Shown here: positions 1 through 64,000 of the stretch, piece by piece | Numbering within the stretch: the stretch's first letter is position 1 | Layout of the letters: every line of letters starts with the position of its first letter | Source of the DNA: an uncultured bacterium | GTDB taxonomy: Bacteria; Bacteroidota; Bacteroidia; Bacteroidales; CAIWKO01 | DNA length: 64,000 bases | NCBI GenBank assembly: GCA_903862465.1 | Contig: CAIOYH010000163.1 | Coordinates: forward strand, 7,289 to 71,288 | Direction: 5' to 3' | Position numbers and translations under genes: made by a program | Notes under the pieces: generated by a model | The model's database searches: none | Told to the model about the DNA's origin: nothing | What the model saw: the letters and a program-made list of their open reading frames with translations, nothing else

Positions 1-2
1 AT

Positions 3-536
3 TCCGCCACTTGGAATCATCTAAGTTCGGGGGCTTATTGCATCATTGATAACACCACCGAAACCTCTCAAAACTATCACGGAAGGATGTTTGGTTATTT
101 ATATAATTGGTTTGCGGTGAATGATGCCCGCAACATTGCGCCTATAGGTTGGCATGTGCCAAGTGATGTGGAATGGATTACTTTGGAAGAAACTTTAGGT
201 ATGAATCCGAGTGAATCAAACAAGGTGAATTGGCGCGGGACCAACGAGGGCAACAAACTGAAAATTGATGGCGGCTCAAAAGGTTGGAACACCTCATCAG
301 ACATTTACGCTATATGGGGAACCAATGACAGCGGGTTTACGGCTTTGGGCGGCGGATGTTGCATGTATAATGGGGTTTGGGGAAATCCTGCCACGTTTGC
401 AACAGGTTTTTGGTGGACATCTTCACCCGAAAAAGATAAAGCTTTTTATAGATATTTGGATTATAACGAAGCAAAAGTGTTTCGATATTACGGGCAAAAA
501 ACCTACGGATTCAGTATCCGTTTGGTGAAAGATTAA
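3..536 (+). CDS. 5'-truncated protein (runs off the window start) ending in a FISUMP domain (Fibrobacter succinogenes major paralogous domain-like)
   Basis: The frame stays open from base 3, upstream of the listed Met (..GAYCIIDNTTETSQNYHGRMFGYLYNW). Motifs YLYNWFAV, APIGWHVPSDVEW, GFTALGGG, FWWTSS and GFSIRLVKD match my memory of FISUMP. A hairpin terminator follows. Confidence 0.75.
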   Translation, partial: SATWNHLSSGAYCIIDNTTETSQNYHGRMFGYLYNWFAVNDARNIAPIGWHVPSDVEWITLEETLGMNPSESNKVNWRGTNEGNKLKIDGGSKGWNTSSDIYAIWGTNDSGFTALGGGCCMYNGVWGNPATFATGFWWTSSPEKDKAFYRYLDYNEAKVFRYYGQKTYGFSIRLVKD

Positions 537-560
537 GCTATCAATCCTACATACAATTGA

Positions 561-590
561 GGCTTACGGATGGGTTCGTAAGCCTTTTTT
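561..590 (+). terminator. Rho-independent terminator
   Basis: Perfect 8-bp stem ggcttacg / cgtaagcc with an 8-nt loop, followed by T6. Confidence 0.8.
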
Positions 591-747
591 ATGTTGAGGT
601 GTGACATCTGTTTCGGGGATGTTAGTGCAGCGGGTAGTAATCTTTTTTAGGACTTACTGTTAGCAAGCTATCGTTTTTTTTTGTGCGTTAGATAGCGCAG
701 GTTACATGGATGAGTCCATTTATTTCCGATTTTGAATTCATGTTTTT

Positions 748-996
748 TAAGATTATATCGATATCTTTTAAGATTATATCGACATCTTTTAAGATTATAT
801 CGTCATCCTTTAAGAAGATATCGACATCTTTTAAGATTTCATCGACATCCATTAAGAAGATATCGACATCCTCTAAGATTATATCTACATCCTCTAAGAA
901 GATATCGACATCTTTTAAGATTATATCGACATCCTCTAAGAAGATATCGACATCTCTTAAGATTTCATTGACATCATCATAAAAGATAAGGACATC
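748..996. repeat. 21-bp tandem array #1, 11 full units plus a degenerate 12th (consensus TAAGATTATATCGACATCTTT)
   Basis: Unit starts counted at 748, 769, 790, ... 958, exactly 21 bp apart. Units alternate between AAGATTATATCG and AAGAAGATATCG variants. Confidence 0.95.
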
Positions 997-1356
997 AGGG
1001 AAAAATGTGGGGATGTAAGTTGGTTTATATGGCAGTTATTGAGCATTATATAAGATTGGGCAAGGTGATATAAAAAATTCATCCTTACGTAAAAAAGGAT
1101 GGCATGATGTTTTTTGTTTTAGAAATAGGAATAGAAGGACACAAGCGACAATGGAACAGGAACTGCAGGATGAATCGAAATTGTATCCATAAAAAGGAGA
1201 TGATTTTTTTAGTATATCTATGAACCTAGGGTGAGTTTTTAGAGCTTCACCAAAGCATGTATGGCTTAAGTTGCTTCAATATTAAGCCATACTGTCGCCA
1301 ATATTAAATCTCTATTAAATATAGCAGCTAGCAAATTTAGTGTGTTCAAAACATAG

Positions 1357-1364
1357 TACTTTTG
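1357..1364 (+). promoter_or_regulatory. Candidate Bacteroidota -7 promoter box (TAnnTTTG)
   Basis: tacttttg lies 59 bp upstream of ATG 1423. The same box recurs upstream of other genes in this window. Confidence 0.45.
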
Positions 1365-1422
1365 CATTTCTAATTATTTGGAAGGATTTGAATATAAAAA
1401 TTCTTTTATAAAAACTCTGAAA

Positions 1423-4053
1423 ATGAAAATTTTGATTAAAACGTTTCGCAGCACTAAATATGGAGTTGCATTTTTCTTACTCTTGTTATGTGTGATGCAA
1501 AGGAACCAAGTTTATGGTCAAGGGCAGTTTGTGCAAGTGGAAAGTATATTGGTAGATGCGTGTAGCAGTCCTGAAGGGGAGAACGAAATGGTGGGCATCC
1601 GAGTGGAAAGTGTTGCGGTGAATGTAGCTGATATTCGCGTGGATGGAGCTTTAAACGGGGGCGCATGGCAAACGAGTAAATGGCCCAATACGAGTAATTC
1701 CTTTTTGGGATGGATAGTGCCCGGCTCAGCAGATTATACCACAGCGGTATCGAAAGTGGCTCAAATTAATGCGGCTATGACTAATTGCGGGAAATTAATC
1801 ATGCCCACAGGAGGCACCAACAATCAAGGATTGATTCCGGCAGGAAAACATGCCATCATTATCACTAGCACTGCTTTTGCTCCTTTTGCCAACAATTTCA
1901 CGAACTTAGCAGATACTTTATATGTGATTTTTCAGATTGCAGGAAACACCTCAGGGCATTTTGCCAATTACACCTCCGGCACCGGATTGAGAGCACTGCG
2001 TTTGCATCAAATTTCAACAGGAACCAATGAGGATGCTACCTACGATAAAGCTTTATTGATAGACCAATCGGGAAATCACACCGCACAAGATGGCGCCGGA
2101 GTTCGATTTACGGATGCCGGTTTGGCTACCTATTATAATATAGGCTGTGTGGCACCTTTTATACCCTTGAATCCTGCGTGGACATCCCCTGCCACTTCCT
2201 GTCAATTCGTGTCTCCTTTGAGCTTGACTACGCTATTGAGTGGTTTTTCCACTCTGGGAGGAACATGGTCGGGAACAGGGGTAAGCGGCACTATGTTTAA
2301 TCCGAATGGCATAGCAGGAAGTTATGCCATAACCTATAGTGTGGGAACTGCACCTTGCAATTTAACCGAAACACATAACATAGTAGTTGCTTTTTCGTCT
2401 ATACCGTCTTGGACAGCCCCCGCGCCTTTATGCCAATCTGCCACACCGATTGATTTGGCTACCTTATTGGGAGGTTTATCCACATCAGGAGGAACGTGGA
2501 CCGGAATAAGCGTTAGCGGAACCATCTTTAGCCCTGCGGGATTGAATGGAAATATCAATATTACCTATTCTGTAGGCACTTCACCTTGTAATGCTACAGA
2601 AAGTCATTCGATACAAGTGGTAGCAAGTGCTATCCCAACATGGACAGCACCGGCACCTTTATGCCAATCTGCTACGCCCATTAATTTGAATACTTTATTG
2701 GGAGGTTCATCCACTTCGGGAGGAACATGGACAGGAACAGGCGTAAGCGGAACCACCTTTAGCCCTGCGGGATTGAATGGAAATATCACTGTTACCTATT
2801 CTGTTGGCACTTCACCCTGTAATGCTACAGAAAGTCATACGATACAAGTTATATCGACTGCTATCCCTACATGGACAGCCCCCGCACCTTTATGCCAATC
2901 TGCTACGCCGATTGATTTGAATACCTTATTAGGAGGTTTGTCCACATCAGGAGGAACATGGACCGGAACAGGGGTTAGCGGAACCATCTTTAGCCCTGCG
3001 GGATTGAATGGAAATATCAATGTTACCTATTCTGTAGGCACTTCACCTTGTAATGCTACAGAAAGTCATACGATTCAAATATTGCCTGATATGAATGCAG
3101 CTTGGACAGCTCCTGCGAATTCGATGTGTAATGACGCTGCGGCTATCAATTTGTCCTCACTCGTCACAGGCAATGCAGGAGGGACATGGAGTGGACAAGG
3201 GGTTAGTGGTACACAATTTAATCCTACAGGATTGAGCGGAGCCATAGCAGTCACGTATTCGGTTTCGGGTGCAAATGCTTGTCCTGATACCGTTACACAT
3301 ATCATTACCGTGATTCCCAAACCCAATGCTTCGTGGACTATTCCTCCCATGATTTGTACCAATCAAAGCACCTTCGATTTGAATACAGTTGTTACAGGGT
3401 CTATAGGTGGAACTTGGAGCGGAGTAGGTGTTAATTCCAATATTTTAGATCTTAGCAGTGTTGGTGCTTCGCTTATGGTTACTTATACAGTAAACAATGG
3501 AGGCTGCTCGGATTCGCAAAGTGGGTTATTGCATTTTTCGGTCTTCACTGCCGATTTTTCACTAAATACCTATTCGGGAATAGCGCCCTTAAATGTTTAT
3601 ACCACCAACTTATGCCAAAATGCTACATCCTATAATTGGAATTTTGGGAATGGAGAAACATCAACAGCTATTGAGCCATCAACAACTTATCTTTATGGCG
3701 GCACCTATAATGTTTGGTTGGTAGCAACCTCTGCACAAGGTTGTGTTGATTCGGTTCATAAAGTAGTGGTTATTGAAGAGTCGGGTGATTTTATACCCAA
3801 TGTGTTTACTCCTAATGGAGATGGATTGAACGAAACCTTTTATCCCGTGATTTCAAAAGTTGTTGATAGCTTTAATATGATTGTTTACAATCGTTGGGGC
3901 AACAAACTTTATGATAGCGATAGTCAATTGGATAAATGGGACGGAACCTACCAAGGTAAGTTTGTGCCGACAGGTGTGTATTTTTATGTGATAGCATATA
4001 AATTTAATCACAAAGCTATTCGCCATAATGGTACCATTACGGTGATATACTAA
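1423..4053 (+). CDS. Large secreted adhesin-like protein with a T9SS type-B (gliding-motility CHU_C-like) C-terminal sorting domain
   Basis: ATG 1423 gives the signal peptide MKILIKTFRSTKYGVAFFLLLLCVMQRNQVYGQ; the track ORF starts at the upstream TTG 1378. It has six ~77-aa Cys-containing Ig-like repeats (WTAPAPLCQSATPIDL..GGTWTG.GVSG..F.P.GL.G...TYSVG..C) and a PKD-like domain (YNWNFGNGETS..GGTYNVWLVA). The C-terminus reads IPNVFTPNGDGLNETF...WDGTY.G..VPTGVYFYVI..GTITVIY. Confidence 0.9.
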   Translation: MKILIKTFRSTKYGVAFFLLLLCVMQRNQVYGQGQFVQVESILVDACSSPEGENEMVGIRVESVAVNVADIRVDGALNGGAWQTSKWPNTSNSFLGWIVPGSADYTTAVSKVAQINAAMTNCGKLIMPTGGTNNQGLIPAGKHAIIITSTAFAPFANNFTNLADTLYVIFQIAGNTSGHFANYTSGTGLRALRLHQISTGTNEDATYDKALLIDQSGNHTAQDGAGVRFTDAGLATYYNIGCVAPFIPLNPAWTSPATSCQFVSPLSLTTLLSGFSTLGGTWSGTGVSGTMFNPNGIAGSYAITYSVGTAPCNLTETHNIVVAFSSIPSWTAPAPLCQSATPIDLATLLGGLSTSGGTWTGISVSGTIFSPAGLNGNINITYSVGTSPCNATESHSIQVVASAIPTWTAPAPLCQSATPINLNTLLGGSSTSGGTWTGTGVSGTTFSPAGLNGNITVTYSVGTSPCNATESHTIQVISTAIPTWTAPAPLCQSATPIDLNTLLGGLSTSGGTWTGTGVSGTIFSPAGLNGNINVTYSVGTSPCNATESHTIQILPDMNAAWTAPANSMCNDAAAINLSSLVTGNAGGTWSGQGVSGTQFNPTGLSGAIAVTYSVSGANACPDTVTHIITVIPKPNASWTIPPMICTNQSTFDLNTVVTGSIGGTWSGVGVNSNILDLSSVGASLMVTYTVNNGGCSDSQSGLLHFSVFTADFSLNTYSGIAPLNVYTTNLCQNATSYNWNFGNGETSTAIEPSTTYLYGGTYNVWLVATSAQGCVDSVHKVVVIEESGDFIPNVFTPNGDGLNETFYPVISKVVDSFNMIVYNRWGNKLYDSDSQLDKWDGTYQGKFVPTGVYFYVIAYKFNHKAIRHNGTITVIY
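2401..3093 (+). repeat. Three near-identical in-frame 231-bp tandem repeats inside the adhesin gene (more divergent copies span about 2170-3555)
   Basis: Repeat starts at 2401, 2632 and 2863 (231 bp apart). The encoded 77-aa units differ at only a few residues. The repeats also create the recurring antisense ORFs at 2334-2558, 2604-2789 and 2835-3020. Confidence 0.9.
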
Positions 4054-4347
4054 TCGAGAGTCCGAGAAATTTCTTTTTCATTACAATATTTCAAAAACTA
4101 TTTATTTCATAGAAGAAATAAATAGAAAGCCCTAGACAGCCAAGTTTTGTTGGATGAATTCGGCAATGTGTAATTAGCGTTAATTTTTTAGGTCAAAACG
4201 CCTAACACAAAGTTTACAAACACCCCTAAAACTTAATACGATTTAACCCTTAGGTAAAAAAATGATAACTTTAGCTTATTATTCAAACGATTTTCTCGAA
4301 GTAATTTTGCACCACAATAAATTTTGTAAAAACTAAAAAAGAAAAAA

Positions 4348-6171
4348 ATGAAAAGAACAAGACTTTCGAATGTAATTTCGGCTGTGGTTATTGCAGTGAT
4401 TTCAATAACATCGAGCTTCGGACAGGTTAGTGACCTGAACAATGGCTCAGAATGCGGATGTCCTTCCGTTAGTTCACGTCAAGAAGTGGATTTAGCTACA
4501 TTAGCCGTAACGTTGAGTGCTGATCAATCAGAAATTCAAACCAACACCACGCTAACCTGTGACAAAATTTACACTATTGATAAAAAAATCTTTGTAGGTT
4601 ATGGTATTACCTTGACCATTCAACCCGGTACTGTTATTAAAGGTAAATTCACCAACGACCCCGTGAAAGCTTCCTGTTTGATAGTGGAAAGAGGTGGAAA
4701 AATTATTGCAGATGGCAAACCCAATTGCAAAATTATCATGACCGGCTATGCCGATCCTTTGGATGGTTCTTATTCAGTGACCAACGTAGGTGATTGGGGT
4801 GGATTGGTTATTTGCGGATTCGCAACCAACAATCTTCAATATCCTATTAATTATGGTTCAGGAAAAAAAGGCGCTAAATGGACCGGAGTTGGTTACATAG
4901 AGGGTGCTGACAACACAGTGAAAACCCTTTGGGGCGCAGGCGACACCATCACTACTGTTTGTGGACAAGCTGCCAACATCGTTACCACATTCAATGACAA
5001 TGACAATTCAGGTATCTTACGTTATGTATCCGTACGTCATGCGGGAGCTTTAATTGGTGGAAACACTGCAGGAAACGAAATCAATGGTATATCTTTATAT
5101 TCTATTGGTCGTGGCACCAAAATTGATTATGTCGAAACCGTAGCTGCTGCTGATGACAATATGGAATTATTTGGTGGAACAGTTGATTTAAAACATTGCT
5201 CTGTATTATATGGTGATGATGATTTCTTTGATTATGATTTAGGTTGGACAGGCAGAATGCAATTTTGCTTTGGCATGGCAGGCGACAGTTTGACAGGATT
5301 ACACTCCACCGACAATGGTTTTGAAGCTGACGCTGATGACAATGGTAGCAGCACTACTTTTGATCGTTCGCATCCTCAAATTTACAACACCACTTTAGTT
5401 GGCAATGGTCATATCATCCCAACTGCTGACAACACAGGTGCTGCTGCTATTCAAGCAAAAGAATTGACCGAAGGTACATTTGTAAATAACGTTTTCGTTA
5501 ACTTCCGTTCTGGGTTACATGTTTCAACAGCACGTTCTACCACCGGTAACGGTAAAGGCGGCGATGCTTATGACAATTGGTCAGACAACACTACTGCTTA
5601 TGTTAACCCTACTTATCCTACAGGTTCAGGTTATGGTGCTACTCAAAATGCAAAATTCCACTCTTTAGTTGTAAAAAACAACACCTTCGTACATTGTAAT
5701 TTAAAGAACATTGCTACTCCAAACGGAATTACCTATTGGATTACCAAAGGAACTATGACCACTTCAGGAACACCTTATGTATATAAAGATGCTACACCTG
5801 CTTCTGCTGCTGATACTTTACAATTTTATAATGATGGCAATCGTCACCCTGCTTCAGTACCTGGTATTGACTATAACTGGGCATGGAATTCAGGTCACAC
5901 TGATTTCACAGCTAACAAATATTATGCTGTTCCTTCAAGCAATTTAACTTCAACAATGAGTCCTCCAAACGATGGTTTCTTTGATGTTGTTAGCTACAGA
6001 GGCGCTTTTGATGCTACACGTTCAAGTTGGTTATCAACTGACAATGGATTCATGTTACCTGTTGCAAGCAAATTGCAAAATGGCAACCCAACCGATTTGA
6101 ACAATGATGGTATCACTGACATCAACGATTTCAGTATATTCATTGGTAAATTCAACCAATTAGACCAATAA
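4348..6171 (+). CDS. Secreted protein of unknown function (possibly beta-helix-like) with a C-terminal dockerin-like Ca-loop repeat
   Basis: Signal peptide MKRTRLSNVISAVVIAVISITSSFGQ. Conserved-looking block IDYVETVAAADDNMELFGGTVDLKHCSVLYGDDDFFDYDLGW. The C-terminus DLNNDGITDINDFSIFIGKFNQ resembles one dockerin/EF-hand segment. Confidence 0.8.
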   Translation: MKRTRLSNVISAVVIAVISITSSFGQVSDLNNGSECGCPSVSSRQEVDLATLAVTLSADQSEIQTNTTLTCDKIYTIDKKIFVGYGITLTIQPGTVIKGKFTNDPVKASCLIVERGGKIIADGKPNCKIIMTGYADPLDGSYSVTNVGDWGGLVICGFATNNLQYPINYGSGKKGAKWTGVGYIEGADNTVKTLWGAGDTITTVCGQAANIVTTFNDNDNSGILRYVSVRHAGALIGGNTAGNEINGISLYSIGRGTKIDYVETVAAADDNMELFGGTVDLKHCSVLYGDDDFFDYDLGWTGRMQFCFGMAGDSLTGLHSTDNGFEADADDNGSSTTFDRSHPQIYNTTLVGNGHIIPTADNTGAAAIQAKELTEGTFVNNVFVNFRSGLHVSTARSTTGNGKGGDAYDNWSDNTTAYVNPTYPTGSGYGATQNAKFHSLVVKNNTFVHCNLKNIATPNGITYWITKGTMTTSGTPYVYKDATPASAADTLQFYNDGNRHPASVPGIDYNWAWNSGHTDFTANKYYAVPSSNLTSTMSPPNDGFFDVVSYRGAFDATRSSWLSTDNGFMLPVASKLQNGNPTDLNNDGITDINDFSIFIGKFNQLDQ

Positions 6172-6198
6172 GAAATAACATTTAAAAACATATTTGTT

Positions 6199-9100
6199 AT
6201 GAAAAAAATACTCTTAGGCGTAAGCCTTATTGTCCTAGCTATGTTTGGCAAAGCCCAAAATGGCTTGGAAAACGTTACAGTGGAAAAATACTACATTTCC
6301 AACGCTGCTGACGCGGCAGGAAGTGTCGGTCATGGCACCCTTCCCGTAGGTTCTATCACGTATAGAATTTATGCTGATATGCTCCCCGGTTATAAATTTC
6401 AAATGGCGTATGGTAACGCAAACCATAACCTGATTATGACCACTTCTACTACATTCTATAACAGCACTGATTATGGTCAAACGACTCCAACTAATACAAA
6501 AACCAACGTTGCTAAATGGACCACCATGTTAGATTCATGGTTATCTGTAGGCGGTGCTTGTAATGGAAATTTAGGTATTATGAAATCAGAAGATAATGGT
6601 GTGAACAATGTTGTGAACGCTCAAGGATTGTTAGCCAACACGGCTGCTTTGATGGGAATTCCTTTGACAACCCAAGATGGACTGATTGCAGGCACACCTG
6701 AATCTGTTACTTTTGTTGGTTTCACCACTCAAGCTGATGTTTTTGGTGATGGTACAGCTAATGGAAGTTCATTTACTTTGAACAACCAAGCTTGGTCATC
6801 CTTAAACGGATCAACAGGCGCCACAGCTAACAACAGAGTTTTGATTGCTCAAATTACTACTGATGGTGTTTTTCATTATGAATTAAACATTCAAATTGGA
6901 ACCCCAACAGGCGGCGTTGAAGTGTATGTTTCAAGTAGCCCACAAACTCCTAACGGAAATGGTCAAAATGAAATAACGATTCCTTCTTTAACAGGAACTC
7001 TTAACGTAGCTCCATCGGTAAGCATTACTGCTCCAACCAATAACACCCATTCAATCACCGGTGATGTTGTTGCTATCAATGCAACGGCTGCTGATGCTGA
7101 TGGCACTGTTACTCAAGTTGAATTCTTTGTGGATGGCGTTTCTAAAGGAATTGATAACACAGCTCCTTATACTGTTAATTATACAGGCGTAACAGGCACA
7201 CATACGTTGACAGCCGTGGCTACCGACAATGATGGTTTGACCAAAACTTCAGATCCTATCACACTTATCGTTGCTCCTAACCAAGCTCCAACCATAAGCA
7301 TCACATCACCATCAAATGGTGCTAACTTCATCACAGGTGCTGTTGTTGCTATTGCTGCTACGGCTGCTGATGCTGACGGAACAGTTACTTCTGTTGAGTT
7401 TTTTGTTGACGGTGCTTCTATAGGCGTTGATAACACAGCTCCTTATACAGCAAATTACACAAGCATTTTAGGACCTCATACCTTAACAGCTAAAGCTACT
7501 GACGATCGTAGTGCTCAAACCACTTCATCAACAATATCCATTAGTGTGTTGAACAATGTTCCTCCAACCGTTAGCTTAACAGCTCCATCAAATGGTTCAT
7601 CTGTTACAGCTCCTACCGCAGTAACTATCAATGCTACCGCTGCTGATGCTGATGGCTCTGTTACCAAAGTAGAATTCTACGTAAATGGTACTTTAATAGG
7701 TGAAGATCTAAGCGCTCCTTATTCTTTTGTTTGGACAAGCGTTGTTGGCACAGCCAATATCACCGCAAAAGCTACTGACAATGGTGGTGCATTCACCACA
7801 TCTTCTACCGTTACTATCTCTGTTTTAGATCCATTTGCTTTACCTTACAAAGTGGGTTCGGTTAGCAGTTCATGTGCCGCATCAACATTCACCCTGCCTT
7901 TCATCGCTGTGGATTCTGTTCACAACGTAATTGGTTATGACTTGGTTTTAAATTATAACATCAATAAAATAACTCCAACCGGCATCGTTACCAAAGTTGG
8001 TGATTTAGTAAATGCTAATTACTTTGATATTACCAAATATATCAACCCTGTTGCAGGAACTATCAACATCACTTTATCTTTAAATGGTAGTGCTCCCGTA
8101 GGAACTTATTTTCATGGCGTGGGTAACTTGTTTACGATAAGCTTTAATAAAGCAGGTGGTTTCAACAATGTTGATACCGCTACCGTTAGCGTTACAGGAT
8201 TACAAGAAAGTTATATTACAGGTGTTTCTACTAAATTAGCGGAATCAGGAAAATATATTTCTTACAAAGATAATATCTTCAATGGTACCTTGCAATTTTG
8301 GAATGCTTACGATCCTATCCAATATAATGTTGCCAATCCAAATCAATATTTGATTACCAATATTTATGGAACAAATGGTGCATGCGTTGCTTCTCCAACA
8401 GCAGTTCAACCTAACACATCAGGTGTTTTCAACTATGACATCAACAATGGTCAATTTATCTCCATTAAAAGAGACATTTTACCTACTGTTGATATGATGT
8501 CGGTTTTGAATGCAGGTACGGATGTTTTTCTTGCTAAAAAAGTAGTTACTTCAAATCCAACTTTCATTCCTAACGTATATCAAATGATTGCTATGGATGT
8601 TAACATGGATGGCGTTGTTAGTGCCGGCGATGTTTCTCAATTAAGCCAAAGAATTGTATTGGCAATTCCTGAATTCAAACAAGCTTGGAATTATAGTGTT
8701 GGTGGTGTTTCGGATGGTCGCCCTTCCAAAGATTGGGAATTCGTGGATTTAACCACAGTGACCAACAATGCTGCTTATCAAATTTCAACTACCTATCCTG
8801 CCAATGATGGCGTTGGATTCTCCAAATCACATGTGCCTTCAGTTGCTTTCTGTTTGGAGCCTCCCGTGTTAGATTACAACACATGTCCACAAATCACCAA
8901 CGAAACCTACGAAGGTATCTTATTGGGAGATGTTGACGGAAGTTATAAAAACATTGCTGCTGATGGTCTGTTGAAAGAAGGCTTACAATTGGCAACCGAC
9001 ACCGTTATGTTTGATTTGGCTCATGCCATTTATTCCGGTGGTGATGTTAGTGTGCCTGTTTCTATGATTACCAACACTGTTGTTAATGGTATAGATTTCG

Positions 9101-9627
9101 CAACAAAATATAATGAAAACATGTTGACTTACGATTCTACTTTTGACCAAACCGGTTACTTAGATGCGTATTCTTATTTCAACACAAACGACAGAACTAT
9201 CCGTTTCTCGGCTACAAATATCTCAGGTGGAAACATCCAAGCCGGTGTAACTTTAGTGTTAGTTCGTTTCCATAATTTAGATGGAACTATGGTTCCTGCT
9301 TACTTAGATTCAGTTAGAGCTTACATCAATGGTAGCCCTGCTATCATCAAATTGACTTCGCCTACAGTAGGTATAGCAACCAACAAAGCTGAACGCAACG
9401 TTACTGTTTATCCAAATCCAACGACTAATATTTTGAATGTGATTGTTTCTGAAGATTCAAAATTGGAAATGCTTGATTTGAATGGCAAAGTGGTTGTTGC
9501 TGAAACCAATGTGAATGCAAAACAACATCAAGTGATTGATGTTACTTCTCTCGCCAATGGCGTATATATGCTAAAAGTGTATAACGACAAGTATGTGAAA
9601 ATGCAAAAAGTTGTTATTAATAGATAA
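6199..9627 (+). CDS. Scaffoldin-like surface protein: three Ig-like repeats, two cohesin-like modules, an internal dockerin-like loop and a T9SS type-A sorting domain
   Basis: Signal peptide MKKILLGVSLIVLAMFGKAQ. Three ~91-aa Ig-like repeats (ITAP.N......G..V.I.ATAADADGTVT.VEFFVDG...G.DNTAPY) lie at about 7018-7840. The cohesin-like segments are STFTLPFIAVDSVHNVIGYDLVLNYNINKITPTG..GTINITLS..GNLFTISFNK (about 7840-8230) and GGDVSVPVSMITNTVVNGIDFATKYNENMLTYDS (about 8998-9360). DVNMDGVVSAGDVSQLSQRIV is at about 8587-8660. The C-terminus reads VTVYPNPTTNILNV...GVYMLKVYNDKYVKMQKVVINR. Confidence 0.85.
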   Translation: MKKILLGVSLIVLAMFGKAQNGLENVTVEKYYISNAADAAGSVGHGTLPVGSITYRIYADMLPGYKFQMAYGNANHNLIMTTSTTFYNSTDYGQTTPTNTKTNVAKWTTMLDSWLSVGGACNGNLGIMKSEDNGVNNVVNAQGLLANTAALMGIPLTTQDGLIAGTPESVTFVGFTTQADVFGDGTANGSSFTLNNQAWSSLNGSTGATANNRVLIAQITTDGVFHYELNIQIGTPTGGVEVYVSSSPQTPNGNGQNEITIPSLTGTLNVAPSVSITAPTNNTHSITGDVVAINATAADADGTVTQVEFFVDGVSKGIDNTAPYTVNYTGVTGTHTLTAVATDNDGLTKTSDPITLIVAPNQAPTISITSPSNGANFITGAVVAIAATAADADGTVTSVEFFVDGASIGVDNTAPYTANYTSILGPHTLTAKATDDRSAQTTSSTISISVLNNVPPTVSLTAPSNGSSVTAPTAVTINATAADADGSVTKVEFYVNGTLIGEDLSAPYSFVWTSVVGTANITAKATDNGGAFTTSSTVTISVLDPFALPYKVGSVSSSCAASTFTLPFIAVDSVHNVIGYDLVLNYNINKITPTGIVTKVGDLVNANYFDITKYINPVAGTINITLSLNGSAPVGTYFHGVGNLFTISFNKAGGFNNVDTATVSVTGLQESYITGVSTKLAESGKYISYKDNIFNGTLQFWNAYDPIQYNVANPNQYLITNIYGTNGACVASPTAVQPNTSGVFNYDINNGQFISIKRDILPTVDMMSVLNAGTDVFLAKKVVTSNPTFIPNVYQMIAMDVNMDGVVSAGDVSQLSQRIVLAIPEFKQAWNYSVGGVSDGRPSKDWEFVDLTTVTNNAAYQISTTYPANDGVGFSKSHVPSVAFCLEPPVLDYNTCPQITNETYEGILLGDVDGSYKNIAADGLLKEGLQLATDTVMFDLAHAIYSGGDVSVPVSMITNTVVNGIDFATKYNENMLTYDSTFDQTGYLDAYSYFNTNDRTIRFSATNISGGNIQAGVTLVLVRFHNLDGTMVPAYLDSVRAYINGSPAIIKLTSPTVGIATNKAERNVTVYPNPTTNILNVIVSEDSKLEMLDLNGKVVVAETNVNAKQHQVIDVTSLANGVYMLKVYNDKYVKMQKVVINR

Positions 9628-9651
9628 CATGGTTAGTGAATAATGAAAAAA

Positions 9652-9679
9652 AGCTCCGACATTTGTTGGGGCTTTTTTT
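9652..9679 (+). terminator. Rho-independent terminator
   Basis: agctcc ... ggggct 6-bp stem (one G-U pair) followed by T7, 25 bp after the stop at 9627. Confidence 0.6.
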
Positions 9680-9729
9680 ATTTCGTTTTAGTTCTTATTT
9701 TAGTTCATTGTTGTCCGATTCAATATCCT

Positions 9730-9880
9730 TTTTTTATACTGTCGTACCTACGTCACTTTTACGTTTCCTTTAATCGTTTGTTCTACCATACTGTCGTACC
9801 TACGGTACTTTTTGAAGCCTTGTTAGAGGCGGCATTATGGTAGAAAAATATACGTAAAGAAAATCAAGCCCCGATAGGGG
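9730..9880. repeat. Cluster of short REP-like hairpin elements
   Basis: atactgtcgtacctacg occurs twice, 53 bp apart. The second copy contains the hairpin gtacc-tac-ggtac. The hairpin gcccc-gata-ggggc follows at about 9869. Confidence 0.6.
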
Positions 9881-10003
9881 CGACATTATAAAAGTATTTG
9901 CCATTAGGTGTTTTAAAAGGGCTCTTCCTTTTTTACAGAACAACGGTGATTTTATTTGTACAAACTCAAGGATTCGAGGTTATGACATTAGGCAGGACGG
10001 CTG

Positions 10004-10684
10004 TTACGCTTCAAATTTATAGCCAACGCCTTTCACGGTTTTGATGTTGTCGATTTTTAGTTTCTCGCGCACCTTGCGTACATGCACATCCATGGTTCTT
10101 TCGCTCGAAAGGGTCTGTCCCCAAATGGTAGAAAATATTTCGTGGCGGGTGAACACTTTGTTTACTTTGGATACCAATAGCCACAACAATTCAAATTCTT
10201 TTCGTGGCAGTATGATTTCCTCATCATTATGAACCACCATATATTTTTCTTTATAGATAACGATATCGCCCACAATTTTCTTATCGAAGGTGTCTTCAAA
10301 ATAACTGAAACGTCGCAACAAAGCCTTCACCCTACGGATAAGCAAACGGGGGTTGATAGGTTTCACGATATAATCATCAGCCCCTGCATCAAATCCTGCA
10401 ATTTGCGAAAAGTCTTCGCCGCGAGCCGTCAGAAACACAATGATAGATTTGTTTAATGCCGAAATTGTTTTGATTTCTTTGCAGGTCTCTATGCCGTCCA
10501 ATCCGGGCATCATCACATCTAAAATGATGAGATGAGGTTTGATTTCTTCAGCAATCCGCAAGGCTTCTTCACCATTTCCGACTCTTAAAACGGTATATTT
10601 TTCTTTTGTCAGAATAGCTTCGAGCATATCAAGCACATCCGCTTCATCGTCCACCAAGAGTATTTTATAATCTTTATTTTTCAT
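10004..10684 (-). CDS. OmpR/PhoB-family response regulator (receiver plus winged-helix), orphan with no adjacent kinase
   Basis: ATG at 10684 gives MKNKDYKILLVDDEADVLD; the track start is an upstream TTG. Receiver motifs are DVMMPGLDG, LTARGE and KP. The C-terminal winged helix reads TMDVHVRKVREKL..VKGVGYKFEA. Confidence 0.9.
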   Translation of the reverse strand: MKNKDYKILLVDDEADVLDMLEAILTKEKYTVLRVGNGEEALRIAEEIKPHLIILDVMMPGLDGIETCKEIKTISALNKSIIVFLTARGEDFSQIAGFDAGADDYIVKPINPRLLIRRVKALLRRFSYFEDTFDKKIVGDIVIYKEKYMVVHNDEEIILPRKEFELLWLLVSKVNKVFTRHEIFSTIWGQTLSSERTMDVHVRKVREKLKIDNIKTVKGVGYKFEA

Positions 10685-10910
10685 TTCAAAAAGTAATAAA
10701 GACAAAAATATATATAATATCTAGACAATAAACAACTATAAAAGAACTTAATGAAAGATTAATGTACACTTAATGTAAAGGTAACATTGGCAATCTAAAA
10801 TTGATATTGTTGCAAGGATTTTAAAGAAGATAAACGATAGCAATAAATCACCGTCCAAACGCCAAAACCTTCTTGGTTTTTGTTTCTTTCAGCCAAGGAC
10901 GCATCAAAAC

Positions 10911-11264
10911 TCAACAAATTTCGGGAATACAACTGCCCACTTGTAATAACCATGTGGCTATAATGGGCAATATGAAATGGGTTGAAGGTTTGGGTTTCGG
11001 AGGTAGCTCTACCAAAAGAAGCAAATCGCCGCAGTGCATAAATTCGCCCGGCGATATTTGGAGCGTATTGGCTATAATCATCATCGTATCGAATTGGATG
11101 TTCATTTTTCCATGCTCTATCAAACTCAAATTCGAGCGAGGAATGCCCGAAAGCTCGCTAAAATGCTCTTGTGTGTACTTTTTATCACATCTTAGCTCAT
11201 AGAATCTGTTTCCATAAGCTATACTTTGCGTCGGAAACAGAATTGGTTTGCCGTTTCTTTCCAT
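10911..11264 (-). CDS. XRE-family helix-turn-helix transcriptional regulator (C-terminal part uncertain, possible frameshift)
   Basis: HTH_3-like core YELRCDKKYTQEHFSELSGIPRSNLSLIEHGKMNIQFDTMMIIANTLQISPGEF. The tail after PGEF looks unlike protein sequence, and another frame stays open down to 10795. Confidence 0.6.
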   Translation of the reverse strand: MERNGKPILFPTQSIAYGNRFYELRCDKKYTQEHFSELSGIPRSNLSLIEHGKMNIQFDTMMIIANTLQISPGEFMHCGDLLLLVELPPKPKPSTHFILPIIATWLLQVGSCIPEIC

Positions 11265-11486
11265 AATATGAATTTTAATTTAAAATGTTGCATATAAACA
11301 ACAAAGATTTTTGTTTTTGAATGAATATTATATATATTTTTGCAGGGTCAAAATTAGAAAAAATCTTTGAACTAAAAACGACATAAATAAAATTATTTTT
11401 GTTCTTTGAAACCCGTGTAAAAACACATTAAAGGTATGTGGCTTTCGCCTAAAATATTAGACGAAAAAGGCAACATAAATTGCATA

Positions 11487-11820
11487 TTAGGCTTCGGCAA
11501 GCAACTTAGGGGCTTCGGAGAGAGACTCAGAGGCTACTTCGAACGACTTAGTGGCTGTGGAGAGCGAATTAGAAGCTTCGGAGAGCGAATTAGCGACTGT
11601 GGCGAACGACTTAGCTGCTAAGGATAGAGAATTAGCGACTGCATCGAACGACTTAAAGGCTTAGGCGAGAGAATTAGCGACTGCGGCGAGAGAATAAGAG
11701 GCTGAGGAGAGAGAATCAGAGGCTGCGGCGAACGACTTAGGGGCTTCGGAGGGAGAATCAGAGGCTTCGGAGAGCGAATTAGAGGCTTCGGAGAGCGAAT
11801 TAGGGGAAGAATTGCCCTCC
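11487..11820. repeat. 21-bp tandem array #2, 16 units (consensus TTAGAGGCTTCGGAGAGCGAA)
   Basis: Unit starts at 11506, 11527, ... 11800, 21 bp apart; the first unit is 19 bp. Two interleaved unit subtypes end in GAGAGCGAA or CGAACGAC. Confidence 0.95.
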
Positions 11821-11933
11821 GAAATGAAACCGCCTCATAATGAAGCAATTTAATGTAGATAAAAGTGGGTTTATACGCAAAATGGAATTATCAATTAAAT
11901 AAAATAAATGTTTCACTAAAAAACCTAATTATT

Positions 11934-12548
11934 ATGAACACAATTAAATACAGTTATTCAAAACTAGCCCAAGGCACTTTTCTCGAAAAACTTGGCTTTA
12001 TTATTTTTTCATGTACCGACAACGTCAACTTCCCCACATTGGTCGTAACTGTTGCTCTTATTATTGCCAAAAAAGAAGCATACGAAGAGCAATTAGACAA
12101 GTCGAAAGCGGGAGATCATCAAGCCACCACCTTGGCTCGGAAATACAGAAAAGAATTGGAGTTGATGTTGAAAAAGAATGGAATCTACATCAATTTTACT
12201 GCCGATGGAGACATAACAAAGTTAATTTCTAGCGGTTATGATTTGGCTAAAATTCCGGTAAGAACACCTCGTCCGGAAATAGAAATATTGCCATCGTCGC
12301 AACGCGGTGTAGCAAAAGTTATCATTCAAAAAGGTGAAAAGGATGTTGCTTATCAAGTGGAAACACATGCCGACCCCATTCCACCTTTGCCTGCCGACCA
12401 ACGTTGGCAACGGCAACCTATGTGTACAAGACATTATCAATCCATTTCGGGGATTCCTGTTGACACAAATATGTGGTTACGCTATTATACGGTTTCTCCT
12501 GATGGCGAAATCGGACCAAAAGGACCCTTTAAATTCAAAATTTTATAA
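11934..12548 (+). CDS. Hypothetical protein: helical N-terminal part plus Fn3/Ig-like C-terminal domain (paralog of 49772..50434)
   Basis: ATG 11934 (MNTIKYSYSKL); the track start is the upstream GTG 11865. It shares an architecture with 49772..50434: ..SSGYDLAK / ..RNGYGVGK, then a Pro-containing linker, then beta-rich G.VAK.I..K..K.Y.V. Confidence 0.65.
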   Translation: MNTIKYSYSKLAQGTFLEKLGFIIFSCTDNVNFPTLVVTVALIIAKKEAYEEQLDKSKAGDHQATTLARKYRKELELMLKKNGIYINFTADGDITKLISSGYDLAKIPVRTPRPEIEILPSSQRGVAKVIIQKGEKDVAYQVETHADPIPPLPADQRWQRQPMCTRHYQSISGIPVDTNMWLRYYTVSPDGEIGPKGPFKFKIL

Positions 12549-12641
12549 GGGGGATTTGGAAGTTTTCCTTTAGGGGAAATTGTGGATTCATCAGGAAAAC
12601 ATAAAATGGTATCTTGATGATGAAAGATAAAACTATGAAAA

Positions 12642-12669
12642 AGCTTGCTCGAAAGGGTGAGCTTTTTTT
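12642..12669 (+). terminator. Candidate rho-independent terminator
   Basis: agcttgctc-GAAA-gggtgagct stem (9 bp including G-U pairs) with a GAAA tetraloop, then T7. Confidence 0.55.
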
Positions 12670-12785
12670 ATGGTTACATTGTTGGATGGTTCTATTGTTG
12701 TTGGTTTAGTAAAGGTGTTGTGGTTAGCACTTGTTTTTTTTGGCGTGTTGACTTTAACCTATAAAATTAATGGGTATGTTCAAAA

Positions 12786-13412
12786 TTACTGCACCGCATC
12801 AAACAATGCCACTATGGTGGAGATAATAAATTCAATTCCGATAGCAATGACAATGAACCCCACGATACGCGAAAGCGCATTGATACCCGATTCGCCAAGG
12901 TTTTTTACAATAATTCGGGAAACCAACAACACCACAAAAGTGATGAGCGAAACCAAAACGACAGAAGATAAAAGCAACATCACATCGGTCAAACGTTCAT
13001 ACTGTTGACGATACGTTATGAGCATGGAAATAGCCCCCGGACCTGCAAGCATCGGTATGGCTAAGGGTGTTAAGGAAACTTCTTGCCGAGTTAAGGCGTC
13101 TTGTTTCACTTCTTCTTTAATTCCTTTATGTTTCATGATGGAGCCTGTCAGCAAAGCAAAGCCCGAAGAGGCTATAATCAAGCCGCCCGTAATTTTTAAT
13201 GCGTTCAGACTGATGCCGAAAAAAGAAAGAATATAATTGCCCGCGAAAAAAGAAATAAGCAGTATCACTAACATATTAATGGAGGTCCGCAAGGCGATAG
13301 AACGGATTTGTTGTTGCGATTTGTTCCCGGTCAATCCGACGAAAATAGGAACTGTAGCTAACGGATTGATTACCGAGATTAAGGCTACGAGGCTTGTTAA
13401 AAAGTAATTCAT
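12786..13412 (-). CDS. MarC family (UPF0056) integral membrane protein
   Basis: ATG 13412 gives MNYFLTSLVALISVINPLATVPIFVGLT, the typical MarC N-terminus. The protein is polytopic and hydrophobic throughout. Confidence 0.8.
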   Translation of the reverse strand: MNYFLTSLVALISVINPLATVPIFVGLTGNKSQQQIRSIALRTSINMLVILLISFFAGNYILSFFGISLNALKITGGLIIASSGFALLTGSIMKHKGIKEEVKQDALTRQEVSLTPLAIPMLAGPGAISMLITYRQQYERLTDVMLLLSSVVLVSLITFVVLLVSRIIVKNLGESGINALSRIVGFIVIAIGIEFIISTIVALFDAVQ

Positions 13413-13751
13413 TTTTTTTGCAAAAGTACGCTTAGTGACACTCCTGCATATCAACCTATCATTAAATTTTTTGATGCAGTATTAAATTATGTGGTGCTCA
13501 AGTTTAAGATTTACAAACAGTAAATTCAAAGAGTAAGTGAAAGGAATATCCATTTCCACTATTCATTTCCAAAAATTATTGTCCTTCCTACCAACATTTT
13601 TGGTCATAATAAATTTAAAAACAACCCATGCATTTTAAGATGTTGTTTTCTCATTTCAATGCTAATAGTAAGCTGTTTTGGCTGTGGAAAAATACACATT
13701 AAGTTAACGATTTTATATTGCTGAGTTAACTTTCGGAATTTTTTGTAGCAG

Positions 13752-13759
13752 TACTTTTG
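13752..13759 (+). promoter_or_regulatory. Candidate -7 promoter box (TAnnTTTG) within the 13-mer gtacttttgttgc
   Basis: tacttttg lies 72 bp upstream of ATG 13831. The identical 13-mer gtacttttgttgc is also found at 35867-35879. Confidence 0.45.
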
Positions 13760-13830
13760 TTGCGCGATTTTTATCGCAAAAAAAGAGAGACTCACAAACA
13801 AAAAATCAGTTCATAAATTAAAAAAAAGAC

Positions 13831-16800
13831 ATGAAAAAGAATCTATTTGCATTCGTTTTATTGGTAACACTTTTTAGTGTTGCGAAATCATTCGGACAAA
13901 CCAACACACGGTTTAACGATGGTTATCTCACTGTTTACAAAGCCACCTCGGCTTCTGCACTAGCCAACACAGGAACCGCCATTGTGGCTGAAGAATACAA
14001 CACCACCACAACTACACAAGCGGCTCCCAATTATAGTGTTGCCATTCCAACAGCCACGGGAAACAAGCTTGTTGTTTCGGGCACTGCCACATCTTCGGGA
14101 GGCATGACGCGTTCCGAAAATGGCAGATATTTATTGATGCCGGGCTACAATGGTTTGATAGGCGATGCCAATTCCACCTTTACCACCAATGGCGCAGTCA
14201 GAACGATAAATGGAACCGGAACTGTGGGCGCAGGAATTGCGGCAAATGGTTTACTTTGGCTGTCCGCTAGTAATAATTTAAGAGGAGCTACAAGCGATGA
14301 TGGCACCAATTATTGGATTTCGGGCAATGGAGTTGGCATACAAACTTCCACAACAGGAAACCCAATAACCACAATTACAACAACTTCAACCAACAATCGC
14401 GATGTAGTCATTTATAATGGACAATTGTATTTTACTACCGGTGCCGGTTCGCAAGGAATTTATAGTGTTTCAACAGGGAAACCTATCACAATCGGACAAG
14501 TTTCAACCCGATTGTTTACTCCTTTAAATACCGATACCTATGCTTTTTCAATCAGCCCCGATGCCACTACCTTATATTATGTGGCTTCCACCGGAGGCGG
14601 CATTTATCGTTGCACCTATAACGGAACTACTTGGACCACCGGAACGCAAATCGTTAGCGGCGCGGGCTACACCGGCATTGCTGTGGATTGGTCGAATTAT
14701 GCTTTTAGTGCTGCGGCTGCCAATGGAGCTAGAATTTTTGCTTCCAATCCTTCCACTATCATTGCTGCAAACGACAACGGAACGGCGGTTACTACTACCA
14801 CAATTTTAAGAACCGAGCCTGCTCCAACCATGAATGCATTTCGACAAATTGCATTTTCGCCCATCAAACAAACCATTACCCTCGGTGCAAATACGCCAAA
14901 CGCTTCCAATTTGAGTCCTTCCACAAACAATAATGTTTTATTCCAATTCAATTTGAATGCCAATGAAGGAAATGCTACACTGAAAAAATTAATTCTAAAT
15001 CAATCGGGAACCGCCACCATAGGTACAGGTAATGACATCAGCAATTTTAAACTTATTGATGATGCTAATAACAATGGTATAGCCGATCCTGCCGAACTTG
15101 CTTCCCCTTTGGCTACAGGCACTGTCGCTTCTTCAAATATTACATTCAGTTCTATTGTTCTTTCATCCTATATAACTGAAGGTACAAGCAAAAACTTTAT
15201 TATGGTGGGAGATGTTTCAGCCTCTGCGCCTAATGGAGCAACTTTTGTTCCAAGTATTGTTTCCAACAAAACATTAAACGGAAACAATTATACCACCAAT
15301 GCAGTCAATGCGGGAAATAGTTGGGTAACGATTGGTGCAACACCACCAACAGGCAACACATTGACTATTGCAAGCTGCACAGCACTGAGTATTACATCTC
15401 AAGCTGTAAGTCCAACGGCAGTTTGCGAAGGCAGCGGCACAGCAAAAATCTATACACATCTGATCGGCACAGCACCTTTCACCTATCAATGGAAAGAGAA
15501 CAATGTTCCGATTTCCAATAATGCTACTTACAGTGGAGCTACCTCTGATACGCTGAAAATTACGAATCCAAGTCTGTCATTAAATGGGAATACCTATAAA
15601 TGTGTTGTTTCAAATTGTGCGGGAACAGATTCCACCAACAATCTTGCAACCTTGACTGTTATTGCAGCTCCAAGCCAACCCACCGCAAGCGCCACAGGGC
15701 AACCTACGTGTTCTGTTGCCACAGGAGCCATTACGGTTACTGCACCTACGGGAGTTGGAATCACCTACAGCATTGATGGAACAACATACACCAACACCAC
15801 GGGCATTTTCAATGATGTAGCTGCAGGAAATTATTATGTTACGGTTAAGAATTCTGACAACTGTCCTTCACCTCAATCACCTCAGATAACCATCAATGCC
15901 CAACCGCAGACACCTGCCGCTCCAACAGTTAGTGTAACCGAACCTACATGTTCTTCTGCAAATGGAAATGTAGCCGTAACATCAACCACAACAGGCTTGA
16001 CCTTTAGTAACGATGGCGTAAACTATGCAGGGTATGCTTCACCATTTGTTTATGCAGCGAATGCCACCTATAGTATTACGGCTCAAAACACAAATGGATG
16101 TATCTCTTCGGCAGCTATCGGAACCTTAGCAGCTCAACCACAAACTCCATCTGCTCCGTCAGTAAGTGTAACACAACCAACCTGTGCATCTTCAAATGGA
16201 ACAGTAGCCATAACATCTTCCACAACGGGATTAACGTTCAGTACTGATAGTACAAACTATGCCGCATATACTTCCCCATTTGTGGTTGCTGCCAATGCCG
16301 CCTATAGCATCAAAGCAAGGAATGCAAGCGGATGTATATCCACCGCAGTTGCAGGAACCATGGGTGCTCAACCACAAACTCCTGCTGTTCCTTCAGTAAG
16401 CCTAACCCAACCAACTTGTTCATCTGCTACAGGAACCATAGCGATAACATCTTCTACAATAGGATTAACTTTTACTACCGATAGTGCGAATTTTGCTGCA
16501 TACGTTGCCCCATTTACCTTTGCAGCCAATGCAGCCTATAGTATCATGGCAAGAAATGCTGATGGATGTGTTTCAACAGCTACAACAGGCACAATGAATG
16601 CTCAACCGCAAACACCTGCTTCGCCTTCCGTAAGCCTTACCCAACCTACTTGTTCATCTGCCACCGGATCGGTAGCGATAACTTCTACCACAACGGGATT
16701 AACTTTCAGCACGGATGGTATTAACTATGAAGTGTATGCTTCACCTTTTGTTGTTTCATCCGGTGCAGCCTACAGCATCACGGCAAGAAATGCCGATGGA

Positions 16801-18036
16801 TGTACCTCATTGGCAACCGTAGGAACCATGGGAGTTCAACCCTCTACACCCAATACTCCTTCAGTAAACGTAACGCCACCTACTTGTTCATCTGCCACCG
16901 GAACTGTAGCGATAACTTCTTCCACCACAGGATTAACTTTCAGCACCGATGGAACAAACTACGCAGCATACAGTTCTCCGTATGTTGTTGCTGCCAATGC
17001 AGCCTATAGCATCACTGCGAGAAATGGCAACGGATGTGTATCAACAGCCGTAACGGGAACCATGGGTGCTCAACCACAGACTCCTGCAGCTCCAACGGTA
17101 AGTGTTACCCAACCTACCTTTGTTTCTGCCACCGGATTTGTTACTATAACATCTTCCACCACCGATTTAACCTTCAGCACGAATGGAATCAACTATGCTG
17201 CTTATGTTGCTCCTTACGAATTTGCTGCAAGTGCAGCGTATAGCATCACTGCAAGAAATCTTGCCGGATGTGTATCTGTTGCAACCACAGGCACCCTGAA
17301 TGCGCAACCTCAAAACCAAACTCCTCCATCGGTTAGTATTACGTCTCCGGCAAATGCCTCCGTGTTTGATGTTTCGGATACCATTCATATAGTTGTTGAT
17401 GCTGTGGCTAATGGTGGAAATATTGTTCATGTTGATTTTTTAATGGGTGATGTTTCTATAGGAACAGACTCTATTGCTCCTTATACCAAGAATATTATTA
17501 CGACGCCGGGAGTACATACCCTAAAGGCGATAGCTTATGACAATCATCTATTGTCAGATACGTCTGTAGCGGTAAACATTGTTGCAAACAATATAAAACA
17601 TCCGGTTGTCACGATTAATGCTCCAATTAATATCTATTTATTATACCTTGACGGAGATTCTATAACGGTTTCGACAAGCACATTTGGTGCTGCAGGCATT
17701 GCCTTCTTGGAATTCTTTATTGATAATGTTTCATTTGGCACAGACAATACGTTTCCGTATGCTAAAAAATTCTTGGGCGACTTCGGCTCTCATGCCATAA
17801 CTGCAAAAGTACATGATTTATTAGGTGGAGTATATACTTCTCCTGCGGCTAATTTATTTGTGAAGTTTAAACCATCCGATTTCAACAATGATGCAGTGAT
17901 TGATATTAATGATTATTCAATGTTTGTTGGTAGCTTTGGACAATCATGCAATTGTATGCAGGATTTAAACAGAGATGGCGTGGTAAATATAAACGACTTC
18001 TCCATATTTGTTGGCACTTTCGGTCAACATCATTAA
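13831..18036 (+). CDS. Giant secreted multi-repeat protein ending in a two-segment dockerin-like module
   Basis: Signal peptide MKKNLFAFVLLVTLFSVAKSFGQ. The ~520-aa N-terminal module is paralogous to that of 18316..22992. An Ig I-set-like domain (FTYQWKENNVPISNN..YKCVVSNCAG) follows. Then come seven ~78-aa repeats (PQTP..P.VS.TQPTCSS..G.VAITSSTTGLTFS.DG.NY..Y..PF...A.AAYSI.ARN..GC.S), two Ig-like domains, and the C-terminus DFNNDAVIDINDYSMFVGSFGQ..DLNRDGVVNINDFSIFVGTFGQ. Confidence 0.9.
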   Translation: MKKNLFAFVLLVTLFSVAKSFGQTNTRFNDGYLTVYKATSASALANTGTAIVAEEYNTTTTTQAAPNYSVAIPTATGNKLVVSGTATSSGGMTRSENGRYLLMPGYNGLIGDANSTFTTNGAVRTINGTGTVGAGIAANGLLWLSASNNLRGATSDDGTNYWISGNGVGIQTSTTGNPITTITTTSTNNRDVVIYNGQLYFTTGAGSQGIYSVSTGKPITIGQVSTRLFTPLNTDTYAFSISPDATTLYYVASTGGGIYRCTYNGTTWTTGTQIVSGAGYTGIAVDWSNYAFSAAAANGARIFASNPSTIIAANDNGTAVTTTTILRTEPAPTMNAFRQIAFSPIKQTITLGANTPNASNLSPSTNNNVLFQFNLNANEGNATLKKLILNQSGTATIGTGNDISNFKLIDDANNNGIADPAELASPLATGTVASSNITFSSIVLSSYITEGTSKNFIMVGDVSASAPNGATFVPSIVSNKTLNGNNYTTNAVNAGNSWVTIGATPPTGNTLTIASCTALSITSQAVSPTAVCEGSGTAKIYTHLIGTAPFTYQWKENNVPISNNATYSGATSDTLKITNPSLSLNGNTYKCVVSNCAGTDSTNNLATLTVIAAPSQPTASATGQPTCSVATGAITVTAPTGVGITYSIDGTTYTNTTGIFNDVAAGNYYVTVKNSDNCPSPQSPQITINAQPQTPAAPTVSVTEPTCSSANGNVAVTSTTTGLTFSNDGVNYAGYASPFVYAANATYSITAQNTNGCISSAAIGTLAAQPQTPSAPSVSVTQPTCASSNGTVAITSSTTGLTFSTDSTNYAAYTSPFVVAANAAYSIKARNASGCISTAVAGTMGAQPQTPAVPSVSLTQPTCSSATGTIAITSSTIGLTFTTDSANFAAYVAPFTFAANAAYSIMARNADGCVSTATTGTMNAQPQTPASPSVSLTQPTCSSATGSVAITSTTTGLTFSTDGINYEVYASPFVVSSGAAYSITARNADGCTSLATVGTMGVQPSTPNTPSVNVTPPTCSSATGTVAITSSTTGLTFSTDGTNYAAYSSPYVVAANAAYSITARNGNGCVSTAVTGTMGAQPQTPAAPTVSVTQPTFVSATGFVTITSSTTDLTFSTNGINYAAYVAPYEFAASAAYSITARNLAGCVSVATTGTLNAQPQNQTPPSVSITSPANASVFDVSDTIHIVVDAVANGGNIVHVDFLMGDVSIGTDSIAPYTKNIITTPGVHTLKAIAYDNHLLSDTSVAVNIVANNIKHPVVTINAPINIYLLYLDGDSITVSTSTFGAAGIAFLEFFIDNVSFGTDNTFPYAKKFLGDFGSHAITAKVHDLLGGVYTSPAANLFVKFKPSDFNNDAVIDINDYSMFVGSFGQSCNCMQDLNRDGVVNINDFSIFVGTFGQHH
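15904..17307 (+). repeat. Six in-frame 234-bp tandem repeats inside the gene (a more divergent unit precedes them from about 15670)
   Basis: PQTP-encoding unit starts at 15904, 16138, 16372, 16606, 16840 and 17074, each 234 bp apart. Confidence 0.9.
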
Positions 18037-18060
18037 GCTAAACGCAAAAAACCAATAAAA

Positions 18061-18088
18061 AAGCCCAAACAAGTGTTTGGGCTTTTTT
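18061..18088 (+). terminator. Rho-independent terminator
   Basis: aagcccaaaca / tgtttgggctt stem followed by a T-run, 25 bp after the stop at 18036. Confidence 0.8.
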
Positions 18089-18256
18089 ATTTTGTGTATT
18101 TTAAGTCACACCAATGGCTAGTAGTTTTATCATTGGTTTTTAGTTCCGATGGATAATCTAACAATCACTGTTTCAATTTAGAAATAATGCTTAGAACTTA
18201 ACGCTAACCTAATGATTATATAATACTACGGTCATCTTTAAAACTTATCCTATCTG

Positions 18257-18264
18257 TAATTTTG
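18257..18264 (+). promoter_or_regulatory. Candidate -7 promoter box (TAnnTTTG)
   Basis: taattttg lies 52 bp upstream of ATG 18316. Confidence 0.4.
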
Positions 18265-18315
18265 CAAACAATATTCTTTACACAAAAATGACTAATTAAT
18301 TGAAACAAAAAAAAC

Positions 18316-21300
18316 ATGAAAAAACACCTATTAACTCTATTATTGCTTGCTACATCTGCTTGCATGATCACATCACAAGGACAAACTACCACTCGATTTA
18401 ATGATGGTTACCTCACTGTATTTAAAGTAACTTCGGCTTCCCCATTAACCAATACAGGAACAGCAATCGTGGCTGAAGAATATAGTACGACGACTCCCGC
18501 ACAAACTGCACCCAATTACAGTGTTGCCATACCAACAGTCACAGGGAACAAACTTGTTGTTTCGGGCTCAGCAACGGCTGCCGGAGGCGTATCACGCTCA
18601 GAAAACGGTAGATATTTACTCATGCCGGGTTATAATGGTTTGATTGGCGATGCCAATACTACTTTTACCACCAATGCTGCCATCCGAACCATTAATGGAA
18701 TGGGCACCGTGGGAGCAGGAATTTCGGCAAATGGCATACTTTGGCTTGCCGGAAATAATAATGTTAGAGGTGCCGCTAGTGATGATGGCACCAATTATTG
18801 GATTTCGGGCAATGGAGTAGGAATTCAAACTTCAACAACAGGCAACCCCATAACCACGGTTACAACCACCTCGACCAACAATCGTGATGTTACCATTTAT
18901 AATGGACAATTGTATCTAACTACCGGTTCTTCTTCGCAAGGAATTTATAGTATTGGAATAGGGAAACCTATCACAAGCGGAACCACTTCAACCCGATTGT
19001 TTGCGCCCACAAATACCGATACCTATGCTTTTTCAATCAGCCCCGATGGCGCTACTATATATTATGTTTCCTCCACCGCAGGAGGTATTTATCGTAGCAC
19101 CTTTAATGGAACCGTTTGGACCACCGGAACTCAAATCGTTAGCGGAGTTGGTTACACAGGCATAGCTGTTGATTGGACAAACTATACATTTAGCTCTACG
19201 GCTGCAAACGGCGCTCGAATCTTCGCTTCCAATCCTTCCACCATTATTGCTGCAAACGATAATGGAACAACAGTGGCAACCACCATGATTTTAAGAACGG
19301 AACCGGCTCCAACCATGAATGCATTTCGTCAGTTAGCTTTTTCCCCTTCAAAGCAAACCATTAGCTTAGGTGCTAACACTCCTTTGGCAAGCACAGTTTC
19401 TACGGCATCAAACGATGTAGTGTTATTCCAATTCAATTTAAGTGCAGATGAAGGAAATGCAACATTAAAAAAATTAATAATAAATCAACAAGGAACTGCA
19501 ACGCTTGGTGCAGGAAATGATATAAGCAATTTTAAACTTATTGAAGATGCTAATGATAACGGTATTGCTGATCCTAACGAGCTTTCTGCTGCTCTTGCAA
19601 TTGGTAATGTATTGAGTTCTTCCATCACGTTCAGTTCCTTAATTCTTTCGTCATATATCAATGAAGGTACAAGCAGAAACTTTATTATCACAGGTGATGT
19701 TTCTCCCATGGCAAGCAATAATGCTACTTTCATTCCAAGCATAGTTTCTAACAAGACATTAAACGGAATCAATTACACAACCAACGCAATCAATGCCGGA
19801 AATAGTTGGATAACGATAGGAGCAACGCCACCAACCGGCAATCCTATTACAATTTCGGCTTGTTCACCTGTTATTGTTTCAACACAACCCATAAGTCCGG
19901 CTTCTATATGTGCAGGTTCAGCCACGGCACTCTTTTATACTTCTGTTAGCGGCACAGCTCCTTTTACCTATCAATGGGAAGAAAATAATGTTCCCATCTC
20001 CAATAATGGAATCTATAGTGGAACAAATACAGATACTCTTAAAGTTATCAATCCAAGTATATCTTTAAATGGAAAAACATATAGATGTGTTATTTCAAAC
20101 TGTTCAAGTATAAATGCAGATACTACTGATAACACAGCAAGCTTGACTGTGCTTCCTTTAGCCATTCAACCTGTACCATTTTCAGACAGTTCTGCTACCG
20201 TAGTAGCCGGACAAACTAGTGTTGTTTACACCGTGCCAAATGATGTATCGGTATTAACCTATCAATGGAGTTATAGCGGAACAGGAGCAACAATCAATGG
20301 AATCGGAAACTCTATAACAATGAGTTTTTCTACTATAGCAACCTCCGGGACATTAAGCGTAGTGGCAATAGATTACTGTGGAAGTAGCCTTGCTCGCACG
20401 TTGAATATAACAGTAAATCCATTGCCGGGCTTGATGCGTATTACTGAATATATGTATCAAGGCGCAGGTTCAGGTGGTGCAGGCGAGTTTGTTGAATTTA
20501 CAAATGTTGGCGGAACTAGTGTTGATATGATGGGATGGAGTTTTGATGATAATACTGAACTTGCGGGTTCGCAAAGTTTAAGTGCTTTTGGTGTGGTTCA
20601 GCCCGGCGAATCCGTAATTTTGACCGAAATACCTGCTGCAACATTTCGCACGAATTGGAATTTATGTCCTCAAGTAAAAATAATAGGAGGTTGCACCAAT
20701 AACTTAGGTCGCGAAGATGAAATAAATCTGTATAATGCTTCAAATAACTTGGTTGACAGACTGACTTATGGCGACCAAACCTATTCACCGGGAAGTATCA
20801 GAACAACCACCAAAAGCGGATGGACAAATGCTGCCGGATTAGGAGCAAACACCATCATCAATTGGACCTTATCTTTGAATGCTGATGCAGAAGCTTCTTA
20901 TGCGTCTTCTCTTGGTGAAATTGGTAGCCCCGGCAAAAGCACCCGTGCAATTGTCAGTTTCAATCCTTGCAATGTTCCAAATGGAACACCAACCATTGTG
21001 ATGGATGTGGCTACCACCACAAACTATCTTGATGCGGGTATAACAACAGCACCTGTAGGCTCTTTTGGAATTAGTGGCGTTATCAACGATCCCACCGACC
21101 CTGCCACCATTTTAGGCATTGATTTTACTATCAATGACGATGTAACACCCGTTGCAAACCTTACAGTAACAACATCAAGCAGCAATACAGCCGTAGTCCC
21201 GAATGCAAATATTATTATGACAGGCAACAATGCATCTAGAAATATCAAAATTACTCCCGCAAGTGTTGGATATTCCAATATTACCATTACCGTTAGTGAT

Positions 21301-22992
21301 GGCACTTTGAGTTCATCTTTTGTAATCAACTATGCAGCTTCATTAGCATCCACAACTCCTACTTCTACTTTTTGGCATACAGGCATGTCGGATGCATCGG
21401 ATGCTGTTGCCATAGATGATAATTATTATATGTTGGGCGATGATGAAATGAATATCATCAATGTCTATTCCCGTTCGAATTCAGGTTTGCAATTTGCCTC
21501 ATTTGAATATACCTCATATTTAGCCTTGCCCGACCCTTCCAAGCCCGAAGTTGATTTGGAAGCAGGCACAAAAAGCCCTACAAATTCAAATAAAGTGTAT
21601 TGGCTTGGTTCTATGAGTAACGGCAAAGCTCCTTTTGATAATAAACCCAACAGAAATCGTATCTTTGCTACCAATTTTACGGGCACCGGAGCCGCAACGA
21701 ATTTTTCTTTTGCAGGATATTATGGTGATTTAAGAAACAATCTAATTGCTTGGGGTGATGCTCATGGCTACAACTTTACCGCAAGTGCGGCAGCAGGGGT
21801 TGATTCAAAAACAGATTATGGTTTTTCTGCCGAAGCATTAGCTTTTGCTCCTGACCACACTACTTTATATATTGGTTTAAGAGCGCCCCTTGTTCCTGTA
21901 TCTAACAGAACAAAGGCTGTTATTGCTCCTATCACAAATTTCGAATCATGGTTCAACAATGGCTCACCTTTGGGCAATCCAACATTTGGTGCACCTCTTG
22001 AAATTGATTTGGGAGGAAGAAGTTTCCGCGATTTAATAGTACTTTCAAATGGCACTTATATTATTGTTGCAGGTAATTGTGCAAGTACGCCCATGACAAG
22101 TGCACTTTTCAAATGGACAGGCAATGCAAGCGATGCACCTATTTTGTTAAGCTCATCTGCCGATGGAATTTTAAATATGGAAGGTGCCATGCAAGTCAAT
22201 ACAGGTGGAAATCTTTCGATGTCGAAATTGCAAGTTATTTGTGATGGTGGCGATGAAATTTTGTATAATGATGGTTCTGCGGCTAAAGATTTAGCGAATA
22301 TAAATCTTCGCAAATTCCGTTCAGATAATTTAAGTTCTTTAGATTTATGTATGCCCAAATCAGGAGATACTACTGCTGTGGCTTGTACTAATTTTTCGTG
22401 GTACGGGACTAATTATAGCACCTCACAAACACCTACGCATGTGTTTACTACCCTTTCGGGTTGCGACTCTACTGTTACACTTCACTTGACTATAAATACT
22501 TCGCCTGCATTGCCCGTGATAACTCAAAATGGTTCGGTTTTAAGTTCCACTCTTGCTTCAAGTTATCAATGGTATTATAATGGCACCATCATCAATGGCG
22601 CCACTTCTTCCACCTATACAACTTCAGCGAATGGCTCTTATTTTGTTGTTGTTACCAATGCAAGCGGATGCGAAGCTACCTCTAATGCTTTTGATGTGCT
22701 CACAACAAGTGTGGAAGCGTCTACCTTTGAGAATGCAATTGTAGCATATCCAAATCCGTTTTCAGGCAATACATCTATCAATCTGACTTTAGCAAACAAA
22801 TCAAAAGTGAGCGTTGAAGTGATTTCGCTTTTAGGCGAACATATTCAAACCCTTGTGAATTCTGATTTAGATGCAGGGAAACATACTTTCGATTTTGATG
22901 CAAAACAATTGGGTTATTCCTCTGGAGTTTATTTTGTAAAATTATCTATCAACGATAAAATAATCACTAAAAAGATAATTCAAACAAACTAA
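18316..22992 (+). CDS. Giant surface protein: shared N-terminal module, Ig-like domains, lamin-tail domain (LTD), DUF3616/phytase-like region, T9SS type-A sorting domain
   Basis: Signal peptide MKKHLLTLLLLATSACMITSQGQ. The first ~520 aa are collinear with 13831..18036. The LTD-like segment reads MRITEYMYQGAGSGGAGEFVEFTNVGGTSVDMMGWSFDD. DDNYYMLGDDEMNIINVYSR...WLGSMSNGK resembles the DUF3616/esterase-like phytase fold. The C-terminus reads VAYPNPFSGNTSINL...GVYFVKLSINDKIITKKIIQTN. Confidence 0.9.
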   Translation: MKKHLLTLLLLATSACMITSQGQTTTRFNDGYLTVFKVTSASPLTNTGTAIVAEEYSTTTPAQTAPNYSVAIPTVTGNKLVVSGSATAAGGVSRSENGRYLLMPGYNGLIGDANTTFTTNAAIRTINGMGTVGAGISANGILWLAGNNNVRGAASDDGTNYWISGNGVGIQTSTTGNPITTVTTTSTNNRDVTIYNGQLYLTTGSSSQGIYSIGIGKPITSGTTSTRLFAPTNTDTYAFSISPDGATIYYVSSTAGGIYRSTFNGTVWTTGTQIVSGVGYTGIAVDWTNYTFSSTAANGARIFASNPSTIIAANDNGTTVATTMILRTEPAPTMNAFRQLAFSPSKQTISLGANTPLASTVSTASNDVVLFQFNLSADEGNATLKKLIINQQGTATLGAGNDISNFKLIEDANDNGIADPNELSAALAIGNVLSSSITFSSLILSSYINEGTSRNFIITGDVSPMASNNATFIPSIVSNKTLNGINYTTNAINAGNSWITIGATPPTGNPITISACSPVIVSTQPISPASICAGSATALFYTSVSGTAPFTYQWEENNVPISNNGIYSGTNTDTLKVINPSISLNGKTYRCVISNCSSINADTTDNTASLTVLPLAIQPVPFSDSSATVVAGQTSVVYTVPNDVSVLTYQWSYSGTGATINGIGNSITMSFSTIATSGTLSVVAIDYCGSSLARTLNITVNPLPGLMRITEYMYQGAGSGGAGEFVEFTNVGGTSVDMMGWSFDDNTELAGSQSLSAFGVVQPGESVILTEIPAATFRTNWNLCPQVKIIGGCTNNLGREDEINLYNASNNLVDRLTYGDQTYSPGSIRTTTKSGWTNAAGLGANTIINWTLSLNADAEASYASSLGEIGSPGKSTRAIVSFNPCNVPNGTPTIVMDVATTTNYLDAGITTAPVGSFGISGVINDPTDPATILGIDFTINDDVTPVANLTVTTSSSNTAVVPNANIIMTGNNASRNIKITPASVGYSNITITVSDGTLSSSFVINYAASLASTTPTSTFWHTGMSDASDAVAIDDNYYMLGDDEMNIINVYSRSNSGLQFASFEYTSYLALPDPSKPEVDLEAGTKSPTNSNKVYWLGSMSNGKAPFDNKPNRNRIFATNFTGTGAATNFSFAGYYGDLRNNLIAWGDAHGYNFTASAAAGVDSKTDYGFSAEALAFAPDHTTLYIGLRAPLVPVSNRTKAVIAPITNFESWFNNGSPLGNPTFGAPLEIDLGGRSFRDLIVLSNGTYIIVAGNCASTPMTSALFKWTGNASDAPILLSSSADGILNMEGAMQVNTGGNLSMSKLQVICDGGDEILYNDGSAAKDLANINLRKFRSDNLSSLDLCMPKSGDTTAVACTNFSWYGTNYSTSQTPTHVFTTLSGCDSTVTLHLTINTSPALPVITQNGSVLSSTLASSYQWYYNGTIINGATSSTYTTSANGSYFVVVTNASGCEATSNAFDVLTTSVEASTFENAIVAYPNPFSGNTSINLTLANKSKVSVEVISLLGEHIQTLVNSDLDAGKHTFDFDAKQLGYSSGVYFVKLSINDKIITKKIIQTN

Positions 22993-23031
22993 ACCAAAGC
23001 CTTGTCTGTAAACGAAATCAAATAAATAATC

Positions 23032-23433
23032 ATGAAAATAGTTACGAGGAATCAATTGAAATTTGCCGGAGTACTTTTCCTATTGTCTGTTGCTTACCAA
23101 TATGGATTAAACATTATTCATAATTATAATGAGTTGCGTTTCGTTTTGGCTTTTCAAATTTTTTATTTTGGTTCTATATTCTTTTTCGTGTGGTTATTTG
23201 GCAGAAAAGAAAACGTTTCAATTTCTCTTTTAGATTTAAGTTTCAAGTATCATATTATAACCTATGCTATTTGCAATAGTATCGCTGAGCTTTGGTTTCA
23301 TTATAATCTTCAATCGAACTGTGAAAACATAAGTTATGTTCACTTAGGTGGTTTGTATTGGGGTTTAGGATTATTGGTTCATTTTTTTCTATTCAATATA
23401 TTTTCAAAGAATATTGAATTGGGTTTTGAATAA
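23032..23433 (+). CDS. Small polytopic membrane protein, unknown function
   Basis: A 133-aa ORF with about four hydrophobic segments, 40 bp after the preceding gene on the same strand. I recognised no motif. Confidence 0.5.
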   Translation: MKIVTRNQLKFAGVLFLLSVAYQYGLNIIHNYNELRFVLAFQIFYFGSIFFFVWLFGRKENVSISLLDLSFKYHIITYAICNSIAELWFHYNLQSNCENISYVHLGGLYWGLGLLVHFFLFNIFSKNIELGFE

Positions 23434-23584
23434 ATAAAGAAGTTTCAATTCATGTTGGGATGCAAGTTTTCACAGTTGGCATTAATAAACAAAAATGCAT
23501 ATATAGATCAGGAAGTTCAACACCTGTTTAAATTTCACAAAATTATCATAGGGAAAGTTTTCTGATCTTCAATAAATAAAAAAA

Positions 23585-23603
23585 GGCTTGACAATGTCAA
23601 GCC
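23585..23603. terminator. Bidirectional rho-independent terminator between convergent genes
   Basis: ggcttgac-aat-gtcaagcc perfect 8-bp stem, flanked by an A-run on the left and a T-run on the right. Confidence 0.8.
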
Positions 23604-23630
23604 TTTTTTTTAGTAGTAGATATTCATTTA

Positions 23631-24947
23631 TTATTGCTTGATAATCTTGAAGGTTTTGTAATTGTTTATCTTAATGAAATAGATACCTTTGCTCAAAGTT
23701 TCCATTCCAATTGTAATTAATTCGTCGCTTGAAGTTACAGTTTTTAAAGTTTGTCCACATACATTGATCAGGTTAATGCTTATGGTTTCATGCGTGTTGT
23801 TTTGGACATTAACAAGGTTTTGAGTTGGGTTAGGATAGATGGAGATTTGATTTGCTATATCATTTGATGCCACAGCAGCAATCGTTTCTGTTTGATATCC
23901 ACAATAAATAGGGTTAGTCCAAGAGATGCTACTGTTCCCCGATAACAATTCAATACGATAGAATGCTCTTTGATAGGGAGTGTCGGTAAATTCTATCGTT
24001 GGATTTGAAGAAGAAATAGCAAGGGGTTGACTAAAGAGCGGTATGCCATTTTTAATCACTTTTACACTTAAATTTGAGCCACTGCCAACCAAATTAACGC
24101 GGAAAGTTACGGCAGAATTGGTGTCGGCAATGGCATCTCCCATCATATAATTAAAGGTATTATTCCCATGTATATCTGCAAAGAACTCACAACGAGGATC
24201 AGTTGGCGAATTGCTGATACAAACATGCCCGTTTCTTATTCCATCAATAATTCCTTCTCCATTTGGTTCTGCTGAATAAACCCATGTGGAAGGCGAACCT
24301 AAATTTGGATACACAGAAGGAAGCCAATAACTGAGTTTGTGCATATCGCTCCCACCCACGCCTGTAATTCTTTTGCCCGACATCAATAAAGGTTCCCAAA
24401 CGGTGGTAATAACACTATTATTATTGCTCAGCAGGTAAGAAATAGGTCCGTTGAGAATTTCTATACTTGGGAATTCGAAATTGTAGCCAACATCCCAAAG
24501 CAAAGCACCATTTAACGGATGATTGATAGAGAACAAACCTCCTTGCGATTTAACTATGCTCGCTGCTTTAGCAGGTTGTTTCGCTGTGTTGGCAGCAAAT
24601 ATAGAGTCGTAAGGAAATGGGGTGCTGTTCCAAATGCCTGCATGACCAATGTCGGTTGTCCATTCCATACCATAAAGCAAAATCATGTTGTTGCTATGAT
24701 AGGCTGTGTCCGACCACGTGATAGGATTGCCCACATAAGGCGTGTAAGTGTTGTCGTGGTCGGTAATCACATAAAAGTTGAATCCTTTGCTTTCGGCATT
24801 AGCAATAACGCTCGATACAGGCGATTCACCATCGCTGTAGGTGCTGTGGGAATGTAAGTCACCTTTATACCAACTCCCTGTTTGCGAAAAGCAAACGTTG
24901 GCGGTGATGACAATTACTGTCAAAATTGAAAATAATTTTTTCTTCAT
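23631..24947 (-). CDS. Secreted PHP-family (CehA/McbA-like) metallo-phosphoesterase with a T9SS type-A sorting domain
   Basis: Signal peptide MKKKLFSILTVIVITANVCFSQ. PHP motifs are GDLHSHSTYSDG, VITDHD, GMEW, INHP and GGSDMH. The C-terminus reads ISIYPNPTQNLVNV...GIYFIKINNYKTFKIIKQ. Confidence 0.8.
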   Translation of the reverse strand: MKKKLFSILTVIVITANVCFSQTGSWYKGDLHSHSTYSDGESPVSSVIANAESKGFNFYVITDHDNTYTPYVGNPITWSDTAYHSNNMILLYGMEWTTDIGHAGIWNSTPFPYDSIFAANTAKQPAKAASIVKSQGGLFSINHPLNGALLWDVGYNFEFPSIEILNGPISYLLSNNNSVITTVWEPLLMSGKRITGVGGSDMHKLSYWLPSVYPNLGSPSTWVYSAEPNGEGIIDGIRNGHVCISNSPTDPRCEFFADIHGNNTFNYMMGDAIADTNSAVTFRVNLVGSGSNLSVKVIKNGIPLFSQPLAISSSNPTIEFTDTPYQRAFYRIELLSGNSSISWTNPIYCGYQTETIAAVASNDIANQISIYPNPTQNLVNVQNNTHETISINLINVCGQTLKTVTSSDELITIGMETLSKGIYFIKINNYKTFKIIKQ

Positions 24948-25277
24948 AGTGCTTAAAATTTTTAGTTAATTAATGGCATCAAAATTAGCACTTCAACTTC
25001 ACGTACATATTTTGTTTATATCATCAAATCATCAAATAATTGTTGAGTATCGGAACTTTGACCTAACATTCGTTGTGTCTCTATTTCTTTAGATAGACAT
25101 TAACCGTTTAGAAGAGCAATTTTGTTTCGAGAATTATGAGAAAAAAAATAGATACGACGTAATAATACTGTGGATTAAAACATGAAATCAAAAAAACTTA
25201 TCCAAAAGAGTCGCTTTTCTCCTCAAAACTTAATGTAAACTTAAACTTTTCGTAATATTCAATAGCTCAGTAATATT

Positions 25278-25285
25278 TACTTTTG
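25278..25285 (+). promoter_or_regulatory. Candidate -7 promoter box (TAnnTTTG)
   Basis: tacttttg lies 45 bp upstream of the ppk1 start at 25330. Confidence 0.4.
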
Positions 25286-25329
25286 GCTTTTCGAATGGAG
25301 AAAAAAATTGTACGCTAAGTTATAAAGAA

Positions 25330-27406
25330 TTGAATAAAAAAGAAAAATCGGAATTACTAAATAGAGAAGTTAGTTGGCTGTATTTCAATGGTAGGGTGTT
25401 GCAAGAAGCAGCAGACTCACGAAATCCATTGATAGAGCGACTTAGATTTCTTGGCATTTTTTCGAACAATAGAGACGAGTTTTTTCGTGTGCGTGTGGCT
25501 ACCTTGACGCGTTTGTTGAAAATACAGCAAACGCAGGAAGCAGGTTTGGCAGATCCCCGAAAAGTGTTAGACCAAATTGACGAAATTGTTAGTATCGAGG
25601 AAAAAGAATTTATGAAGACATATCATCAAATTCTTGAAGAGATGGCTTCTAAGAATTTGTTTATCATAAATGAAACGGAACTTTCTGCCGAGCAAGGCGT
25701 TTATCTGAAAAAATATTTTTTGGAAACCATTCGCCCCTGTCTTTTTCCGATAATGATTAGCAATTTGAAAGATATTTCGACCCTGCGCGACAGGTCAATA
25801 TATTTGGCGGTGAGTTTGCGCAGGAAAAGCAGGTTGATGAAGGAAGAATATGCGCTGATTGAGTTGCCCACCAAAACTATTTCGAGGTTTTGTATTTTGC
25901 CCACCGAGGGCGATAAAAAATTTGTGATTCTATTGGACGATATCGTGCGTTATTGTTTGTCGGATATATTTTCTGTTTTCGGGTGGGATGCTTTTAGCGC
26001 CTATACGGTGAAAATTACCTTGGATGCTGAGATTGATATTGATACCGATGTGTCGAAAAGCTTTTTGGAAACCATGACCGAAAGCCTGAAACAACGAAAG
26101 AAAGGAAATCCGGTGCGGTTTGTTTATGACAAAGACATGCCAATCGCGCTGTTAAAAACCTTAACCAAGCTGTTGAAGATTCGTAAAGAAGATCCCATCA
26201 GAGGTGGTGGCAGGTATCATAATTTTAAAGATTTTATGCACTTTCCCAATTTGGATCATCCCGAATTGGAGTATCCTCCTTTGCCTCCTTTGCGCCATAA
26301 AGATTTGCCACCCAACAGAAGCATACTTGCTGCGATTCGAAAAAAGGACATCATGCTGCATTATCCGTATCAATCTTTTCAAATCATCATTGATATGTTG
26401 CGCGAAGCTTCTATTGACCCCAAAGTGCGCTCCATAAAAATGACTATTTATCGCGCAGCAAAAAATTCTGATGTGATTAATGCCTTGCTGAATGCTGCCC
26501 GAAATGATAAGAAAGTTACAGTTTTCATGGAGCTGCAAGCACGATTTGATGAGCAAGCAAATATCTTTTGGACAGAACTTTTGCAGGAAGAAGGGGTGCG
26601 TGTCATACAAGGAATTCCCGGATTTAAGGTGCATAGCAAATTGATTTTGATTCGAAGCAAAGAGAATGAAAAAAACATCTTTTATGCCAACATCGGTACG
26701 GGGAATTTTAATGAAGATACGGCGCGTGTTTATGCCGATGATAGTTTGTTGACCTCCGACTCAAAGATTACTGCCGATGTGGCGAATGCCTTTAATCAAA
26801 TGGAAGCCAACTATCGTCCCATTAAATATAAATCTTTAGTGTTGGCGCCGTTCATGATGCGTAATACTTTCATGAAAATGATTTCGCATGAAATTCGAAA
26901 TGCAAAAGCCAATAAACCGGCATGGATTCTGATAAAATTAAACAATTTGGTTGACGAAACCATCATCCAAAAACTGTATAAAGCGAGTCAAGCAGGCGTG
27001 AAAAATCAATCTTATTGTCAGAGGTATTTGTGTGCTGAAACCCGGTGTGAAAGGTTTGAGCGATAATATAGAAGCCATTAGCATTGTTGACCGATTTTTG
27101 GAACACTCCCGTGTGCTTGTGTTTTGCAATGCAGGCAATCCTCACTATTTTATCACATCGGCTGATTGGATGATACGCAATTTCGACAACCGTATTGAGG
27201 TGGCGTGCCCCATTTATGACACGGATTTGCAAAAAGAACTCATGACGATGCTCCAAATTCAAATGGCTGATAATGTTAAAGCGCGAGATTTGAGCAGTAA
27301 AAAAATCAATGCGTATGCCAAATCATCAAAACGAATCATACACTCCCAATTAGAAATTTATAATTATTTTAAAACATCTCTTGAATCAGCAGAAACAGAA
27401 TCCTAA
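25330..27406 (+). pseudogene. ppk1: Polyphosphate kinase 1, frame broken by one extra A in the A5 run at 27001-27005 (fragments 25330..27066 and 27032..27406); probably a homopolymer sequencing error
   Basis: N-terminus LLNREVSWLYFNGRVLQEA, plus the PLD-like C-terminal domains. Deleting one A restores ..[44 protein letters not shown].., which matches my memory of the conserved PPK1 sequence. The restored length is 691 aa. The apparent start is a TTG, with no in-frame ATG nearby. Confidence 0.9.
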
Positions 27407-27448
27407 TTCATTTTAAGCTGCTACGATTAGAATTTATACGTAAAAACA

Positions 27449-27940
27449 ATGAAAACAATTTATATTATACGACACGGAAAATCGGCACACGACAATATTT
27501 ACGTTTCTGACCACAACCGTGCTTTGTTGCTCAAAGGCGAAGAGCGCACAAGATTAATCGCTGAATATATTAAGAAAAACAACTTCCCGTGTCAACTCAT
27601 TATCAGCAGTAGTGCCGTCAGAGCTGTCCACACGGCTCGCATCATTACGACTGCGTTTCCGCCTTTAGACTACGAAATTGTGGTGGAGCCACGCTTGTAT
27701 AACGCCTCGGCTTCAGAATATTTAGATATTTTGCTCGAATTGGACGATAGCATTTCTCAAGTTGCTTTAGTGGGCCACAATCCTGCTATCACCGAGTTTG
27801 CCAACAATTTCTTGAAAGAAAAATTAGAAAAAATGATTACGTCCGCCGTGGTTTGTATCGAAATCAATGCCGACAAATGGTCAGAAATACCTATTTCACC
27901 TTACGATAAAAAATTTATAATCACCTTTAAAATGTTATAG
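27449..27940 (+). CDS. SixA-like histidine phosphatase superfamily protein (phosphohistidine phosphatase-like)
   Basis: MKTIYIIRHGKSAHD (RHG catalytic motif) and VGHNPAITEF. At about 160 aa it is SixA-sized. Confidence 0.75.
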   Translation: MKTIYIIRHGKSAHDNIYVSDHNRALLLKGEERTRLIAEYIKKNNFPCQLIISSSAVRAVHTARIITTAFPPLDYEIVVEPRLYNASASEYLDILLELDDSISQVALVGHNPAITEFANNFLKEKLEKMITSAVVCIEINADKWSEIPISPYDKKFIITFKML

Positions 27941-27941
27941 T

Positions 27942-28844
27942 ATGTTATTTGCCTCTATTGATATCGGAACAAACGCTGTTCGTTTGTTATTTTCAAATGT
28001 TTATCTTCGCGATGAACAAATTTATGCTGAAAAAGCTTCCATCATACGCATCCCGATACGTTTGGGCGAAGATGTTTTTTCTATAAACTATATTTCTGAA
28101 GAGAAAATAGACCTTTTATTAAAAACCATGCGTGCCTTTAAACTGTTGATGGATGTTTACCGACCTCTTTCCTACATAGCCTGCGCCACTGCTGCCATGC
28201 GTGAAGCTTCCAATAGCGATGAGGTGGTCAGAAGAATTAAAGAAGAAGTGGGTATTGACATCAAGGTGATTAGCGGCAAGGAAGAAGCCGACATCGTTAC
28301 GGCAAGCAATCATGTGGTTTTGAAAGAGCCATTTAAGTACAAAATGTATGTGGATGTGGGCGGCGGAAGCACCGAAATTTCGCTTTTAAATCATCAAGGG
28401 CTTGTAGCATCAAAATCGTTTAAAATCGGAACCATTCGCTATTTAAAAAATAAAATAGATGAAAAGGAATGGGCAAAGATGCAAGATTGGTTGCTTGAAT
28501 TTAAAAAGGACTTTGGCAAGATTTATTTGGTGGGTTCGGGCGGCAACATCAACAAAATAACCAAAATGTATGGCAACAGAGATGCTTTTATGATTGAAAA
28601 GGAAGAGTTGATGAAAGCCTATGAGCAATTGAGCAAATTGACTTTAGCCGACCGCATCGAAATGTTGGGTTTGCGTCCCGATAGAGCCGATGTTATTGTG
28701 CCTGCGGCTATTATATTTATCAAAATAATGACTTGGATACGGACAGAAGTTGTGTATGTGCCTAAAATCGGATTGGCAGATGGATTGATTTATAAAGGTT
28801 ACTACGAATATCTTAAAAATAGTCCGGTTGAAAAATTCTTTTAA
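27942..28844 (+). CDS. ppx: Ppx/GppA-family exopolyphosphatase
   Basis: MLFASIDIGTNAVRLLF, ATAAMREASN and VDVGGGSTEISL are ASKHA/Ppx-GppA motifs. The start lies 1 nt after the preceding stop. Confidence 0.85.
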   Translation: MLFASIDIGTNAVRLLFSNVYLRDEQIYAEKASIIRIPIRLGEDVFSINYISEEKIDLLLKTMRAFKLLMDVYRPLSYIACATAAMREASNSDEVVRRIKEEVGIDIKVISGKEEADIVTASNHVVLKEPFKYKMYVDVGGGSTEISLLNHQGLVASKSFKIGTIRYLKNKIDEKEWAKMQDWLLEFKKDFGKIYLVGSGGNINKITKMYGNRDAFMIEKEELMKAYEQLSKLTLADRIEMLGLRPDRADVIVPAAIIFIKIMTWIRTEVVYVPKIGLADGLIYKGYYEYLKNSPVEKFF

Positions 28845-29088
28845 TGGCACCACATGGATTCACAGCTATTCTACAGCCGTGTGTAAACGAGATATGTTCG
28901 GTATCAACTCCGAAACGCATGTCATCGTGCGTGCTCAATTCATCATCAGCTACGATGCGCCTTGGATTGGACAATATCGAACACCGTGAATGTATCCTAT
29001 TGGCGGATTTCGTTCCTATTACATTAGATGTACAAAAACGAATATACGGAACGGCGAAAAACACATCGAAGGTAGCTAAAAGCATGCC

Positions 29089-29352
29089 GGCTACGCCTAG
29101 GACCACAATGGCGACGCCCAGGACCACAATAGCGACGCCCAGGACCACAATGGCGACGCCCAGGACCACAATGGCGACGCCCAGGACCACAATGGCTACG
29201 CCTAGGACCACAATGGCGACGCCTAGGACCACAATGGCGACGCCCAGGACCACAATGGCGACACCCAGGACCACAATGGCGACACCTAGGACCACAATGG
29301 CTACGCCTAGGACCACAATTGTTACGCCTAGGACAACAATTGCTTTAGCTAG
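29089..29352. repeat. 21-bp tandem array #3, 12 near-identical units plus a partial unit (consensus GGCGACGCCCAGGACCACAAT)
   Basis: Unit starts at 29089, 29110, ... 29320, exactly 21 bp apart, with only 1-3 substitutions per unit. The array is visibly more GC-rich than its flanks and sits between convergent genes. Confidence 0.95.
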
Positions 29353-29515
29353 TATGGTTTTGACGACCTCCGATAAAATCTTGTCAACTTTGAATCAATT
29401 GTTTATGCAATTGTGATTTATCACTTTTCTTGTTATAAAGTCGAAGAGAATGAATTGGAATATAATCTGAAAGAACTATATATCTGAAGATTTATTCAAC
29501 TTTCGGTATTCCATA

Positions 29516-31159
29516 TTATGTATCCCATTTACGCATTCTATCATACAAAATAATCCCTTCGTATTTATCAAGCAAGATAGATTCGGAGTGTAAAGTGTCG
29601 CAATGAATTTCGTTGGTAGAATAGATTTTCTTAAACTCGGTAGCTTCGGGCAAATCTATACGGCGTTGTTTGGGTTTGAAATTGATGAGAATTAAATATT
29701 TTTGATTTTCAAATTGACGAAAATATCCCAACACGCCATCCCTTCCTTTGATGAAAGGAATCCAATCTCCCTTATGCAATGCAGGATTTTCATTGCGCAA
29801 AGCGATTAAAAATTTATAATGATTCAAGATGGAATAATGAAGTTCTTCTAAGGTTTTCACGCAGCGGTGTCGCCATTTGGTGTCAATCGGAAGCCAAGGT
29901 TTGACAGTAGAAAATCCACCGAAATCATCATCGTCCCATTGCATAGGCGTGCGGCATTTGTCTCTGCCGCTATAAAGGGGCCAAATCTTTTTGCCCAAAG
30001 GGTCTTTCAGTTCGTTTTTCGGAATCCGCACATTGCCCATGCCAATTTCTTCGCCATAATAAATAAAAGGCGTTCCTTTTACGGTGAATTGAAACAAAGC
30101 GATGAGTTTTGCCACGTCGTGTTTGTTGCGTCGAAACCACAAACGATTGTAGTTGCGCCCCAAATCATGATTGGAAAACACATGAGTAGCCCATTCAATT
30201 TTATCGGCATTGTTGTTCCATTTTTTGAGATATTTGTAGTAAACCCGAGCGTTGAATGGGCGAAACACCAACGAAAAATCGAATGCCAAATGCAAGCGTC
30301 TTTTGTTTTTGTTGATATATTTCATCACTGTTTTAGGCTTTCCGGGCGGCAACACATAAATTTCGCCTATGCTGATGCGGTTGGGATACGTGTCCAAATG
30401 TTTTCTCAAACGTTCCACAACCTTGAAAGCCCCTTTTCGATTTCTGTTATAAATATGCTTTTGAAACCATGGGAGAAAGGCAAACACGGGGTTTGAGCGC
30501 AATTGCTTATCCTTCACTATCATGTTTATCACATCCAAGCGAAAGCCATCCACGCCCTTTTGGAGCCAAAAATCTATAATCGCAAAAAATTCGTCAGCCA
30601 TTTCTTTGCAGCGCCAATTCAAATCGGGTTGTTCTTTCAAAAAAGAGTGCATGTAATAGCTTTGCGTGGTTTCATCAAACTGCCATGCACTGCCGCCGAA
30701 AGCATTTTTCCAATTGTTTACAGGTTTCTTTTTAAGCCCGTCAGACCATAGATACCAATCTCGTTTCGGGTTTTCGCGTGATGATTTCGATTCCAAAAAC
30801 CATGGGTGTTGGTTAGAGGTATGATTCATCACCAAATCCATTATCACGTGAATATCGCGCTGATAACACGCATGCAATAACTGATTGAAATCGTCCATCG
30901 TTCCATAAATAGGATCAATTTCATAATAATCGCTTATGTCATATCCAAAATCTTTTTGCGGCGATTTATAGATGGGCGAAAGCCAAATGGCGTTCACTCC
31001 TAAATCTTTAATGTAATCAAGTTTGCGAATAATGCCCTGCAAATCGCCCAACCCATCGTGATTCGAATCATAAAAACTCATGGGGTAAATGTGGTAAACA
31101 ACCCCGTGTTTCCACCACACATGCTCCGAATCTTCCGCTTTAGTCGGGGAAATGAACAT
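29516..31159 (-). CDS. GH13 alpha-glucosidase / oligo-1,6-glucosidase-like glycoside hydrolase
   Basis: WWKHGVVYHIYPMSFYDSNHDGLGDLQGI..LDYIKDLGVNAIWLSPIYKSPQKDFGYDISDY, DLVMNHTS, GFRLDV and GEIY are GH13 conserved regions. The start overlaps the upstream gene by 20 nt. Confidence 0.9.
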   Translation of the reverse strand: MFISPTKAEDSEHVWWKHGVVYHIYPMSFYDSNHDGLGDLQGIIRKLDYIKDLGVNAIWLSPIYKSPQKDFGYDISDYYEIDPIYGTMDDFNQLLHACYQRDIHVIMDLVMNHTSNQHPWFLESKSSRENPKRDWYLWSDGLKKKPVNNWKNAFGGSAWQFDETTQSYYMHSFLKEQPDLNWRCKEMADEFFAIIDFWLQKGVDGFRLDVINMIVKDKQLRSNPVFAFLPWFQKHIYNRNRKGAFKVVERLRKHLDTYPNRISIGEIYVLPPGKPKTVMKYINKNKRRLHLAFDFSLVFRPFNARVYYKYLKKWNNNADKIEWATHVFSNHDLGRNYNRLWFRRNKHDVAKLIALFQFTVKGTPFIYYGEEIGMGNVRIPKNELKDPLGKKIWPLYSGRDKCRTPMQWDDDDFGGFSTVKPWLPIDTKWRHRCVKTLEELHYSILNHYKFLIALRNENPALHKGDWIPFIKGRDGVLGYFRQFENQKYLILINFKPKQRRIDLPEATEFKKIYSTNEIHCDTLHSESILLDKYEGIILYDRMRKWDT

Positions 31160-33803
31160 CGTTCATCAGTTTGTGTAAAATCCTATCGGAAGTATAATCT
31201 TTAGCTCTCAGTAGCGCCTTTTCTTTAAACTCAGCTCTATGATTCTCATCGCTGAAAAAGAAGGTAACGCGGTCAATCATTTCCTTTAGGTTGTTGACTA
31301 AAAATCCCGTTTCATTGTCCAATATAATATCTTTCGGACCTTTCGTTTTGTAAGAAACCACAGGCAGCCCACAGCTCAATGCTTCCAACACCACACAACT
31401 GAAGGTGTCGAACTTAGAAGGCAACAACAACAAATCGGCTGAGGAATATATCTCGGGCAATTGTTCATGATTCACCCATCCCATGAAAACAGCATCAGGC
31501 AAAGCTTCTTTCAACTCCGCTTCAGCAGGACCGGTTCCTGCTATCACCACCTTAATGTCTTTGAACTTATCTTTGATGGAACGATACACATCCACCAATT
31601 CAAAAACGCCTTTTTCATTGCTGATGCGTCCGGCAAAAAGCAAGACAGGTTCATTGTTTTTTAGACCGAAAAGTTCTTCTTTTTTACTTACAGAGGGAAC
31701 AAAAAAGTTGTCAACCCAATGTGCGGTCAAATGCACTTTTTCAGGAGCAATTTCCATGTTTCTTCCTGTCAGCCATTTTTCTTGGTCGGTGTTCAACACA
31801 AAAACTTGGTCGTAAGCGCGATAATAAGCGCGTAACATTCTGCGGAAACGGTCCAAGTTCGACCGTTCTAAGTTCAGCACTTTTCTGCCAAACATTATCC
31901 AATCCGTATGAATAAAGAAATTTGTTTCCACCGTAAAAGCATGCTTCAAATACAATGCCGCCAAACCCATTGCTCCTTCCGTAGAACACATCACGCGGTC
32001 ATATTCATTCCGTTGAAATATTTGATGAATCTCTAAAAAATTTGGGATATTAAAATTCTGATTCACATACATAGGCAGTGTGAACTCCAACAAAGGCTTC
32101 ACCACAATCAAATGGTCGTCCGCTTGAATCGTATTGCTGCAAACGATAATATCTATAGGTAGATTTCTGCTTTTGATTTCTCTATGTAATGTTTGCAAAA
32201 ACATCGAAACCCCATTCTTGTCGTCGTAGGTATCCGTGAGCCATAACATTCTCTTAGGATGTTTGAACTTGTCAAGCTTCTCAGCAAACTGATTCAGCAA
32301 AACACGATTGTTATACAACACTTTTGCGCTTGTGTAATGTGCTGCCAAAATCAAACCGGAAGCCAAAAACGGAAACGACAATCCATCTAAAAAACCTTGT
32401 ATGTCGAGTTGCTTCTTTTTTCCTTTCTTTTTATCGTTTTTGCCCAACAACACTCTTAAGTCACTTGGTATTTCTAATTTCTGTAGGATGGTATTAAAAT
32501 CAATACTTTTAAATTCGTCCGTATCCGTCAAATCTTTTAGTTTCTTATCCAAACGACCATAGAGTAATTCCACAAGATTGGTATGAATAGCATTGATGGC
32601 ATTCTGATATGATTGTATATTTTCACCTTTTCTATCATGATGAGCACTTGCAATTTTGATAGCTTCATCAAAAACGGGTTTATAGCCTTTCGAAATAAAC
32701 AAACGTTTCATTTTGTTGGGTTGTTTGCCCAAAATACTTTTGTGAAACAGTTCGATAAACTTCATCGTAACTTTATGATGTTGCAATTCCGAAAAAGCAT
32801 TAGAGATGATGAAAGCTAAAAACTTATCGGTGTTTGTCCCTTTGTGCAGCAATATTCGCAGCAGACCTGAATCCTTTTTGTTTAAACCAATTTGGCATAC
32901 ATAATCCAACAGCGCAATCGTAAGCTTCTCCGAATTGTTGTGCGAACCATAAGGCACCATTTTTCCTGCCCTGAGTGCCTCTAAAGCTAACTCCGATGGC
33001 GTATTATGTTTCAAGCGTTCGCTTAAATTTGGGATATGTAAATACGTTCCTGTTTGTCCGGCAAACAAACCAATATGACTATCGGATCCTCCCGACATAG
33101 ATTTCTGATAGGGATTGTTACTATATTTTAGTACATCCACTTTATGCTTTAAAGCGTATTCCACTATCACTTTTGGCGTCAAATGCTCAATCCATTCTTT
33201 CGTGAGCATGTTTTGCCAAGAATCACGTTGACCATTAAATATCTCAAAGCGGTCGAAAACTACCGATAATTTCTCAAAAAACTCAATCGGTGGGATACTT
33301 GACGAATAATAGTAGAGCGGATGTGCCCATATAGTTGGGATATCATTCTGAAAAGCGTATTCCAAAAACTGATACAGATTTCGTCTTATTTTATTTAAAA
33401 CCTTTTCTTGTTCTTGATTAAAACCAAAAGTCAATACATGAATTCCAATATTGAAGTCGGGCACCGTACAAGTGAACTCAGCCCCCACCAAAACATCTAT
33501 TCCTTTTTCTTGCAACGAAAAACAGGAACGGGCATTGTTGTGATTGGTGATGGTGATTGCATCCGCGTTGTTTTCTTTCAACATACGGATTAAATCTTCT
33601 GTTTCCAACCACGTTTCAGGGACTTTTAATATTCTCCCCAAAATTTCATCGGGCACATCGCTATTCAAATCATGGCAATGTAAATCTATTTTTAATAAAT
33701 CTTTTGTGGGATATCTTTTGTCTTGCACGGTTTGAAACTCCGCTAACGATTGAATGATCTGCGATTGCAGATTGATAGTGCTTATGGGTAGTGATTTTTT
33801 CAT
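31140..33803 (-). CDS. Fusion protein: N-terminal PHP phosphoesterase domain, central unknown region, C-terminal GT4 (GT-B) glycosyltransferase
   Basis: PHP motifs are DLHCHD, ITNHNN, GAEF, IHVL, WAHP and GGSDSH. The GT4 region reads LLFAGRISNEKGV..VIAGTGP....LLLLPSKFDTFSCVVLEALSCGLPVV..K.GP.DII. Confidence 0.8.
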   Translation of the reverse strand: MKKSLPISTINLQSQIIQSLAEFQTVQDKRYPTKDLLKIDLHCHDLNSDVPDEILGRILKVPETWLETEDLIRMLKENNADAITITNHNNARSCFSLQEKGIDVLVGAEFTCTVPDFNIGIHVLTFGFNQEQEKVLNKIRRNLYQFLEYAFQNDIPTIWAHPLYYYSSSIPPIEFFEKLSVVFDRFEIFNGQRDSWQNMLTKEWIEHLTPKVIVEYALKHKVDVLKYSNNPYQKSMSGGSDSHIGLFAGQTGTYLHIPNLSERLKHNTPSELALEALRAGKMVPYGSHNNSEKLTIALLDYVCQIGLNKKDSGLLRILLHKGTNTDKFLAFIISNAFSELQHHKVTMKFIELFHKSILGKQPNKMKRLFISKGYKPVFDEAIKIASAHHDRKGENIQSYQNAINAIHTNLVELLYGRLDKKLKDLTDTDEFKSIDFNTILQKLEIPSDLRVLLGKNDKKKGKKKQLDIQGFLDGLSFPFLASGLILAAHYTSAKVLYNNRVLLNQFAEKLDKFKHPKRMLWLTDTYDDKNGVSMFLQTLHREIKSRNLPIDIIVCSNTIQADDHLIVVKPLLEFTLPMYVNQNFNIPNFLEIHQIFQRNEYDRVMCSTEGAMGLAALYLKHAFTVETNFFIHTDWIMFGRKVLNLERSNLDRFRRMLRAYYRAYDQVFVLNTDQEKWLTGRNMEIAPEKVHLTAHWVDNFFVPSVSKKEELFGLKNNEPVLLFAGRISNEKGVFELVDVYRSIKDKFKDIKVVIAGTGPAEAELKEALPDAVFMGWVNHEQLPEIYSSADLLLLPSKFDTFSCVVLEALSCGLPVVSYKTKGPKDIILDNETGFLVNNLKEMIDRVTFFFSDENHRAEFKEKALLRAKDYTSDRILHKLMNDVHFPD

Positions 33804-34023
33804 GGTATTGGATTTGCATCAATTACATCGTTTTGAATGTTCAAAATTTGTAATTGAAATTTGAGAGCAAATGTAAATGAATTCTTTGGAATCAAACAAA
33901 TATTTCTCGCCTTTTTTCATCTAAATGCTATAAACGGAAAAGGGGTTAGTATTTTTGGGGTAAACAGCATTTCTCGTTACTGAAAAAAACGCGAATAAGC
34001 ATTTCAGTTCCTTTTGTAAATAC

Positions 34024-34455
34024 TTAGTTGTTATCAAGTTCTTGTATGAAATTTTGAACGGATTGTTTTATTTGGTCACGAACAACAATGGTCTGTGCTA
34101 TTTTCTCCTGATGTGTTCCTTCAAATTTCGATGGGTCATCAAACGACCAATTTATTATTTTAACCATGCCGGGGAATATCGGACAACTTTCTGCTGTCTT
34201 GGCATCGCAAACGGTGATAACATATTCAAATATTCTTCCTTGTTTGAAAAAATCAAACACATCGTTTACTTGGTTTGATGAAATGTCAATGCCTTCTTGC
34301 AACATGACTTCAACAACAATTGGGTTTAAGTTTCCTGGTTCCAAACCGGCACTCTCCACTTCAAACTGTCCATTGCCATACTCTTTTAAAAAGGCTTCTG
34401 CCATTTGACTTCGTGCCGAATTGTGAACACATAGAAATAATACTTTTGTTTTCAT
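34024..34455 (-). CDS. arsC: Arsenate reductase, LMW-PTP (thioredoxin-coupled) type
   Basis: MKTKVLFLCVHNSARSQMAEAF (CX5R P-loop), plus the downstream Cys pair VCDAKTAESCP and a DP motif. Confidence 0.85.
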   Translation of the reverse strand: MKTKVLFLCVHNSARSQMAEAFLKEYGNGQFEVESAGLEPGNLNPIVVEVMLQEGIDISSNQVNDVFDFFKQGRIFEYVITVCDAKTAESCPIFPGMVKIINWSFDDPSKFEGTHQEKIAQTIVVRDQIKQSVQNFIQELDNN

Positions 34456-34570
34456 ATACTTTTATTTTGATTAATTAATAAAACTGTTTTGATGGAATTG
34501 AGTTATATATGCCTTAATTGAATCTTGGAAATGTTTTATGGCAGACTCATTTTTGCAAACATTAAGGTTC

Positions 34571-34780
34571 TTAATCATTAGAAACCCCCAACAAATCCAA
34601 CATAGTTTCCATAAAATCTGTTTTTGCTATTTCTGCTTTTTCGATACCTTTTTTATAAACCTCACAGGCTTTTTGATATTGACCGGAACTTTGAAACATT
34701 TTGCCAATCTCCAATAAATTATTGAAATAGCTTTCTTGCAACGAAAGCGCTTTTTCTTTTTCTGATAAAATAATATTCAT
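34571..34780 (-). CDS. Small helical protein (69 aa), tandem paralog of 34857..35054
   Basis: LSLQESYFNNLLEIGKMFQSSGQYQKACEVYKKGIEKAE aligns with LTVQESYLENLIKLGLLFENSGQHQKAFDVYKKGLENAE in the neighbour. It looks like a single TPR-like helix hairpin. Confidence 0.55.
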   Translation of the reverse strand: MNIILSEKEKALSLQESYFNNLLEIGKMFQSSGQYQKACEVYKKGIEKAEIAKTDFMETMLDLLGVSND

Positions 34781-34856
34781 AAGTGTTTAATTGTAAAATA
34801 ATTGAAGTATGTATTAAAGAAACAGAAACGGTATTAATCATAGCAAGCTTGAAGCA

Positions 34857-35054
34857 TTAGTCCAACAGACCAAGCATGGTACCTTGTATAGTATTTACAG
34901 CTTTTTCTGCATTTTCAAGTCCTTTTTTATAAACATCAAAAGCTTTTTGATGTTGGCCTGAATTTTCGAATAACAAGCCTAACTTAATTAAATTTTCGAG
35001 ATAACTTTCTTGAACAGTAAGCAGATTTTCAAGCTCAACAAAACCATTTTCCAT
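34857..35054 (-). CDS. Small helical protein (65 aa), tandem paralog of 34571..34780
   Basis: Conserved at the protein level with its neighbour while the DNA has diverged, which argues that it really is coding. Confidence 0.55.
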   Translation of the reverse strand: MENGFVELENLLTVQESYLENLIKLGLLFENSGQHQKAFDVYKKGLENAEKAVNTIQGTMLGLLD

Positions 35055-35495
35055 AAAGAATATATATTATAAATTATGGTTGCAAAAGTAATAGCGCAAT
35101 ATTACTTACATATTAAGGGAATATTATTTCTGTATTAAGAAATGAAAGATAAATAAGACTTGTCAAAAACAATCCCTCTAAATTAGTTCAAACTACAAAA
35201 AGATAAAAATGATTTACAAAAGCCATGAAAATACAATTACCTCGTTATATCCTTTAGGCTATAAATCTTTTTCAAATCATTAGTAAACTGGTTCGACTTA
35301 ATACTTTCAAGGGCTACCTTATAGGAGATTCAGATTTTGCTTGATTGTTGAATTGTTTTCCTACTGTATTCGAATACGTATATTATGTTTACAGACATAA
35401 AAAAGCCAATGTCACAATATAATTATATCTAAATATCTATATAACAAATATATATAATTGTATTGCAACTATTCATGACACTATTTCAACTTAAA

Positions 35496-35767
35496 ATAAT
35501 GCTATATTTGGTAGAGATACCACTATGATTGGTTGAAATAGTGCTATATTAGGTAGGAATAGTGCTATATTTGGTGGGAATAGTGCTATGGCGGCTAGAG
35601 ATAGTGCTATGGCGGCTAGAGATAGTGCTATGACGACTAGAGATAGTGCTATGACGACCAGAGATATCGCTATGCCGGTTAGATATACTGCTATGGAGAG
35701 AAAAATAGTACTATATTTGGTAGAAATAGTGCTATGGCAACTTGAGATAGTGCAATGCCGTGCCGAA
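35496..35767. repeat. 21-bp tandem array #4, 13 units (consensus ATAGTGCTATGGCGGCTAGAG)
   Basis: Unit starts at 35496, 35517, ... 35685, then 35705 (one 20-bp unit), 35726 and 35747. The central units are near-identical and the outer ones degenerate. Confidence 0.95.
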
Positions 35768-35867
35768 ATTTTTAATTCATAGATATGAAATCTAAAAAAT
35801 TTCAACGTGTCATAATTAAATTTACATTATATTTTTTCAAAAATAATTTTCACATGAAAATATTTTG

Positions 35868-35875
35868 TACTTTTG
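35868..35875 (+). promoter_or_regulatory. Candidate -7 promoter box (TAnnTTTG) within the 13-mer gtacttttgttgc
   Basis: tacttttg lies 24 bp upstream of ATG 35899. The 13-mer is identical to 13751-13763. Confidence 0.45.
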
Positions 35876-35898
35876 TTGCAACCAAAAAAAATAATAAT

Positions 35899-36762
35899 AT
35901 GAAAAAAATTCTACTTCTATTATGCTTAGTAATGGCTATAAACATTACTGTTTCAGCCCAAGACTCAATAGTAACCTATAGGTTCAAAGTCAATAAAGAT
36001 AGTTCGCAAACTTGGGGAAATGCTTACAATGTTGACAATATTGTGTTGAGAGATGCAACTTATCATCCTCTTTATGCTTACACATCAGGTGTTGATGGCA
36101 ACTCTCCCTTAGATTATTGCCTTTCTTCCACAGTTTGGACACTTGGACTTGATTCACTAAAAAACTATTACACATCATTTGCAACTACTGCTTATACCAA
36201 TATACTTGTATCGAGCCGGCAGAAATCATCCACAACAGGACCTCGCGATTTTAAGTTGCAATACAAAGTTGGTGCGCCGGGGACATGGGCAGATGTAACT
36301 GGCGGAACAGTTGTTTGTGCCAACGATGCTTGGATTTCGGGAACATTAACCGACATCGCGCTTCCTTTGGATTGCGATAATCAACCTTCGGTCTATTTAC
36401 GTTGGGTGGTAAATACTAACACCTCAGTTGGTTTAGCGACAATTGCTGCTGCTGGCACATCTAGAATTGATAATATTGTTATTAAAGGAACTGCGATGGG
36501 TGTTGGCATCAAAACCAATGATTTGAACCAAAACATTAGTATTTATCCCAATCCATCGAATGGGAATTTCACTATTACGAATGCTTCAGAGAAATCTGTT
36601 TCTATCGAGATTATGGATTTAGTGGGTAAATTGGTATTTCAATCTCAATCGGCTGAAAGATATGTCAAACTTGATTTGGCAGATGTCAATAAAGGCGTTT
36701 ATTTCGTCAGAATCACCGACCAATCGGGCAACAAAGTCGTGAAGAAACTTGTCATAAAATAA
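35899..36762 (+). CDS. Secreted protein of unknown function with a T9SS type-A sorting domain
   Basis: ATG 35899 gives the signal peptide MKKILLLLCLVMAINITVSAQ; the track ORF starts earlier, inside the repeat array. The C-terminus reads ISIYPNPSNGNFTI...GVYFVRITDQSGNKVVKKLVIK. Confidence 0.85.
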   Translation: MKKILLLLCLVMAINITVSAQDSIVTYRFKVNKDSSQTWGNAYNVDNIVLRDATYHPLYAYTSGVDGNSPLDYCLSSTVWTLGLDSLKNYYTSFATTAYTNILVSSRQKSSTTGPRDFKLQYKVGAPGTWADVTGGTVVCANDAWISGTLTDIALPLDCDNQPSVYLRWVVNTNTSVGLATIAAAGTSRIDNIVIKGTAMGVGIKTNDLNQNISIYPNPSNGNFTITNASEKSVSIEIMDLVGKLVFQSQSAERYVKLDLADVNKGVYFVRITDQSGNKVVKKLVIK

Positions 36763-36783
36763 GACGTTTATAAAAGCGTTTAA

Positions 36784-36818
36784 AAGGATGTTTACTCAAA
36801 TAAACATCCTTTTTTTTT
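36784..36818 (+). terminator. Rho-independent terminator
   Basis: Perfect 11-bp stem aaggatgttta / taaacatcctt with a 6-nt loop, followed by a T-run. Confidence 0.85.
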
Positions 36819-36823
36819 AATTT

Positions 36824-38461
36824 ATGCTGATGTTCCGAAAGATTTTTATCGTTGCGCTTTTGTTCCTTCAAAGTATTGCGCTTGTGTATTCTCAGGATAA
36901 TAAGCCCATGCGGATAGAATTGGAGGCAATTTCCAACACCGAGAACTATCATATCATTCCTTTTGGCAGAAAAGGTGTTTTGTTGTTCTATCAAACGCAG
37001 GCATCCTTCACCGACCAAAACACCACTTGGTATTTCTCTTTATATGATGTGAACTTTAAAGAAATTTGGACCAAACAGTTTTCCGAGTCTCGATTTATGA
37101 AGTTGCGCCTTTTTGATAAAGACGAAACCAATCTGTATCTGTTTCTACAAAAAGCAGTCAATAAAAATCAGAAGGATGACTTTTCTATTGTAACTATAAA
37201 CATACAGTCAGGCAGCATCAAAAGCACCAAAGGAATCAACCCCGATCATTCGGATGTCAATTCCTTAGTAGTCTATCATAATATGGCATATTGTTCGGGC
37301 GTCACTGTTCCGTCAAAGGGAGCAGAAATCGGGCAGATATTCTTTTCATTAACCTTGGTGCCTTTGTTTTCGGGAATTACCTTGTTGAAATATCACCCTT
37401 CCTTTTTTACGGTAAACTTGAATGGTGGTGAAATCAAGAGCATCTCCGAAAAGTTGAAAGGGCAAGCCTGGGTTGAGAGCATGGAATCCGATTCCATAAA
37501 AAATGCCATTCTCTTGACCATTAAAAATCATGTAGCTTCTCGCCAAAACTTAATGTATTTGAATCAATACGACCTTAGCGGTAGAAAGATGAGTTCCATA
37601 GAGCTGAATACGCAGGATAGCAAGCGCAAACTGAATACCGCGAAATTGTTAAGCGTGAATGATAGCACCAAACTCGTGCTTGGCACTTATAACAATAAAG
37701 TGAAAGGTTATGGTGCTAATGCCGCCAACAATGCTTTCATGGAGAGTTCTTCGGGCATTTTCTTTACCAAAGTAGTCAGTGGAGAACAAACGAACATAGC
37801 CTTTTATAATTTCTTCAATCTGAAAAGCTTCTATGCCACCTTGACGGATAGAAAAGCATTTCGGGTGAAGAAAATGGAAGTCCGTAAGAAATCCAAAGGC
37901 AAAGAAATTTCTCTCAACTATTCTTTGCTGTTGCACGATATTATTGTCAAAGATAATCAATTCATCTTTATTGCGGAAGCTTATTTTTCCGAATATCATA
38001 ACGTGTCTTACACTACATACGATGCCTACGGCAGACCTACCACATCTTCCTACTCCGTTTTTGATGGATATAGATACACCAATGCCCTCATTGCATGTTT
38101 TGATAGCGAAGGGAAATTGTTATGGGATAATTCTGTGGAGATATCCAATATCTTGTCGAAGAAGCTTGACAATAGGGTGGAGACTTTGTTTGATGGTGAT
38201 GATATTATTCTCACCTATAGCAGTGATGGCGAGATTGCCTCCAAGGTGATTCGCGGCAATGAAGTTATTGAGAACACTAACGTAACTCCAATTCAAACCA
38301 ACTTCACGAACGATAAAGTGCTGTCCGATTATAACAGCGACATGGAATATTGGTATGATAATTATTTTATTTCTTATGGATATCAGAGGATAAAAAACAC
38401 GAGTGTGGATAACAAATCGAAGCGAACGGTTTTTTATTTCAACAAAATAGTTTTTAACTAA
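36824..38461 (+). CDS. Hypothetical exported protein, unknown function
   Basis: N-terminal signal MLMFRKIFIVALLFLQSIALVYSQ. A 545-aa beta-rich sequence with no motif I recognise. Confidence 0.7.
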   Translation: MLMFRKIFIVALLFLQSIALVYSQDNKPMRIELEAISNTENYHIIPFGRKGVLLFYQTQASFTDQNTTWYFSLYDVNFKEIWTKQFSESRFMKLRLFDKDETNLYLFLQKAVNKNQKDDFSIVTINIQSGSIKSTKGINPDHSDVNSLVVYHNMAYCSGVTVPSKGAEIGQIFFSLTLVPLFSGITLLKYHPSFFTVNLNGGEIKSISEKLKGQAWVESMESDSIKNAILLTIKNHVASRQNLMYLNQYDLSGRKMSSIELNTQDSKRKLNTAKLLSVNDSTKLVLGTYNNKVKGYGANAANNAFMESSSGIFFTKVVSGEQTNIAFYNFFNLKSFYATLTDRKAFRVKKMEVRKKSKGKEISLNYSLLLHDIIVKDNQFIFIAEAYFSEYHNVSYTTYDAYGRPTTSSYSVFDGYRYTNALIACFDSEGKLLWDNSVEISNILSKKLDNRVETLFDGDDIILTYSSDGEIASKVIRGNEVIENTNVTPIQTNFTNDKVLSDYNSDMEYWYDNYFISYGYQRIKNTSVDNKSKRTVFYFNKIVFN

Positions 38462-38462
38462 T

Positions 38463-39896
38463 TTACTTCTTTTCTTTTTTGTTTTCCCCGGGATGAAGTA
38501 TTTCGTCCAAAACCGCTTCAATATTTCCACTTGGGAGTACGGCAGGGCATTGAATATATTTGCCATCAGCACCTATCAACACAAAAGAAGGGTAGGAATA
38601 TACCCCGAATTTTTCTAACAAGTCATAATCATTATTGAAATGTAGAAATGTCCATTTATATTTTCTGTCACGAGCTAAATATGCCATATTAATATTCTCC
38701 CGATCAACTGAAATGCTAATAAACTCGACATCATCATGATACTTCTCGTACAGTTTTTTTATCAACTCCATTTCGTCATTACAGTCAACGCACCAACTAG
38801 CATAAAAATTCAAATATACTATCTTGCCCTTATAACTACTTAATTTAACCAAACTGTCGTTTGTATTACTTAAAGCGAAATCAGGTGCTGCAAATCCTTT
38901 GTCAAAATGCGTATATTGCCAAATCATATTTCTAGCAATGAGTTTATGCGTATCAAATTTGCTTGTGTTCGACAATTGCTTAAGAACTTCAAGAATAGCT
39001 TTCTTGTTGAAATTTGAAGAGGCAAACAATACATCCAATGTCTTCAGAAAAACAATCTCCCGAAGCTTTTCATTTTTCAACAAAGTATCCTTCCCTAAAA
39101 CATCCAGAGCCTCAGCGCAACTTCGATTTGTGTTTACAGGGACCATCAAATCGCTTAAATTAACTTGAAGTGTCAAGTCTTCAAAATAATTATCAAAGAG
39201 ATTGCTTAGAAAAGTCATATACTCAACGTTATCATACAATATGGGCTTCTGATAAATATAATCAATCAGTAACTTCCGATTATCATTATAATTGGTTAGC
39301 AATTTCAGTGATGCCAAACGATATTTCAAATAAGCATTAAAGAAGTCATTATTAGCTAACGCGAAGGTGTCCTTCATGGCAAGTAAAAAAGTATCCAATT
39401 TGTAAAGGATTCTTTGTGTTTTCATCCAAAATATATTGTCTTTGACGAAACGATTGTAATTAATATTGAGCCTTTGTATAAGCTTATTCAAATCGTTTTT
39501 ATCAGCGGTCAAAACTTTAATGTAACACGTCAAGGGGTTGAGGTTGTAATTTATTCTATCAATCTTCTGATTGAAAATTAAGTTTTTTATTTCGATAAAA
39601 AGGTTTTGATTAGGTTCAATATAAAGCTCACCAGTGTAATATTCTATATGAATTATTGCGAGAGTTGTTGATGGGATTTTACATGTAAGCTCAAAGTTTC
39701 CGGCTGAATCTATCACAGTTTTAGCTAGTAGTTGTTCAGTAAACGTCAAATTGTCCGCATAAGATTTTATCGTGATAGTTTTGCCGCCTGCTTCCTTTGC
39801 TATACCTTTTATTATAACAGTCTGCCCAATAGCATTACTAAAAAACAATACCAATAAAAATAGCCTGAGATAAACAAGAAATGAATGAAACTTCAT
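38463..39896 (-). CDS. TlpA-like thiol:disulfide oxidoreductase (thioredoxin fold) with a long N-terminal domain
   Basis: APDFALSNTNDSLVKLSSYKGKIVYLNFYASWCVDCNDEM contains the WCxxC thioredoxin motif. An N-terminal signal/anchor is present. Confidence 0.8.
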   Translation of the reverse strand: MKFHSFLVYLRLFLLVLFFSNAIGQTVIIKGIAKEAGGKTITIKSYADNLTFTEQLLAKTVIDSAGNFELTCKIPSTTLAIIHIEYYTGELYIEPNQNLFIEIKNLIFNQKIDRINYNLNPLTCYIKVLTADKNDLNKLIQRLNINYNRFVKDNIFWMKTQRILYKLDTFLLAMKDTFALANNDFFNAYLKYRLASLKLLTNYNDNRKLLIDYIYQKPILYDNVEYMTFLSNLFDNYFEDLTLQVNLSDLMVPVNTNRSCAEALDVLGKDTLLKNEKLREIVFLKTLDVLFASSNFNKKAILEVLKQLSNTSKFDTHKLIARNMIWQYTHFDKGFAAPDFALSNTNDSLVKLSSYKGKIVYLNFYASWCVDCNDEMELIKKLYEKYHDDVEFISISVDRENINMAYLARDRKYKWTFLHFNNDYDLLEKFGVYSYPSFVLIGADGKYIQCPAVLPSGNIEAVLDEILHPGENKKEKK

Positions 39897-39942
39897 AATA
39901 AGTTTATTAGATAACGCCTATTCGCTATATTTTATTTTACGA

Positions 39943-40401
39943 TTAAATTTTGATACGCTCAGGTATAAACTGTCTAATACCCCCCCCATTTCTGTAAATG
40001 TCACGAACCACTGATGAATTCAATGCATTATATTCTGGCAAAGCTAGTAAAAAGACAGTCTCAATTTCCGAATAGATTTGTTTATTCATCTGACCGATAC
40101 CTCTCTCGAATTCAAAATCGGCGGACGTTCGCAATCCTCTTAGAATATAGGTCGAATGCTTGAAACGACAATAGTCTATCGTTAGCCCAACGTAAGAATC
40201 AATTTCAATCTGAGGATAATCTGAAAAAACCTCCATAAGCCATTGAATCCTTTGTTCCAATGAAAAAAGATATTTCTTTTCAGAGTTCACACCTACCGCC
40301 ACTATTATAGTATCGAACAAACCTAAACTCCGAAGAATGACCGATTCATGACCTTTCGTTATTGGGTCAAATGAACCCGGGAAAACTGCAATACGTTTCA
40401 T
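39943..40401 (-). CDS. coaD: Phosphopantetheine adenylyltransferase
   Basis: MKRIAVFPGSFDPITKGHESVI (T/HxGH nucleotidyltransferase motif) and ..ILRGLRTSADFEFE.. are typical of CoaD, as is the ~150-aa length. Confidence 0.9.
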   Translation of the reverse strand: MKRIAVFPGSFDPITKGHESVILRSLGLFDTIIVAVGVNSEKKYLFSLEQRIQWLMEVFSDYPQIEIDSYVGLTIDYCRFKHSTYILRGLRTSADFEFERGIGQMNKQIYSEIETVFLLALPEYNALNSSVVRDIYRNGGGIRQFIPERIKI

Positions 40402-40565
40402 AAAATTATATTTTAGGCAAAACTACAAAATGTTTTTTACAAATAGCACGTCTTTTAATTCTTTTGAAAAAACAAGATTACATCTAGTCATCTTTAAATG
40501 GAGCGAAATAGGTGTTTTGCCATTTTATTATAATCTCTAAAGATTGTCAAACAATGGATAAAAAA

Positions 40566-40593
40566 ATAGGATTTAGTATTAGCTAAATCCTAT
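40566..40593. terminator. Hairpin terminator downstream of 40626..41156 (minus strand)
   Basis: ataggatttag / ctaaatcctat 11-bp stem flanked by an A-run and a T-run. Confidence 0.6.
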
Positions 40594-40625
40594 TTTTCAA
40601 AAACAATAAAAATGTTGTATTCTTA

Positions 40626-41156
40626 TCAAGGAGCTTGCGTAAGTGCTGGATTTTTTGTAGATACACTTTCTGAACCTTGGTTTTGAGCAGTTGTTACACC
40701 GTGAATTAAAATCGGAACCATAACAGATTGTGTTACTTCGTTTGAAGCATAAGAAACCGTAAGTGGTGTGGACTTTTTATCAGCTTTAAAGTATAAACAC
40801 GTATGATAATCTCCTGATGGAATAGGTTTGTTATGATAGCGTTGAACAATCACGATTTGTGATTCGCCTGGAGCCAAAGTCACTTTGCGGGGAAAGATTT
40901 TTAAATATAAATCAGCGGATTCATTTCCTGCATCAGTTTTATCTACAGGGATGTAACTGCCATCTTCTGCGAGTTTGTATTGAACAAAAGATATAGAATA
41001 AACCACTGTATCTTTTTCCGTATTCACTAAATTGAGTTCTTCTTTTTGTTTGGTATCATCGAACTCAATTCTTGGGGTAGTCGTTGTGCTTTGAGCCCAT
41101 AACCTGAGGCTAGGACCTGACACAAGAACTAATAATATTAAAAAGAATCGTTTCAT
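40626..41156 (-). CDS. Small secreted protein, unknown function (possibly an Ig/PapD-like beta-sandwich)
   Basis: Signal peptide MKRFFLILLVLVSGPSLRLWAQ. The beta-rich segment VTLAPGESQIVIVQRY is reminiscent of chaperone/usher-type folds, but only weakly. Confidence 0.6.
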   Translation of the reverse strand: MKRFFLILLVLVSGPSLRLWAQSTTTTPRIEFDDTKQKEELNLVNTEKDTVVYSISFVQYKLAEDGSYIPVDKTDAGNESADLYLKIFPRKVTLAPGESQIVIVQRYHNKPIPSGDYHTCLYFKADKKSTPLTVSYASNEVTQSVMVPILIHGVTTAQNQGSESVSTKNPALTQAP

Positions 41157-41271
41157 AATGTTGTTTATTTTGGATTGTTTTTGAAATTATCTGCCAAATT
41201 CATTTCAGCTTCTTTCGCCAACAAAAATTTCTACTTTTATAAATACAAAAGTACTACAAGGCGGAAAAATA

Positions 41272-41349
41272 TCGTGTAGGACAATTCCTAAATTCGTGTA
41301 GGACATGTCTGATTTTAGAGTAGGTATAATCCTACACGCTTGTAGGACG
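41272..41349. promoter_or_regulatory. Cluster of four GTAGGAC-core motifs (two 12-bp direct repeats, one inverted copy, one further direct copy) upstream of 40626..41156
   Basis: tcgtgtaggaca occurs at 41272-41283 and again at 41294-41305 (22-bp spacing). gtagg-tataat-cctac forms a hairpin at about 41319-41337. gtaggac recurs at 41342-41348. Confidence 0.5.
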
Positions 41350-41565
41350 CCATAATTTAGTATGCAGGTATTCAGGGTTCTGATTTTTTTTAGTATGTTT
41401 GCTTGATAAGAGCAAAAGTGAGGGTGAGAATAAATAGTGATAAAAAATGAAAAGCGGTGGTAGAAAATAATAAATTAGTTTGAAGAATTCTTATAAAAAT
41501 TTAGAAAGGGAAAGTATAAATGAAAAGGTGTTGGAGGGATCTTTGAGATTCTAAAAATTGTCCAT

Positions 41566-43086
41566 CTACACGTTTTCCGTTGGTAACAAATTCAACTTGA
41601 TTGGACAGTTTACACAATTATAATCAAAGTTGGACTGCATTTTTTTCTGTCGCACGTGTGTGAAAGCATCATTAAAGAAAACGTCATAAAGTGAAGTGTT
41701 TTCGTTGAGTATTCCCATGGAGTTGTTATAATAGGAGCAGGGCAAAATTTTCTGTTGATCAACGATCATAATTTCATTAAAAGGGCGCAAACAAGATGCC
41801 TCCAATAAAAATCCGAAATCCTTATCCTCTCCTTTGGCATAAAACGTTTCTTTGGATTCAATGATTTCCTCATCTTGATTATCAGCCTTCACATTTCTAA
41901 AATCTGACAAATCCATGTTCACAATTCCATCAGACACATATACTTCTTCCGTTTCAAAAGGTTCAGGCAAGCGCACATCTAAATTATATTTTCGCGATTC
42001 ATCCACTATCAATTGCCTAAAATAGTTGTATTTTGCTTTATTATTGCTAAGCATTTCCTCGTGTTCACTAAAATAGATATTGCCCACCACGTGTCTAAAG
42101 TCAATTATACCAACCCCCAATTCAGCACACATCACGACAAAGGCAACTGCTTCCTCGATATTTGAATTCATCAACACAAAATCCATAAATAGTAAGGGAA
42201 ATGTTCGTTTAAATCGTTTTTTCAAATCGCGCAATGCCATTATATTGCTTAATATCAAATCATAATTGGCTCCCGCACGAATCTTCTCTAAAGTTTGTTT
42301 CTTCACACTGTCAAAGGATAATATTACGTGCGAACAGTTGTTTTCAATGATAATTTTCCTCGCCTTGGAATTTAGCAACATGCCATTGGTACACAACCCT
42401 ATCTCCATGTGTGGATAATTCTGATGCAACATGCGCATAATATCGTCAAAATGCTTCGACATCAGCGGCTCAAATCCGCAGGAAAGCATGATGTGTTTCA
42501 CATAAGGTGCAATATCATGCAAATAATGCTGCAATTCCTCGGCAGTAATAGCTTTTGTGGGTTGCGAATAAATTTCCTGCTCCTTGTAATGACACATGAT
42601 GCATTTCAAGTTGCACTTATTGGTGATATCCATCCGAACAGTAAGCCAAGGATGCGTCTTCAATGTCTGCTTAAACTTCTGCTCAAGTAAAGATTGAGTA
42701 GCAATAGTTTCATGTTTTTCATCATCCACCTCAATTTCTCTAATCTCCGATGGATTGAGGTCTAACATTAGTGGGATTTTTTTTGATATGCCATCAGATA
42801 ATTCCACCACAACCTCTAATTCCAAGCCTCCACGCAAATCAATTGCTTCCTTTTCGGCTATGATGCGAAATCCGCTATGATTATTATCCGAAAACCCCTT
42901 AAAATGTTGTGCCACATCTGCCCTCAACAAACCGTAATCGAAATGATAGCCTGCTGAATCTGCGTTGACAACTCGTATATTTATAATTTTATGAAAACAC
43001 AACAGCCATCCCTCAATTTGATTCGACTGTAGCACATTATCCGCTTTGGCAGGAAAATCAATGCAATATAGGAAGTTGATTATCAT
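41566..43086 (-). CDS. Radical SAM enzyme with a SPASM/twitch-like C-terminal Cys cluster and an extra ~150-aa N-terminal domain
   Basis: ITNKCNLKCIMCHY is the CX3CX2C motif. C-terminal cysteines occur in CLRPFNEIMI..ILPCSYY and NCVNCPIK. The N-terminal IEGWLL..RADVAQHF segment resembles domains seen on polysaccharide-modifying enzymes. Confidence 0.8.
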   Translation of the reverse strand: MIINFLYCIDFPAKADNVLQSNQIEGWLLCFHKIINIRVVNADSAGYHFDYGLLRADVAQHFKGFSDNNHSGFRIIAEKEAIDLRGGLELEVVVELSDGISKKIPLMLDLNPSEIREIEVDDEKHETIATQSLLEQKFKQTLKTHPWLTVRMDITNKCNLKCIMCHYKEQEIYSQPTKAITAEELQHYLHDIAPYVKHIMLSCGFEPLMSKHFDDIMRMLHQNYPHMEIGLCTNGMLLNSKARKIIIENNCSHVILSFDSVKKQTLEKIRAGANYDLILSNIMALRDLKKRFKRTFPLLFMDFVLMNSNIEEAVAFVVMCAELGVGIIDFRHVVGNIYFSEHEEMLSNNKAKYNYFRQLIVDESRKYNLDVRLPEPFETEEVYVSDGIVNMDLSDFRNVKADNQDEEIIESKETFYAKGEDKDFGFLLEASCLRPFNEIMIVDQQKILPCSYYNNSMGILNENTSLYDVFFNDAFTHVRQKKMQSNFDYNCVNCPIKLNLLPTENV

Positions 43087-43098
43087 AAAAAGCCTATC

Positions 43099-45249
43099 TT
43101 ATTTTAATCCGAAATTATGTACACCTAACGAAAGATTCGGATTATAACATGGGTCGTTCTCCACATAGTTTTTCCATTTCTTTCTAAAAAGATTCACTTC
43201 TTTGACGTGTTTTTTATAGGATTCGCTTGTACTGTGTGGATGTCCACGCGACATAGATTCGTAGTGATACAACTCACAATGGGGGACATATAAGTTGCGA
43301 TAGCCCGCTTCAAGCACCTTCAAACAAAAATCCACATCATTATACTCTGTGCCAAAACTTTCGTCAAAGCCACCTACTTCATCAAAAACTTTTGTACGCA
43401 CCATAAAACAAGCACCGGTAACAGCAGAATAGGTGTTCAATATGTTTACATAATTAAAATAACCCGGACCCTCACGGTCTTCGCCAACCAAGACATGACC
43501 TGCTGCGCCTCCAAGCCCAATAATCACCCCTGCATGTTGAATCGTATCATTGTCATATAAAAGCTTAGCTCCTACCACGCCCACTTCTTTCCGTTGCGCA
43601 TGTTCCATCATCGCTTCTAGCCAATCAGGAGTAATCACTTCCGTGTCATTATTCAGCAAAAGCAAGAATTCGCCCGTTGCATGTTTTCTTCCTAAATTAA
43701 TCAAACGAGAAAAATTGAATGCTTCTTTGTCTTGAATACATTTAAAAGAAATAGCATTCTGTTTTGTGTATTGTTTCACTAAATGAAAGAATTCCTTTTG
43801 GTCGCTGTTATTATCAATCAAAATGATTTCAAAATTTCGATAGGTTGATTTCTTTTCAATGGATCTTAAACACTTCTTTAATAGCTCTGCTTGGTTTTTG
43901 GAAGGAATAATGATGCTCACCTTAGCGTTTCTATTCACCAATCCGAAACGAATACTATACCCCCTGAAACTATCTAAGAAATCGACCGTAGCTTCCATGC
44001 CGCGACGTCTCATGGCTTCGGTGAGTGCCATCTGAGCTGCTCGATATGCATAAGGCTTCACAGCTTCGCTCATGGCGGCACTTTCGCTGTGGATGCGCCA
44101 ATGATACAGCACTTCAGGGATATGAATCACATTATTATAGATTTCTGTGTAGCGTAAAATCAAATCATAATCCTGACTGCCTTCATAGCCCACGCGCCAT
44201 CCACCAACATCACGAAGTTGTGCAGTTTTGAATACACACACATGACCAAGATAGTTTCTAGAAAGCAAGTTGTCAGGACACCAATCCGGTTTGAAATGTG
44301 GGTCGGAATGCAATCCCCATTCATCAATTTTATCCTCGTCAGAATAAATCAAGTCAGCGCCGCCTTTTCTGTTGATAGCTTTGGCTATTTCATAGAGCGC
44401 ATCTTCGCGCAGAATATCATCATGATCCATCAACACAGCATATTCACCTGTTGCTAATTCGAGTGCAGAGTTTGATGCGCGTGAGATATGTCCGTTTTGT
44501 TCTCGATACACCACTTTGATGCGTTGATCTGCTTTGCAATATCTTTCAAGGGTTTCTCTGATTTCAACGTCCGTAGAATTATCATCAGCAATACATATTT
44601 CCCAATACTCATAAATCTGACCAATAATCGAATCTAATGCTTTTGTAAACAAATCAATTCGAGGATTATACACAGGCATCACAATGCTAAACAAAGGGCG
44701 TTGATTGAAGCTATTGATACTTCTTTTGTGTTGTTTGATGATTTCTTTGTTCAACCTTTTTCGCATCAGATATTGCGAATAGTGAGCCGTCGTGGCAAGA
44801 TAATTTCCCACCACTTCAATGATCACCACCTTACGAGTTTCGAACATAAGATATAGCGTACGAAACACTTTGGTCAGAAACAAGCGAAAAATGCGTCCGC
44901 CGCGTTTGAAGATATATTGAAATAAAATAGTAAAGAAGTTTCGCTTCTTTCCTTTATTTACATTTGATCGGAGTCTGCTAAGATACAAATAGAAAAACTT
45001 TCGGAGTTTTACTAAGGTGCTGTTTTCGAGTATAGCCAATTGTTGAATCAACTTGTCCATGCTTCGCAAAGCCGTGTCAAGCTGTTTGTTCAATTCCTCT
45101 ATCTCTCTTGATGCTCGCTTAAACTGTTTTTTCCAATAATGTGGGTCGCCTTCATCTCCCAAATCAGATGAATCAACGGATTCATTCAGTTTTAGTTTAT
45201 CCTTTTCACGGTCTTTTTTACCCTGCATATTATATTCGCTTCGCATCAT
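43099..45249 (-). CDS. Dual-domain GT2 glycosyltransferase with an N-terminal coiled-coil region
   Basis: It has two GT2 cores. The first is FSIVMPVYNPRIDLFTKALDSIIGQIYEYWEICIADDNSTD...DHDD. The second is VSIIIPSKNQAELLKKCLRSIEKKSTYRNFEIILIDNNSD...NNDTE. The N-terminus is charged and heptad-like. Confidence 0.85.
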   Translation of the reverse strand: MMRSEYNMQGKKDREKDKLKLNESVDSSDLGDEGDPHYWKKQFKRASREIEELNKQLDTALRSMDKLIQQLAILENSTLVKLRKFFYLYLSRLRSNVNKGKKRNFFTILFQYIFKRGGRIFRLFLTKVFRTLYLMFETRKVVIIEVVGNYLATTAHYSQYLMRKRLNKEIIKQHKRSINSFNQRPLFSIVMPVYNPRIDLFTKALDSIIGQIYEYWEICIADDNSTDVEIRETLERYCKADQRIKVVYREQNGHISRASNSALELATGEYAVLMDHDDILREDALYEIAKAINRKGGADLIYSDEDKIDEWGLHSDPHFKPDWCPDNLLSRNYLGHVCVFKTAQLRDVGGWRVGYEGSQDYDLILRYTEIYNNVIHIPEVLYHWRIHSESAAMSEAVKPYAYRAAQMALTEAMRRRGMEATVDFLDSFRGYSIRFGLVNRNAKVSIIIPSKNQAELLKKCLRSIEKKSTYRNFEIILIDNNSDQKEFFHLVKQYTKQNAISFKCIQDKEAFNFSRLINLGRKHATGEFLLLLNNDTEVITPDWLEAMMEHAQRKEVGVVGAKLLYDNDTIQHAGVIIGLGGAAGHVLVGEDREGPGYFNYVNILNTYSAVTGACFMVRTKVFDEVGGFDESFGTEYNDVDFCLKVLEAGYRNLYVPHCELYHYESMSRGHPHSTSESYKKHVKEVNLFRKKWKNYVENDPCYNPNLSLGVHNFGLK

Positions 45250-45463
45250 GTAAATGCAAAAATACTAAATTTATAGAAAGTAGAAGATTAATGTACAACA
45301 AAAAAATGTTAATCAAGGTTAACGGGAGTTCTATAAATTGCTTTTTCATCGTTGGACTTTAATTTTTAAAATGCTCATTTACCTTAGTAAACTCCGCTTT
45401 TAAAAATCTTGTCCGCCTCGAAAAATCTAATTTATAGAATCCCTCTTGCGTCTTGTTATCTTC

Positions 45464-45500
45464 AAAAAAAAGGATAAGTACATTGCAGTTGTATTCATCC
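45464..45500 (-). terminator. Candidate rho-independent terminator of ilvE
   Basis: On the minus strand, ggatgaatac..gtacttatcc forms an imperfect 10-bp stem followed by T8. Confidence 0.5.
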
Positions 45501-45544
45501 TTTTGCAAATGATATTTGTCTTTTATACAAAGACATCCGAAAAA

Positions 45545-46564
45545 CTACTCAATCACATGTGTCCACCCAAACGTATCAGGCTCATCACCATATTGTATGG
45601 CACGCAAACGATTGTATAATTTCGTGGAAACCGGACCTGCATTACCATCAGGGCAATATTCATATACGGCTCCTGTGTCACGATCTTGTATCTTTTTGAT
45701 AGGCGAAATAACGGCAGCAGTGCCGCATGCACCCACTTCGTCGAAATCGGCTAATTCTCCGACAGCTATGGAACGCAACTCAACCTTCATGCCCATATCT
45801 TCAGCCAAAGCACGCAGACTCATGTTGGTGATTGATGGCAGAATAGATTTTGATTGTGGTGTGATGTAACTATTTCCTTTTATGGCAAAGAAATTGGCGG
45901 GACCCGCTTCATCAATAAATTTTTTTTCATGGGCATCTAAAAAGATAGCAGTGGCATAGCCTTCTTTGTGTGCACGTTGTCCTGCAATCAAACTTGCCGC
46001 ATAATTGCCACCCACTTTGATATGTCCTGTTCCCAAAGGAGCAGCGCGATCAAAATCTCGAATAATTTGCACATTCACCGGTTTGAATCCTTCTTTGAAA
46101 TATGGACCAACGGGGGTAACAAAAATCATAAATAAGTATTCATCAGCAGGCTGCACACCTACTTTGGGTCCTGAACCTATCAACAAAGGTCGAATATACA
46201 ACGAAGAACCGGTGTCTTGGGGTGGTACGTAACCTATGTTAAGGTTCACCACAAGTTCCATGGCTTCTTTGAATAATTCAGTAGGAACGGGTTGCATCAT
46301 AATACCTTCTGCCGACCTGTTGAGGCGTTTGGCGTTTTCTTCCCAACGAAAAACGCGAATTTTATCATCTTTACATCTGAAAGCTTTCAATCCCTCAAAA
46401 GCCTCTTGTCCATAGTGCAAACACGTGGCTGCCATGTGGATGTTAACGGTTTCGGACGAGGATACTTCTAGTTTGCCCCATTGTCCATTGCGCCAATAGC
46501 AGCGCACATTATAATCGGTTTTTTGATAACCGAACGGAAGATTTTTCCAATCAATATTTGACAT
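45545..46564 (-). CDS. ilvE: Branched-chain amino acid aminotransferase (class IV)
   Basis: 339 aa. HYGQEAFEGLKAFR, RPLLIG and GNYAASL are typical of long-form IlvE. Confidence 0.9.
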   Translation of the reverse strand: MSNIDWKNLPFGYQKTDYNVRCYWRNGQWGKLEVSSSETVNIHMAATCLHYGQEAFEGLKAFRCKDDKIRVFRWEENAKRLNRSAEGIMMQPVPTELFKEAMELVVNLNIGYVPPQDTGSSLYIRPLLIGSGPKVGVQPADEYLFMIFVTPVGPYFKEGFKPVNVQIIRDFDRAAPLGTGHIKVGGNYAASLIAGQRAHKEGYATAIFLDAHEKKFIDEAGPANFFAIKGNSYITPQSKSILPSITNMSLRALAEDMGMKVELRSIAVGELADFDEVGACGTAAVISPIKKIQDRDTGAVYEYCPDGNAGPVSTKLYNRLRAIQYGDEPDTFGWTHVIE

Positions 46565-46690
46565 AATTATTGCTCTCTCTTTAGTGAATAAAAACGGGCA
46601 AATTTATACATATATTCAATACAAAAAGTAATCTGTATGAAATTTTTTTATAGGAATTTCAATTGCATTGATTTTCTTATTCTTATACAT

Positions 46691-46715
46691 AAAAAAAGAC
46701 GGGTTTTAGCCCGCC
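46691..46715 (-). terminator. Candidate rho-independent terminator of the Fe-S protein gene
   Basis: On the minus strand, ggcggg-ctaaaa-cccgtc (6-bp stem with one G-U pair) is followed by T7. Confidence 0.55.
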
Positions 46716-46748
46716 TTTCTAGTGATTTGTTTGCGTTTTATTACGAAT

Positions 46749-47613
46749 TTATACCCATTCTTCTTGAAGAATTTTACCACTTATGCCGATGACAACCGCT
46801 TTGATGGGCACTTTGCGTGTAGCTTTCTGCATAGCAGCTTTTGTCATTTGTAGAATACCTCCGCAGCAGGGGACTTCCATCATCAATACCGTGAGGGTAT
46901 TCACATTGGCATCGTCAATCATTGCAGTGATTTTTTTCTACATAGACTTCCATGTTTGAATCCAATTTCGGACACGCGATAACCAAGGATTTCCCTTTCA
47001 GGAATTCGTTGTGGAAATTGCCATACGAAAAAGCGACGCAATCGGCTGCTACAACCACATCCGCATTGCGAAAGTAGGGAGCATTCGGATTGACCAAATG
47101 CAATTGTATGGGCCATTGGCGCAATTGTGAATCAACCACGGCATTGTTAGCTGTTGCTGTTGAAGTTTCTTCTTGCCTCATGTCCATCATTTTTGAACCC
47201 GGGCAACCACCATGATGGTGTTCATTTTGATTGTTGTGTGTTTCCATTTTAAACTCATTTATAATTTCTGAATAAATATTTTGTTCTGACAAATAGGTAA
47301 TCGCTTCTTTCACGTATCCCAACTCGTTGTGTTCGCGCAGATGGCGCAAATGAGCCAAAACAGTGAGCTTTCCTTCTTTTGAAATCCGTTCGATAACTTT
47401 CAATTCACTGTAAGGTTCAGCTTCACGTTCCTCTAATATAATAGCTCCTTCGGGACAATCGCCTATGCAGGCGCCCAAGCCGTCGCAAAACAGTTCGCTG
47501 ATTAGGCGAGCTTTGTTGTCAATAATTTGAAGTGCGCCTTCGTGACATCCCATGACACAAAGCCCACATCCCGTACATTTTTCTTCGTCAATTTTAATAA
47601 TTGTTCGCTTCAT
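46749..47613 (-). pseudogene. 4Fe-4S dicluster-domain protein, frame broken by one extra base in the T7 run at 46931-46937 (A7 on the coding strand); probably a homopolymer sequencing error
   Basis: ATG 47613 gives MKRTIIKIDEEKCTGCGLCVMGCHEGAL..CDGLGACIGDCPEGAI, two CxxCxxCxxxC(P)-type ferredoxin cluster motifs. Removing one A extends ..VYVEK into ITAMIDDANVNTLTVLMMEVPCCGGILQMTKAAMQKATRKVPIKAVVIGISGKILQEEWV*. That adds 63 stop-free codons ending at 46749. Confidence 0.8.
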
Positions 47614-47883
47614 TTTTGTTGTAATTTTAAATAGGTAATCAAGTACCCAAAGGTATATATAAATACGGACATAGAGCACATATAGTATTCGTATTTCGTT
47701 CTAAATTATAAATAACTAAAAAACAGCTATCAGCAATATTAATTTATAAGCATTTTGTTGAAAAGAAGGTGGATTTTGATGAAATTCCTGCTTGAATTCT
47801 GTCAAAAAAACATCATATTTGGAAAGATAGCGGAAAAAAGCTTGCAAAATCGTGTCTGTTTTCACGATTTCAAACTGCAGCAA

Positions 47884-48297
47884 TCATGCAGTTGGGGTGA
47901 TGTAATCGCTCAGTTTTTGAGAGGCAAAATAATCGTGAAGTTCGGTGGTCACCTTGTGAACAATTCCATTCATCAAACATTTATCCATAGGGCAAACTTG
48001 ATTTTCAAAAGGACAATCATTTAAGGACATTTCTCCTTCAATTAACTCATATATATTCAAGAGTGTGATTTCATGGGCAGGTTTGCCCAACACAAAACCC
48101 CCCGACGAACCACGAGTGGATATAACATAATTGTTTTTCACCAAACGTTGCATGACTTTGGCAATATGATTTTTTGATGCACCCGTCAACTCGGACAGCG
48201 TTTTGACGTTTGTATTATTTCTTTGTGATTTTGCAATGATTACCATAACATGAATCGCAATAGACGCTGCTTCGGAAATACCTACGATACGAGCCAT
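47884..48297 (-). CDS. Rrf2-family transcriptional regulator
   Basis: MARIVGISEAASIAIHVMVIIAK...ELTGASKNHIAKVMQRLVKNNYVISTRGSSGGFVL is an Rrf2 wHTH. Three C-terminal Cys residues (CPFENQVCPMDKC) could bind an Fe-S cluster. Confidence 0.85.
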   Translation of the reverse strand: MARIVGISEAASIAIHVMVIIAKSQRNNTNVKTLSELTGASKNHIAKVMQRLVKNNYVISTRGSSGGFVLGKPAHEITLLNIYELIEGEMSLNDCPFENQVCPMDKCLMNGIVHKVTTELHDYFASQKLSDYITPTA

Positions 48298-48450
48298 AAG
48301 GAATAGTTTTTGTTATATATAATATATGGTGTGTTTGTTTTCATACTAGAGGATGCCGATGCGCATGATATTTGACATCAAAGATATAGACTTCTGTAAA
48401 GTAAAAGTCAAGCTTGAGGAAGCAGAGGACAAAGGGCGCATAGGGTTATT

Positions 48451-49371
48451 TTATTTTTCGCAATTGGTTTGATAATATTTTTTGGCAGCTTTGTCGCCCA
48501 AGGCGGCGGCTTTGCTGATGTCTTCGCAGGATTCATGTTTGCGTCCTGCGTTGAGTTTGGCGATGCCACGATTGAAATAGGCATCAGAACTTTGTGGTTG
48601 CAGGGTAATCACCACGGTGTAGTCGGCTATGGCAGCATCAAATTCGTTCATTTCGTTATGAATAAATGCCCGATTGTAGTATGCATCTGCGTAGTTGGCA
48701 TCAAAATGTATGGCTTTGGTGTAGTCCTGCATGGCGCGGTCGGGTTGGCTGATCAAATCATAATCGAATGCCCGATTGAAATAAGCTTTCGCCTGCGTGG
48801 AATCTAAAGAAATCACGGCAGTGTAAATCTTTATCGCCATATCATATTCTTCCATTTGGTCATAGAGACTTGCCAACGCCATGCGTCCGGCTATGTTGGT
48901 GGGATAGGTAGCAATAAATTTGCCGAAATCTTTCAGCGCTAGGGAGTCGAGCCCTTCCCTTTGATAGATAAGCCCCCGTTGATAGAAAGCCGTGGCAAAG
49001 TCGGGCTTGACGGCTAGGGCGGCATCAAAATCGAGCAGCGCACTTTTGTCTTTTTCCATGCGCGCATACACCAAACCGCGATTGAGCAAAGCATTGATAT
49101 CTTTGGGATTCAGCGACAAGACTTTGGTGTAGTCCGCAATGGCATTTTGGTCTTGATTCAATTTTTCGTAAGAGATGGCGCGATTGAAATAGGCATCGGC
49201 ATAGTCGGCTTTGAGGGCTATCACTTGGGTGTAGTCGCTCACCGCACCCGCAAAGTCGTTGCTTTGGTATTTGGTGAAAGCACTAACAAACAGGGCGTCC
49301 ACTGTTTGGCTATATGTTTTTGAGCTTATCAAAAATAATATAATGACTAATAATAGGTGTGAGCGTTTCAT
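48451..49371 (-). CDS. Secreted tetratricopeptide-repeat protein
   Basis: ATG 49371 gives MKRSHLLLVIILFLISSKTYSQ. Multiple A.DY...I.L.P..A.AYFNRG TPR units. The C-terminal cap is CEDISKAAALGDKAAKKYYQTNC. Confidence 0.85.
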   Translation of the reverse strand: MKRSHLLLVIILFLISSKTYSQTVDALFVSAFTKYQSNDFAGAVSDYTQVIALKADYADAYFNRAISYEKLNQDQNAIADYTKVLSLNPKDINALLNRGLVYARMEKDKSALLDFDAALAVKPDFATAFYQRGLIYQREGLDSLALKDFGKFIATYPTNIAGRMALASLYDQMEEYDMAIKIYTAVISLDSTQAKAYFNRAFDYDLISQPDRAMQDYTKAIHFDANYADAYYNRAFIHNEMNEFDAAIADYTVVITLQPQSSDAYFNRGIAKLNAGRKHESCEDISKAAALGDKAAKKYYQTNCEK

Positions 49372-49771
49372 TTGAAATAATTTCGGCAAAGTTACTATAG
49401 ATTTTTAAATAGGCAATCAAATACCTATTTATTTTTTTAATTGTTTTTTGGAGGGGGAATGGGGAAGCGATTAGGCATTGAGGATTAGGGGGATTAAGGG
49501 TCATATAATAGAGAGATGTGTAGCAAAAAACGAAATTTACAGTAAATAAATATGTTACGTTTTTGATGTTGCAGTATATTATCAAAAAAGTTGATTTATT
49601 ATGTGAATAAAATGTTTTTATTGTAATAAGAAAAGATGACAAAAAATTCATATAAACCGATAAATATCAGTGACATTAGCGTACTTGGATTGATATAATT
49701 TGTAATTTTGCCATTGTTATAAGCAATAAAATAAGTAATTCAATTTTATAAACATTTAAAACCATAAAATC

Positions 49772-50434
49772 ATGACAGATATTAATACAGATATCTCAGT
49801 TGCTGCAGTGCAATTAGTTTCAAAGAGACCGGTGCATGTTGCAGACAACATTACAATTTTTAGTACTACTTTAGATAAATTGGAAAGCAGCGGCGACAAT
49901 CTTGTTAAGCCTGCTGACATGATTATTTATCGTGGTAACGTCACCACCTTAAGCACCTGTCAAGATGATATGAGAGGTGGTGCTGACGATAAAAAACCCA
50001 AGAGAGACAAAGCTTATAGCGTATGTTTTGGCGACAACCGGACGAATATGCTTAAAGTTGAAGGAGCCTTGATTGGCATACCTAACCCTATGGATAAGGA
50101 AGCCCTAATCTTGAGAAATGGTTATGGAGTGGGAAAAGAACATGGTCCGATATCCAATCCGGATATTAGCATAAAAAATAAGAAAAACCAACCGGGCACT
50201 GTTGTTGCTAAAATAAAAAGCCCTAGCAAGACCAAATCGTATTCTGTTGATTGGCAAAGCAGCACAGATAATGGTGAGACATGGACACCCCATAATTCTA
50301 CTCCTGTTTGTAAACGGGAACTAAAAAACATGCCTTTAGCTTCACAACTGATAGTGCGCGCTAGAATTACGATTGGAAGCAACGACCCTGAAGGTTGGAA
50401 AGTTTCTAGTACTTTAGTAGTAGGAGCAGTATAG
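49772..50434 (+). CDS. Hypothetical protein with an Fn3/Ig-like C-terminal domain (paralog of 11934..12548)
   Basis: Same layout as 11934..12548: helical N-terminal half, RNGYGVGK, then PGTVVAKIKSPSKTKSYSVDWQSSTDNGETW.. No signal peptide. Confidence 0.65.
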   Translation: MTDINTDISVAAVQLVSKRPVHVADNITIFSTTLDKLESSGDNLVKPADMIIYRGNVTTLSTCQDDMRGGADDKKPKRDKAYSVCFGDNRTNMLKVEGALIGIPNPMDKEALILRNGYGVGKEHGPISNPDISIKNKKNQPGTVVAKIKSPSKTKSYSVDWQSSTDNGETWTPHNSTPVCKRELKNMPLASQLIVRARITIGSNDPEGWKVSSTLVVGAV

Positions 50435-50522
50435 CAGCTTCATCGCTCTGTTTAACTTCTTAGATATAATTGTGGTAGGTGTTTCATAACGCGAAACACT
50501 TTCTTCCAATTATGGAAGAGCC

Positions 50523-50669
50523 GATTCCGTTCATGACGGGGAAGATTCCATTCGTGACGGAGCAGATTCCGTTCATGACGGGGAAGATTCCGTTCATGAC
50601 GGAGCAGATTCCATTAACGACGGAGCTGATTCCATCAACGACGGAGCTGATTCCATTCGTGACGGAGTA
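50523..50669. repeat. 21-bp tandem array #5, 7 units (consensus GATTCCGTTCATGACGGRGMA)
   Basis: Unit starts at 50523, 50544, ... 50649, 21 bp apart. Each unit contains the dyad ccgt-N5-acgg. Confidence 0.95.
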
Positions 50670-50897
50670 TCCTCAAAATATCTAGCAGCAATAGTTGATT
50701 TATTTATAGCGATATGATTAAAAATATGTATCTTTGTGGGGGATTTGTATCAGCAAATAATATATTAATTGATTCGGAAATATTTTTAACTACTTCAATT
50801 AAATAATTTGAAGTGGATCATAAAGATGATTTTGAATAAAAAGTTGGTGTTGCTGTTATTGAATCTCTTCAATATTATAAACTAAAAATAAATTATT

Positions 50898-51611
50898 ATG
50901 AAAGACAAATCAACGTATTTAGTAATTGTCGTATTCCTTATTTTATCCACTATTAGTTCAACGATATTTAGCCAAGTTTCTCCAAAAGAAAAAAGTACAA
51001 ATAAAAAAGTTCAGCAAGTGTCAAATAAGGCTATTCAAACTGATAGTACAAGAAATAATCACTCTAACAGTCAACCTATTGTAAAAGGAAAAACAACTCA
51101 TATTGCGAAAGCCGGAAAATATCTTAAATTCCCGGTTGATTCAAGATTTTTAGCCATGTGGAATAAATTTGGAGGGCTTAACGGGTTTCTAGGCAGTCCG
51201 ACAGGCAAAACTGATGGAAATTGCCAATACTTCGAATATGGAGTTATGGAAGTTTCACCCAACATTGGGAAAGATGTCGTGCTTATACTATATAATACAC
51301 CATGCGATGTGGTATTTTTGTGGGGATCCACTACTCCCTATAATTATGATAGATGGATTGTAAGATGGTGGAAAGATGCTAATCCGAGTAATAGTCATCA
51401 AGAGGACGTGCCAAATCATAGTGACCGTATGAATGGGACATTTACAACCTCAAGAGGATTTACAGACTATTCTATAATATCTTTTATTGTTGAAGGAGTT
51501 GATTTATCCCTTGAGGGAAGTAATGCGAAACAAGGATGGTCATCACAAATAAGTATCTCTACAAAGAAATTTAGAGATAAACCGGTTCAATGTGATGAAA
51601 AGCCTTTTTAG
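50898..51611 (+). CDS. Hypothetical secreted protein
   Basis: Signal MKDKSTYLVIVVFLILSTISSTIFSQ. WNKFGGLNGFLGSPTG resembles an LGFP-type repeat. Otherwise I do not recognise it. Confidence 0.65.
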   Translation: MKDKSTYLVIVVFLILSTISSTIFSQVSPKEKSTNKKVQQVSNKAIQTDSTRNNHSNSQPIVKGKTTHIAKAGKYLKFPVDSRFLAMWNKFGGLNGFLGSPTGKTDGNCQYFEYGVMEVSPNIGKDVVLILYNTPCDVVFLWGSTTPYNYDRWIVRWWKDANPSNSHQEDVPNHSDRMNGTFTTSRGFTDYSIISFIVEGVDLSLEGSNAKQGWSSQISISTKKFRDKPVQCDEKPF

Positions 51612-51660
51612 CAGCATTGAGATCTGTCCTTTCAATTCACCCCATCATCCATGACGGTCA

Positions 51661-52578
51661 TCAAATCCCCGCCCCATCTTCGAACACTTTCAGGCTATCT
51701 TTATTTTGAAGCACCTTAGAGTTGGGCGCAAGGTTGTCGGTCACCCAAATATTGCCTCCTATCACGGAATTCTCCCCTATGGTGATGCGCCCGAGGATGG
51801 TGGCATTCGCATAAACAATCACATTATCTTCTAAAATAGGATGGCGGGGAATATTCTTCATAGGATTGCCATGTTCGTCCATTGGAAAACTCTTCGCACC
51901 CAAGGTAACGCCCTGATACAAGCGAACATTTTTGCCAATAACGCTAGTTTCGCCAATCACCACCCCGGTGCCATGGTCAATAAAAAACTGTTCGCCGATG
52001 CTCGCGCCGGGATGTATGTCAATGCCCGTCTTTGAATGAGAGATTTCGGTCAGCATACGCGGAATCAACTCTATGCCAATCTTTAGACATTGATGCGCTA
52101 TGCGATAATACGTTAGGGCAACAATGCTCGGATAGCATAAGATGGTTTCTTCATGATTTTTAGCCGCCGGATCGCCATTGAAAGCAGCAATCACATCCGT
52201 TGACAAAAGATGTTTGATGGTGGGAAGCTGCTCAATAAACTGTTTTGCCATCAGTTCGGCTTTTTTCTCACAGGTGCTGCATTCCGAAATAGTGTTGCTA
52301 CACGAAAAGCAAAAACCCCTCTTAATCTGTTCCTCTAACAGCTTTTGAATCACTTCCAATTTATGGCTCACATAGCTCTTAAAAGTATGCTGATGCTGCT
52401 CATAATGCCCATAAAATCCAATAAAAAGAATTTCTTTTAGCGCATCAACAATAGTATTTAATGTATCTATGGAAGGTAGCGGAGAGTTAAAGTTGGTGTT
52501 GTGATACAATACCTTATATTTACTGTTATTGCACAAATCATCCGCAATAGCATCATAAAACATGGATTCATTTTCCAT
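51661..52578 (-). CDS. cysE: Serine O-acetyltransferase (long form)
   Basis: DPAA....E....YP...A...YR.AH and the hexapeptide region GIDIHPGASIGEQFFIDHGTGVVIGETSVIGKNVRLYQGVTLG. It lies 5 nt downstream of cysK. Confidence 0.9.
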   Translation of the reverse strand: MENESMFYDAIADDLCNNSKYKVLYHNTNFNSPLPSIDTLNTIVDALKEILFIGFYGHYEQHQHTFKSYVSHKLEVIQKLLEEQIKRGFCFSCSNTISECSTCEKKAELMAKQFIEQLPTIKHLLSTDVIAAFNGDPAAKNHEETILCYPSIVALTYYRIAHQCLKIGIELIPRMLTEISHSKTGIDIHPGASIGEQFFIDHGTGVVIGETSVIGKNVRLYQGVTLGAKSFPMDEHGNPMKNIPRHPILEDNVIVYANATILGRITIGENSVIGGNIWVTDNLAPNSKVLQNKDSLKVFEDGAGI

Positions 52579-52583
52579 GCCGT

Positions 52584-53512
52584 TTACAGATTGAAGTTAT
52601 ACAAGTCGGTGCTCAGATAGCGCTCTGCCGTATCGGGCAAAATCACCACGATTAACTTTCCTTTGTTTTCTATTTTATATGCTTCTTGAATGGCTGCCCA
52701 TGCCGCGGCTCCTGATGAGATGCCACAGAGGATGCCTTCTTCTTTTATCAATCGGCGAGCGGTTTGATGGCATCGTCGTTGCTCACTTGCGTGATACGAT
52801 CAATAATGGCATTGTTCAATATATCAGGCACAAAGCCTGCGCCAATACCTTGTATTTTATGAGGAGACGGTGCGCCACCCGACAGAACAGGGGAAGCTGA
52901 TGGCTCCACAGCAATGCTTATCAGTTGTGGTTTGCGACTTTTTATCACCTCCGATATACCTGTGATTGAACCACCTGTTCCCACGCCCGAAACAAGAATG
53001 TCAATATTTCCATCGGTATCTCTCCAAATTTCTTCGGCAGTAGTTTGTCTATGAATCTCAGGGTTGGCAGCGTTTTTGAACTGTTGTGGCATGTAAGAAT
53101 CGGGAGTGGCTGCCACCAATTCTTCAGCTTTCGCAATGGCACCTTTCATGCCTTTGGGAGCTTCGGTCAACACGATTTCTGCGCCAAAACCTTTTAAAAT
53201 ATTTCTGCGTTCCACGCTCATACTTTCGGGCATGGTCAATATCAAACGATAACCTTTCACAGCACAGGTAAACGCCAAAGCAATACCTGTGTTGCCGCTT
53301 GTAGGTTCAATAATGGTGGTTTGTTTCGTTATCAAACCTTTTTTTTCGGCATCTTCTATCATTGCCCAACCGATTCTATCTTTCACGGAAGAAGCAGGAT
53401 TGAAGAATTCGAGCTTCGCAACCACTGTTGCATGAGCGTCTTGTGTAACGCGATTCAAACGAACCATGGGTGTGTTTCCGATTAGTTCGCCTATATGATT
53501 TGCAATTTTCAT
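52584..53512 (-). pseudogene. cysK: Cysteine synthase A (O-acetylserine sulfhydrylase), frame broken by a missing base near the TTT run at 52763-52765; probably a homopolymer sequencing error
   Basis: [33 protein letters not shown] and [10 protein letters not shown]. Adding one A after ..DDAIK restores [55 protein letters not shown].., ending at stop 52584-52586. The restored length is 309 aa. Confidence 0.9.
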
Positions 53513-53632
53513 AGTATTAGTTTTTATATTATAATTACAAAGGTAATACTATTTTGAATAAATATAAATAAGATTAAGAAAATTTAACATGGGGATGCGA
53601 TAGAGATAGGAAGAATTATGCCCTCAAACTTC

Positions 53633-55624
53633 TTATTTACAAATCTCTTTCATAGCATCAGCAGGTACAGGATAACCTAAATTGCCTGCTTGTTTGATAT
53701 CCATACAAGCCGAATCAGCTATGCCTAAGAAATATCTTGCCAAACCACGACTATAGATAGCTTGGGCATAGTCGGGTTTCAGGGTGATGGCTTTGTTATA
53801 GTCCATAAGAGCATCTTTGTATTTTTTTTGATTGTAGGAAACAACCCCTCGGTTAAAGTAGGCTAAATGATAATTAGGGTCCAACGAAATAACTTTATTG
53901 AAGTCGAGCAAAGCTTTGTCGTAGTTTTGTGCATATAAATAGATGTCGCCACGGTTGATATAAGCTTCTAAATAGTAGGGGTCTAACGCAATAACTTTGC
54001 TATAGTCACTCAGGGCTTTGTCACTTTCTTTTAGGTCCATAAAAGTGTTGCCACGATTATAATACGCATTGATGTAGTTGGTGTCCATTTCAATGGCTTT
54101 GGTGTAATCATCAATGGCAAGATTGTATTTTTTATCTTTTTTAAAAAGTGCTGCTCTGTTATTGTATGCCATGACGTATGAAGGATTCAATTCAATTGCT
54201 TTTGTATAATCTTTTAATGCCTGATCATGATTTTCTGCCATTTCTAGTACAACTGCTCGGTTATAATACGGTCTAGCTTTATGTGGAGATTTCAAAACCA
54301 CATCATTCCATAACGTCACTCTATCTTTCCAAACGGCGTTTCTTGCAAATGTTAAATACGAATTGGAAACTACGATGATGGCAAAAATAGCGATAGCAAC
54401 GTATTTGAATTTTTTCCAAAGTAAAATGTAAAGCCCTGAAGTAATGATAAGAAAAAACCCAAAGGATGGCAAATAGGTGCGATGTTCGAACATCACATCC
54501 TGCAAAGGAATGATACTCGATTCAATGGATATGGTGATAAAAAACCAAAAGAATCCAAAGGAAAGTATTCTGTATTTTTTAAAGGATAGAATCCCAACTG
54601 CAATTAACGCCAAAAGAAACAACAAACTAAGGATGGTCCTTATCTCGAAGAAATGATAGGCGATGGGGAAATCATGATCTAAGTTTTGATTGATGGGTAG
54701 AAACAAAAGTTGGATATATTTCAGGATAACGCCAAACTCTGTGAAAAGATAATTCAATGAAGTTAGGCTATAGGTATAGCCATTCGAAGGAGGTATGGGT
54801 TTAAAGATGCTAAAGGAGAAATTGAAAAGAACGAAGACGATAAAACCTATCAATGCTGTTATGGATAATAAAAGACGATAATCTTTTAAATTTATATGTA
54901 GTTTTTTTGTTTGCAGAAAAAATATCTCGAGCAAAATAATCACAAACGGCAGTGTGAATGCATTTTCCTTGCTGAGCATGGCAGCTACTGCCGAAAGAAT
55001 AGAACCCGCTAAGAGGAAGTATTTATTTTTTTTGTTGAAAGTTGGTATTCGGAATTTCAGATACAAAGCAACGGAAATTAAATAAAACATGGCTGCCATA
55101 GATGCCATCCTTTGAACGATATAAGTAACACTTTGGGTTGCCAAGGGATGGGAAACGAACAATAAAGCCGCTATCAGCGCTATTTCTTTTTTATGTTTGA
55201 TGATAGGATTGTTGGCTAAGGTGGGGCTCGAAAATAGTTGTAAGGTGAGCCACCAAACCAAACACGCATTGATAAGATGAATAATGAGATTGACCAAATG
55301 ATAATACCACACATCCAATTGGTTGAAATGATAATTTATGGCGAAAGACAATACGCCCAAAGGGCGCATAGGATAAAAATTCCACCAAGCATGCACATCC
55401 GACAAATTCCGAATGCTTGTGTTGTTCATGATGTTTTGCAAATCGTCCAATTCAAAAGGGCAGTTAAAAGAGTTGGAATAAATAAGAATCCCCAATACGG
55501 TAATGACCGCTAATCCAAGCAAATTAAAATAGTTATTTGCATTCGAAAGCTTTTTGGATTTCTGAAATTGTTTAGTCGCTTGAATTCTAATATTTGTATC
55601 TTTTTTCCCTTTTGTTTTTCCCAT
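53633..55624 (-). CDS. Polytopic membrane protein with C-terminal TPR repeats (TMTC/GT-C O-glycosyltransferase-like architecture)
   Basis: About 11 hydrophobic segments follow FNCPFELDDLQNIMNNTSIRNL (a DUF1736/TMTC-like start). Then come more than six TPR units and the C-terminal cap CMDIKQAGNLGYPVPADAMKEIC. Confidence 0.7.
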   Translation of the reverse strand: MGKTKGKKDTNIRIQATKQFQKSKKLSNANNYFNLLGLAVITVLGILIYSNSFNCPFELDDLQNIMNNTSIRNLSDVHAWWNFYPMRPLGVLSFAINYHFNQLDVWYYHLVNLIIHLINACLVWWLTLQLFSSPTLANNPIIKHKKEIALIAALLFVSHPLATQSVTYIVQRMASMAAMFYLISVALYLKFRIPTFNKKNKYFLLAGSILSAVAAMLSKENAFTLPFVIILLEIFFLQTKKLHINLKDYRLLLSITALIGFIVFVLFNFSFSIFKPIPPSNGYTYSLTSLNYLFTEFGVILKYIQLLFLPINQNLDHDFPIAYHFFEIRTILSLLFLLALIAVGILSFKKYRILSFGFFWFFITISIESSIIPLQDVMFEHRTYLPSFGFFLIITSGLYILLWKKFKYVAIAIFAIIVVSNSYLTFARNAVWKDRVTLWNDVVLKSPHKARPYYNRAVVLEMAENHDQALKDYTKAIELNPSYVMAYNNRAALFKKDKKYNLAIDDYTKAIEMDTNYINAYYNRGNTFMDLKESDKALSDYSKVIALDPYYLEAYINRGDIYLYAQNYDKALLDFNKVISLDPNYHLAYFNRGVVSYNQKKYKDALMDYNKAITLKPDYAQAIYSRGLARYFLGIADSACMDIKQAGNLGYPVPADAMKEICK

Positions 55625-55840
55625 AGTAAGTTTGTTTACTTAAGTTGTTTGCAATGCAAAATTACGATTTTTTTATTTATTGCACCATAATTTTATAAGA
55701 GCGCATAAAAAATTTTTACGCATTTTTTTATTGAAAAATAATTTATGTAAAAAATTTTAGTTACTTTAGCAGACTGATTTCACCTCACAAATCTATTATA
55801 TAAGCTTAGTTCCTAAATCTATTTTAAAAAACAAACAGTT

Positions 55841-56608
55841 ATGAAAAAAACATTTATTACGCTTGCTCTTATTTTGGTTTCTGCCACGGCAATCTTTGCC
55901 CAAAAATCAGCTTACTTCGGTTCTGCCACTTTTGTGACCGAAGAGGGAGAAAATTTTACGCTTTATATCAATAACGCAATTCAAAATGCAAAACCTGCAC
56001 CCAGTGTGAAAGTGGAAGCACTTGCAGATGCATTCATTGGAGTGAAGATTGTTTTTGAAAACACAGCCATCCCAGAAATAAAAAAAACCATCATGCGTGG
56101 CGGGATTGATTGTTTCTTTTCCATTCAAAAGAACAAAAAAGGAGAATATGTAGTGAAAACAAAAAGTTGTGTGGGCGCTTTCGCCAATGCGCAAACCACC
56201 ACGACAACAACAGCACCAACAAGTCCGCAGGAAGCTGCAGGAATAACCACCACCACGCAATCAACTGCGGCACCTTCAGGTCCCATCAAAGCCACCATCA
56301 CCGACAATATGATTTCGATAGGCGATGCACGCAGATTTTGGTTTCACAAAGGTAGAACACCCGGAAATATGCCGCAGCCTATCATAAAAATGACACAGCC
56401 CGAAGGTGCAAAAGTGACTATCACCTATGATGATAACAGCGAAACCTATTCTTCTGAAATCCCATTTGTTTATGAAGTGAAAGACTATAACAACAACAAT
56501 TCATATTTCAAGGTAACCGTAGATGAAGGAAACGGCAAAGTGTGGTATTTCCGTTTACAGAATGGCACCAGCTACCAAATCACCATTGATACCAACGCTT
56601 TCGATTAA
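55841..56608 (+). CDS. Hypothetical secreted protein with a Thr/Ala-rich linker
   Basis: Signal MKKTFITLALILVSATAIFAQ. Two globular halves are joined by AQTTTTTTAPTSPQEAAGITTTTQSTAAPSGP. Confidence 0.65.
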   Translation: MKKTFITLALILVSATAIFAQKSAYFGSATFVTEEGENFTLYINNAIQNAKPAPSVKVEALADAFIGVKIVFENTAIPEIKKTIMRGGIDCFFSIQKNKKGEYVVKTKSCVGAFANAQTTTTTTAPTSPQEAAGITTTTQSTAAPSGPIKATITDNMISIGDARRFWFHKGRTPGNMPQPIIKMTQPEGAKVTITYDDNSETYSSEIPFVYEVKDYNNNNSYFKVTVDEGNGKVWYFRLQNGTSYQITIDTNAFD

Positions 56609-56700
56609 GTCCTTGTTGAAGCAAAACATGTTGTCTAATTCAAAATGCTGACCACAATAAACACCCCATGAAATCCATTATAATCTATTAATTATAAAAA

Positions 56701-58791
56701 ATGAAGTCTATAAAAAACATAACGCTGACATTACTTCTTTTTGTTTGCATCTCGAGCCTGAATGCGCAAATCTTCGACCCCGTGAAGTGGTCATTTTCGT
56801 CAAAGAAAATCTCGGAGACTGAAGCAGAAATCTATTTCACGGCAAAGATTGACAAAGGATGGCATTTGTATTCGCAACATATTCCGGAAAACGGTCCCAT
56901 TCCGACCACCTTTACCATAGAGAAAAACAAAAACTATCAACTGACAGGCAAAATTCTCGAACCGAAACCCATCGTAGAAAACGATCCGAATTTTGATATG
57001 GTATTGAAATTCTTTGCCACGAAGGCTGTTTTCACACAGAAAATAAAGCTGTTGACCGACAAAGATTTCTCCATCAAAGGAAGTTTGAATTTCATGTGTT
57101 GCAATGATGTGAGTTGTTTGCCTCCAAAGGATGTGCCTTTTACCATTAAAATTGACAATAGCACGGGTAGCGTTGAATCCACAAAAACATCCGACTCCCT
57201 TGCCGCCGACACCGGCGCAAAGAAGGTCAATGCGACCGTGATTACACCTAAAAAAGATTCCATTTCCGCAGAAAGTATCGCAACCGATACATCCGACTTT
57301 GACAAGATGGGTTTGTGGGGTTTATTCTTTTTTGCCTTCTTGGCAGGCTTGACTGCTCTGGTCACTCCGTGTGTTTTCCCAATGATACCCATGACGGTTT
57401 CCTTTTTTATGCACGAAGGCGAATCGCGCGGAAAATCTATCTTCAAAGCCTTGGTTTTCGGATTTTCAATCATCTTAATATATACGTTGATAGGGACAGT
57501 AGTTGCCGTTACTTTGGGCGTTAACTTTGCAAACTTCTTGAGTACGCATTGGTTTCCCAATATATTCTTCTTTCTTATTTTTGTGGTGTTTGCTGCTTCC
57601 TTTTTTGGGATGTTCGAAATCACCATGCCGAGTTGGGCAATAAACAAAGCCGATAAACAAGTGGATAAAGGCGGCATATTAGGTTCGTTTTTCATGGCAT
57701 TCACCTTGGTGTTGGTTTCTTTTTCCTGCACGGGTCCTGTGGTGAGTTATATATTGGTGAAATCAGCAAGCGGACAAGTGCTCGAGCCTATCATTGGCAT
57801 GTTGGGCTTTTCAATTGCCTTTGCGTTGCCCTTCACCTTGTTTGCATTTTTCCCTTCGTGGTTAAATCGTCTGCCGAAATCGGGTGGTTGGCTCAATGCG
57901 GTGAAAGTGGTGCTTGGTTTTTTGGAGTTGGCTTTAGGTTTGAAATTCCTGAGCATCGCCGACCAAACCTATCATTGGGGCATCCTCGATCGCGAAGTAT
58001 ATTTGGCACTTTGGATAGTAATATTCACCTTGATGGGATTCTATTTGTTGGGAAAGATAAAATTTGTGCACGACAGCGAAGTGAAACATGTGGGCGTTGG
58101 GCGATTAGCCTTAGTCATCATCACCTTTTCTTTTGTAATCTATATGATACCCGGAATGTTTGGCGCACCTTTAAAGGTGTTGTCGGGCTATATTCCACCA
58201 CAACAATCCTTAGATTTTGATATCAATAAAATCGTTCGCGAAAACTCCACAGCCAACACTATCGCCACCGAAGTGTGCGAAGAATCCAAATACAGTGATT
58301 TCTTAGATTTGCCTCATGGATTGAAAGGCTATTTTGATTTTGAGCAAGGCGTTGCCTGTGCTCGCAGTCAGAATAAACCTGTTTTTATTGATTTCACAGG
58401 GCATGGTTGCGTCAATTGTCGCGAAATGGAAGCCAATGTTTGGTCAGACCCCAAAGTGTTGAATATCCTCAGAAAGGACTATGTAATCATCACCTTATAC
58501 GTAGATGATAAAAAGGAATTGCCTAAAGAAGAATGGGTGCTCTCGAAATATGATGGCGGATTGAAGAAGACCTTGGGCGCCAAGTTTGCTGATTTTCAGG
58601 CGTACTTTTTTAATGCAAATGCGCAGCCTTTTTATGTTTTGTTAGATCCTTTTGTTGAGTTGAAAGATAAATCTGTTGTGGATAAGGCAAAATTGACCAA
58701 CACCAAAGCCTATGATTTGAATGTGGAACATTTTGTAAACTTCCTGAAAGCAGGTTCCGAAGAATTCAGCCGACGTCATCCCGCTCAATAA
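56701..58791 (+). CDS. dsbD: DsbD-family thiol:disulfide interchange protein (N-terminal periplasmic domain, CcdA-like TM core, C-terminal thioredoxin)
   Basis: TM core LTALVTPCVFPMIPMTVSFF and SFSCTGPVV. The C-terminal thioredoxin reads DFTGHGCVNCREME. The N-terminal domain has a FMCCNDVSCLPP Cys cluster. Confidence 0.85.
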   Translation: MKSIKNITLTLLLFVCISSLNAQIFDPVKWSFSSKKISETEAEIYFTAKIDKGWHLYSQHIPENGPIPTTFTIEKNKNYQLTGKILEPKPIVENDPNFDMVLKFFATKAVFTQKIKLLTDKDFSIKGSLNFMCCNDVSCLPPKDVPFTIKIDNSTGSVESTKTSDSLAADTGAKKVNATVITPKKDSISAESIATDTSDFDKMGLWGLFFFAFLAGLTALVTPCVFPMIPMTVSFFMHEGESRGKSIFKALVFGFSIILIYTLIGTVVAVTLGVNFANFLSTHWFPNIFFFLIFVVFAASFFGMFEITMPSWAINKADKQVDKGGILGSFFMAFTLVLVSFSCTGPVVSYILVKSASGQVLEPIIGMLGFSIAFALPFTLFAFFPSWLNRLPKSGGWLNAVKVVLGFLELALGLKFLSIADQTYHWGILDREVYLALWIVIFTLMGFYLLGKIKFVHDSEVKHVGVGRLALVIITFSFVIYMIPGMFGAPLKVLSGYIPPQQSLDFDINKIVRENSTANTIATEVCEESKYSDFLDLPHGLKGYFDFEQGVACARSQNKPVFIDFTGHGCVNCREMEANVWSDPKVLNILRKDYVIITLYVDDKKELPKEEWVLSKYDGGLKKTLGAKFADFQAYFFNANAQPFYVLLDPFVELKDKSVVDKAKLTNTKAYDLNVEHFVNFLKAGSEEFSRRHPAQ

Positions 58792-59132
58792 AGCTCTTTC
58801 ATTGGATCCCAAAATACAGCATCGAAGTTCTGTATTTGGTCGTCTTCTATTTTTATGCCTTCGCTTTCTAACAGTTCTTGCATCAAATTGCTGCCGCCAA
58901 AATGATGCTTGCCACTGAGCAAACCTGTTCGGTTCACGACCCGATGCGCCGGAACTTGAAGTTTCTGTGAGTGCGAACTGTTCATTGCCCATCCTACCAT
59001 ACGTGCCGAGCCTTTTGTGCCCAAATATTCAGCAATGGCACCATACGAAGTCACCCGTCCGTAAGGAATCAAACGTGCAACAGCATACACCTTTGCAAAG
59101 AAAGAGTCTTCGTTTTCAGAATTTGCTTTCAC
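58785..59132 (-). CDS. Alkyltransferase-like protein (MGMT DNA-binding domain lacking the catalytic Cys)
   Basis: VYAVARLIPYGRVTSYGAIAEYLG..ARMVGWAM........VPAHRVVN. PAHRV stands where active MGMTs have PCHRV. Confidence 0.75.
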   Translation of the reverse strand: MKANSENEDSFFAKVYAVARLIPYGRVTSYGAIAEYLGTKGSARMVGWAMNSSHSQKLQVPAHRVVNRTGLLSGKHHFGGSNLMQELLESEGIKIEDDQIQNFDAVFWDPMKELY

Positions 59133-59133
59133 T

Positions 59134-59802
59134 TTAAACGTGTAAGGAAAAGTTCAGATAACAGATAGGGTGTCCTTCAGCCCGAAAGATAGATTCGTAA
59201 TGCGTTTGAATCTGCGTCAACTCATTATCAATTCCCGAATGGTACAAATCATGCGTTTCGAAATGCAGCAGATGTCCGTTTTCTTGAATAGTTTCCAAAG
59301 TGAAATCAAAGAAAGGAGCGTTGTCTGTTTTCAGATGGATGAGGGCATTCGGTTTTAGGATATTTTTGTAGCGCATCAAGAAACGTTGACAGGTCAGTCT
59401 TTTGTTGGTGCGCGGTTTCTGTGGCTGCGGGTCGGGAAAGGTTATCCAAATCTCACTGACTTCCTCTTTAGCAAAAAACTGCTCAATTTGACCGATATGT
59501 GTTCGCAAGAAACCAACATTCGTGCGGTTTTCTTCCATGGCTGTTTTGGCTCCACGCCACATGCGAGCGCCTTTGATATCTATGCCGATATAATTCTGCT
59601 GCGGGTTGTTGCGTGCCAAACCTACGGTATATTCACCTTTGCCGCAACCCAATTCCAAGATGATGGGATGATTATTTTTAAAGAAATCCTGACTCCATTT
59701 GCCTTTCAGAGCATAGTCTTCGATATAATGGTAAGCGGGAGGTTGAACGAAATTAGGAAAAGCTGCAGTTTCTGCAAATCGTTGAAGTTTATGTTTTGCC
59801 AC
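59134..59802 (-). CDS. trmB: tRNA (guanine-N7)-methyltransferase
   Basis: ILELGCGKGEYTVGLARNNPQQNYIGIDIKG and ..ITFPDPQPQK... are TrmB signatures. Confidence 0.85.
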   Translation of the reverse strand: MAKHKLQRFAETAAFPNFVQPPAYHYIEDYALKGKWSQDFFKNNHPIILELGCGKGEYTVGLARNNPQQNYIGIDIKGARMWRGAKTAMEENRTNVGFLRTHIGQIEQFFAKEEVSEIWITFPDPQPQKPRTNKRLTCQRFLMRYKNILKPNALIHLKTDNAPFFDFTLETIQENGHLLHFETHDLYHSGIDNELTQIQTHYESIFRAEGHPICYLNFSLHV

Positions 59803-59814
59803 AAATATTTAGGA

Positions 59815-60876
59815 TTACATTTTTAACAACCACGCATTGGGGTTCTCATCGTGTTGCACCGAGCTCAAACCCGAACGTGCCGATTCTTCCGAATCGAAAC
59901 AATCAATAAATACTTTATACAGTCCGCCTTCAGCAGGTTCAATGATGTTGGCATTCGTGAAGCCCTTTGCTATCAATTTGCTTTTATAGTTTTCTGCCAA
60001 GTCTTTATTCTTGTTGCAACTGCCAATAATATAAAATTTACAGCCCGAAATGCTTGGAGTAGGAGGGGCGGAGGTTTCTTCTGTGGTAGTCGCCACTTCT
60101 GCGGTTTTTGCCTCTTCCACAAAGATAGGATAGGCAGTGGTGTCTAATTTTGTTGCCAAGCTACCCAAGGAATCATAAGGCGTTTGCCATGTGTAGGAAG
60201 CATCGAATTCCTTTTCGGGAGCCGTGATGTTGGCGGCAGTTTCTTTGGTGGACTTGGTGGAGAACACATCCAAAACCGTAGAATAATTGGTGGAAACATC
60301 TTCTATCAAACCAATATGAAAAAATCCCCAAACAAAAATGGCAGCAGCAGGCACGGAGATGATCGCAATTTTAGCAAAGGTGTTCTTCGCTTTGCGTTCC
60401 GAGCGGAACACTTTCTTTTCGACCAAGGCTCTTTCGATACGCTGCTCAATACCTTCGCGACGAATGGCAGGCGACACAAACTCCGTCAATCCATACGAAC
60501 TCAACAGATAGTTCACATTGCCATCCGATTCAAATTGATAGTTGTTATAATCATCCAACAAAATAACGCCCACCTTTTCGACAAACACTTTTTTATCGTT
60601 CAACAAAGCAGCTTGGCTTTCTTCCACAAAAGCGGCTATCTTTTCAGTAGCTTGGTTGTAGGGGATTTTTTCGCGTTGCGCAATATGATTCGCCAACAAA
60701 CCATCATTATGTTTCAGGCTTGCATTAAAAATAATCTCTTTAGCGGGCGGCGAAAAGCTATTCACCACGGGATGTATCTTCGCAGGCACATGGTTGGCAA
60801 TGAAACCTCCAAAGCCCGGAACAATCACACAATCGTTGCGCAGCAGGAGTTCGCTTATATATTGAAGTACTTGCAT
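59815..60876 (-). CDS. HU-CCDC81-like N-terminal domain / SPOR C-terminal domain protein
   Basis: The N-terminus CVIVPGFGGFIANHVPAKIHP is followed by one TM segment. The C-terminus KFYIIGSCNKNKDLAENYKSKLIAKGFTNANIIEPAEGGLYKVFI is a SPOR-like peptidoglycan-binding fold. Confidence 0.7.
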   Translation of the reverse strand: MQVLQYISELLLRNDCVIVPGFGGFIANHVPAKIHPVVNSFSPPAKEIIFNASLKHNDGLLANHIAQREKIPYNQATEKIAAFVEESQAALLNDKKVFVEKVGVILLDDYNNYQFESDGNVNYLLSSYGLTEFVSPAIRREGIEQRIERALVEKKVFRSERKAKNTFAKIAIISVPAAAIFVWGFFHIGLIEDVSTNYSTVLDVFSTKSTKETAANITAPEKEFDASYTWQTPYDSLGSLATKLDTTAYPIFVEEAKTAEVATTTEETSAPPTPSISGCKFYIIGSCNKNKDLAENYKSKLIAKGFTNANIIEPAEGGLYKVFIDCFDSEESARSGLSSVQHDENPNAWLLKM

Positions 60877-60927
60877 AATATCAGTTAGAGTCGGCTTTTT
60901 TCAAAGTGTAAAATTACATAAAAATAG

Positions 60928-61674
60928 TTAATCCTGTACATTAAATTTCATTAAATCTTCGGGCACATCAACACTATGACTTTCGAACGAAGTTTCCTTC
61001 ACAAAAATCGCATATCCATTTTCGAGCCATCTGAGTTGTTCAAGCGATTCGGCACGTTCAAGACTTCCCGCAGGCAATTGCGTGATTTCTTTCAGGGTGT
61101 TGGTGCGATACGCATAAATTCCAATGTGTTTGTAGTACGTATGAAACTGCAACCAGGTTTCACGAATTGTATCTCTTTGGTAAGGAATCGCCGTGCGCGA
61201 AAAATAAATAGCTCTGTTTGAACTATCTTTGATTACTTTTATGATGTTCGCACTGAATAATTCTTCCACATCGGTCAAAGCTTTCACCAAGGTGGCTATA
61301 TGTATCTGCGGATTCTCGAAGCTCCCCGCCAACAAATCTATCTGTTCGGGATTGATGTAGGGCTCATCGCCTTGGATGTTGATAGCTACATCATAGTGTT
61401 GATCATCCTCAGCCAACATCGCCACAATCTCATGACATCTATCCGTTCCCGTTGGATGTTTATCCGAGGTCATCAGCGCTTTGCCTCCGAAGGACAACAC
61501 ATGTTTGAGTATCCTCTTATCATCCGAAGCCACTATCACATCGGCTAAACGCGTCGCTTTTTTCGCTTGTTCATACACGCGTTGTATCATCGTTTTGCCA
61601 TGAATCTCCACCAAGGGTTTCCCCGGAAAACGCGACGAAGCATAACGTGCAGGTATGATACCGATGATATTCAT
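60928..61674 (-). CDS. kdsB: 3-deoxy-manno-octulosonate cytidylyltransferase (CMP-KDO synthetase)
   Basis: MNIIGIIPARYASSRFPGKPL..I.GK.MIQ.VYE and ..NIQGDEP.. are KdsB motifs; 248 aa. Confidence 0.9.
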   Translation of the reverse strand: MNIIGIIPARYASSRFPGKPLVEIHGKTMIQRVYEQAKKATRLADVIVASDDKRILKHVLSFGGKALMTSDKHPTGTDRCHEIVAMLAEDDQHYDVAINIQGDEPYINPEQIDLLAGSFENPQIHIATLVKALTDVEELFSANIIKVIKDSSNRAIYFSRTAIPYQRDTIRETWLQFHTYYKHIGIYAYRTNTLKEITQLPAGSLERAESLEQLRWLENGYAIFVKETSFESHSVDVPEDLMKFNVQD

Positions 61675-61684
61675 TCAGTAGGAA

Positions 61685-62302
61685 TTATTTAAACAATCCG
61701 AAAAGTTCGGCATTGATATTTTCTATAAACTGCTCCAAATCGCTCGAGTTGCTCGCAAAATCTTTATCATCCACATCCACTATCAACAGTTTGCCGCTCT
61801 CGTAAGTCGAAATCCATGCCTCATAACGTTCGTTCAAACGCGTCAGATAATCTATGCGGATAGAGTTTTCATACTCCCTGCCGCGTTTCTGAATTTGGCG
61901 CACCAAGGTGGGCACTTCGGCTCTCAGATACACCAACAAATCCGGCGGTTTGATAAACGAGTTCATCAAATCAAACAAGGATTTATAATTGTCGAAATCG
62001 CGCGTAGTCATCAGTCCCATCGCATGTAGGTTGGGTGCAAAGATATGCGCATCTTCATAAATCGTGCGGTCTTGAATCACCGTTTTCCCGCTTTCGCGTA
62101 TGTTGATGATTTGACGAAAACGACTGTTCAGAAAATAGATCTGCAAATTGAACGACCAACGCTGCATATCCTCATAAAAACTGTTCAAATACGGATTGGT
62201 TTCCACGTCTTCATAATGTGGTTCCCAATTGAAATGCTTGGCTAAGATGCCTGTCAGGGTGGTTTTCCCCGAGCCGATGTTACCTGCTATTGCTATGTGC
62301 AT
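61685..62302 (-). CDS. Deoxynucleoside kinase family protein
   Basis: MHIAIAGNIGSGKTTL P-loop, then NPYL..FY.D..RW.F.LQ.YFL..R and DR...ED..IFA. These are dNK/dGK-dAK family motifs. Confidence 0.85.
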   Translation of the reverse strand: MHIAIAGNIGSGKTTLTGILAKHFNWEPHYEDVETNPYLNSFYEDMQRWSFNLQIYFLNSRFRQIINIRESGKTVIQDRTIYEDAHIFAPNLHAMGLMTTRDFDNYKSLFDLMNSFIKPPDLLVYLRAEVPTLVRQIQKRGREYENSIRIDYLTRLNERYEAWISTYESGKLLIVDVDDKDFASNSSDLEQFIENINAELFGLFK

Positions 62303-62387
62303 ATTTCGATGATTTACTTTTTTACAAAAATAAGATTTTTAAATGAAACTCCCCTGTAGTTTAACACAAAATCTTTCTTTTTCCCCA

Positions 62388-63512
62388 TTATTTACAATAT
62401 TGCTTCAGTTTCGCTTCCGCAAATTTGCTGCCCAACTCCGCCGCTTTTTTCCAATCGGCGCAGGCTCCGGGGAGGTCTTTCGCCGTATATTTCACATCCG
62501 CACGTTTCGTGTAGGCGCTCACATAGCTCGGATTTAGCTCTATCGCTTTCGTGAAATCCTCCAACGCCCCCGCCGTTTTACCCCCTTGTTCCTTACACAA
62601 AGCACGATTGAAATACGCTTTCGAATCTCCCGAATGCTTCAACAAAAATATCGTGTAGTCGCTCTCCGCATCCTCAAATTTCTTCATCTCATAACGCGTC
62701 AAACCTCTATTGTAATACGCATCCACATAATCTTTTTGTTTCGTGATAACCGTCGTGTAATCCGCCTCGGCGCTCACAAAATCCTTCATTTCAAACTCCG
62801 TGAACGCTTTGTTGTAATAGCTTTCCACATACGAAGGTTTAATCGCTATGGCGCTATCATAATCCTGCAACGCCTCCTTATATTTCTTCAGATGACTCTG
62901 CGCCATCCCGCGGCTGATATACGCGCGATAGTCCTTCGGCGCATTTTCAATCACGCGGTTGAAATCCCCTATCGCATCCTCATAATTACCCAAAATGCCA
63001 TACGCCATCCCGCGGTTATAATACGCATCATTATAATTCTTTTTCAGCGCTATCGCGTGCGTATAATCATCCACGGCGCCCGCATTGTCCTTCGCCAAAT
63101 ACTTAAGATAGCCCCTCGTGAAATACGCCCGTTCATTTTTGTTCGACAGGCGGATGGCGGTGTCGCAATCTGCCAACGCTTCCCTGTTTTTGTTCAGGTT
63201 CGTATAGGTGATGCCGCGGTTCGTATAAAACTCCGTCTCCTTATTGTTAAACTCTATCGCCGTATTGAAAAATTTCAGCGCCTCGCCGAAGTTCCCGATG
63301 GCATTATACGACAAAGCCTTGTAGAAATACGCATCCGCGAAATCCTTTTTCTGCCCTATCGTCTTGTCGAAATCCAGAATCGCATCCACAAAATACCCAT
63401 TTTTATACTTATCCAAACCCATCTTGAAACTCTCCATATAGGTTTGCCCCCAAGCGCTCCCCGTCATCAATCCCCACAACACAGCAAGGAAAATCGTTTT
63501 TTTCAACCGCAT
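62388..63512 (-). CDS. Secreted tetratricopeptide-repeat protein
   Basis: ATG 63512 gives MRLKKTIFLAVLWGLMTGSAWGQ. About nine TPR units (A..DY..AI...P.Y..AYYNRG). The C-terminal cap is CADWKKAAELGSKFAEAKLKQYC. Confidence 0.85.
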   Translation of the reverse strand: MRLKKTIFLAVLWGLMTGSAWGQTYMESFKMGLDKYKNGYFVDAILDFDKTIGQKKDFADAYFYKALSYNAIGNFGEALKFFNTAIEFNNKETEFYTNRGITYTNLNKNREALADCDTAIRLSNKNERAYFTRGYLKYLAKDNAGAVDDYTHAIALKKNYNDAYYNRGMAYGILGNYEDAIGDFNRVIENAPKDYRAYISRGMAQSHLKKYKEALQDYDSAIAIKPSYVESYYNKAFTEFEMKDFVSAEADYTTVITKQKDYVDAYYNRGLTRYEMKKFEDAESDYTIFLLKHSGDSKAYFNRALCKEQGGKTAGALEDFTKAIELNPSYVSAYTKRADVKYTAKDLPGACADWKKAAELGSKFAEAKLKQYCK

Positions 63513-63576
63513 AAATATTTTTTTGGCAAAGATAAACAACCTTGGGGAGATATACGACGTTTTCTTATGCTAAATC

Positions 63577-63792
63577 CCAAATACCAAGAACCAAATTCCA
63601 AATTCCAAAACCCAAATACCAAAACCCAAATACCAAATACCAAAAATTAAAACCCGCCCCCATATTCGTAACCTGTCCCGTACATGAAATGTCGGGATTC
63701 GCCCATTCGTAACCTGTCCCGTACATGAAATGTCGGGGTTCGTAGAGTGCAATCCTTGGAATTTGGATCTTGGATCTTGGAACTTGGATCTT
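63577..63792. repeat. Composite repeat: 10 tandem heptamers (CCAARNN), two 33-bp direct repeats, then about 5.5 heptamers in inverted orientation
   Basis: The left arm at 63577-63646 is 70 bp, exactly 10 units. DR1 at 63664-63696 and DR2 at 63705-63737 both read attcgtaacctgtcccgtacatgaaatgtcggg. The right arm at 63754-63792 is (TGGAWYT)n, the complement of the left-arm heptamer. Confidence 0.85.
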
Positions 63793-64000
63793 AAAAATTT
63801 GGGCGCCCCCCTATCGGGTCAGGCTGTCCGCTCATAGTCCTCGGGGCTGAATAACGCCCCTGTGGGCTATCCGCTCCCATCCTTGGCGCGCGTGCCAACG
63901 GGCTATCTTTTGGACTTTTAATCAACTATACCATTCATCCCCCCAATAATTTCCATGCCATGTAGGGGCAGAAAATCTTCTGCACCGATTGCCTTTTGCC

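Follow-up and report, generated by a model that had tools for sequence, protein, structure and literature searches.

Five intergenic tandem arrays with one period

The stretch of DNA analysed here, hereafter the window, is 64 kb of ordinary chromosome with a GC content of 39 %, and encodes T9SS cargo proteins, Ppk/Ppx, an amylase and glycosyltransferases. When its whole length was scanned by TRF, five short-period arrays were recovered (scores 113–392), every one of them with a period of 21 bp, and in three of them super-periods of 42 or 63 bp were found on top of it. Autocorrelation (lags 4–99, 126-bp windows) led to the same places, i.e. a self-match of at least 50 % was reached only in the five arrays and in a heptamer region at 63.5 kb; the array peaks lay at lag 21, 42 or 63, with a self-match of 0.57–0.95 as compared to a maximum of 0.44 in shuffled sequence. 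An earlier note on this DNA had described the arrays as intergenic and as all sharing a 21-bp period. Both methods confirm that they are real and that the period is strict, and the coordinates and unit counts given there agree with TRF to within a few bases. The arrays and their surroundings are the following:

A1, 745–975 (TRF), or to 996 with a degenerate 12th unit: period 21, 11.0 copies, 80 % matches
A1 sub-types: a, TTTTAAGATTATATCGACATC, and b, CTCTAAGAAGATATCGACATC, which alternate to give a 42-bp higher-order repeat
Left of A1: Fib_succ_major gene, ending at 536; terminator-like hairpin at 559–586
Right of A1: T9SS CHU_C adhesin gene, ATG at 1423, −7 box at 1357–1364; hairpin at 1079–1102
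A2, 11489–11803 (TRF): 15.0 copies, 68 % matches; a 16th, partial unit extends to 11824
A2 higher-order structure, 42/63 bp: sub-units a, AGGCTTCGGAGAGCGAATTAG, and b, CGACTGCGGCGAACGACTTAG
A2 site: divergent region between an HTH_3 gene at 10911–11264 (minus strand) and a gene with a likely start at about 11935
A3, 29089–29340: 12.0 copies, 93 %; GC-rich unit GGCGACGCCYAGGACCACAAT; the youngest array
A3 site: between the convergent Ppx and alpha-amylase genes
A4, 35494–35736 (TRF): 11.6 copies, 74 %; runs on to about 35766 after a 1-nt phase slip
A4 structure: about 13 units; core GATAGTGCTATG conserved, 9-nt spacer variable
Downstream of A4: TACTTTTG −7 box (about 35868, as read from the sequence), roughly 100 bp past the array end
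T9SS gene beyond the −7 box of A4: ATG read at about 35899
A5, 50518–50667: 7.1 copies, 82 % matches; unit GAGCAGATTCCATTCATGACG
A5 site: between two same-strand genes of unknown function, 49772–50434 and 50898–51611

Each of the five arrays sits between ORFs. The Pfam-matched neighbours of A1–A4 are Fib_succ_major, T9SS adhesin, response regulator, HTH_3, Ppx, amylase, LMWPc and T9SS cargo genes; neither of the two genes beside A5 had a Pfam match. The gene to the right of A2 is the tool-listed ORF 11865–12548, its start at about 11935 being our reading of the sequence. Upstream of the adhesin gene, the TAnnTTTG box TACTTTTG at 1357–1364 begins 361 bp past the end of A1, and the positions reported earlier for this box and for the ATG at 1423 are correct. 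A4 is homogeneous in its middle and degenerate at its ends, the 1-nt phase slip lying near 35700, and its left flank (35290–35493) gives a weak lag-21 signal (z = 2.4). Terminator-like hairpins lie on either side of A1, at 559–586 and 1079–1102; such bracketing was seen at A1 alone, and arrays that form independent transcription units were rejected on account of these inconsistent terminators. The remaining long repeats of the window are 231- and 234-bp domain repeats within two T9SS adhesin genes, and the heptamer arrays, at 63572–63792, are separate from the 21-bp arrays.

While the repeat length is common to the arrays, the sequence is not, which is unusual. Comparison of the unit profiles of all array pairs, performed cyclically and on both strands, gave p-values of 0.06–0.92, i.e. 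the units are unrelated, and the 200-bp flanks of the arrays were no more similar to one another than shuffled controls and had no terminal repeats, in line with the lack of mutual similarity that had been noted before. No described family fits the arrays either, as had been suspected: Rfam 15 gave no match at gathering score over the whole window, no tRNAs or known RNAs were found when these were sought, and literature searches turned up no description of arrays with a 21-bp period in Bacteroidota.

Occurrence in related genomes

The nearest genomes are lake-metagenome bins, i.e. L001 (Ppx 88 % identical at the amino acid level) and L002 (Ppx 82 %, amylase 97 %). L035, a SPAdes contig, encodes an amylase 93 % identical to that of the window, and more distant relatives, at around 70 % identity, are L051 (73 %) and the ELA706 MAG (L003, L036 and L055). 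Arrays with a 21-bp period are present in every one of these lineages. L001, with about 90 % nucleotide identity to the window, harbours the A3 unit and array; L002 and L035 harbour an older array with a unit close to TCACTTTTGTAGATACAAAAA; L051 carries around 15–17 units of TGCATGCGAGTGTGCACAAGT at 9221–9535, in the spacer between the DnaJ and aminotransferase genes; and in ELA706 about eight degenerate units with higher-order structure are found at 13812–13974 of L055.

We report a census of this clade, which covers 171.7 kb of contigs rather than whole genomes (the window, L001, L002, L035, L051 and, from ELA706, L003, L036 and L055). All non-coding arrays with at least four copies in this sample have a period of 21 bp, and they represent eight unit families at seven loci. 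No 21-bp array was found in 457.8 kb from other Bacteroidota, where one 28-bp and one 14-bp array were the only ones. The earlier note had proposed a repeat census that asks whether 21 is enriched over other periods, and the outcome favours a real excess within the sampled 171.7 kb as compared to the 457.8 kb. By our own arithmetic, the chance that all seven loci would fall into the clade fraction, if arrays were evenly spread, is about 1e-4, and the chance that seven independent loci would have one common period is below 1e-7, even if multiples of three alone are allowed. In the window, the density amounts to about 78 arrays per Mb; in a survey of prokaryotes, just 18 bacterial species exceeded four satellites per Mb (PMC6749651). 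A metagenome scan with a glycosyltransferase yielded five distant loci (51–56 % identity), from which arrays were absent. The 21-bp arrays are a clade-wide trait of an uncultured freshwater lineage of Bacteroidota.

A young array within an older one

The spacer between the Ppx and amylase genes holds, in addition to A3, the remains of another array:

Relic units, 28990–29088: old type, TCACTTTTGTAGATACAAAAA (as in L002 and L035), on the Ppx side of A3 and in the same 21-nt register
Degenerate units, 29341–29414: about four further units, on the amylase side of A3
28-bp flank, 29415–29442: GATTTATCACTTTTCTTGTTATAAAGTC, single-copy in the window

Since the same 28-bp flank also borders the older array of L002, A3 and that array occupy one locus. 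In both L002 and L035, the flank is followed by 12–13 units of the old type. In the window, the order starting from the flank is four decayed units, the twelve units of A3 and three old units of the TTTT type, all in one 21-nt register, and a lag-42 signal (z = 3.3) remains to the left of A3, at 28845–29088. As this arrangement shows, new arrays are born inside old ones and in register with them. An array has been kept at the Ppx–amylase locus across species divergence, and its unit sequence has been replaced between close relatives. Gain, loss and overwriting all take place in register, so that the period of an array stays the same throughout its life, even as the sequence is exchanged. In-register amplification accounts in this way for the persistence of the period at each locus, but not for the agreement between loci.

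Gain, loss and decay of units

The number of A3 units is 12 in the window, 13 in L027 and 7 in L026, all of which encode an identical amylase, and the differences are exact blocks between identical units; these figures rest on short-read assemblies, to which assembly collapse could contribute in part. The variation in copy number between assemblies that had been anticipated is therefore present at this array, i.e. the one at 29.1 kb. The old arrays of L002 and L035 can be aligned unit by unit, with a sole internal indel of exactly 21 bp, and their flanks contain many small indels. Copy number thus changes by whole units, as in VNTRs, both at A3 and between L002 and L035, as far as short-read assemblies reflect it. 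By eye, the old arrays of L002 and L035 are about 85 % identical, and the fourfold sites of the adjoining amylase gene are 84 % identical, so that the old array decays near-neutrally, at about the rate of fourfold sites. No difference in copy number was seen among near-identical assemblies for the degenerate arrays A2 and A5: A2 is base-for-base identical in two other assemblies (BUCK21-scaffold and Logan contigs), and A5 is identical in another one, L028.

As in the nested A3, a homogeneous half adjoins a degenerate half in the L051 array. The arrays are insertions into short spacers: the DnaJ–aminotransferase spacer that holds the L051 array measures 744 nt, versus 85 nt in ELA706. The higher-order repeats of 42 and 63 bp, which occur in A1, A2, A4 and L055, are the expected product of unequal exchange. 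Arrays are also located at junctions of rearrangement or recombination. At the site of A4, synteny with the ELA706 MAG is broken by an inversion, and at A3 the identity to L002 changes from 82 % on the Ppx side to 97 % on the amylase side.

A probable population of minisatellites

The arrays of the window consist of head-to-tail units within the 10–100 bp of minisatellites, in more copies than expected by chance. We consider that the five arrays are probably members of a clade-specific population of non-coding, VNTR-type minisatellites with a 21-bp unit. Whole 21-bp units are gained and lost, and variant units are amplified locally, resulting in the 42- and 63-bp higher-order repeats and in young homogeneous sub-arrays inside decayed arrays. 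Since independent loci all show a period of 21, an extra, clade-specific bias for exact two-turn duplications would be needed. The source of this bias would most likely be a feature of slippage or recombination, or a DNA-bound protein acting on a single helical face, and the biased step would be helped by the short palindromic cores that most units contain. Selection on the unit sequences is probably not the cause. The arrays themselves would most likely be neutral or nearly neutral passengers which inflate intergenic regions; they would mark the junctions left by rearrangement or recombination, and promoters nearby would be affected incidentally, if at all.

As for the figure of 21 itself, we infer that a length-measuring ‘ruler’ lies behind it. 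It is possible, and put forward here tentatively, that the clade possesses a molecular ruler in the proper sense, i.e. a replisome or repair feature, or a DNA-coating or dimeric protein, which makes or keeps exact two-turn duplications of any sequence. If so, the arrays would represent a new class of period-locked bacterial satellite DNA, perhaps serving as platforms for phased binding or chromosome organisation. Two-copy 21-bp duplications were not in excess in the window (TRF), so that a bias acting when arrays first arise is hypothetical. As a population of two-copy duplications is missing, we also rejected the idea that the arrays were left behind by a transposon which duplicates 21 bp of its target. 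An ancestry in triple heptamers (3×7) was rejected as well, there being no lag-7 signal; lag 7 is in fact among the lowest lags.

Phased protein binding as an alternative

A different view would be that the arrays are platforms for phased protein binding, comparable to iterons or centromeres, on which dimers occupy dyad cores along one face of the helix and assemble into a loop or filament, thereby either organising the chromosome or tuning promoters. We regard this as rather unlikely, even though several features are in its favour, beginning with the period, as 21 bp corresponds to two turns of the helix. A modest enrichment of palindromic cores was found: five of the eight unit families possess inverted arms of at least 4 nt around a centre of at most 2 nt (p = 0.018), and the summed arm length is 32 versus 23.6±2.6 in shuffles (p = 0.004), examples of dyad cores being ATCTT-TT-AAGAT, GGCG-A-CGCC, ATAG-TG-CTAT, TGTGCACA and TTTTGTA-GA-TACAAAA. 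Such cores may fit hairpin-stabilised slipped intermediates just as they may fit a dimeric protein on one face of the helix. The columns of the arrays are conserved to different degrees, more in the cores than in the spacers (p from <0.0002 to 0.11 across sets, in a test confounded by the joint amplification history of units such as the a/b sub-types). In most arrays the conserved core is contiguous; the pattern can be seen in TGCATG..A.TGTG of L051, in TTTTGTA..TACAAAA of L002/L035 and in GATAGTGCTATG of A4. This unevenness could be due to selection on binding sites, but amplification history alone can also yield it. Further points in favour of binding are the persistence of an array at the Ppx–amylase locus through species divergence and the position of most arrays upstream of a gene, several of these being T9SS cargo genes.

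However, eight unrelated cores would call for eight proteins, or for one that does not read sequence, and no DNA-binding, rep or par gene is consistently found beside the arrays. Divergence of the old array proceeds about as fast as that of fourfold sites, units are replaced wholesale between close relatives, and copy number is unstable. Given the neutral rate of divergence, the wholesale replacement of units and the lack of cognate genes, a mutational, near-neutral origin as minisatellites is favoured over binding.

Coding potential

As each unit corresponds to seven codons, the arrays might instead encode small heptad-repeat peptides, cf. the amino-acid tandem repeats of Borgs, which we consider very unlikely. 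The period is a multiple of three, and the units as a set show a weak internal 3-nt periodicity (p = 0.005), for which the minisatellite reading does not account. In A3, internal variation falls into one codon phase (15:0:1), as in coding sequence, and in its minus-strand frame the last unit alone differs in an amino acid (one IVVLGVT among IVVLGVA). Its main variable site is also the inner C of a CCWGG motif (CCAGG), i.e. a deamination hotspot if methylated. Furthermore, A5 begins with an ATG, A1 holds a 90-codon ORF that starts with ATG, and gene callers place ORFs over A3.

Against coding, none of the six frames of A2 is free of stop codons, and in A4 just one frame is open from end to end. 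The earlier statement that the arrays stay open in several frames hence applies to A1 and A3 (four open frames each), but neither to A2 nor to A4. The plus-strand frame of A3 starts at a TAATG overlap with Ppx and is interrupted by a stop codon in L001; moreover, the 244-bp stretch before A3 differs from L001 at 26 positions without any excess at wobble positions, i.e. dN is about equal to dS. The minus-strand frame, (IVVLGVA)n, has no upstream start codon, and its tail is full of replacements. The sole frame open through the old array of L002 contains a stop near its 5′ end in L035, together with many non-conservative replacements. In L051, the conserved columns include would-be wobble positions. 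Scores for codon usage, calculated as the best of six frames for twelve unit consensus sequences (the eight unit families plus sub-types), never exceeded those of composition-matched shuffles (p = 0.09–0.81), and the ORFs called over A3 are on opposite strands in different assemblies. No Pfam domain was matched at threshold by the array ORFs, the only hit being a low-complexity one of the A1 ORF to LbR_Ice_bind, with a sub-threshold 18.8 bits as compared to a cut-off of 30. Based on stops, missing starts, codon usage, divergence and Pfam, heptad peptides were rejected for the set as a whole, and the arrays are almost certainly non-coding; the unit of seven codons, which had been thought to keep frames open, does not lead to coding.

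Curvature, common descent and assembly

Selection for intrinsically curved DNA, in which bends add up every two turns, is also highly improbable. The phasing geometry is valid for any 21-bp tandem repeat, and A2 and the old unit of L002/L035 are predicted to be strongly bent in both of the wedge models applied. In contrast, the predicted bends of all units spread over the random distribution (3rd to 100th percentile of random 21-mers); those of A3, A4 and A5 are at or below the median, and either model predicts A3 to be almost straight. Among the 5 % of window segments with the strongest curvature, the Bolshoy model places none of the arrays and the Olson model only A1 and A2. This is a rough test; as far as it goes, it disagrees with the proposal that curvature is a common property of the arrays.

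Descent from one mobile element or dispersed repeat family, whose pieces would have inherited their period from a common ancestor, is likewise highly improbable. The period is inherited within an array, as in the nested A3, and non-coding satellite families dispersed through the genome have been described in Leptospira (PMC6749651). Here, however, units and flanks are unlike one another, terminal repeats are lacking, and no extra copies of the units exist elsewhere in the window or in the retrieved loci. A Pfam scan of the window ORFs identified no transposase adjoining any array. The possibility raised before that the arrays are fragments of a single mobile element is accordingly contradicted by the lack of common units, flanks and terminal repeats, and a dispersed element of the MITE or REP type was rejected on similar grounds, i.e. 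unrelated units, unrelated flanks and absent extra copies. A search of IMG/VR with the units returned one 19-nt match only, probably by chance, beyond which a phage origin of the units has no support from this database.

Many de Bruijn assemblers begin at k = 21, and many short-read contigs stop at these arrays, where other assemblies break, but an assembly artefact was rejected. The units are not perfect copies, and a cycle in the assembly graph could not give rise to the variants that are specific to single units. Moreover, different assemblers, as judged by record names (k141_, NODE_ and Logan), recover the same arrays: the A3 unit occurs both in k141_ and in BUCK21 contigs, a NODE_ contig contains the old-type array, and arrays are also present in a separate NCBI MAG.

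Comparison with known tandem repeats

Bacterial VNTRs or minisatellites, such as the MIRU loci of mycobacteria, are intergenic head-to-tail repeats of tens of bp. The arrays described here resemble them in the gain and loss of whole units between strains, in their decay with age and in their higher-order repeats. To our knowledge, however, VNTR loci within a genome either form a sequence family or differ in the length of their units, whereas at least eight unrelated families with exactly one period are found here.

The best analogue with respect to a conserved period with differing sequence is provided by the STRR of cyanobacteria, which comprise several sequence families. STRR are usually 7-bp repeats, intergenic, without known function and restricted to certain lineages (PMC2670836). 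In contrast to STRR, the arrays have a period of 21 without any 7-bp sub-periodicity and belong to another phylum; heptamers of the STRR type were rejected, as the unit period is not 7 and signals at lags 7 and 14 are absent.

In their dynamics, the arrays are closest to the tandem repeats of Borgs, where many unrelated arrays likewise originate independently within a single genome. Borg repeats are A-rich and near-perfect, with about half of them located in ORFs as amino-acid repeats, and they form unrelated, fast-evolving arrays whose copy number varies in populations and for which replication slippage has been proposed (PMC9879509). Since only 14–38 % of their intergenic unit lengths are divisible by three (PMC9879509), Borg repeats show no period lock. 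The arrays studied here differ in being of all ages, non-coding and of one period.

Similarity to the iterons of plasmids or phages and to type Ib/II centromere repeats is restricted to geometry, i.e. direct repeats that recur about every two turns of the helix, so that bound proteins lie along one face, and that combine a conserved core with a variable spacer. Iterons and these centromere repeats are direct repeats of around 17–22 bp, spaced by about two turns and bound by proteins of the Rep or ParR type; their arrays, typically of 3–12 units, are found next to the cognate rep or par gene, and each replicon has a single sequence family. The window, in contrast, holds five unrelated arrays in 64 kb of ordinary chromosome, and no rep or par gene is found beside any of them, for which reason both classes were rejected.

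Two further candidates were set aside. Operators of LytTR-type response regulators consist of two, rarely three, direct repeats of 9 bp that follow a family consensus and lie upstream of the promoter they regulate, and a spacer of 12 bp brings their period to 21 bp; with 7–16 units and no common consensus, the arrays coincide with them in the 21-bp spacing only. They are not CRISPR arrays, as the units abut without spacers and no cas domains were present among the window ORFs scanned.

As far as we know, tandem-repeat arrays are rare in most bacteria and, where common, have either varying unit lengths or one sequence family. Unrelated arrays with a single two-turn period point towards a length-measuring step in the birth or maintenance of repeats, and we know of no description of such a step for bacterial minisatellites. 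The ruler, if identified, would give access to the way in which slippage and recombination work, or to an unknown protein that organises DNA. On the practical side, the arrays break short-read assemblies of the clade and cause spurious ORF calls, and they would serve well as markers for strain typing.

Rearrangement around arrays A3 and A4

Comparison of window 28844-29516 with the corresponding sequence of two close lake-metagenome relatives (L001 and L002) shows mosaic relatedness around A3, the non-coding 21-bp array flanked by the convergent Ppx and amylase genes. While Ppx shares 82 % amino-acid identity with its L002 counterpart, the adjacent amylase shares 97 % (0.88 at fourfold sites), which places A3 at a recombination or gene-content junction. 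At this junction, L002 carries five additional genes, two of which looked like a putative toxin-antitoxin pair.

The more distant ELA706 MAG (locus L036) was compared over window 9627-10004 and about 35100-35790. Relative to this genome, the block RR...amylase-GT-LMWPc-small ORFs is inverted in the window, with array A4 coinciding with one end of the inversion, and around 18 kb, comprising adhesins, Ppk/Ppx, A2 and A3, is inserted. The stretch between LMWPc and A4 holds two paralogous ORFs of about 65 codons each, and ELA706 has two ORFs of 65 aa at the corresponding position:

34590-34780, minus strand, ORF MENGFVELENLLTVQESYLENLIKLG...
34870-35060, minus strand, ORF MNIILSEKEKALSLQESYFNNLLEIG...

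Downstream of A4, the start of the listed ORF 35785-36762 was probably called too early: a -7 box (TACTTTTG) at about 35868 is followed at about 35899 by ATGAAAAAAATT, encoding MKKILL, which resembles a signal peptide, and both fit a gene start at about 35899. The exact-protein look-up with the listed ORF recovered nothing, presumably because the real start lies at this later position.

Composite heptamer element and adjoining GC-rich segment

Two further features adjoin each other at 63.5 kb and recur in other retrieved contigs:

63572-63792, composite repeat element, also in L041:120-310 and L039:1-30
63800-63900, GC-rich segment containing GGAGCGGATAGCCCACAGGGGCGTTATTCAGCCCCGAGGACTATGAGCGGACAGCC, also in L041:1-110

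The composite element, which resembles the cyanobacterial STRR heptamer repeats, consists, in this order, of about 10 CCAAATA-type heptamers, two copies of a 41-bp unit (ATTCGTAACCTGTCCCGTACATGAAATGTCGGGATTCGCCC) that contains a hairpin, and about five TTGGATC-type heptamers, which are in part the reverse complement of the CCAAATA-type set. In contrast to the window, L041, from another strain, has different heptamer counts and a single 41-bp unit. The ends of several retrieved short-read contigs fall at or near this element. The GC-rich segment, strongly unlike the 39 % GC genome in composition and without a match in Rfam, is conserved with variation in L041 and contains internally repeated GAGCG(G/T)A(A/T/C)AGCC motifs.

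Other tandem repeats

Outside the array-bearing clade, the period of each of the few arrays found is a multiple of 7, which may be coincidence. Locus L024 carries a 14-bp array, and three Paenimyroides/Myroides genomes carry a 28-bp array (TAATTATAGGTTAAATAAACGATATTTT-type) near Ppx, with units that look similar by eye:

L010:1769-1881
L012:2000-2084
L013:559-645

Within the window, two T9SS adhesin genes contain longer tandem repeats:

2410-3078, 231-bp unit, 2.9 copies
15897-17180, 234-bp unit, 5.5 copies

Both encode ordinary protein domain repeats, 77-78 aa long, and have no relation to the 21-bp arrays.

What the first reader, a model, noticed from the sequence alone, without database searches (positions are those of the whole stretch)
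11487..11820. 16-unit 21-bp array with two interleaved unit subtypes in the divergent region between an XRE regulator and an Fn3-like hypothetical gene
The units fall into two classes, ending in GAGAGCGAA or CGAACGAC. The classes tend to alternate in the middle of the array, giving a 42-bp higher-order structure. Most units contain CTTCGG or a related small dyad. The array fills most of the 670-bp gap between the divergently oriented HTH gene (10911..11264, minus) and 11934..12548 (plus). That is where the operators and promoters for both genes should be. It may be an operator array for the adjacent XRE protein, or a phase-variable spacer.
Basis: partly seen in the sequence, partly recalled or inferred. 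Interest (0 to 1): 0.6.

Follow-up and report, generated by a model that had tools for sequence, protein, structure and literature searches.

The report
Conserved non-coding 21-bp array before gene
A real array of fifteen 21-base repeats belongs to the gene downstream of it, not to the neighbouring XRE regulator; it encodes no protein, is stable in copy number and evolves under constraint, and relatives of that gene keep arrays of the same period and length but unrelated sequence, so it is probably an undescribed cis-acting control element.

Summary
The array is real. It has 15 direct 21-bp units (11487-11801), and the "16th unit" is an inverted partial copy. Identity at lag 21 is 0.65 against about 0.25 at other lags, and shuffles give nothing. 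Two unit subtypes exist but alternate only partly. CTTCGG occurs in 6 of 16 units, and dyad symmetry is not above chance.

The array is not tied to the XRE gene. A 1.3-kb cassette (conserved promoter-like block, array, 204-aa Fn3-domain gene, terminator) recurs in relatives beside a LytTR gene instead. Four of five clades of this gene family carry a 13-16-unit, 21-bp array 57-160 bp upstream of the start codon, with four unrelated unit sequences.

Copy number is identical in four independent assemblies. It differs by one unit across 37% synonymous divergence. No frame is open in the window, and neither unit variation nor substitutions follow codon phase. The array nevertheless evolves at half the neutral rate. 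Every consensus Bacteroidetes -7 box on the gene's strand lies upstream of the array, so it probably sits in a long 5' leader.

Best reading: a constrained, non-coding, phased multi-site platform serving the downstream gene. The binding partner and the function are inferred, not shown. Within this window, tandem arrays occur only at period 21.

The parts
10911..11264 (-). XRE-type HTH gene (117 aa). It is a neighbour only and not part of the cassette.
   Evidence: Pfam HTH_3 E 1.3e-9. It is present only in the window lineage among loci that carry the homologous array.
11335..11342 (+). Bacteroidetes-type -7 box TATTTTTG, with TTTG 21 bp upstream. Candidate promoter of the cassette.
   Evidence: Motif scan. 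The motif definition TAnnTTTG comes from my own knowledge of Bacteroidetes promoters.
11349..11356 (-). -7 box TAATTTTG on the minus strand. Candidate promoter of the XRE gene, 130 bp outside the array.
11343..12705 (+). Cassette shared with L005 and L013: conserved upstream block, array, 204-aa gene, terminator and a 16-bp tandem.
   Evidence: blastn finds 11343-12586 plus 12655-12705 homologous to L013 4444-5654/5707-5742 and to L005 437-1622/1675-1722. The flanks are unrelated.
11393..11425 (+). Strongly conserved block ATTTTTGTTCTTTGAAAnCnnTnTAAAAACA, which includes a second -7 box (11394-11401).
   Evidence: Alignments A1 and A3.
11487..11801 (+). 15 direct 21-bp units. Skeleton: TTAG...CT..G..GAG...A.
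11760..11801 (+). Units 14 and 15 are identical. This is a one-unit duplication specific to the window lineage.
   Evidence: L005 and L013 both lack exactly one unit here. Units are listed.
11802..11823 (+). Inverted partial unit. Arms 11787-11796 and 11814-11823 form an inverted repeat at the gene-proximal end of the array.
   Evidence: An inverted unit fragment in the spacer scores p = 0.027 here, 0.087 in L015 and <0.004 in L019, but none is found in L006 or L013.
11934..12548 (+). 204-aa gene: N-terminal helical domain with no known relatives, plus a C-terminal Fn3 domain. It is the only gene always linked to the array.
12647..12669 (+). Intrinsic-terminator-like hairpin plus T run that closes the cassette.
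   Evidence: Equivalent hairpins are present in L005 and L013.

Best explanation
The array is a non-coding cis element that belongs to the downstream 204-aa Fn3-domain gene. Together with that gene's promoter-like block and terminator it forms a 1.3-kb cassette.

It most likely lies between the cassette promoter (-7 boxes at 11335 and 11394) and the start codon, so it would be transcribed as part of a leader of roughly 500 nt. I propose that it is a phased multi-site docking platform: 15 asymmetric sites spaced exactly two helical turns apart, capped by an inverted partial site. In this model it is bound cooperatively by a sequence-specific factor that co-evolves with it. The product of the linked gene is the prime candidate. 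Binding would set or buffer expression of that gene, in the way iteron or centromere-like arrays act with their cognate proteins.

Shown: the array is linked to the gene and not to the XRE gene; its copy number is stable; it is not coding; it is under nucleotide-level constraint; clades keep the period, length and position while the unit sequence is replaced.

Inferred: that the array is transcribed; that a protein binds it; which protein that is; and whether the target is DNA or the RNA copy.
For: (1) Linkage. The homologous array and gene occur without the XRE gene in L005 and L013. Homology starts at 11343.

(2) Recurrence. Four of five clades of the gene family (44-91% amino-acid identity) have a 13-16-unit, 21-bp array ending 57-160 bp before the ATG, with four unrelated unit sequences. 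These are the window/L005/L013 clade, L006/L012, L015-18 and L019. No other such array occurs in about 38 kb of flanking locus DNA. My rough binomial estimate is p about 1e-3.

(3) Constraint. Window versus L005, the array differs at 58 of 315 sites (0.18). Four-fold sites of the adjacent gene differ at 0.37 (Fisher p = 0.001) and the upstream spacer at 0.31 (p = 0.003). Array GC is 0.53 against 0.24 in the flanks, and all clades have arrays richer in GC than their flanks.

(4) Not coding. All six frames carry stops in the window. The frame that is open in L005 has lost its start and gained 2 stops here, and it carries TAG in most L013 units. Substitutions fall 17/24/17 by phase, against 12/7/53 in the gene. 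pN/pS is 1.5-2.1 in that frame. Unit variation shows no period of 3 (p = 0.28), unlike array 29089 (p = 0.005).

(5) Position. Exact TAnnTTTG boxes on the gene's strand lie upstream of the array in all 6 array-bearing loci and never between the array and the ATG.

(6) Site-like architecture. The units are asymmetric. An inverted unit fragment follows the array in 3 of 4 clades (Fisher-combined p about 0.002, my arithmetic).

(7) A second, distant member of the same protein superfamily in the window (49772-50434; E 2.6e-8) also abuts a 21-bp array (50518-50667).
Against: There is no direct evidence of binding or of transcription.

The 204-aa protein has no recognisable DNA- or RNA-binding domain: Pfam, NCBIfam and PHROGs give nothing, and its C-terminus is an ordinary Fn3 domain.

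Conserved positions within units are scattered and partly lineage-specific, so no contiguous core motif emerges.

One clade (L021 = L014) has the gene without an array.

Four other 21-bp arrays in the window sit in unrelated contexts, one of them probably coding. The 21-bp period may therefore reflect a lineage-wide mutational habit rather than selection on helical phasing.

The inverted fragment is absent in L006 and degraded in L013 and L001-4.

The promoter assignment rests on an 8-mer motif only.

The constraint estimate comes from a single pair of lineages.
Confidence: 0.4

Rival explanations
1. Neutral minisatellite. This lineage produces 21-bp (and 7-bp) tandem duplications through some replication or repair bias. 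The array merely persists in the upstream region of the gene and has no function.
For: Periodic segments in the 64-kb window occur only at lag 21: six segments at lag 21, none at the other lags from 12 to 33 apart from one at lag 14 that comes from 7-mers. The arrays have unrelated sequences and contexts, including a site between convergent genes. Higher-order periods of 42, 63 and 84 bp and the concerted change in L013 are typical of unequal exchange. No conserved core motif is seen. One clade lacks the array.
Against: The array diverges at half the neutral rate (p = 0.001-0.003). It stays GC-rich in AT-rich spacer DNA. An array of 13-16 units sits at the same position in 4 of 5 clades whose proteins are only 44-55% identical. 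That is far beyond the time a neutral array would be expected to survive without collapsing or decaying (inference).
Confidence: 0.2
2. Remnant of a small heptad-repeat protein gene. The array was, and in relatives still is, the first gene of a two-gene operon encoding a protein of about 100 aa with 7-residue repeats. In the window lineage it is a pseudogene.
For: 21 bp equals 7 codons. L005 has an intact 115-aa ORF with a TTG start (LPSASDLEAK...ANDL...ERE...). Plus-strand frames are open through the arrays of L012, L015 and L019. Gene callers found upstream ORFs of 105 aa and at least 54 aa ending 22 bp before homologues P0005 and P0006. The promoter boxes lie upstream of the array. The array is richer in GC than the flanks. 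Array 29089 shows that 21-bp arrays can be coding in this genome.
Against: The frame that is open differs between the homologous arrays: frame A in L005, frame B without a start in L013, and none in the window. pN/pS is 1.5-2.1 in frame A and no lower than 0.5 in any frame. No third-position excess appears in substitutions or in unit variation in any clade. The non-repeat tail differs only by non-synonymous changes (read directly). A search of 5.8 billion proteins with the L005 ORF found nothing, although the bias filter may be the cause.
Confidence: 0.13
3. RNA-level element. The repeats act in the 5' leader transcript as a multi-site sponge or platform for an RNA-binding protein or sRNA, or as a modulator of leader stability and translation.
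For: The promoter boxes lie upstream of the array in all six loci. Strand asymmetry is strong and conserved in the window clade, with 61-64% purine on the sense strand. Constraint acts equally on all three codon phases.
Against: The array folds no better than shuffles (z = 0.13 sense, +1.5 antisense). It has no Rfam match. No motif or strand bias is shared between clades: the sense strand is 33% purine in L019.
Confidence: 0.12
4. Operator array for the adjacent XRE protein.
For: A small divergent XRE gene recurs upstream of this gene family in three clades: the window, L015-18 and L021-23. In L015 the units contain an 11-bp palindrome, GTTKCCGMAAC (dyad test p = 0.02).
Against: The same homologous array sits beside a LytTR gene and no XRE in L005 and L013. 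The target units have no dyad symmetry (p = 0.8). The three XRE proteins are only 26-34% identical to one another. The L021 clade has an XRE but no array. The XRE promoter box lies outside the array.
Confidence: 0.07
5. Phase-variable or contingency spacer whose unit number tunes expression.
For: It is a tandem repeat lying between a likely promoter and a start codon. One unit was gained in the window lineage.
Against: The units are about 68% alike, which disfavours slippage. Unit number is identical in four independent assemblies at 96-98% identity to the window, and the P0003-type array has the same number in three assemblies. Only one indel separates lineages that differ at 37% of synonymous sites.
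Confidence: 0.04

Closest known systems
Iterons with an inverted-repeat operator in theta-replicating plasmids (pPS10, F, P1, R6K); recalled from my own knowledge
   Same: Asymmetric direct repeats are phased at about two helical turns directly upstream of one gene. An inverted partial repeat follows them next to that gene. The repeat sequence differs between lineages while the architecture stays the same.
   Different: There are 13-16 units here rather than 3-9. The context is chromosomal. The linked protein has no Rep or winged-helix signature and ends in an Fn3 domain. I saw no DnaA boxes on reading the gap. The array appears to lie downstream of the promoter.
Binding sites of LytTR regulators (AgrA, ComE, PlnC: 9-bp direct repeats with 12-bp spacers, so a 21-bp period); recalled from my own knowledge
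   Same: Direct repeats have a 21-bp period. A LytTR gene lies immediately upstream of the array in L005, L013 and L019.
   Different: Known sites are pairs, not 15 copies. The units have no contiguous 9-bp conserved core. tblastn finds no LytTR gene in the 64-kb window.
Repeat rheostats in 5' regions of contingency genes (for example the 7-bp repeats upstream of Haemophilus influenzae hmw1A/hmw2A); recalled from my own knowledge
   Same: Tandem repeats lie between a promoter and a start codon.
   Different: The units here have diverged, and no copy-number polymorphism is seen.
Bacterial intergenic minisatellites (mycobacterial MIRU/VNTR) and cyanobacterial heptamer STRR repeats; recalled from my own knowledge
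   Same: These are intergenic arrays whose unit length is a multiple of 3 or 7, with ORF-like open frames and unknown function. 7-bp arrays are also common in these contigs.
   Different: Each locus here has its own unit sequence, so this is not a dispersed family. There is no 7-bp substructure (lag-7 identity 0.24). The association with one gene family has no counterpart that I know of.

Membership tests
XRE (dimeric HTH) operator array | Dyad-symmetric half-sites in each unit | tested here: not met
   The best dyad score is no better than in column-permuted units (p = 0.78-0.86). CTTCGG occurs in 6 of 16 units.
XRE (dimeric HTH) operator array | The array co-occurs with the regulator gene in relatives | tested here: not met
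   The homologous array in L005 and L013 lies beside a LytTR gene and no XRE. An XRE without an array occurs in L021.
XRE (dimeric HTH) operator array | The protein binds the repeats | not testable with these tools
   This needs EMSA or footprinting.
Phase-variable repeat (contingency locus) | Near-identical units that are prone to slippage | tested here: not met
   Units match at 68%.
Phase-variable repeat (contingency locus) | Copy-number differences among close strains | tested here: not met
   The window and four assemblies at 96-98% identity all carry 16 units. Short-read assemblies could hide minority variants.
Plasmid-type iterons plus Rep | Asymmetric direct repeats of 17-22 bp phased at about 21-22 bp | tested here: met
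Plasmid-type iterons plus Rep | Inverted partial repeat between the array and the gene | tested here: inconclusive
   Present in the window (p = 0.027), L015 (0.087) and L019 (<0.004). Absent in L006 and L013.
Plasmid-type iterons plus Rep | The adjacent gene encodes a Rep-family initiator | tested here: not met
   No Pfam, NCBIfam or PHROG family matches at a meaningful score. The fold is a helical domain plus Fn3.
Plasmid-type iterons plus Rep | Replicon context (plasmid or mobile element, DnaA boxes, AT-rich unwinding region) | tested here: inconclusive
   An AT-rich flank is present (GC 0.24). The context is chromosomal, with housekeeping genes nearby. I saw no DnaA box on reading the gap.
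LytTR binding-site array | Direct repeats with a 21-bp period | tested here: met
LytTR binding-site array | Contiguous conserved core of about 9 bp plus a variable spacer of about 12 bp | tested here: not met
   Conserved positions are scattered: 0-3, 7-8, 11, 14-16 and 19.
LytTR binding-site array | Cognate LytTR regulator nearby | tested here: inconclusive
   A LytTR gene is adjacent in L005, L013 and L019. None is found in the window by tblastn.
Protein-coding heptad repeat | An intact reading frame through the array | tested here: not met
   All six frames carry stops in the window. The open frame is not the same among the homologous arrays.
Protein-coding heptad repeat | Codon-phase signature (third-position excess, pN/pS below 1) | tested here: not met
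   Substitutions fall 17/24/17 by phase. pN/pS is 0.5-2.1. Permutation tests give p = 0.28-0.87.
Structured RNA or known RNA family | Significant fold or an Rfam match | tested here: not met
   z = 0.13 and +1.5. Rfam gives no match.
Intrinsically curved DNA | Predicted curvature above that of same-composition periodic controls | tested here: not met
   Two wedge models give fractions of 0.49-0.66 for the target. The model parameters were entered from memory, so this is a weak test.

The most novel reading that the evidence does not exclude
A previously undescribed class of cis element: a track of about 300 bp made of 13-16 units phased at exactly 21 bp. In this reading its period, length and position upstream of a widespread Fn3-domain gene family (about 205 aa, roughly 2,000 clusters) are conserved, while its sequence is freely replaced. 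That would imply a co-evolving protein-track pair, or a structure-reading mechanism, that is not an iteron, a CRISPR array, an operator or a contingency repeat. It may be one face of a lineage-wide system that builds or uses 21-bp arrays.
Probability: 0.25. Interest if true: 0.8.

Novelty: new variant of a known kind. Interest (0 to 1): 0.6.

Why it matters
If the array is functional, it is an example of a bacterial control element that keeps its geometry (period, unit number, distance to the gene) while its sequence is replaced. Motif-based annotation cannot detect an element of that kind.

It would also give a first handle on a large, wholly uncharacterised family of small Fn3-domain proteins: about 2,000 clusters at 50% identity, with an N-terminal domain that has no known relative.

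The finding that this window forms tandem arrays only at 21 bp raises a separate, testable question about how such arrays are generated or selected in these freshwater Bacteroidota.

Tried and rejected
- Structured RNA: the array folds no better than shuffles on either strand, and Rfam gives no match.
- tRNA or tmRNA: none found.
- Intrinsic curvature: no excess under two wedge models (parameters entered from memory).
- Dyad symmetry or CTTCGG as an operator half-site: not above chance.
- OmpR-type half-site substructure or 7-bp substructure: identity at lags 7, 10, 11 and 14 is at background.
- Contiguous LytTR-like 9-bp core: not seen.
- Paralogues of the 204-aa gene next to the other arrays: a plain phmmer search found none. 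A broad profile found one distant member at 49772-50434.
- Phage or viral origin: no relative of the protein in IMG/VR. Seven of 42 superfamily members hit a PHROG annotated as major tail protein; I did not check which part of the proteins matched. Ten members examined individually gave nothing.
- Homologues of the L005 repeat ORF: none found, possibly because of the composition filter.
- An apparent array downstream of the gene in L014: this was an artefact of a run of N.
- Low divergence of the array between the window and L001-4: this is not evidence of constraint, because the adjacent gene is equally similar there (0.8% against 1.2%).
- Literature searches for 21-bp tandem arrays in Bacteroidetes: nothing relevant.
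- DNA for homologues P0002, P0005, P0006 and P0007 was not available. Exact look-ups for the genes next to arrays 35494 and 50518 found nothing.

Full report
**1. The observation**

The sequence at 11487-11822 is a genuine tandem array. TRF reports period 21, 15.0 copies and 68% matches at 11489-11803, with higher-order periods of 42 and 63. Base identity at lag 21 is 0.65 and at lag 42 is 0.71, against 0.17-0.33 at all lags from 1 to 29. A shuffled window gives no periodic segment.

Written in register, there are 15 direct units. Ten end in GAGAG(C/A)GAA-like sequence and four, or five counting unit 1, end in CGAACGAC. Their order is BABAABABAAABAAA, so alternation is partial. It is cleaner in a homologous array elsewhere, which makes a 42-bp dimer look ancestral.

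Three details of the finding need correction.
- The "16th unit" (11802-11822) is an inverted partial copy. It forms an inverted repeat with the last unit (11787-11796 / 11814-11823).
- CTTCGG occurs in 6 of 16 units.
- The units have no more dyad symmetry than column-permuted controls (p = 0.78-0.86).

**2. Surroundings**

The left neighbour, 10911-11264 (minus strand), is a 117-aa HTH_3/XRE protein. Beyond it lies an OmpR-type response regulator. The right neighbour, 11934-12548 (plus strand), has no Pfam match, and a MarC gene follows it. Large proteins with type IX secretion (T9SS) sorting domains mark the organism as a member of the Bacteroidota. No Rfam family and no tRNA is present in the window.

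An AlphaFold model of the 204-aa protein (pLDDT 67) shows an N-terminal helical domain and a C-terminal beta sandwich. The sandwich matches Fn3 domains weakly. A profile of 42 superfamily members hits solved Fn3 domains only over positions 114-205, and distant members pass Pfam's fn3 threshold. The N-terminal domain has no known relative.

**3. The array travels with the downstream gene, not with the XRE gene**

The exact 204-aa protein is encoded on four metagenome contigs (L001-L004) that are 96-98% identical to the window. All have the same 670-bp gap and the same 16 units, with 4 substitutions in 334 bp.

A 91%-identical homologue (L005) and a 90%-identical one in the MAG AlinenLipids_bin-6511 (L013) carry the homologous array. 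It aligns unit for unit with the window's array and has exactly one unit fewer. The extra unit in the window is one of two identical neighbours (units 14 and 15), so it is a recent duplication.

Homology between the window and these loci covers only 11343-12586 plus 12655-12705. That stretch contains a conserved upstream block, the array, the gene, a terminator and a short 16-bp tandem. To the left of this cassette the window has the XRE gene, whereas L005 and L013 have a LytTR gene in the same orientation.

**4. The association is older than the sequence**

A profile search raised the close family to 20 proteins. Upstream DNA was obtainable for five clades.
- The window clade has the array described above.
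- The P0003 clade (44% identity; L006-8, L011, L012) has 13-15 units of ACAAAGAATCTCTTCAAAGTG, organised in 63-bp triplets.
- The P0014 clade (55%; L015-18) has 14 units of ATGTTKCCGMAACTCAGAGCT, next to a divergent 83-aa XRE gene.
- The P0010 clade (50%; L019/20) has a degenerate array of about 13 units (lag-21 identity up to 0.61), next to a LytTR gene.
- The P0012 clade (L021-23, identical to L014) has a divergent XRE gene but no clear array.

So four of five clades have a 21-bp array of 13-16 units ending 57-160 bp before the ATG, and the four unit sequences are unrelated. The same lag scan found no other array in about 38 kb of flanking locus DNA, and four others in the 64-kb window. I estimate roughly one array per 4-5 kb of intergenic DNA. 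On that basis, four of five would arise by chance with a probability of about 1e-3 (my arithmetic).

**5. Not a protein-coding repeat**

Because 21 bp is seven codons, I tested coding in several ways.
- In the window, all six frames through the array contain stops.
- The frame that forms an intact 115-aa ORF in L005 has here lost its TTG start (now TAG) and gained two stops. In L013 the same frame has TAG in most units. L013 is open in a different frame that lacks a start.
- Between the window and L005 the adjacent gene shows the expected codon signature: 12/7/53 differences by position, and 0.37 at four-fold sites. The array shows 17/24/17.
- pN/pS is 1.5-2.1 in the L005-open frame and never below about 0.5 in any frame.
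- Variation among units has no period of 3 in the target, L005, L013, L006, L015 or L019 (p = 0.28-0.87).
- As a positive control, another array in the window (29089-29340) varies only at third codon positions (p = 0.005).

**6. Constrained nevertheless**

Window versus L005, the array differs at 58 of 315 aligned sites (0.18). That is half the rate at four-fold sites of the neighbouring gene (0.37; Fisher p = 0.001) and well below the upstream spacer (0.31; p = 0.003), but above the gene as a whole (0.12). The three phase classes differ at 0.16-0.23, all well below that rate, which points to a constraint on the nucleic acid itself.

The array holds a GC content of 0.53 inside spacer DNA of 0.24. 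Arrays are richer in GC than their flanks in every clade.

The low divergence between the window and L001-4 is not informative, because the neighbouring gene is just as similar there.

In L013 the units have changed in concert (GGAGAGCGAA to GTAGAGATAC in nearly every unit, in the same register). Homogenisation therefore does occur over longer times.

**7. Where the promoters are**

I scanned for the Bacteroidetes -7 consensus TAnnTTTG (a motif taken from my own knowledge). The window has plus-strand boxes at 11335 (with TTTG 21 bp upstream) and 11394, and a minus-strand box at 11356 that suits the XRE gene. There is none inside the array and none between the array and the ATG.

The same holds in all six array-bearing loci. 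Exact boxes on the gene's strand lie upstream of the array and never in the spacer between array and ATG.

By this motif evidence alone, the array lies in a transcribed leader of about 500 nt, and the XRE promoter lies 130 bp outside the array.

**8. What it is not**

- The array does not fold better than shuffled sequence on either strand (z = 0.13 and +1.5).
- It is not predicted to be unusually curved (model parameters entered from memory).
- It has no internal 7-, 10- or 11-bp substructure.
- It has no contiguous conserved core. Conserved positions are scattered as TTAG...CT..G..GAG...A..

**9. What it most likely is**

The element keeps its period, unit number and position, while its sequence is replaced clade by clade. 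It is asymmetric, phased at two helical turns and under nucleotide-level constraint. In three of four clades it is followed by an inverted fragment of its own unit (combined p about 0.002, my arithmetic).

The closest working analogy is an iteron or centromere-like platform: many phased sites for one sequence-specific protein that co-evolves with them, plus an inverted site that serves autoregulation. The only gene always linked to the array is the 204-aa gene, so its product (pI 9.2) is the prime candidate partner.

A second, distant member of the same superfamily in the window (49772-50434; E 2.6e-8 with a 155-sequence profile) also abuts a 21-bp array (50518-50667). I take this as modest support.

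This mechanism is inferred and I give it 0.4. Membership in the iteron/Rep family is not claimed. The protein shows no Rep signature and the context is chromosomal.

The main rivals are:
- a neutral minisatellite produced by a lineage-specific 21-bp duplication habit (0.2);
- a decayed heptad-repeat gene (0.13);
- an RNA-level role of the leader (0.12).

**10. Wider context and novelty**

The protein belongs to a superfamily with 2,065 clusters at 50% identity (E up to 1e-3), nearly all about 205 aa and unnamed.

Within the 64-kb window, periodic segments exist only at lag 21 among lags 12-33, apart from a lag-14 signal caused by 7-mers.

I found no description of such arrays in the searchable literature.

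I rate the finding as a new variant of a known kind (bacterial phased direct-repeat arrays and minisatellites), with a real chance that it is something not yet described.

Noticed in passing
window 745-975, 29089-29340, 35494-35736, 50518-50667: There are four more tandem arrays of exactly 21 bp, with unrelated unit sequences (11, 12, 11.6 and 7 units). In a scan of lags 12-33 the window shows periodic segments only at lag 21, apart from one lag-14 signal caused by 7-mers.
   Followed up: partly
window 29089-29340 (ORF 28844-29416 +, or 28813-29316 -): Every variable site in this array is a third codon position of the plus frame (MATPRTT x12) and of the minus frame (IVVLGVA x12); permutation p = 0.005. 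It is probably coding. The plus ORF starts on the last base of the stop codon of the Ppx/GppA gene.
   Followed up: partly
window 35494-35736: The units share a conserved dyad, ATAGTGCTAT (p = 0.007). The edge units contain TATATTTG, a Bacteroidetes -7 box, and the last one lies 73 bp before the ATG of a T9SS cargo gene (35785).
   Followed up: partly
window 49772-50434 (+): This 220-aa ORF is a distant member of the same Fn3 superfamily as 11934-12548 (hmmsearch E 2.6e-8 with a 155-sequence profile; hhalign E 0.0017). It ends 84 bp before the 21-bp array at 50518-50667.
   Followed up: partly
window 63572-63792: 7-bp arrays (AAATACC x10 and CTTGGAT x5) flank a 41-bp direct repeat present twice (63664-63742). 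Each copy carries a hairpin, CCCGTACAT...ATGTCGGG, which looks REP-like. 7-bp arrays are also frequent in the related contigs L006 and L012.
   Followed up: no
L006 7414-7451: By rotation, (TGGTCAT)n is the same unit as the cyanobacterial STRR2 heptamer TTGGTCA (recalled from memory). This may be coincidence.
   Followed up: no
window 62658-62678 (-): A solitary 21-mer, TTTGAGGATGCGGAGAGCGAC, matches the array unit with 2 mismatches, where shuffles give none. It lies inside a TPR-repeat gene and is probably a chance similarity at the codon level.
   Followed up: partly
L015 3577-3870: In the P0014 clade each 21-bp unit carries an 11-bp palindrome, GTTKCCGMAAC. Paired changes (G..C to T..A) preserve the symmetry. 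A divergent 83-aa XRE gene lies next to this array, so the XRE-operator idea is more credible there than in the window.
   Followed up: partly
L015 1-2690: Large ankyrin-repeat and leucine-rich-repeat genes lie beside the cassette in the P0014 clade. Such genes are typical of host-associated bacteria.
   Followed up: no
Protein family of window 11934-12548: The superfamily has 2,065 clusters at 50% identity. Nearly all members are about 205 aa and unnamed. They have a true Fn3 C-terminal domain and an N-terminal helical domain of about 110 aa with no relative in Pfam, the PDB or NCBIfam. Seven of 42 members hit a PHROG annotated as major tail protein.
   Followed up: partly

Follow-up and report, generated by a model that had tools for sequence, protein, structure and literature searches.

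A compact dockerin in place of a T9SS sorting domain on an adhesin-like protein encoded near a putative cohesin scaffold in an uncultured Bacteroidales bacterium

The window, by which we mean the whole 64,000-nucleotide stretch that was analysed (contig CAIOYH010000163.1, positions 7,289 to 71,288), comes from an uncultured member of the Bacteroidales and carries a gene for an adhesin-like protein, the target of this study, followed by a paralog, and farther upstream a putative cohesin scaffold gene with its partner gene (Table 1). The target consists of a predicted Sec signal, an N-terminal domain of about 500 aa, an Ig domain, a series of repeats of about 78 aa ('QPQTP...TQPTCSSATG...', encoded by the 234-bp array) and two Big_7 domains, with the dockerin at its C-terminus. 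Pfam and NCBIfam recognise Ig-type domains (Big_7 and I-set) and repeats in the protein, and neither finds a catalytic or carbohydrate-binding-module (CBM) family; the dockerin is not attached to a carbohydrate-active enzyme or a CBM, as it would be in a component of a cellulosome.

Table 1. Positions in the window of the genes and features discussed; CTD, C-terminal sorting domain
Feature	Position	Strand	Remarks
Conserved partner gene	4348..6171	+	607 aa, signal peptide; 27-nt gap to scaffold
Partner's single dockerin segment, DLNNDGITDINDFSIFIGKFNQ	6094..6159	+	extreme C-terminus
Putative scaffold	6199..9627	+	1142 aa: three Big_7, cohesin 1, internal dockerin, cohesin 2, T9SS type A CTD
Cohesin-fold module 1	7846..8298	+	aa ~550-700, structure model
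Internal dockerin, other sequence type (...DVNMDGVVSAGDVSQLSQRIV)	8512..8655	+	Dockerin_1 28 bits, above cut-off
Cohesin-fold module 2	9001..9357	+	aa ~935-1053; Pfam Cohesin 18.5 bits
Scaffold T9SS type A CTD	9406..9618	+	Pfam, NCBIfam
Target gene, adhesin-like protein	13831..18036	+	1401 aa, intact reading frame
Predicted signal peptide, MKKNLFAFVLLVTLFSVAKSFG	13831..13896	+	read by eye; signal peptidase I predicted to cut before Gln23
N-terminal ~500-aa domain	13897..15390	+	73% identity to paralog
Tandem array, 234-bp units	15897..17180	+	5.5 copies, 72% matches
Big_7 bacterial Ig domain, best-scoring of two	17326..17529	+	aa 1166-1233, Pfam
Dockerin segment 1, DFNNDAVIDINDYSMFVGSFGQ	17878..17943	+	aa 1350-1371
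Linker SCNCMQ	17944..17961	+	6 aa, C-x-C inside
Dockerin segment 2, DLNRDGVVNINDFSIFVGTFGQ	17962..18027	+	aa 1378-1399, then HH and stop
Terminator-like hairpin and T-run	18054..18091	+	directly 3' of target stop; no CTD remnant
Paralog	18316..22992	+	1558 aa, same N-terminal domain as target
Paralog T9SS type A CTD, in place of dockerin	22747-22980	+	Por_Secre_tail 38.3 bits, TIGR04183 44.7 bits

The last 52 residues of the target are made up of DFNNDAVIDINDYSMFVGSFGQ, SCNCMQ, DLNRDGVVNINDFSIFVGTFGQ and two final histidines. As the sequence-only reading had pointed out, a 22-residue segment combining a calcium loop with a helix is duplicated at the C-terminus of the 1401-aa protein; the two copies are identical at 14 of 22 positions, and in both the calcium-ligand positions 1, 3, 5, 9 and 12 are D, N, D, D/N and D. 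The feature had been drawn from 17866, which is F1346 and lies four residues before the first Asp, to 18033, the last codon. The D-x-N-x-D-G loop ascribed to each copy fits the second only, since the residue at position 6 is Gly there but Ala in the first loop, and the linker, given earlier as 9 aa, is actually 6 aa long. Canonical dockerin linkers run to roughly 8-18 residues and usually form a third helix; the 6 residues found here form no helix by DSSP on the structure model. 'Canonical-looking', the term first used for this tail, is only partly apt: the linker is shorter than those of cellulosomal dockerins and lacks the middle helix, and the subfamily in which the module falls is Cys-bracketed and non-cellulosomal. 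Within this Cys bracket the C-x-C of the linker takes the middle position; the target lacks the outer cysteines.

When the tail is submitted as an isolated 57-aa sequence, its best Pfam match is Dockerin_1 (PF00404), at 19.1 bits (E 1.5e-3) against a cut-off of 22.9; Dockerin_1 is not listed by Pfam for the full-length target. The NCBIfam GC-type dockerin model NF041540 reaches 24.1 bits over aa 1350-1398 (E 3.6e-5; cut-off 29), and of the EF-hand models PF00036 gives 15.1 bits (cut-off 25.4) and PF13499 15.2 bits (cut-off 30). Scores below threshold on dockerin or EF-hand models had been named in advance as grounds for giving up the assignment, and formally those grounds are present, because the motif falls short on both dockerin models, but they are overruled by the subfamily profile and by the fold. 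With phmmer, the last 60 aa find the solved dockerin 2y3n_B among PDB sequences at E 9.3e-6, full-length, over both segments and with 41% identity in an alignment that needs a 5-residue gap, so the dockerin match is not a matter of chance; the second-best match is the C. perfringens NagH dockerin (2jnk/2ozn). A profile built from 30 subfamily tails matches about 30 solved dockerins, best of all 2y3n_B (E 7e-17), with 4fl4_A, 1daq, 2mte and 5lxv_B at about 1e-8 and dozens of cellulosomal dockerins from 1e-8 to 1e-5; EF-hand proteins come in at 1e-5 or weaker. The template-free AlphaFold2 model of the tail (pLDDT 90.3) has two antiparallel helices, at 22-30 and 50-58, and in a Foldseek search of the PDB every one of ranks 1-29 is a dockerin or a chain that contains one, with the best superposition again on 2y3n_B (TM 0.80/0.85, rmsd 1.9 A). 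Calmodulin/troponin-type EF-hands reach a TM of about 0.29 and at most 0.30, which, along with their weaker profile matches and the sub-cut-off EF-hand scores, rules out a generic EF-hand. Relatives within the subfamily score 21.6-26.3 bits on Dockerin_1, and close members such as P0178 (26.3) and P0211 (25.6) pass the Pfam cut-off. The best Pfam match, the profile and the fold all bear out the proposal of a dockerin: the tail is a genuine, unusually compact, non-cellulosomal member of the Cys-bracketed subfamily. A word-indexed search with the 60-aa tail profile gave 12 candidates, all short fragments, among them a single-segment CPTD...FGTSC variant.

The absence of a T9SS signal from the target, also claimed from the sequence, is confirmed: neither Pfam nor NCBIfam matches a T9SS CTD in it at E<=1 (types A, TIGR04183/PF18962, and B, TIGR04131/PF13585), and its last 52 residues are dockerin. 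The paralog does end in a type A domain, as had been stated, and CTD scores of 38-67 bits are obtained for it, for the scaffold and for three further proteins of the window. The target gene genuinely ends at its stop, because the stem-loop and T-run follow directly after it. No encoding contig is on record for the exact target protein; in an independent assembly of another strain (L081), reached via the paralog's ortholog, the tail is identical residue for residue. The adjacent terminator and the identical tail in this second strain rule out both a truncated or frameshifted gene that has lost its CTD and an assembly artefact. At the other end of the protein, a KK pair, a hydrophobic core and SFG ahead of the Gln form, by eye, a typical Sec signal pattern. 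The lipobox Cys is absent from this signal peptide, and export to the surface by the lipoprotein route was accordingly rejected.

The N-terminal domain of the target is common to more than 40 proteins, most of which have a type A or type B T9SS CTD at their end, and one homolog (P0040) ends in a two-segment dockerin instead. P0211 and P0253, related to the paralog and to the scaffold N-terminus, likewise end in a dockerin; judged from these sequences, CTD and dockerin are interchangeable among otherwise homologous cargo families. Such an exchange could mean that the T9SS, or an adaptor, directly reads the tail, by itself or together with the Ig domains before it, as a non-canonical C-terminal signal for export or sorting. 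That seems unlikely to us, as does its corollary that the target would cross the outer membrane alone, with later cohesin binding optional. The module does lie 0-8 residues from the C-terminus, where T9SS signals sit, in 58 of the roughly 150 best relatives, it takes the place of the CTD in these cargo families, and the nearest NCBIfam model is named 'GC-type dockerin domain-anchored protein'; non-canonical T9SS C-terminal signals exist as well, for example in F. johnsoniae ChiA. Known T9SS CTDs, however, are beta-sandwiches and the target module is a two-helix F-hand pair. In P0151, P0153, P0201 and the scaffold a dockerin lies internally and an ordinary CTD follows it, so that acting as a terminal signal is not a general property of dockerins, and their conserved pairing with cohesin genes, to which we now turn, favours docking.

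The scaffold is the only cohesin protein within the window. Its C-terminal half, modelled at pLDDT 89.4, matches solved cohesins at TMt 0.72-0.77, the Archaeoglobus cohesin 2xdh being among the best fold matches, and its homologs carry precomputed PF00963 and PF18962; with the Pfam Cohesin match, the cohesin-like modules that had been suspected in this protein prove to be real. A type A CTD of its own is predicted to place the scaffold at the cell surface. Relatives of the scaffold region are encoded in 260 stretches of species-level genomes, 80 of which were fetched and examined. The related loci are lake and river MAGs, and the cassette recurs across many uncultured freshwater Bacteroidota in the order lipoprotein gene (52 loci), partner of about 600 aa (62) and cohesin scaffold (80). 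The partner, directly upstream of the scaffold in 62/80 loci, has a signal peptide, lacks a T9SS CTD and ends in one dockerin segment only, with 0-4 residues after it. For the 607-aa partner of our window, Pfam, NCBIfam and PDB sequences gave no family match or CTD; its fold may, as an impression only, be a beta-helix. The three-gene cassette, pairing a scaffold with a CTD-less, dockerin-ended partner, is real and conserved, and docking is indicated because dockerin-ended and cohesin genes are kept together in this way. The puzzle of how a protein with a predicted Sec signal and no T9SS domain would cross the outer membrane is legitimate, and wider than the sequence-only reading saw, the conserved partner being equally CTD-less.

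The target itself stands outside the conserved cassette, 4.2 kb downstream of the scaffold and beyond divergently oriented genes, in a segment of about 12 kb that is missing from two sister strains and so constitutes a strain-variable island; no target homolog was found in the other 80 loci. With no tRNAs and no compositional break in the island, a mobile element or phage origin was rejected. Segment 2 of the target and the partner segment of its own genome are identical at 15 of 22 positions, and at 10 of 13 in the helix, as against a median of 11/22, and mostly 5-6 of 13 in the helix, for the partners of other genomes. The flanking cysteines kept by most relatives are lost in both, and within-genome matching of a similar kind is seen at two other loci (L045 and L065). 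The figure of 15/22 against a median of 11/22 suggests that the target dockerin shares the partner's cohesin.

The same comparison bears on whether the tail might be only a calcium-binding module that stabilises or oligomerises the protein and has no cohesin partner, the protein then being periplasmic or located independently of the scaffold. We consider that improbable. The helix residues match the same-genome partner well above background, the other domains (Ig, Big_7 and an N-terminal domain of T9SS-cargo type) are of a cell-surface adhesin kind, and the gene of a cohesin-bearing protein lies at a distance of 4 kb; these points outweigh, in our judgement, the below-threshold scores on curated dockerin models, the position in a strain-variable island and the occurrence of such modules in 1816 representative proteins, often as tandem arrays and in lineages without known cohesins.

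With a T9SS-anchored, cohesin-bearing protein encoded 4 kb upstream, the target probably binds the scaffold. Slightly better than even, in our estimation, are the chances of a fuller account, in which the dockerin tethers the CTD-less target to a cohesin of the T9SS-exported scaffold, with co-export of the pair as no more than a guess at the route. The scaffold would be exported by the T9SS and fixed to the cell surface through its type A CTD, and the target dockerin would dock non-covalently on one of its cohesins; docking would then replace the covalent CTD anchoring of the paralog and most relatives. Our preferred guess is that target and scaffold assemble in the periplasm and that the target leaves together with the CTD-bearing scaffold. 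We infer the binding, which of the two cohesins would be used, and the crossing of the outer membrane. Counting against docking are the tail's scores below the Dockerin_1 and NF041540 cut-offs and the target's place outside the cassette; the two cohesins may, moreover, already be occupied, given the scaffold's own internal dockerin and the conserved partner. Many non-cellulosomal dockerins are also said, after Peer and colleagues in 2009, to have no known cohesin partner, which weighs on the same side.

The crossing could instead be non-specific: the target would leave the cell in outer-membrane vesicles or on lysis, and cohesins on the surface of the same or neighbouring cells would then pick it up from the medium. 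To this we give very little credence. Such capture would be inefficient for planktonic freshwater cells, and because the partner adjoins the scaffold gene in 62/80 loci, stoichiometric assembly inside the producing cell can be argued; still, cohesins and dockerins normally do assemble outside the cell, the CTD of the scaffold is predicted to expose it at the surface, and no dedicated route is evident in the target sequence by Pfam or NCBIfam.

If docking with co-export is the right reading, it might be extended to a general, more speculative one, which we regard as a doubtful though not fanciful proposition: cohesin-dockerin pairing would supply a secretion signal from a partner protein, and CTD-less clients would be carried folded through the T9SS translocon and displayed at the surface without covalent anchoring. 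The clients would be the conserved partner of about 600 aa and accessory ones such as the 1401-aa target. Literature searches on T9SS piggyback or hitchhiker export found no report of CTD-less proteins riding through the T9SS, and literature searches likewise found none of cohesin domains on T9SS cargo. By analogy, and for the proposed route only, this resembles the 'hitchhiker' export of the Tat and peroxisomal systems, in which a signal-less folded subunit is carried by a signal-bearing partner, and the T9SS does move folded proteins (PMC9251779); unlike there, no T9SS case is documented and the idea is here purely hypothetical. Were it true, the T9SS would have its first hitchhiker mechanism, with a cassette of lipoprotein, half-dockerin and cohesin-CTD genes to serve it, and strains could swap surface proteins via dockerin-tagged genes in variable islands. 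It raises a directly testable question, whether a partner without its own CTD can be carried by the T9SS.

Cohesins and dockerins have been understood chiefly as devices with which monoderm cellulolytic bacteria carry out assembly outside the cell. The compact type described here is borne by T9SS-style surface proteins that have no T9SS sorting domain. If docking is true, it would provide a second, non-covalent and modular decoration of the Bacteroidota surface beside CTD-mediated anchoring, and the target's place in a variable island would make strain-level exchange of adhesins possible. The module, compact, sometimes single-segment and disulfide-bracketed, could also serve as a small affinity tag.

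The closest solved example is 2y3n_B, the Cel48 dockerin of Pseudobacteroides ('Bacteroides') cellulosolvens in complex with a type II cohesin. Like it and other cellulosomal dockerins, the target tail has two F-hand segments of about 22 residues with the same ligand positions and two antiparallel helices, and like the cellulosomal ones it is C-terminal on a secreted protein. The linker differs from that of 2y3n_B in having 6 residues rather than 11, no third helix and a C-x-C. Unlike cellulosomal dockerins, the target module scores below the Pfam cut-off and accompanies no enzyme or carbohydrate-binding module, and it occurs in a diderm Bacteroidota that possesses a T9SS, not in a Firmicute. 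Among NCBIfam models NF041540 is the best match, with both segments covered (model positions 4-64 of 67); terminal position and Cys-flanked segments (...WGxCP tails) are shared with it, and the helix signature differs, DLL-x-LL-x-x-WG-x-C there and DF-x-x-F-x-G-x-F-G/N-Q here.

Non-cellulosomal cohesin and dockerin modules were reportedly described by Peer and colleagues in 2009. Those of NagH-NagJ (2ozn) and Archaeoglobus (2xdh) resemble ours in occurring on non-cellulolytic proteins and in organisms without cellulosomes, but our cohesin carrier has a T9SS CTD and is encoded by one of the three genes of a conserved cassette, and a single-segment 'half dockerin' exists alongside the full one. 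Earlier reports of dockerins in Bacteroidota exist (PMC6487960, PMC10266427); our literature searches found no description of a cohesin-CTD three-gene cassette or of a 'half dockerin'. Closest in overall logic is Ca. Stygibacter (Cloacimonadota), for which a cellulosome-like complex has been proposed with a cohesin-bearing, scaffoldin-like protein attached to the surface by a T9SS-type CTD and with clients that have a signal peptide, a C-terminal dockerin and no CTD (PMC8542988). Scaffold and clients are thus divided in the same way, and the crossing of the outer membrane is left unaddressed there too (PMC8542988). That system, in another phylum, has a 3755-aa scaffold with tandem cohesins and CBMs and clients that are hydrolases (PMC8542988), whereas the scaffold described here bears a dockerin of its own between two cohesins, and its presumed clients are a function-unknown protein of about 600 aa and an adhesin-like giant.

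The C-terminal tail of the 1401-aa adhesin-like protein (the target, whose 1401 codons run without interruption) is very probably a true but divergent dockerin, a dockerin homolog with the dockerin fold, judging from its sequence relatives and predicted structure. The duplicated 22-residue segment of the sequence-only reading is there (14 of 22 residues identical between copies, each with D/N at 1, 3, 5, 9 and 12 and then a hydrophobic helix), but the linker is SCNCMQ, six residues rather than nine, and only copy 2 fits D-x-N-x-D-G, position 6 of loop 1 being Ala. That reading had also named a score below threshold for dockerin models as grounds against it, and this is literally what Pfam returned: Dockerin_1 gives 19.1 bits for the isolated tail (cut-off 22.9) and is absent from the hits of the whole protein. 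The NCBIfam 'GC-type dockerin' model NF041540 gives 24.1 bits (cut-off 29). Three stronger tests outweigh these scores. In a phmmer search of all PDB sequences, the top match of the last 60 residues is a solved dockerin, 2y3n_B (E 9.3e-6, both segments aligned), and the second is the C. perfringens NagH dockerin. With a subfamily profile built from 30 C-terminal two-segment tails, E is 7e-17 for 2y3n_B and between 1e-8 and 1e-5 for dozens of cellulosomal dockerins, EF-hand proteins trailing well behind. A template-free AlphaFold2 model built on the subfamily alignment (pLDDT 90.3) has two helices, and each of its Foldseek ranks 1-29 in the PDB is a dockerin or a chain that contains one (best match TM 0.80/0.85, rmsd 1.9 A, 41% identity), calmodulin-like proteins reaching only TM ~0.29. 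Close relatives of the tail score 21.6-26.3 bits on Dockerin_1, above or nearly at the cut-off.

An assembly artefact and a recent truncation are both ruled out as sources of the tail by an independent assembly from another strain (L081), which encodes the target's C-terminal 711 residues with an identical dockerin tail, its dozen or so substitutions all lying upstream. The target begins with a typical putative signal peptide (MKKNLFAFVLLVTLFSVAKSFG/Q, without Cys) and, as had been proposed, lacks a T9SS signal, no C-terminal sorting domain (CTD) being found by Pfam or NCBIfam at E<=1. Its ~78-aa repeats, for which no Pfam family was assigned, have the consensus QPQTPxxPSVSxTQPTCSSATGxVAITSSTTGLTFSTDG..., with two conserved Cys per repeat.

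Features of the target, its neighbours and the cassette, in window positions
Feature	Position	Strand	Description
Three-gene cassette	1..9627		conserved, loci L003-L080
Lipoprotein gene	87..536		Fib_succ_major
Variable segment	637..4193		3.5 kb; the type B CTD gene
T9SS cargo gene	1378..4053		type B (CHU_C) CTD, PKD
Partner	4348..6171	+	607 aa
Partner dockerin segment	6094..6159		...NPTDLNNDGITDINDFSIFIGKFNQLDQ-stop
Scaffold	6199..9627	+	1142 aa
Scaffold internal dockerin	8512..8655		aa 772-819, DVNMDGVVSAGDVSQLSQRIV
Variable block	~10808..22861		~12 kb; unknown ORF, MarC, target, paralog
Target	13831..18036	+	1401 aa
Target N-terminal domain	13897..15390		~500 aa
Tandem array	15897..17180		234 bp, 5.5 copies, 72% matches; ~78-aa repeats
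Span of the sequence-only reading	17866-18033		F1346 through final codon; nt 17878 is first Asp of first calcium loop
Target C-terminus		+	...KFKPS-DFNNDAVIDINDYSMFVGSFGQ-SCNCMQ-DLNRDGVVNINDFSIFVGTFGQ-HH-stop (segment 1, linker, segment 2, stop)
Hairpin and T-run	18054-18091		after target stop codon
Paralog	18316..22992	+	type A CTD
Paralog N-terminal domain	18382..19900		~500 aa
T9SS cargo gene	23631..24947	-	PHP-domain protein, type A CTD
T9SS cargo gene	35785..36762		325 aa, type A CTD

The tail belongs to a large group: in an exhaustive phmmer search of 1.84 billion representatives, 1816 proteins share the module at E<=1e-3, and among the best ~150 there are 58 whose two-segment module stops no more than 8 residues short of the C-terminus. 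The nearest subfamily follows the pattern [C]-P-x-D...segment 1...F-G/N-x-x-C-x-C-x-x-D...segment 2...F-G/N-x-x-C, with one to three residues and then a stop after the last Cys; a Cys pair appears to bracket each segment. The linker is only 6-7 residues, compared with 11 in 2y3n_B, and the target model lacks the middle helix; the target keeps the central C-x-C only, both outer cysteines being missing. Carriers are built like Bacteroidota surface proteins (SprB repeats, PKD, lamin-tail, Ig, Big_7, matrixin peptidase). In some proteins (P0151, P0153, P0201) dockerin repeats also precede ordinary T9SS domains.

The target's N-terminal ~500 residues are common to more than 40 proteins, nearly all ending in a type A or type B CTD, and the adjacent paralog ends, as the sequence-only reading had it, in a type A domain (Por_Secre_tail 38.3 bits, TIGR04183 44.7 bits). 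Proteins ending in a dockerin include P0040, which shares the target's N-terminal domain and has a two-segment tail, P0211, related to the paralog's C-terminal region, and P0253, related to the scaffold's N-terminus. CTD and dockerin thus behave as alternative C-terminal modules within the same families. The N-terminal domains of target and paralog are 73% identical and have no Pfam family above cut-off, with weak PD40 and sialidase-lectin matches only.

In the scaffold, Pfam and NCBIfam recognise three Big_7 domains together with a T9SS domain of type A. Tested piecewise, residues 715-914 give Dockerin_1 28 bits, above cut-off, and residues 915-1074 give Pfam Cohesin 18.5 bits, below the 24.1 cut-off; the precomputed annotation of many homologs includes PF00963 together with PF18962. 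When residues 531-1074 are modelled with AlphaFold2 (pLDDT 89.4, pTM 0.79), a helical module lies between two beta-sandwiches, and the model matches solved cohesins at TMt 0.72-0.77, CipA cohesin-X-dockerin fragments being the top matches. Domain scores, homolog annotation and modelled fold together show that the cohesin-like modules noticed earlier are real, and the high pTM suggests a fixed cohesin-dockerin-cohesin arrangement. The internal dockerin, between the two cohesins, is of another sequence type, its A-x-D-V-N-x-D-G-x-x-S-A-x-D invariant or nearly so in 48 homologs; it could serve intramolecular binding or head-to-tail scaffold polymerisation.

A scan of one genome for each species gave 260 stretches encoding a relative of the scaffold region. 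The best 80 are all Bacteroidota-type MAGs, uncultured and mostly from lakes and rivers, and all 80 have the scaffold; the partner gene lies directly upstream of it in 62, and the lipoprotein gene precedes the partner gene in 52. Several of these records (L028, L044, L046, L022, L048, L056, L058) bear implausible titles (Actinomyces viscosus, Candidatus Kuenenia stuttgartiensis, Bifidobacterium breve, Chitinophaga pinensis, Chryseobacterium gleum), probably taxonomy mislabels. Partner homologs are ~550-670 aa long and end in a single dockerin-like segment 0-4 residues before the stop. The window's partner has a putative signal peptide, lacks a CTD, and matches no Pfam or NCBIfam family and no PDB sequence; 27 nt separate its stop from the scaffold start codon. 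Its tail consists of a lone F-hand segment, a 'half dockerin', and may pair as a homodimer, because the two-helix dockerin fold cannot be made from one segment alone. In orthologs the segment is mostly Cys-bracketed (CPTD...FNQSC); the window's clade has NPTD...FNQLDQ. In about ten loci (L010, L011, L033, L037, L038, L040, L055, L063, L071, L072) the scaffold gene is followed directly by one for a ~150-300-aa protein that ends in a two-segment dockerin; the helix signature of this protein is often unlike that of the upstream partner, a hint that the two cohesins have two specificities. Giant proteins of 2036 and 1362 aa, also with two-segment tails, are encoded upstream in two loci.

In known dockerins the recognition positions sit in the segment helix. 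The target's segment 2 has the same residue as the partner segment of its own genome at 15 of 22 positions (10 of 13 in the helix), and as partners of the two nearest clades at 17 of 22; for other genomes' partners the median is 11 of 22, with mostly 5-6 of 13 in the helix. The flanking cysteines retained by most relatives have been lost from both target and partner, and within-genome matching recurs in L045 (DFLIFAPAFG in partner and giant protein) and L065. This matching and the shared Cys loss support, without proving, binding to the same cohesin. Against a tight link, the target sits outside the cassette, has no homolog in the other 80 loci, and lies in a region (~10.8-22.9 kb, paralog included) missing from two sister strains; it looks like a strain-variable accessory client. 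In those strains (L001, L003) both variable segments of the table are absent or replaced between flanks 93-95% identical; with no tRNA and no GC anomaly, they look like strain-variable surface-protein islands.

The best supported mechanism is one in which a calcium-dependent dockerin would tether the CTD-less target to a cohesin of a T9SS-anchored scaffold, on balance probably the neighbouring one. For the crossing of the outer membrane there are four options. The tail might be recognised directly as a non-canonical signal, or the target might be released and recaptured from outside, or retained in the periplasm. The route we favour is periplasmic assembly with the scaffold followed by co-export, because the conserved partner has the same design of signal peptide and no CTD in 62 of 80 loci, its gene is immediately upstream of the CTD-bearing scaffold's, and the T9SS transports folded proteins (PMC9251779). 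In the literature searched we found no report of such hitchhiking, and therefore offer it as a hypothesis, itself rather unlikely. The T9SS is clearly in heavy use in this organism, as the three further cargo genes in the table illustrate; no T9SS machinery genes lie within the window.

We found no published description of the compact Cys-bracketed dockerin subfamily or its single-segment form, of the conserved three-gene cassette, or of CTD/dockerin swapping in adhesin families. Dockerins as such have already been reported in Bacteroidota (PMC6487960; PMC10266427), and for Cloacimonadota a cohesin scaffold with a CTD has been inferred together with dockerin enzymes that lack one (PMC8542988).

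Follow-up and report, generated by a model that had tools for sequence, protein, structure and literature searches.

INTRODUCTION

Bacterial VNTR or minisatellite loci, such as the MIRU-VNTR loci of Mycobacterium tuberculosis, are intergenic repeats of tens of base pairs that differ between strains by whole units and serve as typing markers. Plasmid iterons are sets of 5-10 or more direct repeats of ~19-22 bp, or about two helical turns, that are specific to the replicon and are located directly upstream and/or downstream of the gene for their binding protein; examples are the seven 22-bp repeats of R6K and the incC and incA repeats flanking repA in P1. The centromeres of type Ib and type II partition systems (parC/ParR and the omega-binding heptads) are tandem direct repeats; a small protein from a neighbouring gene binds to them cooperatively along one face of the helix. 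The sites of LytTR regulators (AgrA, ComE, and PlnC) are 9-bp direct repeats with 12-bp spacers, giving 21 bp from centre to centre, and promoter-proximal contingency loci include the 7-bp repeats upstream of the Haemophilus influenzae hmw genes. Within the collection of papers searched, none dealt with 21-bp intergenic arrays in Bacteroidota, and for iterons there were only generic plasmid papers.

The locus described here, referred to as the target array, consists of 21-bp units located between ppx and a GH13 gene in a window of 64 kb, this being the whole stretch of DNA that was analysed. It is compared below with other arrays of the same period, most of which were found beside members of a gene family here named Z. 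The coordinates of the features are collected in Table 1.

RESULTS

Structure of the target array

The initial annotation had reported twelve head-to-tail 21-bp units between convergent genes. The array was recovered by TRF with a period of 21, 12.0 copies, 93% matches, 0% indels, and a score of 392, and was found to extend to 29352 through a partial unit. The neighbours were confirmed to be convergent and to encode a Ppx-GppA protein (27942..28844, plus strand; E 2e-39) and a GH13 alpha-amylase (29516..31159, minus strand; E 2e-130). The reported 1-3 substitutions per unit had to be revised: four units match the consensus, seven differ from it at one or two positions (0, 0, 0, 0, 1, 1, 1, 2, 2, 2, and 2 across these eleven), and the last differs at five. 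Transitions were indeed in the majority, with 10 against 6 transversions when counted by occurrence, and every change was from G or C to A or T. The array was also richer in GC (0.59, or 0.62-0.63 in 150-bp windows) than its flanks (0.36), the value for the whole window being 0.39, and C exceeded G on the ppx-sense strand.

With up to three mismatches allowed, the unit occurred 11 times, all within the array, against 0.00 expected in shuffled sequences, and a search of the rest of the 64-kb window gave no further occurrence. Among 185,579 GTDB species genomes, the unit was found in one. Head-to-tail units of 21 bp fall within the range of 10-100 bp that is usual for VNTR loci. The palindromic unit dispersed at many loci that is typical of REP/BIME elements was not found, as the target unit has only a 6-bp palindrome (CCTAGG), and no Rfam family was matched anywhere in the window. 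The observation that no canonical terminator follows either gene was upheld, with no terminator-like hairpin in 28500-29900 (1.4 expected), and the array itself did not contain the GC-rich hairpin and U-tract of an intrinsic terminator. Nothing pointed to the array acting as a substitute where terminators would be expected, since the RNA folding z-scores were only −2.0 and −2.3.

Table 1. Positions of the target array, the Z-family genes, and the arrays associated with them; coordinates are those of the window, and for other contigs the distance from the Z gene is given
Feature	Position	Strand	Description
Z-family C-terminal pseudogene remnant	28831..28989	+	~50 codons and stop (28987-28989); fused out of frame to the 3' end of ppx
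Target array	29089..29340	none	12 tandem 21-bp units, consensus GGCGACGCCCAGGACCACAAT; VNTR with variable copy number
Partial degenerate 13th unit	29341..29352		12 bp, TGCTTTAGCTAG; from reading of the sequence; identical in L001 and L002
Segment of ~70 bp	29402..29474	−	Conserved with L031 and L033, where it directly precedes another period-21 array (X)
Intact Z-family gene	49772..50434	+	220 aa; four-helix N-domain and FN3/Asp-box beta-sandwich; paralogue of the target remnant
Terminator-like hairpin	50477..50501	+	9-bp stem, then TTTCTT; between Z and array W
Array W	50518..50667		Period 21, 7.1 copies, 82% matches, unit GAGCAGATTCCATTCATGACG; 84 bp downstream of Z (TRF); also in L037
Array upstream of g11865	11489..11803		15 copies, 68% matches, 0 indels; 61 bp upstream of g11865 (TRF)
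Distant Z-family member g11865	11865..12548	+	227 aa
Array of L034/L035 (P0011)	75 bp after Z stop		11.6 / 13.7 copies, unit ACGATTGCCGGAGCAACTACC
Array of L040/L041 (P0015)	143 bp after Z stop		11.7 copies, unit GGCATCGCTTGTACAGTCGAT
Array of L042 (P0017)	180 bp after Z stop		At least 10.8 copies, unit TACATGGTGGAGTGTCCGCTA
Array of L043 (same P0017 protein)	~190 bp after Z stop		Unit CTTCAAGAAGACATCATGTCA; contig ends in array
Array of L039 (P0013)	~80 bp after Z stop		Degenerate 21-bp units; contig ends

Copy number in independent assemblies

The exact ppx and GH13 proteins are present on several freshwater-lake metagenome contigs. The number of target units was 7 in L001, 12 in the window, and 13 in L002/L030 and, by spacing, in record 7d2NG6sI, all of these counts being derived from metagenome assemblies. 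The flanks in L002/L030 are identical to those of the window, and the difference consists of one extra consensus unit. In L001, units 2-6 are absent, and since units 1 and 6 are identical, their loss is the expected product of recombination between these two. The single GTDB species genome containing the unit provided a further contig (L005), the flank of which is ~89-90% identical to that of the window (26 differences in 244 bp); its array has the same consensus unit in a different unit order and with private variants. The whole-unit differences together with the reshuffled order in L005 indicate that units are being gained, lost, and homogenised. The expansion or ongoing homogenisation proposed from the single sequence was thereby borne out within the assemblies of one organism, and the strain comparison yielded the whole-unit variation that defines a VNTR and makes the array usable as a marker. 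A second copy-number variant was found between L034 and L035.

The target array is real and varies by whole units. For individual copy numbers, short-read assembly error may have occurred: at least four short-read contigs, among them L003, L004, L005, and two further records, end in or next to the array, and at ~27001, in ppk1, the window has at least one site that is probably a single-base error or frameshift. It is nevertheless hardly credible that assembly produced the array or its copy number as an artefact, because the same variants were found in the same order in independent assemblies from different samples (window, L001, L002/L030, and record 7d2NG6sI), with only whole-unit differences between them, and because the variants among the units render most junctions unique over the length of a read. 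Relative to the intact orthologue on L001 (691 aa), an A-run in the ppk1 gene (25330..27406) is longer by one A, which divides the gene into two ORFs; the cause is either a recent frameshift or an error of sequencing or assembly.

Coding potential of the arrays

As initially annotated, both strands are open across the array, reading (MATPRTT)n on the plus strand (28844..29416, 190 aa) and (VLGVAIV)n on the minus strand (28813..29316, 167 aa). These ORFs had been regarded as spurious, and this is probably correct, as they lack homologues, are both broken in L005, and are inconsistently called. No homologue of the 167-aa minus ORF was found outside its own 90% cluster among 5.8 billion proteins, and the sequence of the plus ORF was absent from the protein collection searched. 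Gene callers disagreed between assemblies, one having the plus ORF annotated and others the minus ORF. Stops have appeared in both frames in L005 within the 245 bp that separate ppx from the array, and comparison of these 245 bp with L005 gave no frame with a coding-like substitution pattern. The only starts available to the minus ORF are GTG codons inside the units, there being no start codon upstream of the repeats.

The distribution of variants was also considered. Occurrences in the target units fall 15/0/1 by codon phase, that is, 15 of 16 in one phase. In the minus frame, 6 of the 7 distinct events are synonymous and 1 is nonsynonymous, giving an uncorrected p of 0.007 with 54 frame tests run; when the events of the window and L005 were pooled, 7 of 10 were synonymous, which by our own calculation gives p ~0.08 if only G/C-to-A/T mutations are allowed. 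The two candidate frames share their third positions, and these are 6/7 G+C in a genome of 39% GC. A six-frame coding test of nine arrays found no open frame with a consistent synonymous excess and no purifying selection in the other eight. The array upstream of g11865 has stops in all six frames and yet keeps its register without indels at 68% identity, and none of the three minus-strand frames of the L043 unit is open. Taken together with the lack of overall similarity among units (below), these results argue for conservation of the 21-bp register as a property of the DNA. An apparent ATG-NN-GGAG core and a "Met-first heptad" frame were rejected, as both fail in L042 and had been chosen after the fact. 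For the target, then, neither the start codon and conserved ORF nor the homologues or consistent purifying selection expected of a repeat-protein gene were found, and the array is probably noncoding.

A Z-gene remnant beside the target array

The 245 bp following ppx are more than an intergenic spacer and were found to hold the last ~50 codons of a dead Z paralogue. In a tblastx comparison of the spacer with the window, 28843-28962 (plus strand) matched the C terminus of the intact Z gene with 40% identity over 40 aa. This was supported by P0011, the only close homologue of Z, which as an independent query also matched the fragment in both the window and L005, and by hmmsearch with the Z-family profile, in which the remnant aligned to profile positions 158-200 with E values of 5e-9 (window) and 3e-10 (L005). 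Beyond the breakpoint, ppx reads on for its final 7 codons (SPVEKFF*).

The origin of the junction was deduced from two contigs, L031 and L033, in which the GH13 protein is at least 90% identical and the interval between GH13 and ppx contains three additional genes and a different array. The ppx C terminus reads ...YEYLKNQKS* in these contigs versus ...YEYLKNSPVEKFF* in the window, and nucleotide homology to their ppx ends at window position 28820. These observations indicate that a deletion or rearrangement joined the interior of a Z paralogue to ppx directly behind ...YEYLKN. Since L005, the nearest relative, shares this junction, the Z gene was lost before the two lineages split. To judge from these comparisons, the position of the target between convergent genes is a secondary result of the deletion or rearrangement.

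The target array starts 100 bp past the stop of the remnant, compared with 75-190 bp past the Z stop in the intact modules of close relatives. It therefore has, like them, a same-strand Z coding sequence within ~200 bp of a period-21 array of at least 5 copies, and the layout matches that of the window Z/W pair, L034, L040, L042, L043, and L039. Apart from the Z remnant, no flanking module shared among the five period-21 arrays of the window was found by blastn or tblastx. The gene geneC of L033 and g50898 were considered as Z relatives and rejected by hhalign. By blastn, the ~70-bp segment on the other side of the target is 78-86% identical to L031 5942-6015 and L033 5974-6015. Array X (L031 6008-6240, L033 6012-6240), which occupies the same slot beside this segment as the target does in the window, is AT-rich and consists of ~11 degenerate units of period 21, each with the palindrome TTTTGTAgaTACAAAA, and the units of the two contigs correspond one to one as orthologues.

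The Z family

A full HMMER scan of 1.84 billion representatives returned only 31 relatives of Z (representatives clustered at 50% identity), of which ~20 are full-length at 200-242 aa. No fitting family was found in Pfam, PHROG, NCBIfam, or PADLOC. An AlphaFold2 model built from a 20-sequence alignment (pLDDT 90.9) comprised four helices followed by a beta-sandwich, and Foldseek searches of PDB and BFVD together with a profile search of PDB sequences recovered only FN3 domains and the Asp-box motif. The members are mostly basic (pI 9-10.8), especially in the sandwich domain. The distant member g11865 was aligned to the family by hhalign with 86% probability (E 4.6e-6, 162 columns) and was recovered by hmmsearch with an E value of 6e-5. 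Neither Z nor the target unit was found in viral contigs, phages, or plasmids, and the other genes of the window are ordinary chromosomal ones that include no recombinase or reverse transcriptase. As far as can be told from sequence, Z is an uncharacterised orphan gene family of ~220 residues in a small group of uncultured freshwater Bacteroidota.

Period-21 arrays at Z loci and elsewhere

At every readable Z-family locus, a period-21 array of 7-15 copies was found beside the gene, with a different unit at each. The set comprised eight contigs with seven distinct gene loci, several contigs ending inside the array; those counted were window Z/W, L034/L035, L040/L041, L042, L043, L039, g11865, and L044, in addition to the target. 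Z and array W form the intact counterpart of the target module. The array follows the gene stop in the six close relatives and immediately precedes the gene in the two distant members, one of which (P0034, L044) has a degenerate stretch with significant 21/42-bp autocorrelation. On the P0014 contig, an unannotated 95-aa ORF was found right after Z. In a control of 180.5 kb from 24 other Bacteroidota loci, there was no Z gene and no period-21 array of at least 5 copies. At the level of sequence comparison, the tight association of the Z family with period-21 arrays is demonstrated by these data.

The Z-linked units have no motif common to all, their mean best circular identity being 9.6/21 versus 9.3 for shuffled units (p = 0.10). 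Two array pairs have kept residual similarity (13/21 and 14/21), and this points to common ancestors from which they diverged rapidly. The window contains five period-21 arrays with unrelated units in 64 kb (745-975, 11489-11803, the target, 35494-35736, and 50518-50667), and several of them show a 42-bp superperiod of two alternating unit variants. The arrays at 745 and 35494 are located just upstream of the genes for T9SS cargo proteins at 1378..4053 and 35785..36762. A profile search found no Z remnant near these two arrays or near array X, and the lineage therefore makes period-21 arrays elsewhere too.

Hairpins with T-runs lie between Z and the array at W, L042/L043, and L044; that preceding array W was obtained from the ViennaRNA fold of 50435-50517 and was not called by a simple terminator scan. 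TAnnTTTG boxes (the Bacteroidota −7 element) occur 60-170 bp beyond arrays W, L034, and L040, shortly ahead of the following gene on the same strand. Such a box follows the array in 5 of 9 cases, and as the motif is common (0.9 per kb per strand), its presence there is weak evidence. Except at the target, all arrays with a readable far flank are followed by a co-directional gene, mostly for a secreted, T9SS, or outer-membrane protein. The target is the only array between convergent genes, which fits a stranded relic.

The contigs L042 (1089-1498) and L043 (816-1122) encode an identical Z protein followed by a near-identical 140-bp segment (two mismatches) with a strong hairpin terminator, and diverge abruptly after GATGATGATATT into unrelated period-21 arrays. 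This pair represents either replacement of the array at a fixed breakpoint or two paralogous loci.

Several further observations were made around the modules. A gene for a stand-alone LytTR-domain protein of 127 aa (L034 3118-3501) directly precedes the Z homologue; tblastn detected no LytTR gene in the window, and none was found at any other module. An XRE-type HTH gene (10911..11264, minus strand) is divergent from g11865, and the 15-copy array fills most of the 600-bp intergenic region; this gene is a candidate regulator of the g11865 module. A 16-bp unit, ATGGTTACATTGTTGG, occurs twice at 12670-12701, 122 bp after g11865, and is similar to a 16-bp repeat of L034/L035 as given by its TRF consensus; as a shared element it was rejected as probably due to chance, since the degenerate pattern had no exact match in 44 loci. 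The organism carrying the P0011 module also has a 10-bp-period array of AATGACAATT at L034 815-947 and L035 387-519 (12.6 copies; superperiods of 20 and 30 bp), which precedes a ferritin gene; this period is one helical turn as against two. Just past the ORF at 62388..63539 in the window, (AAATACC)x10 (63572-63644) and (CTTGGAT)x5 (63755-63792) flank a 41-bp unit present 1.9 times at 97% identity (63664-63742). A 231-bp repeat (2.9 copies, 2410-3078) in the ORF at 1378..4053, which has PKD and CHU_C (T9SS) domains, and a 234-bp repeat (5.5 copies, 15897-17180) in the ORF at 13831..18036 are coding domain repeats unrelated to the 21-bp arrays.

DISCUSSION

The reading that we prefer, with a probability of about 0.55, is that the target array is a noncoding VNTR homogenised by recombination and the relic of a Z-array module, and that the arrays of intact modules serve as in-phase platforms for protein binding. 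The module would consist of two parts, a gene for a Z protein of ~220 residues and, beside it, 7-15 tandem 21-bp units specific to the locus. At the target, a deletion or rearrangement fused ppx to the interior of a Z paralogue and left ~50 codons of it, and the array half would have survived. Its homogeneity may be upheld simply by slippage or unequal recombination between units, for which selection at the locus would not be needed, and without a same-strand downstream gene it is probably a functionless relic that acts as a VNTR only. In intact modules, the array appears to be bounded on the Z side by a terminator-like hairpin and on the other by the promoter region of the gene that follows, and the exact register of 21 bp, or two helical turns, would be kept even where coding is impossible. 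The role of the array is most likely to be exerted at the DNA level, as a platform on which protein would bind cooperatively and in phase, as on iterons, centromeres, and upstream activating sites. From its adjacency and charge, the usually basic Z protein would be the obvious candidate binder.

Several findings speak against parts of this interpretation. The identical Z proteins with unrelated arrays in L042 and L043 are hard to reconcile with sequence-specific binding by Z, and the units lack a common motif. The synonymous bias in the minus frame of the target array also counts against it, the sample of modules is small at eight contigs, and the structural matches of Z to generic FN3 domains only give DNA binding by this protein no direct support. 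The partner gene of the target was dead before L005 split off, yet the array is still long and homogeneous, and it could therefore have a function independent of the Z gene.

The principal alternative is that the arrays are ordinary neutral minisatellites in a lineage prone to intergenic 21-bp arrays, with the Z association a by-product, for example of a mutational hotspot, and no function anywhere. The two window arrays that have no nearby Z remnant, array X in the relatives, the unrelated units of different loci, the occurrence of one Z gene with two different arrays, the persistence of the target without its gene, and the variation by whole units that slippage predicts are all consistent with it. 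We nevertheless consider it unlikely. All eight readable Z-family contigs have an adjoining array while the control loci have none, and paralogues only ~40% identical have all kept theirs, which, in genomes that as a rule purge useless DNA, implies that the arrays have been retained over a long time. Furthermore, the period is always 21 and never 20 or 22, even after 32% divergence without a single indel, and the residual similarity within two array pairs suggests descent with the gene rather than repeated birth de novo. It was also considered that the array is all or part of a small heptad-repeat protein gene, (VLGVAIV)n on the minus strand or (MATPRTT)n on the plus strand with a hydrophobic tail, encoding a hypervariable partner of Z. 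The period of exactly 7 codons with 0% indels in every Z-linked array, the concentration of target variants at third codon positions with the minus-frame synonymous excess, and the frame that is open on the Z strand in every array agree with such a gene, as do the ORF predictions, the ATG located at the first unit of Y, W, and L034 or immediately ahead of it, and the similar tail and flank of Y and L034 (TGSTTTTGAC; VLTTS vs LLTS). These array-start ATG codons, however, sit in degenerate units and are not independent evidence, and the GC content of the third positions offers another account of the codon-phase pattern. The proposal is rendered improbable by the lack of homologues beyond the 90% cluster, the stops flanking the ORFs in L005, and the absence of purifying selection in any frame of the other eight arrays. 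It is opposed as well by the register kept through stops upstream of g11865, the stops in L042 in the frame set by the unit ATG, the closed minus strand of L043, the missing start codon of the minus ORF, and the position of the array after a terminator-like hairpin with no recognisable promoter.

A role of the target as an unconventional terminator or insulator between the ppx and GH13 transcripts, through RNA structure, Rho loading, or a protein roadblock, appears very improbable. It would account for the lack of a canonical terminator after both genes, for the GC-rich composition with C above G on the ppx-sense strand, and for the slightly better folding of both strands than of shuffled sequences. 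The convergent arrangement is, however, secondary, the same interval in close relatives being occupied by three genes and another array, and equivalent arrays elsewhere lie between co-directional genes, following a separate hairpin terminator. The folding scores are weak and unaccompanied by an Rfam match, and no array was found downstream of ppx at 24 more distant loci.

Returning to the module, a wider and more doubtful proposal is that Z and its hypervariable period-21 arrays make up a chromosomal gene-array system. Z or a partner might assemble in phase on the array and so tune or insulate the neighbouring genes, mostly for secreted proteins, or arrays might be actively replaced as cassettes, at a set breakpoint downstream of Z, as hinted at by L042 and L043; the target would then be a stranded array. 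A free sequence combined with a period fixed at two helical turns beside an orphan family is the pattern expected of a DNA-protein assembly device, and to our knowledge no such device has been described for the fold of Z or for this phylum. Should the association be functional, it would represent a new kind of repeat-based element in bacterial genomes; if it is not, an unusual mutational bias toward 21-bp minisatellites in one lineage has been documented. The target array alone is a useful strain marker, and it carries a warning for annotation, as gene callers turn it into "proteins" of 155-174 aa on either strand.

Comparison with known systems

CRISPR arrays resemble the Z arrays in having a short repeated unit beside a conserved protein gene and in being hypervariable between strains. 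The Z arrays differ in that units abut without spacers, as also in the target, the repeat changes between loci, and cas genes are lacking, no cas domain having been found among the window proteins scanned. Contingency loci share copy-number-variable repeats upstream of genes for secreted or surface proteins, which is true of most arrays described here; unlike them, a 21-bp unit preserves helical phase on expansion, and the target has no downstream gene. The LytTR sites have the same 21-bp period, and the L034 module has a LytTR gene immediately upstream of Z, but those sites are pairs whereas the Z arrays have 7-15 copies, and only the L034 module has such a gene beside it. In contrast to partition systems, no ParA/ParM ATPase or RHH protein was found near the Z arrays, and several modules occur within 64 kb of chromosome. 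The direct repeats of ~17-22 bp phased at about two helical turns that characterise iterons were found in all Z-linked arrays, at exactly 21 bp. An adjacent Rep initiator gene in a plasmid or phage replicon was not found, nor does the repeat co-vary with a binding protein, the identical P0017 being accompanied by two unrelated arrays. With VNTR loci, the target shares its head-to-tail units, whole-unit differences, and homogenisation by slippage or unequal recombination. The Z arrays depart from these in being tied to one orphan family, in a period fixed at 21 bp despite unrelated units, and in a constant position relative to the gene. The target array is thus a VNTR, which is a known kind of locus, but of a gene-linked variety that was previously undescribed.
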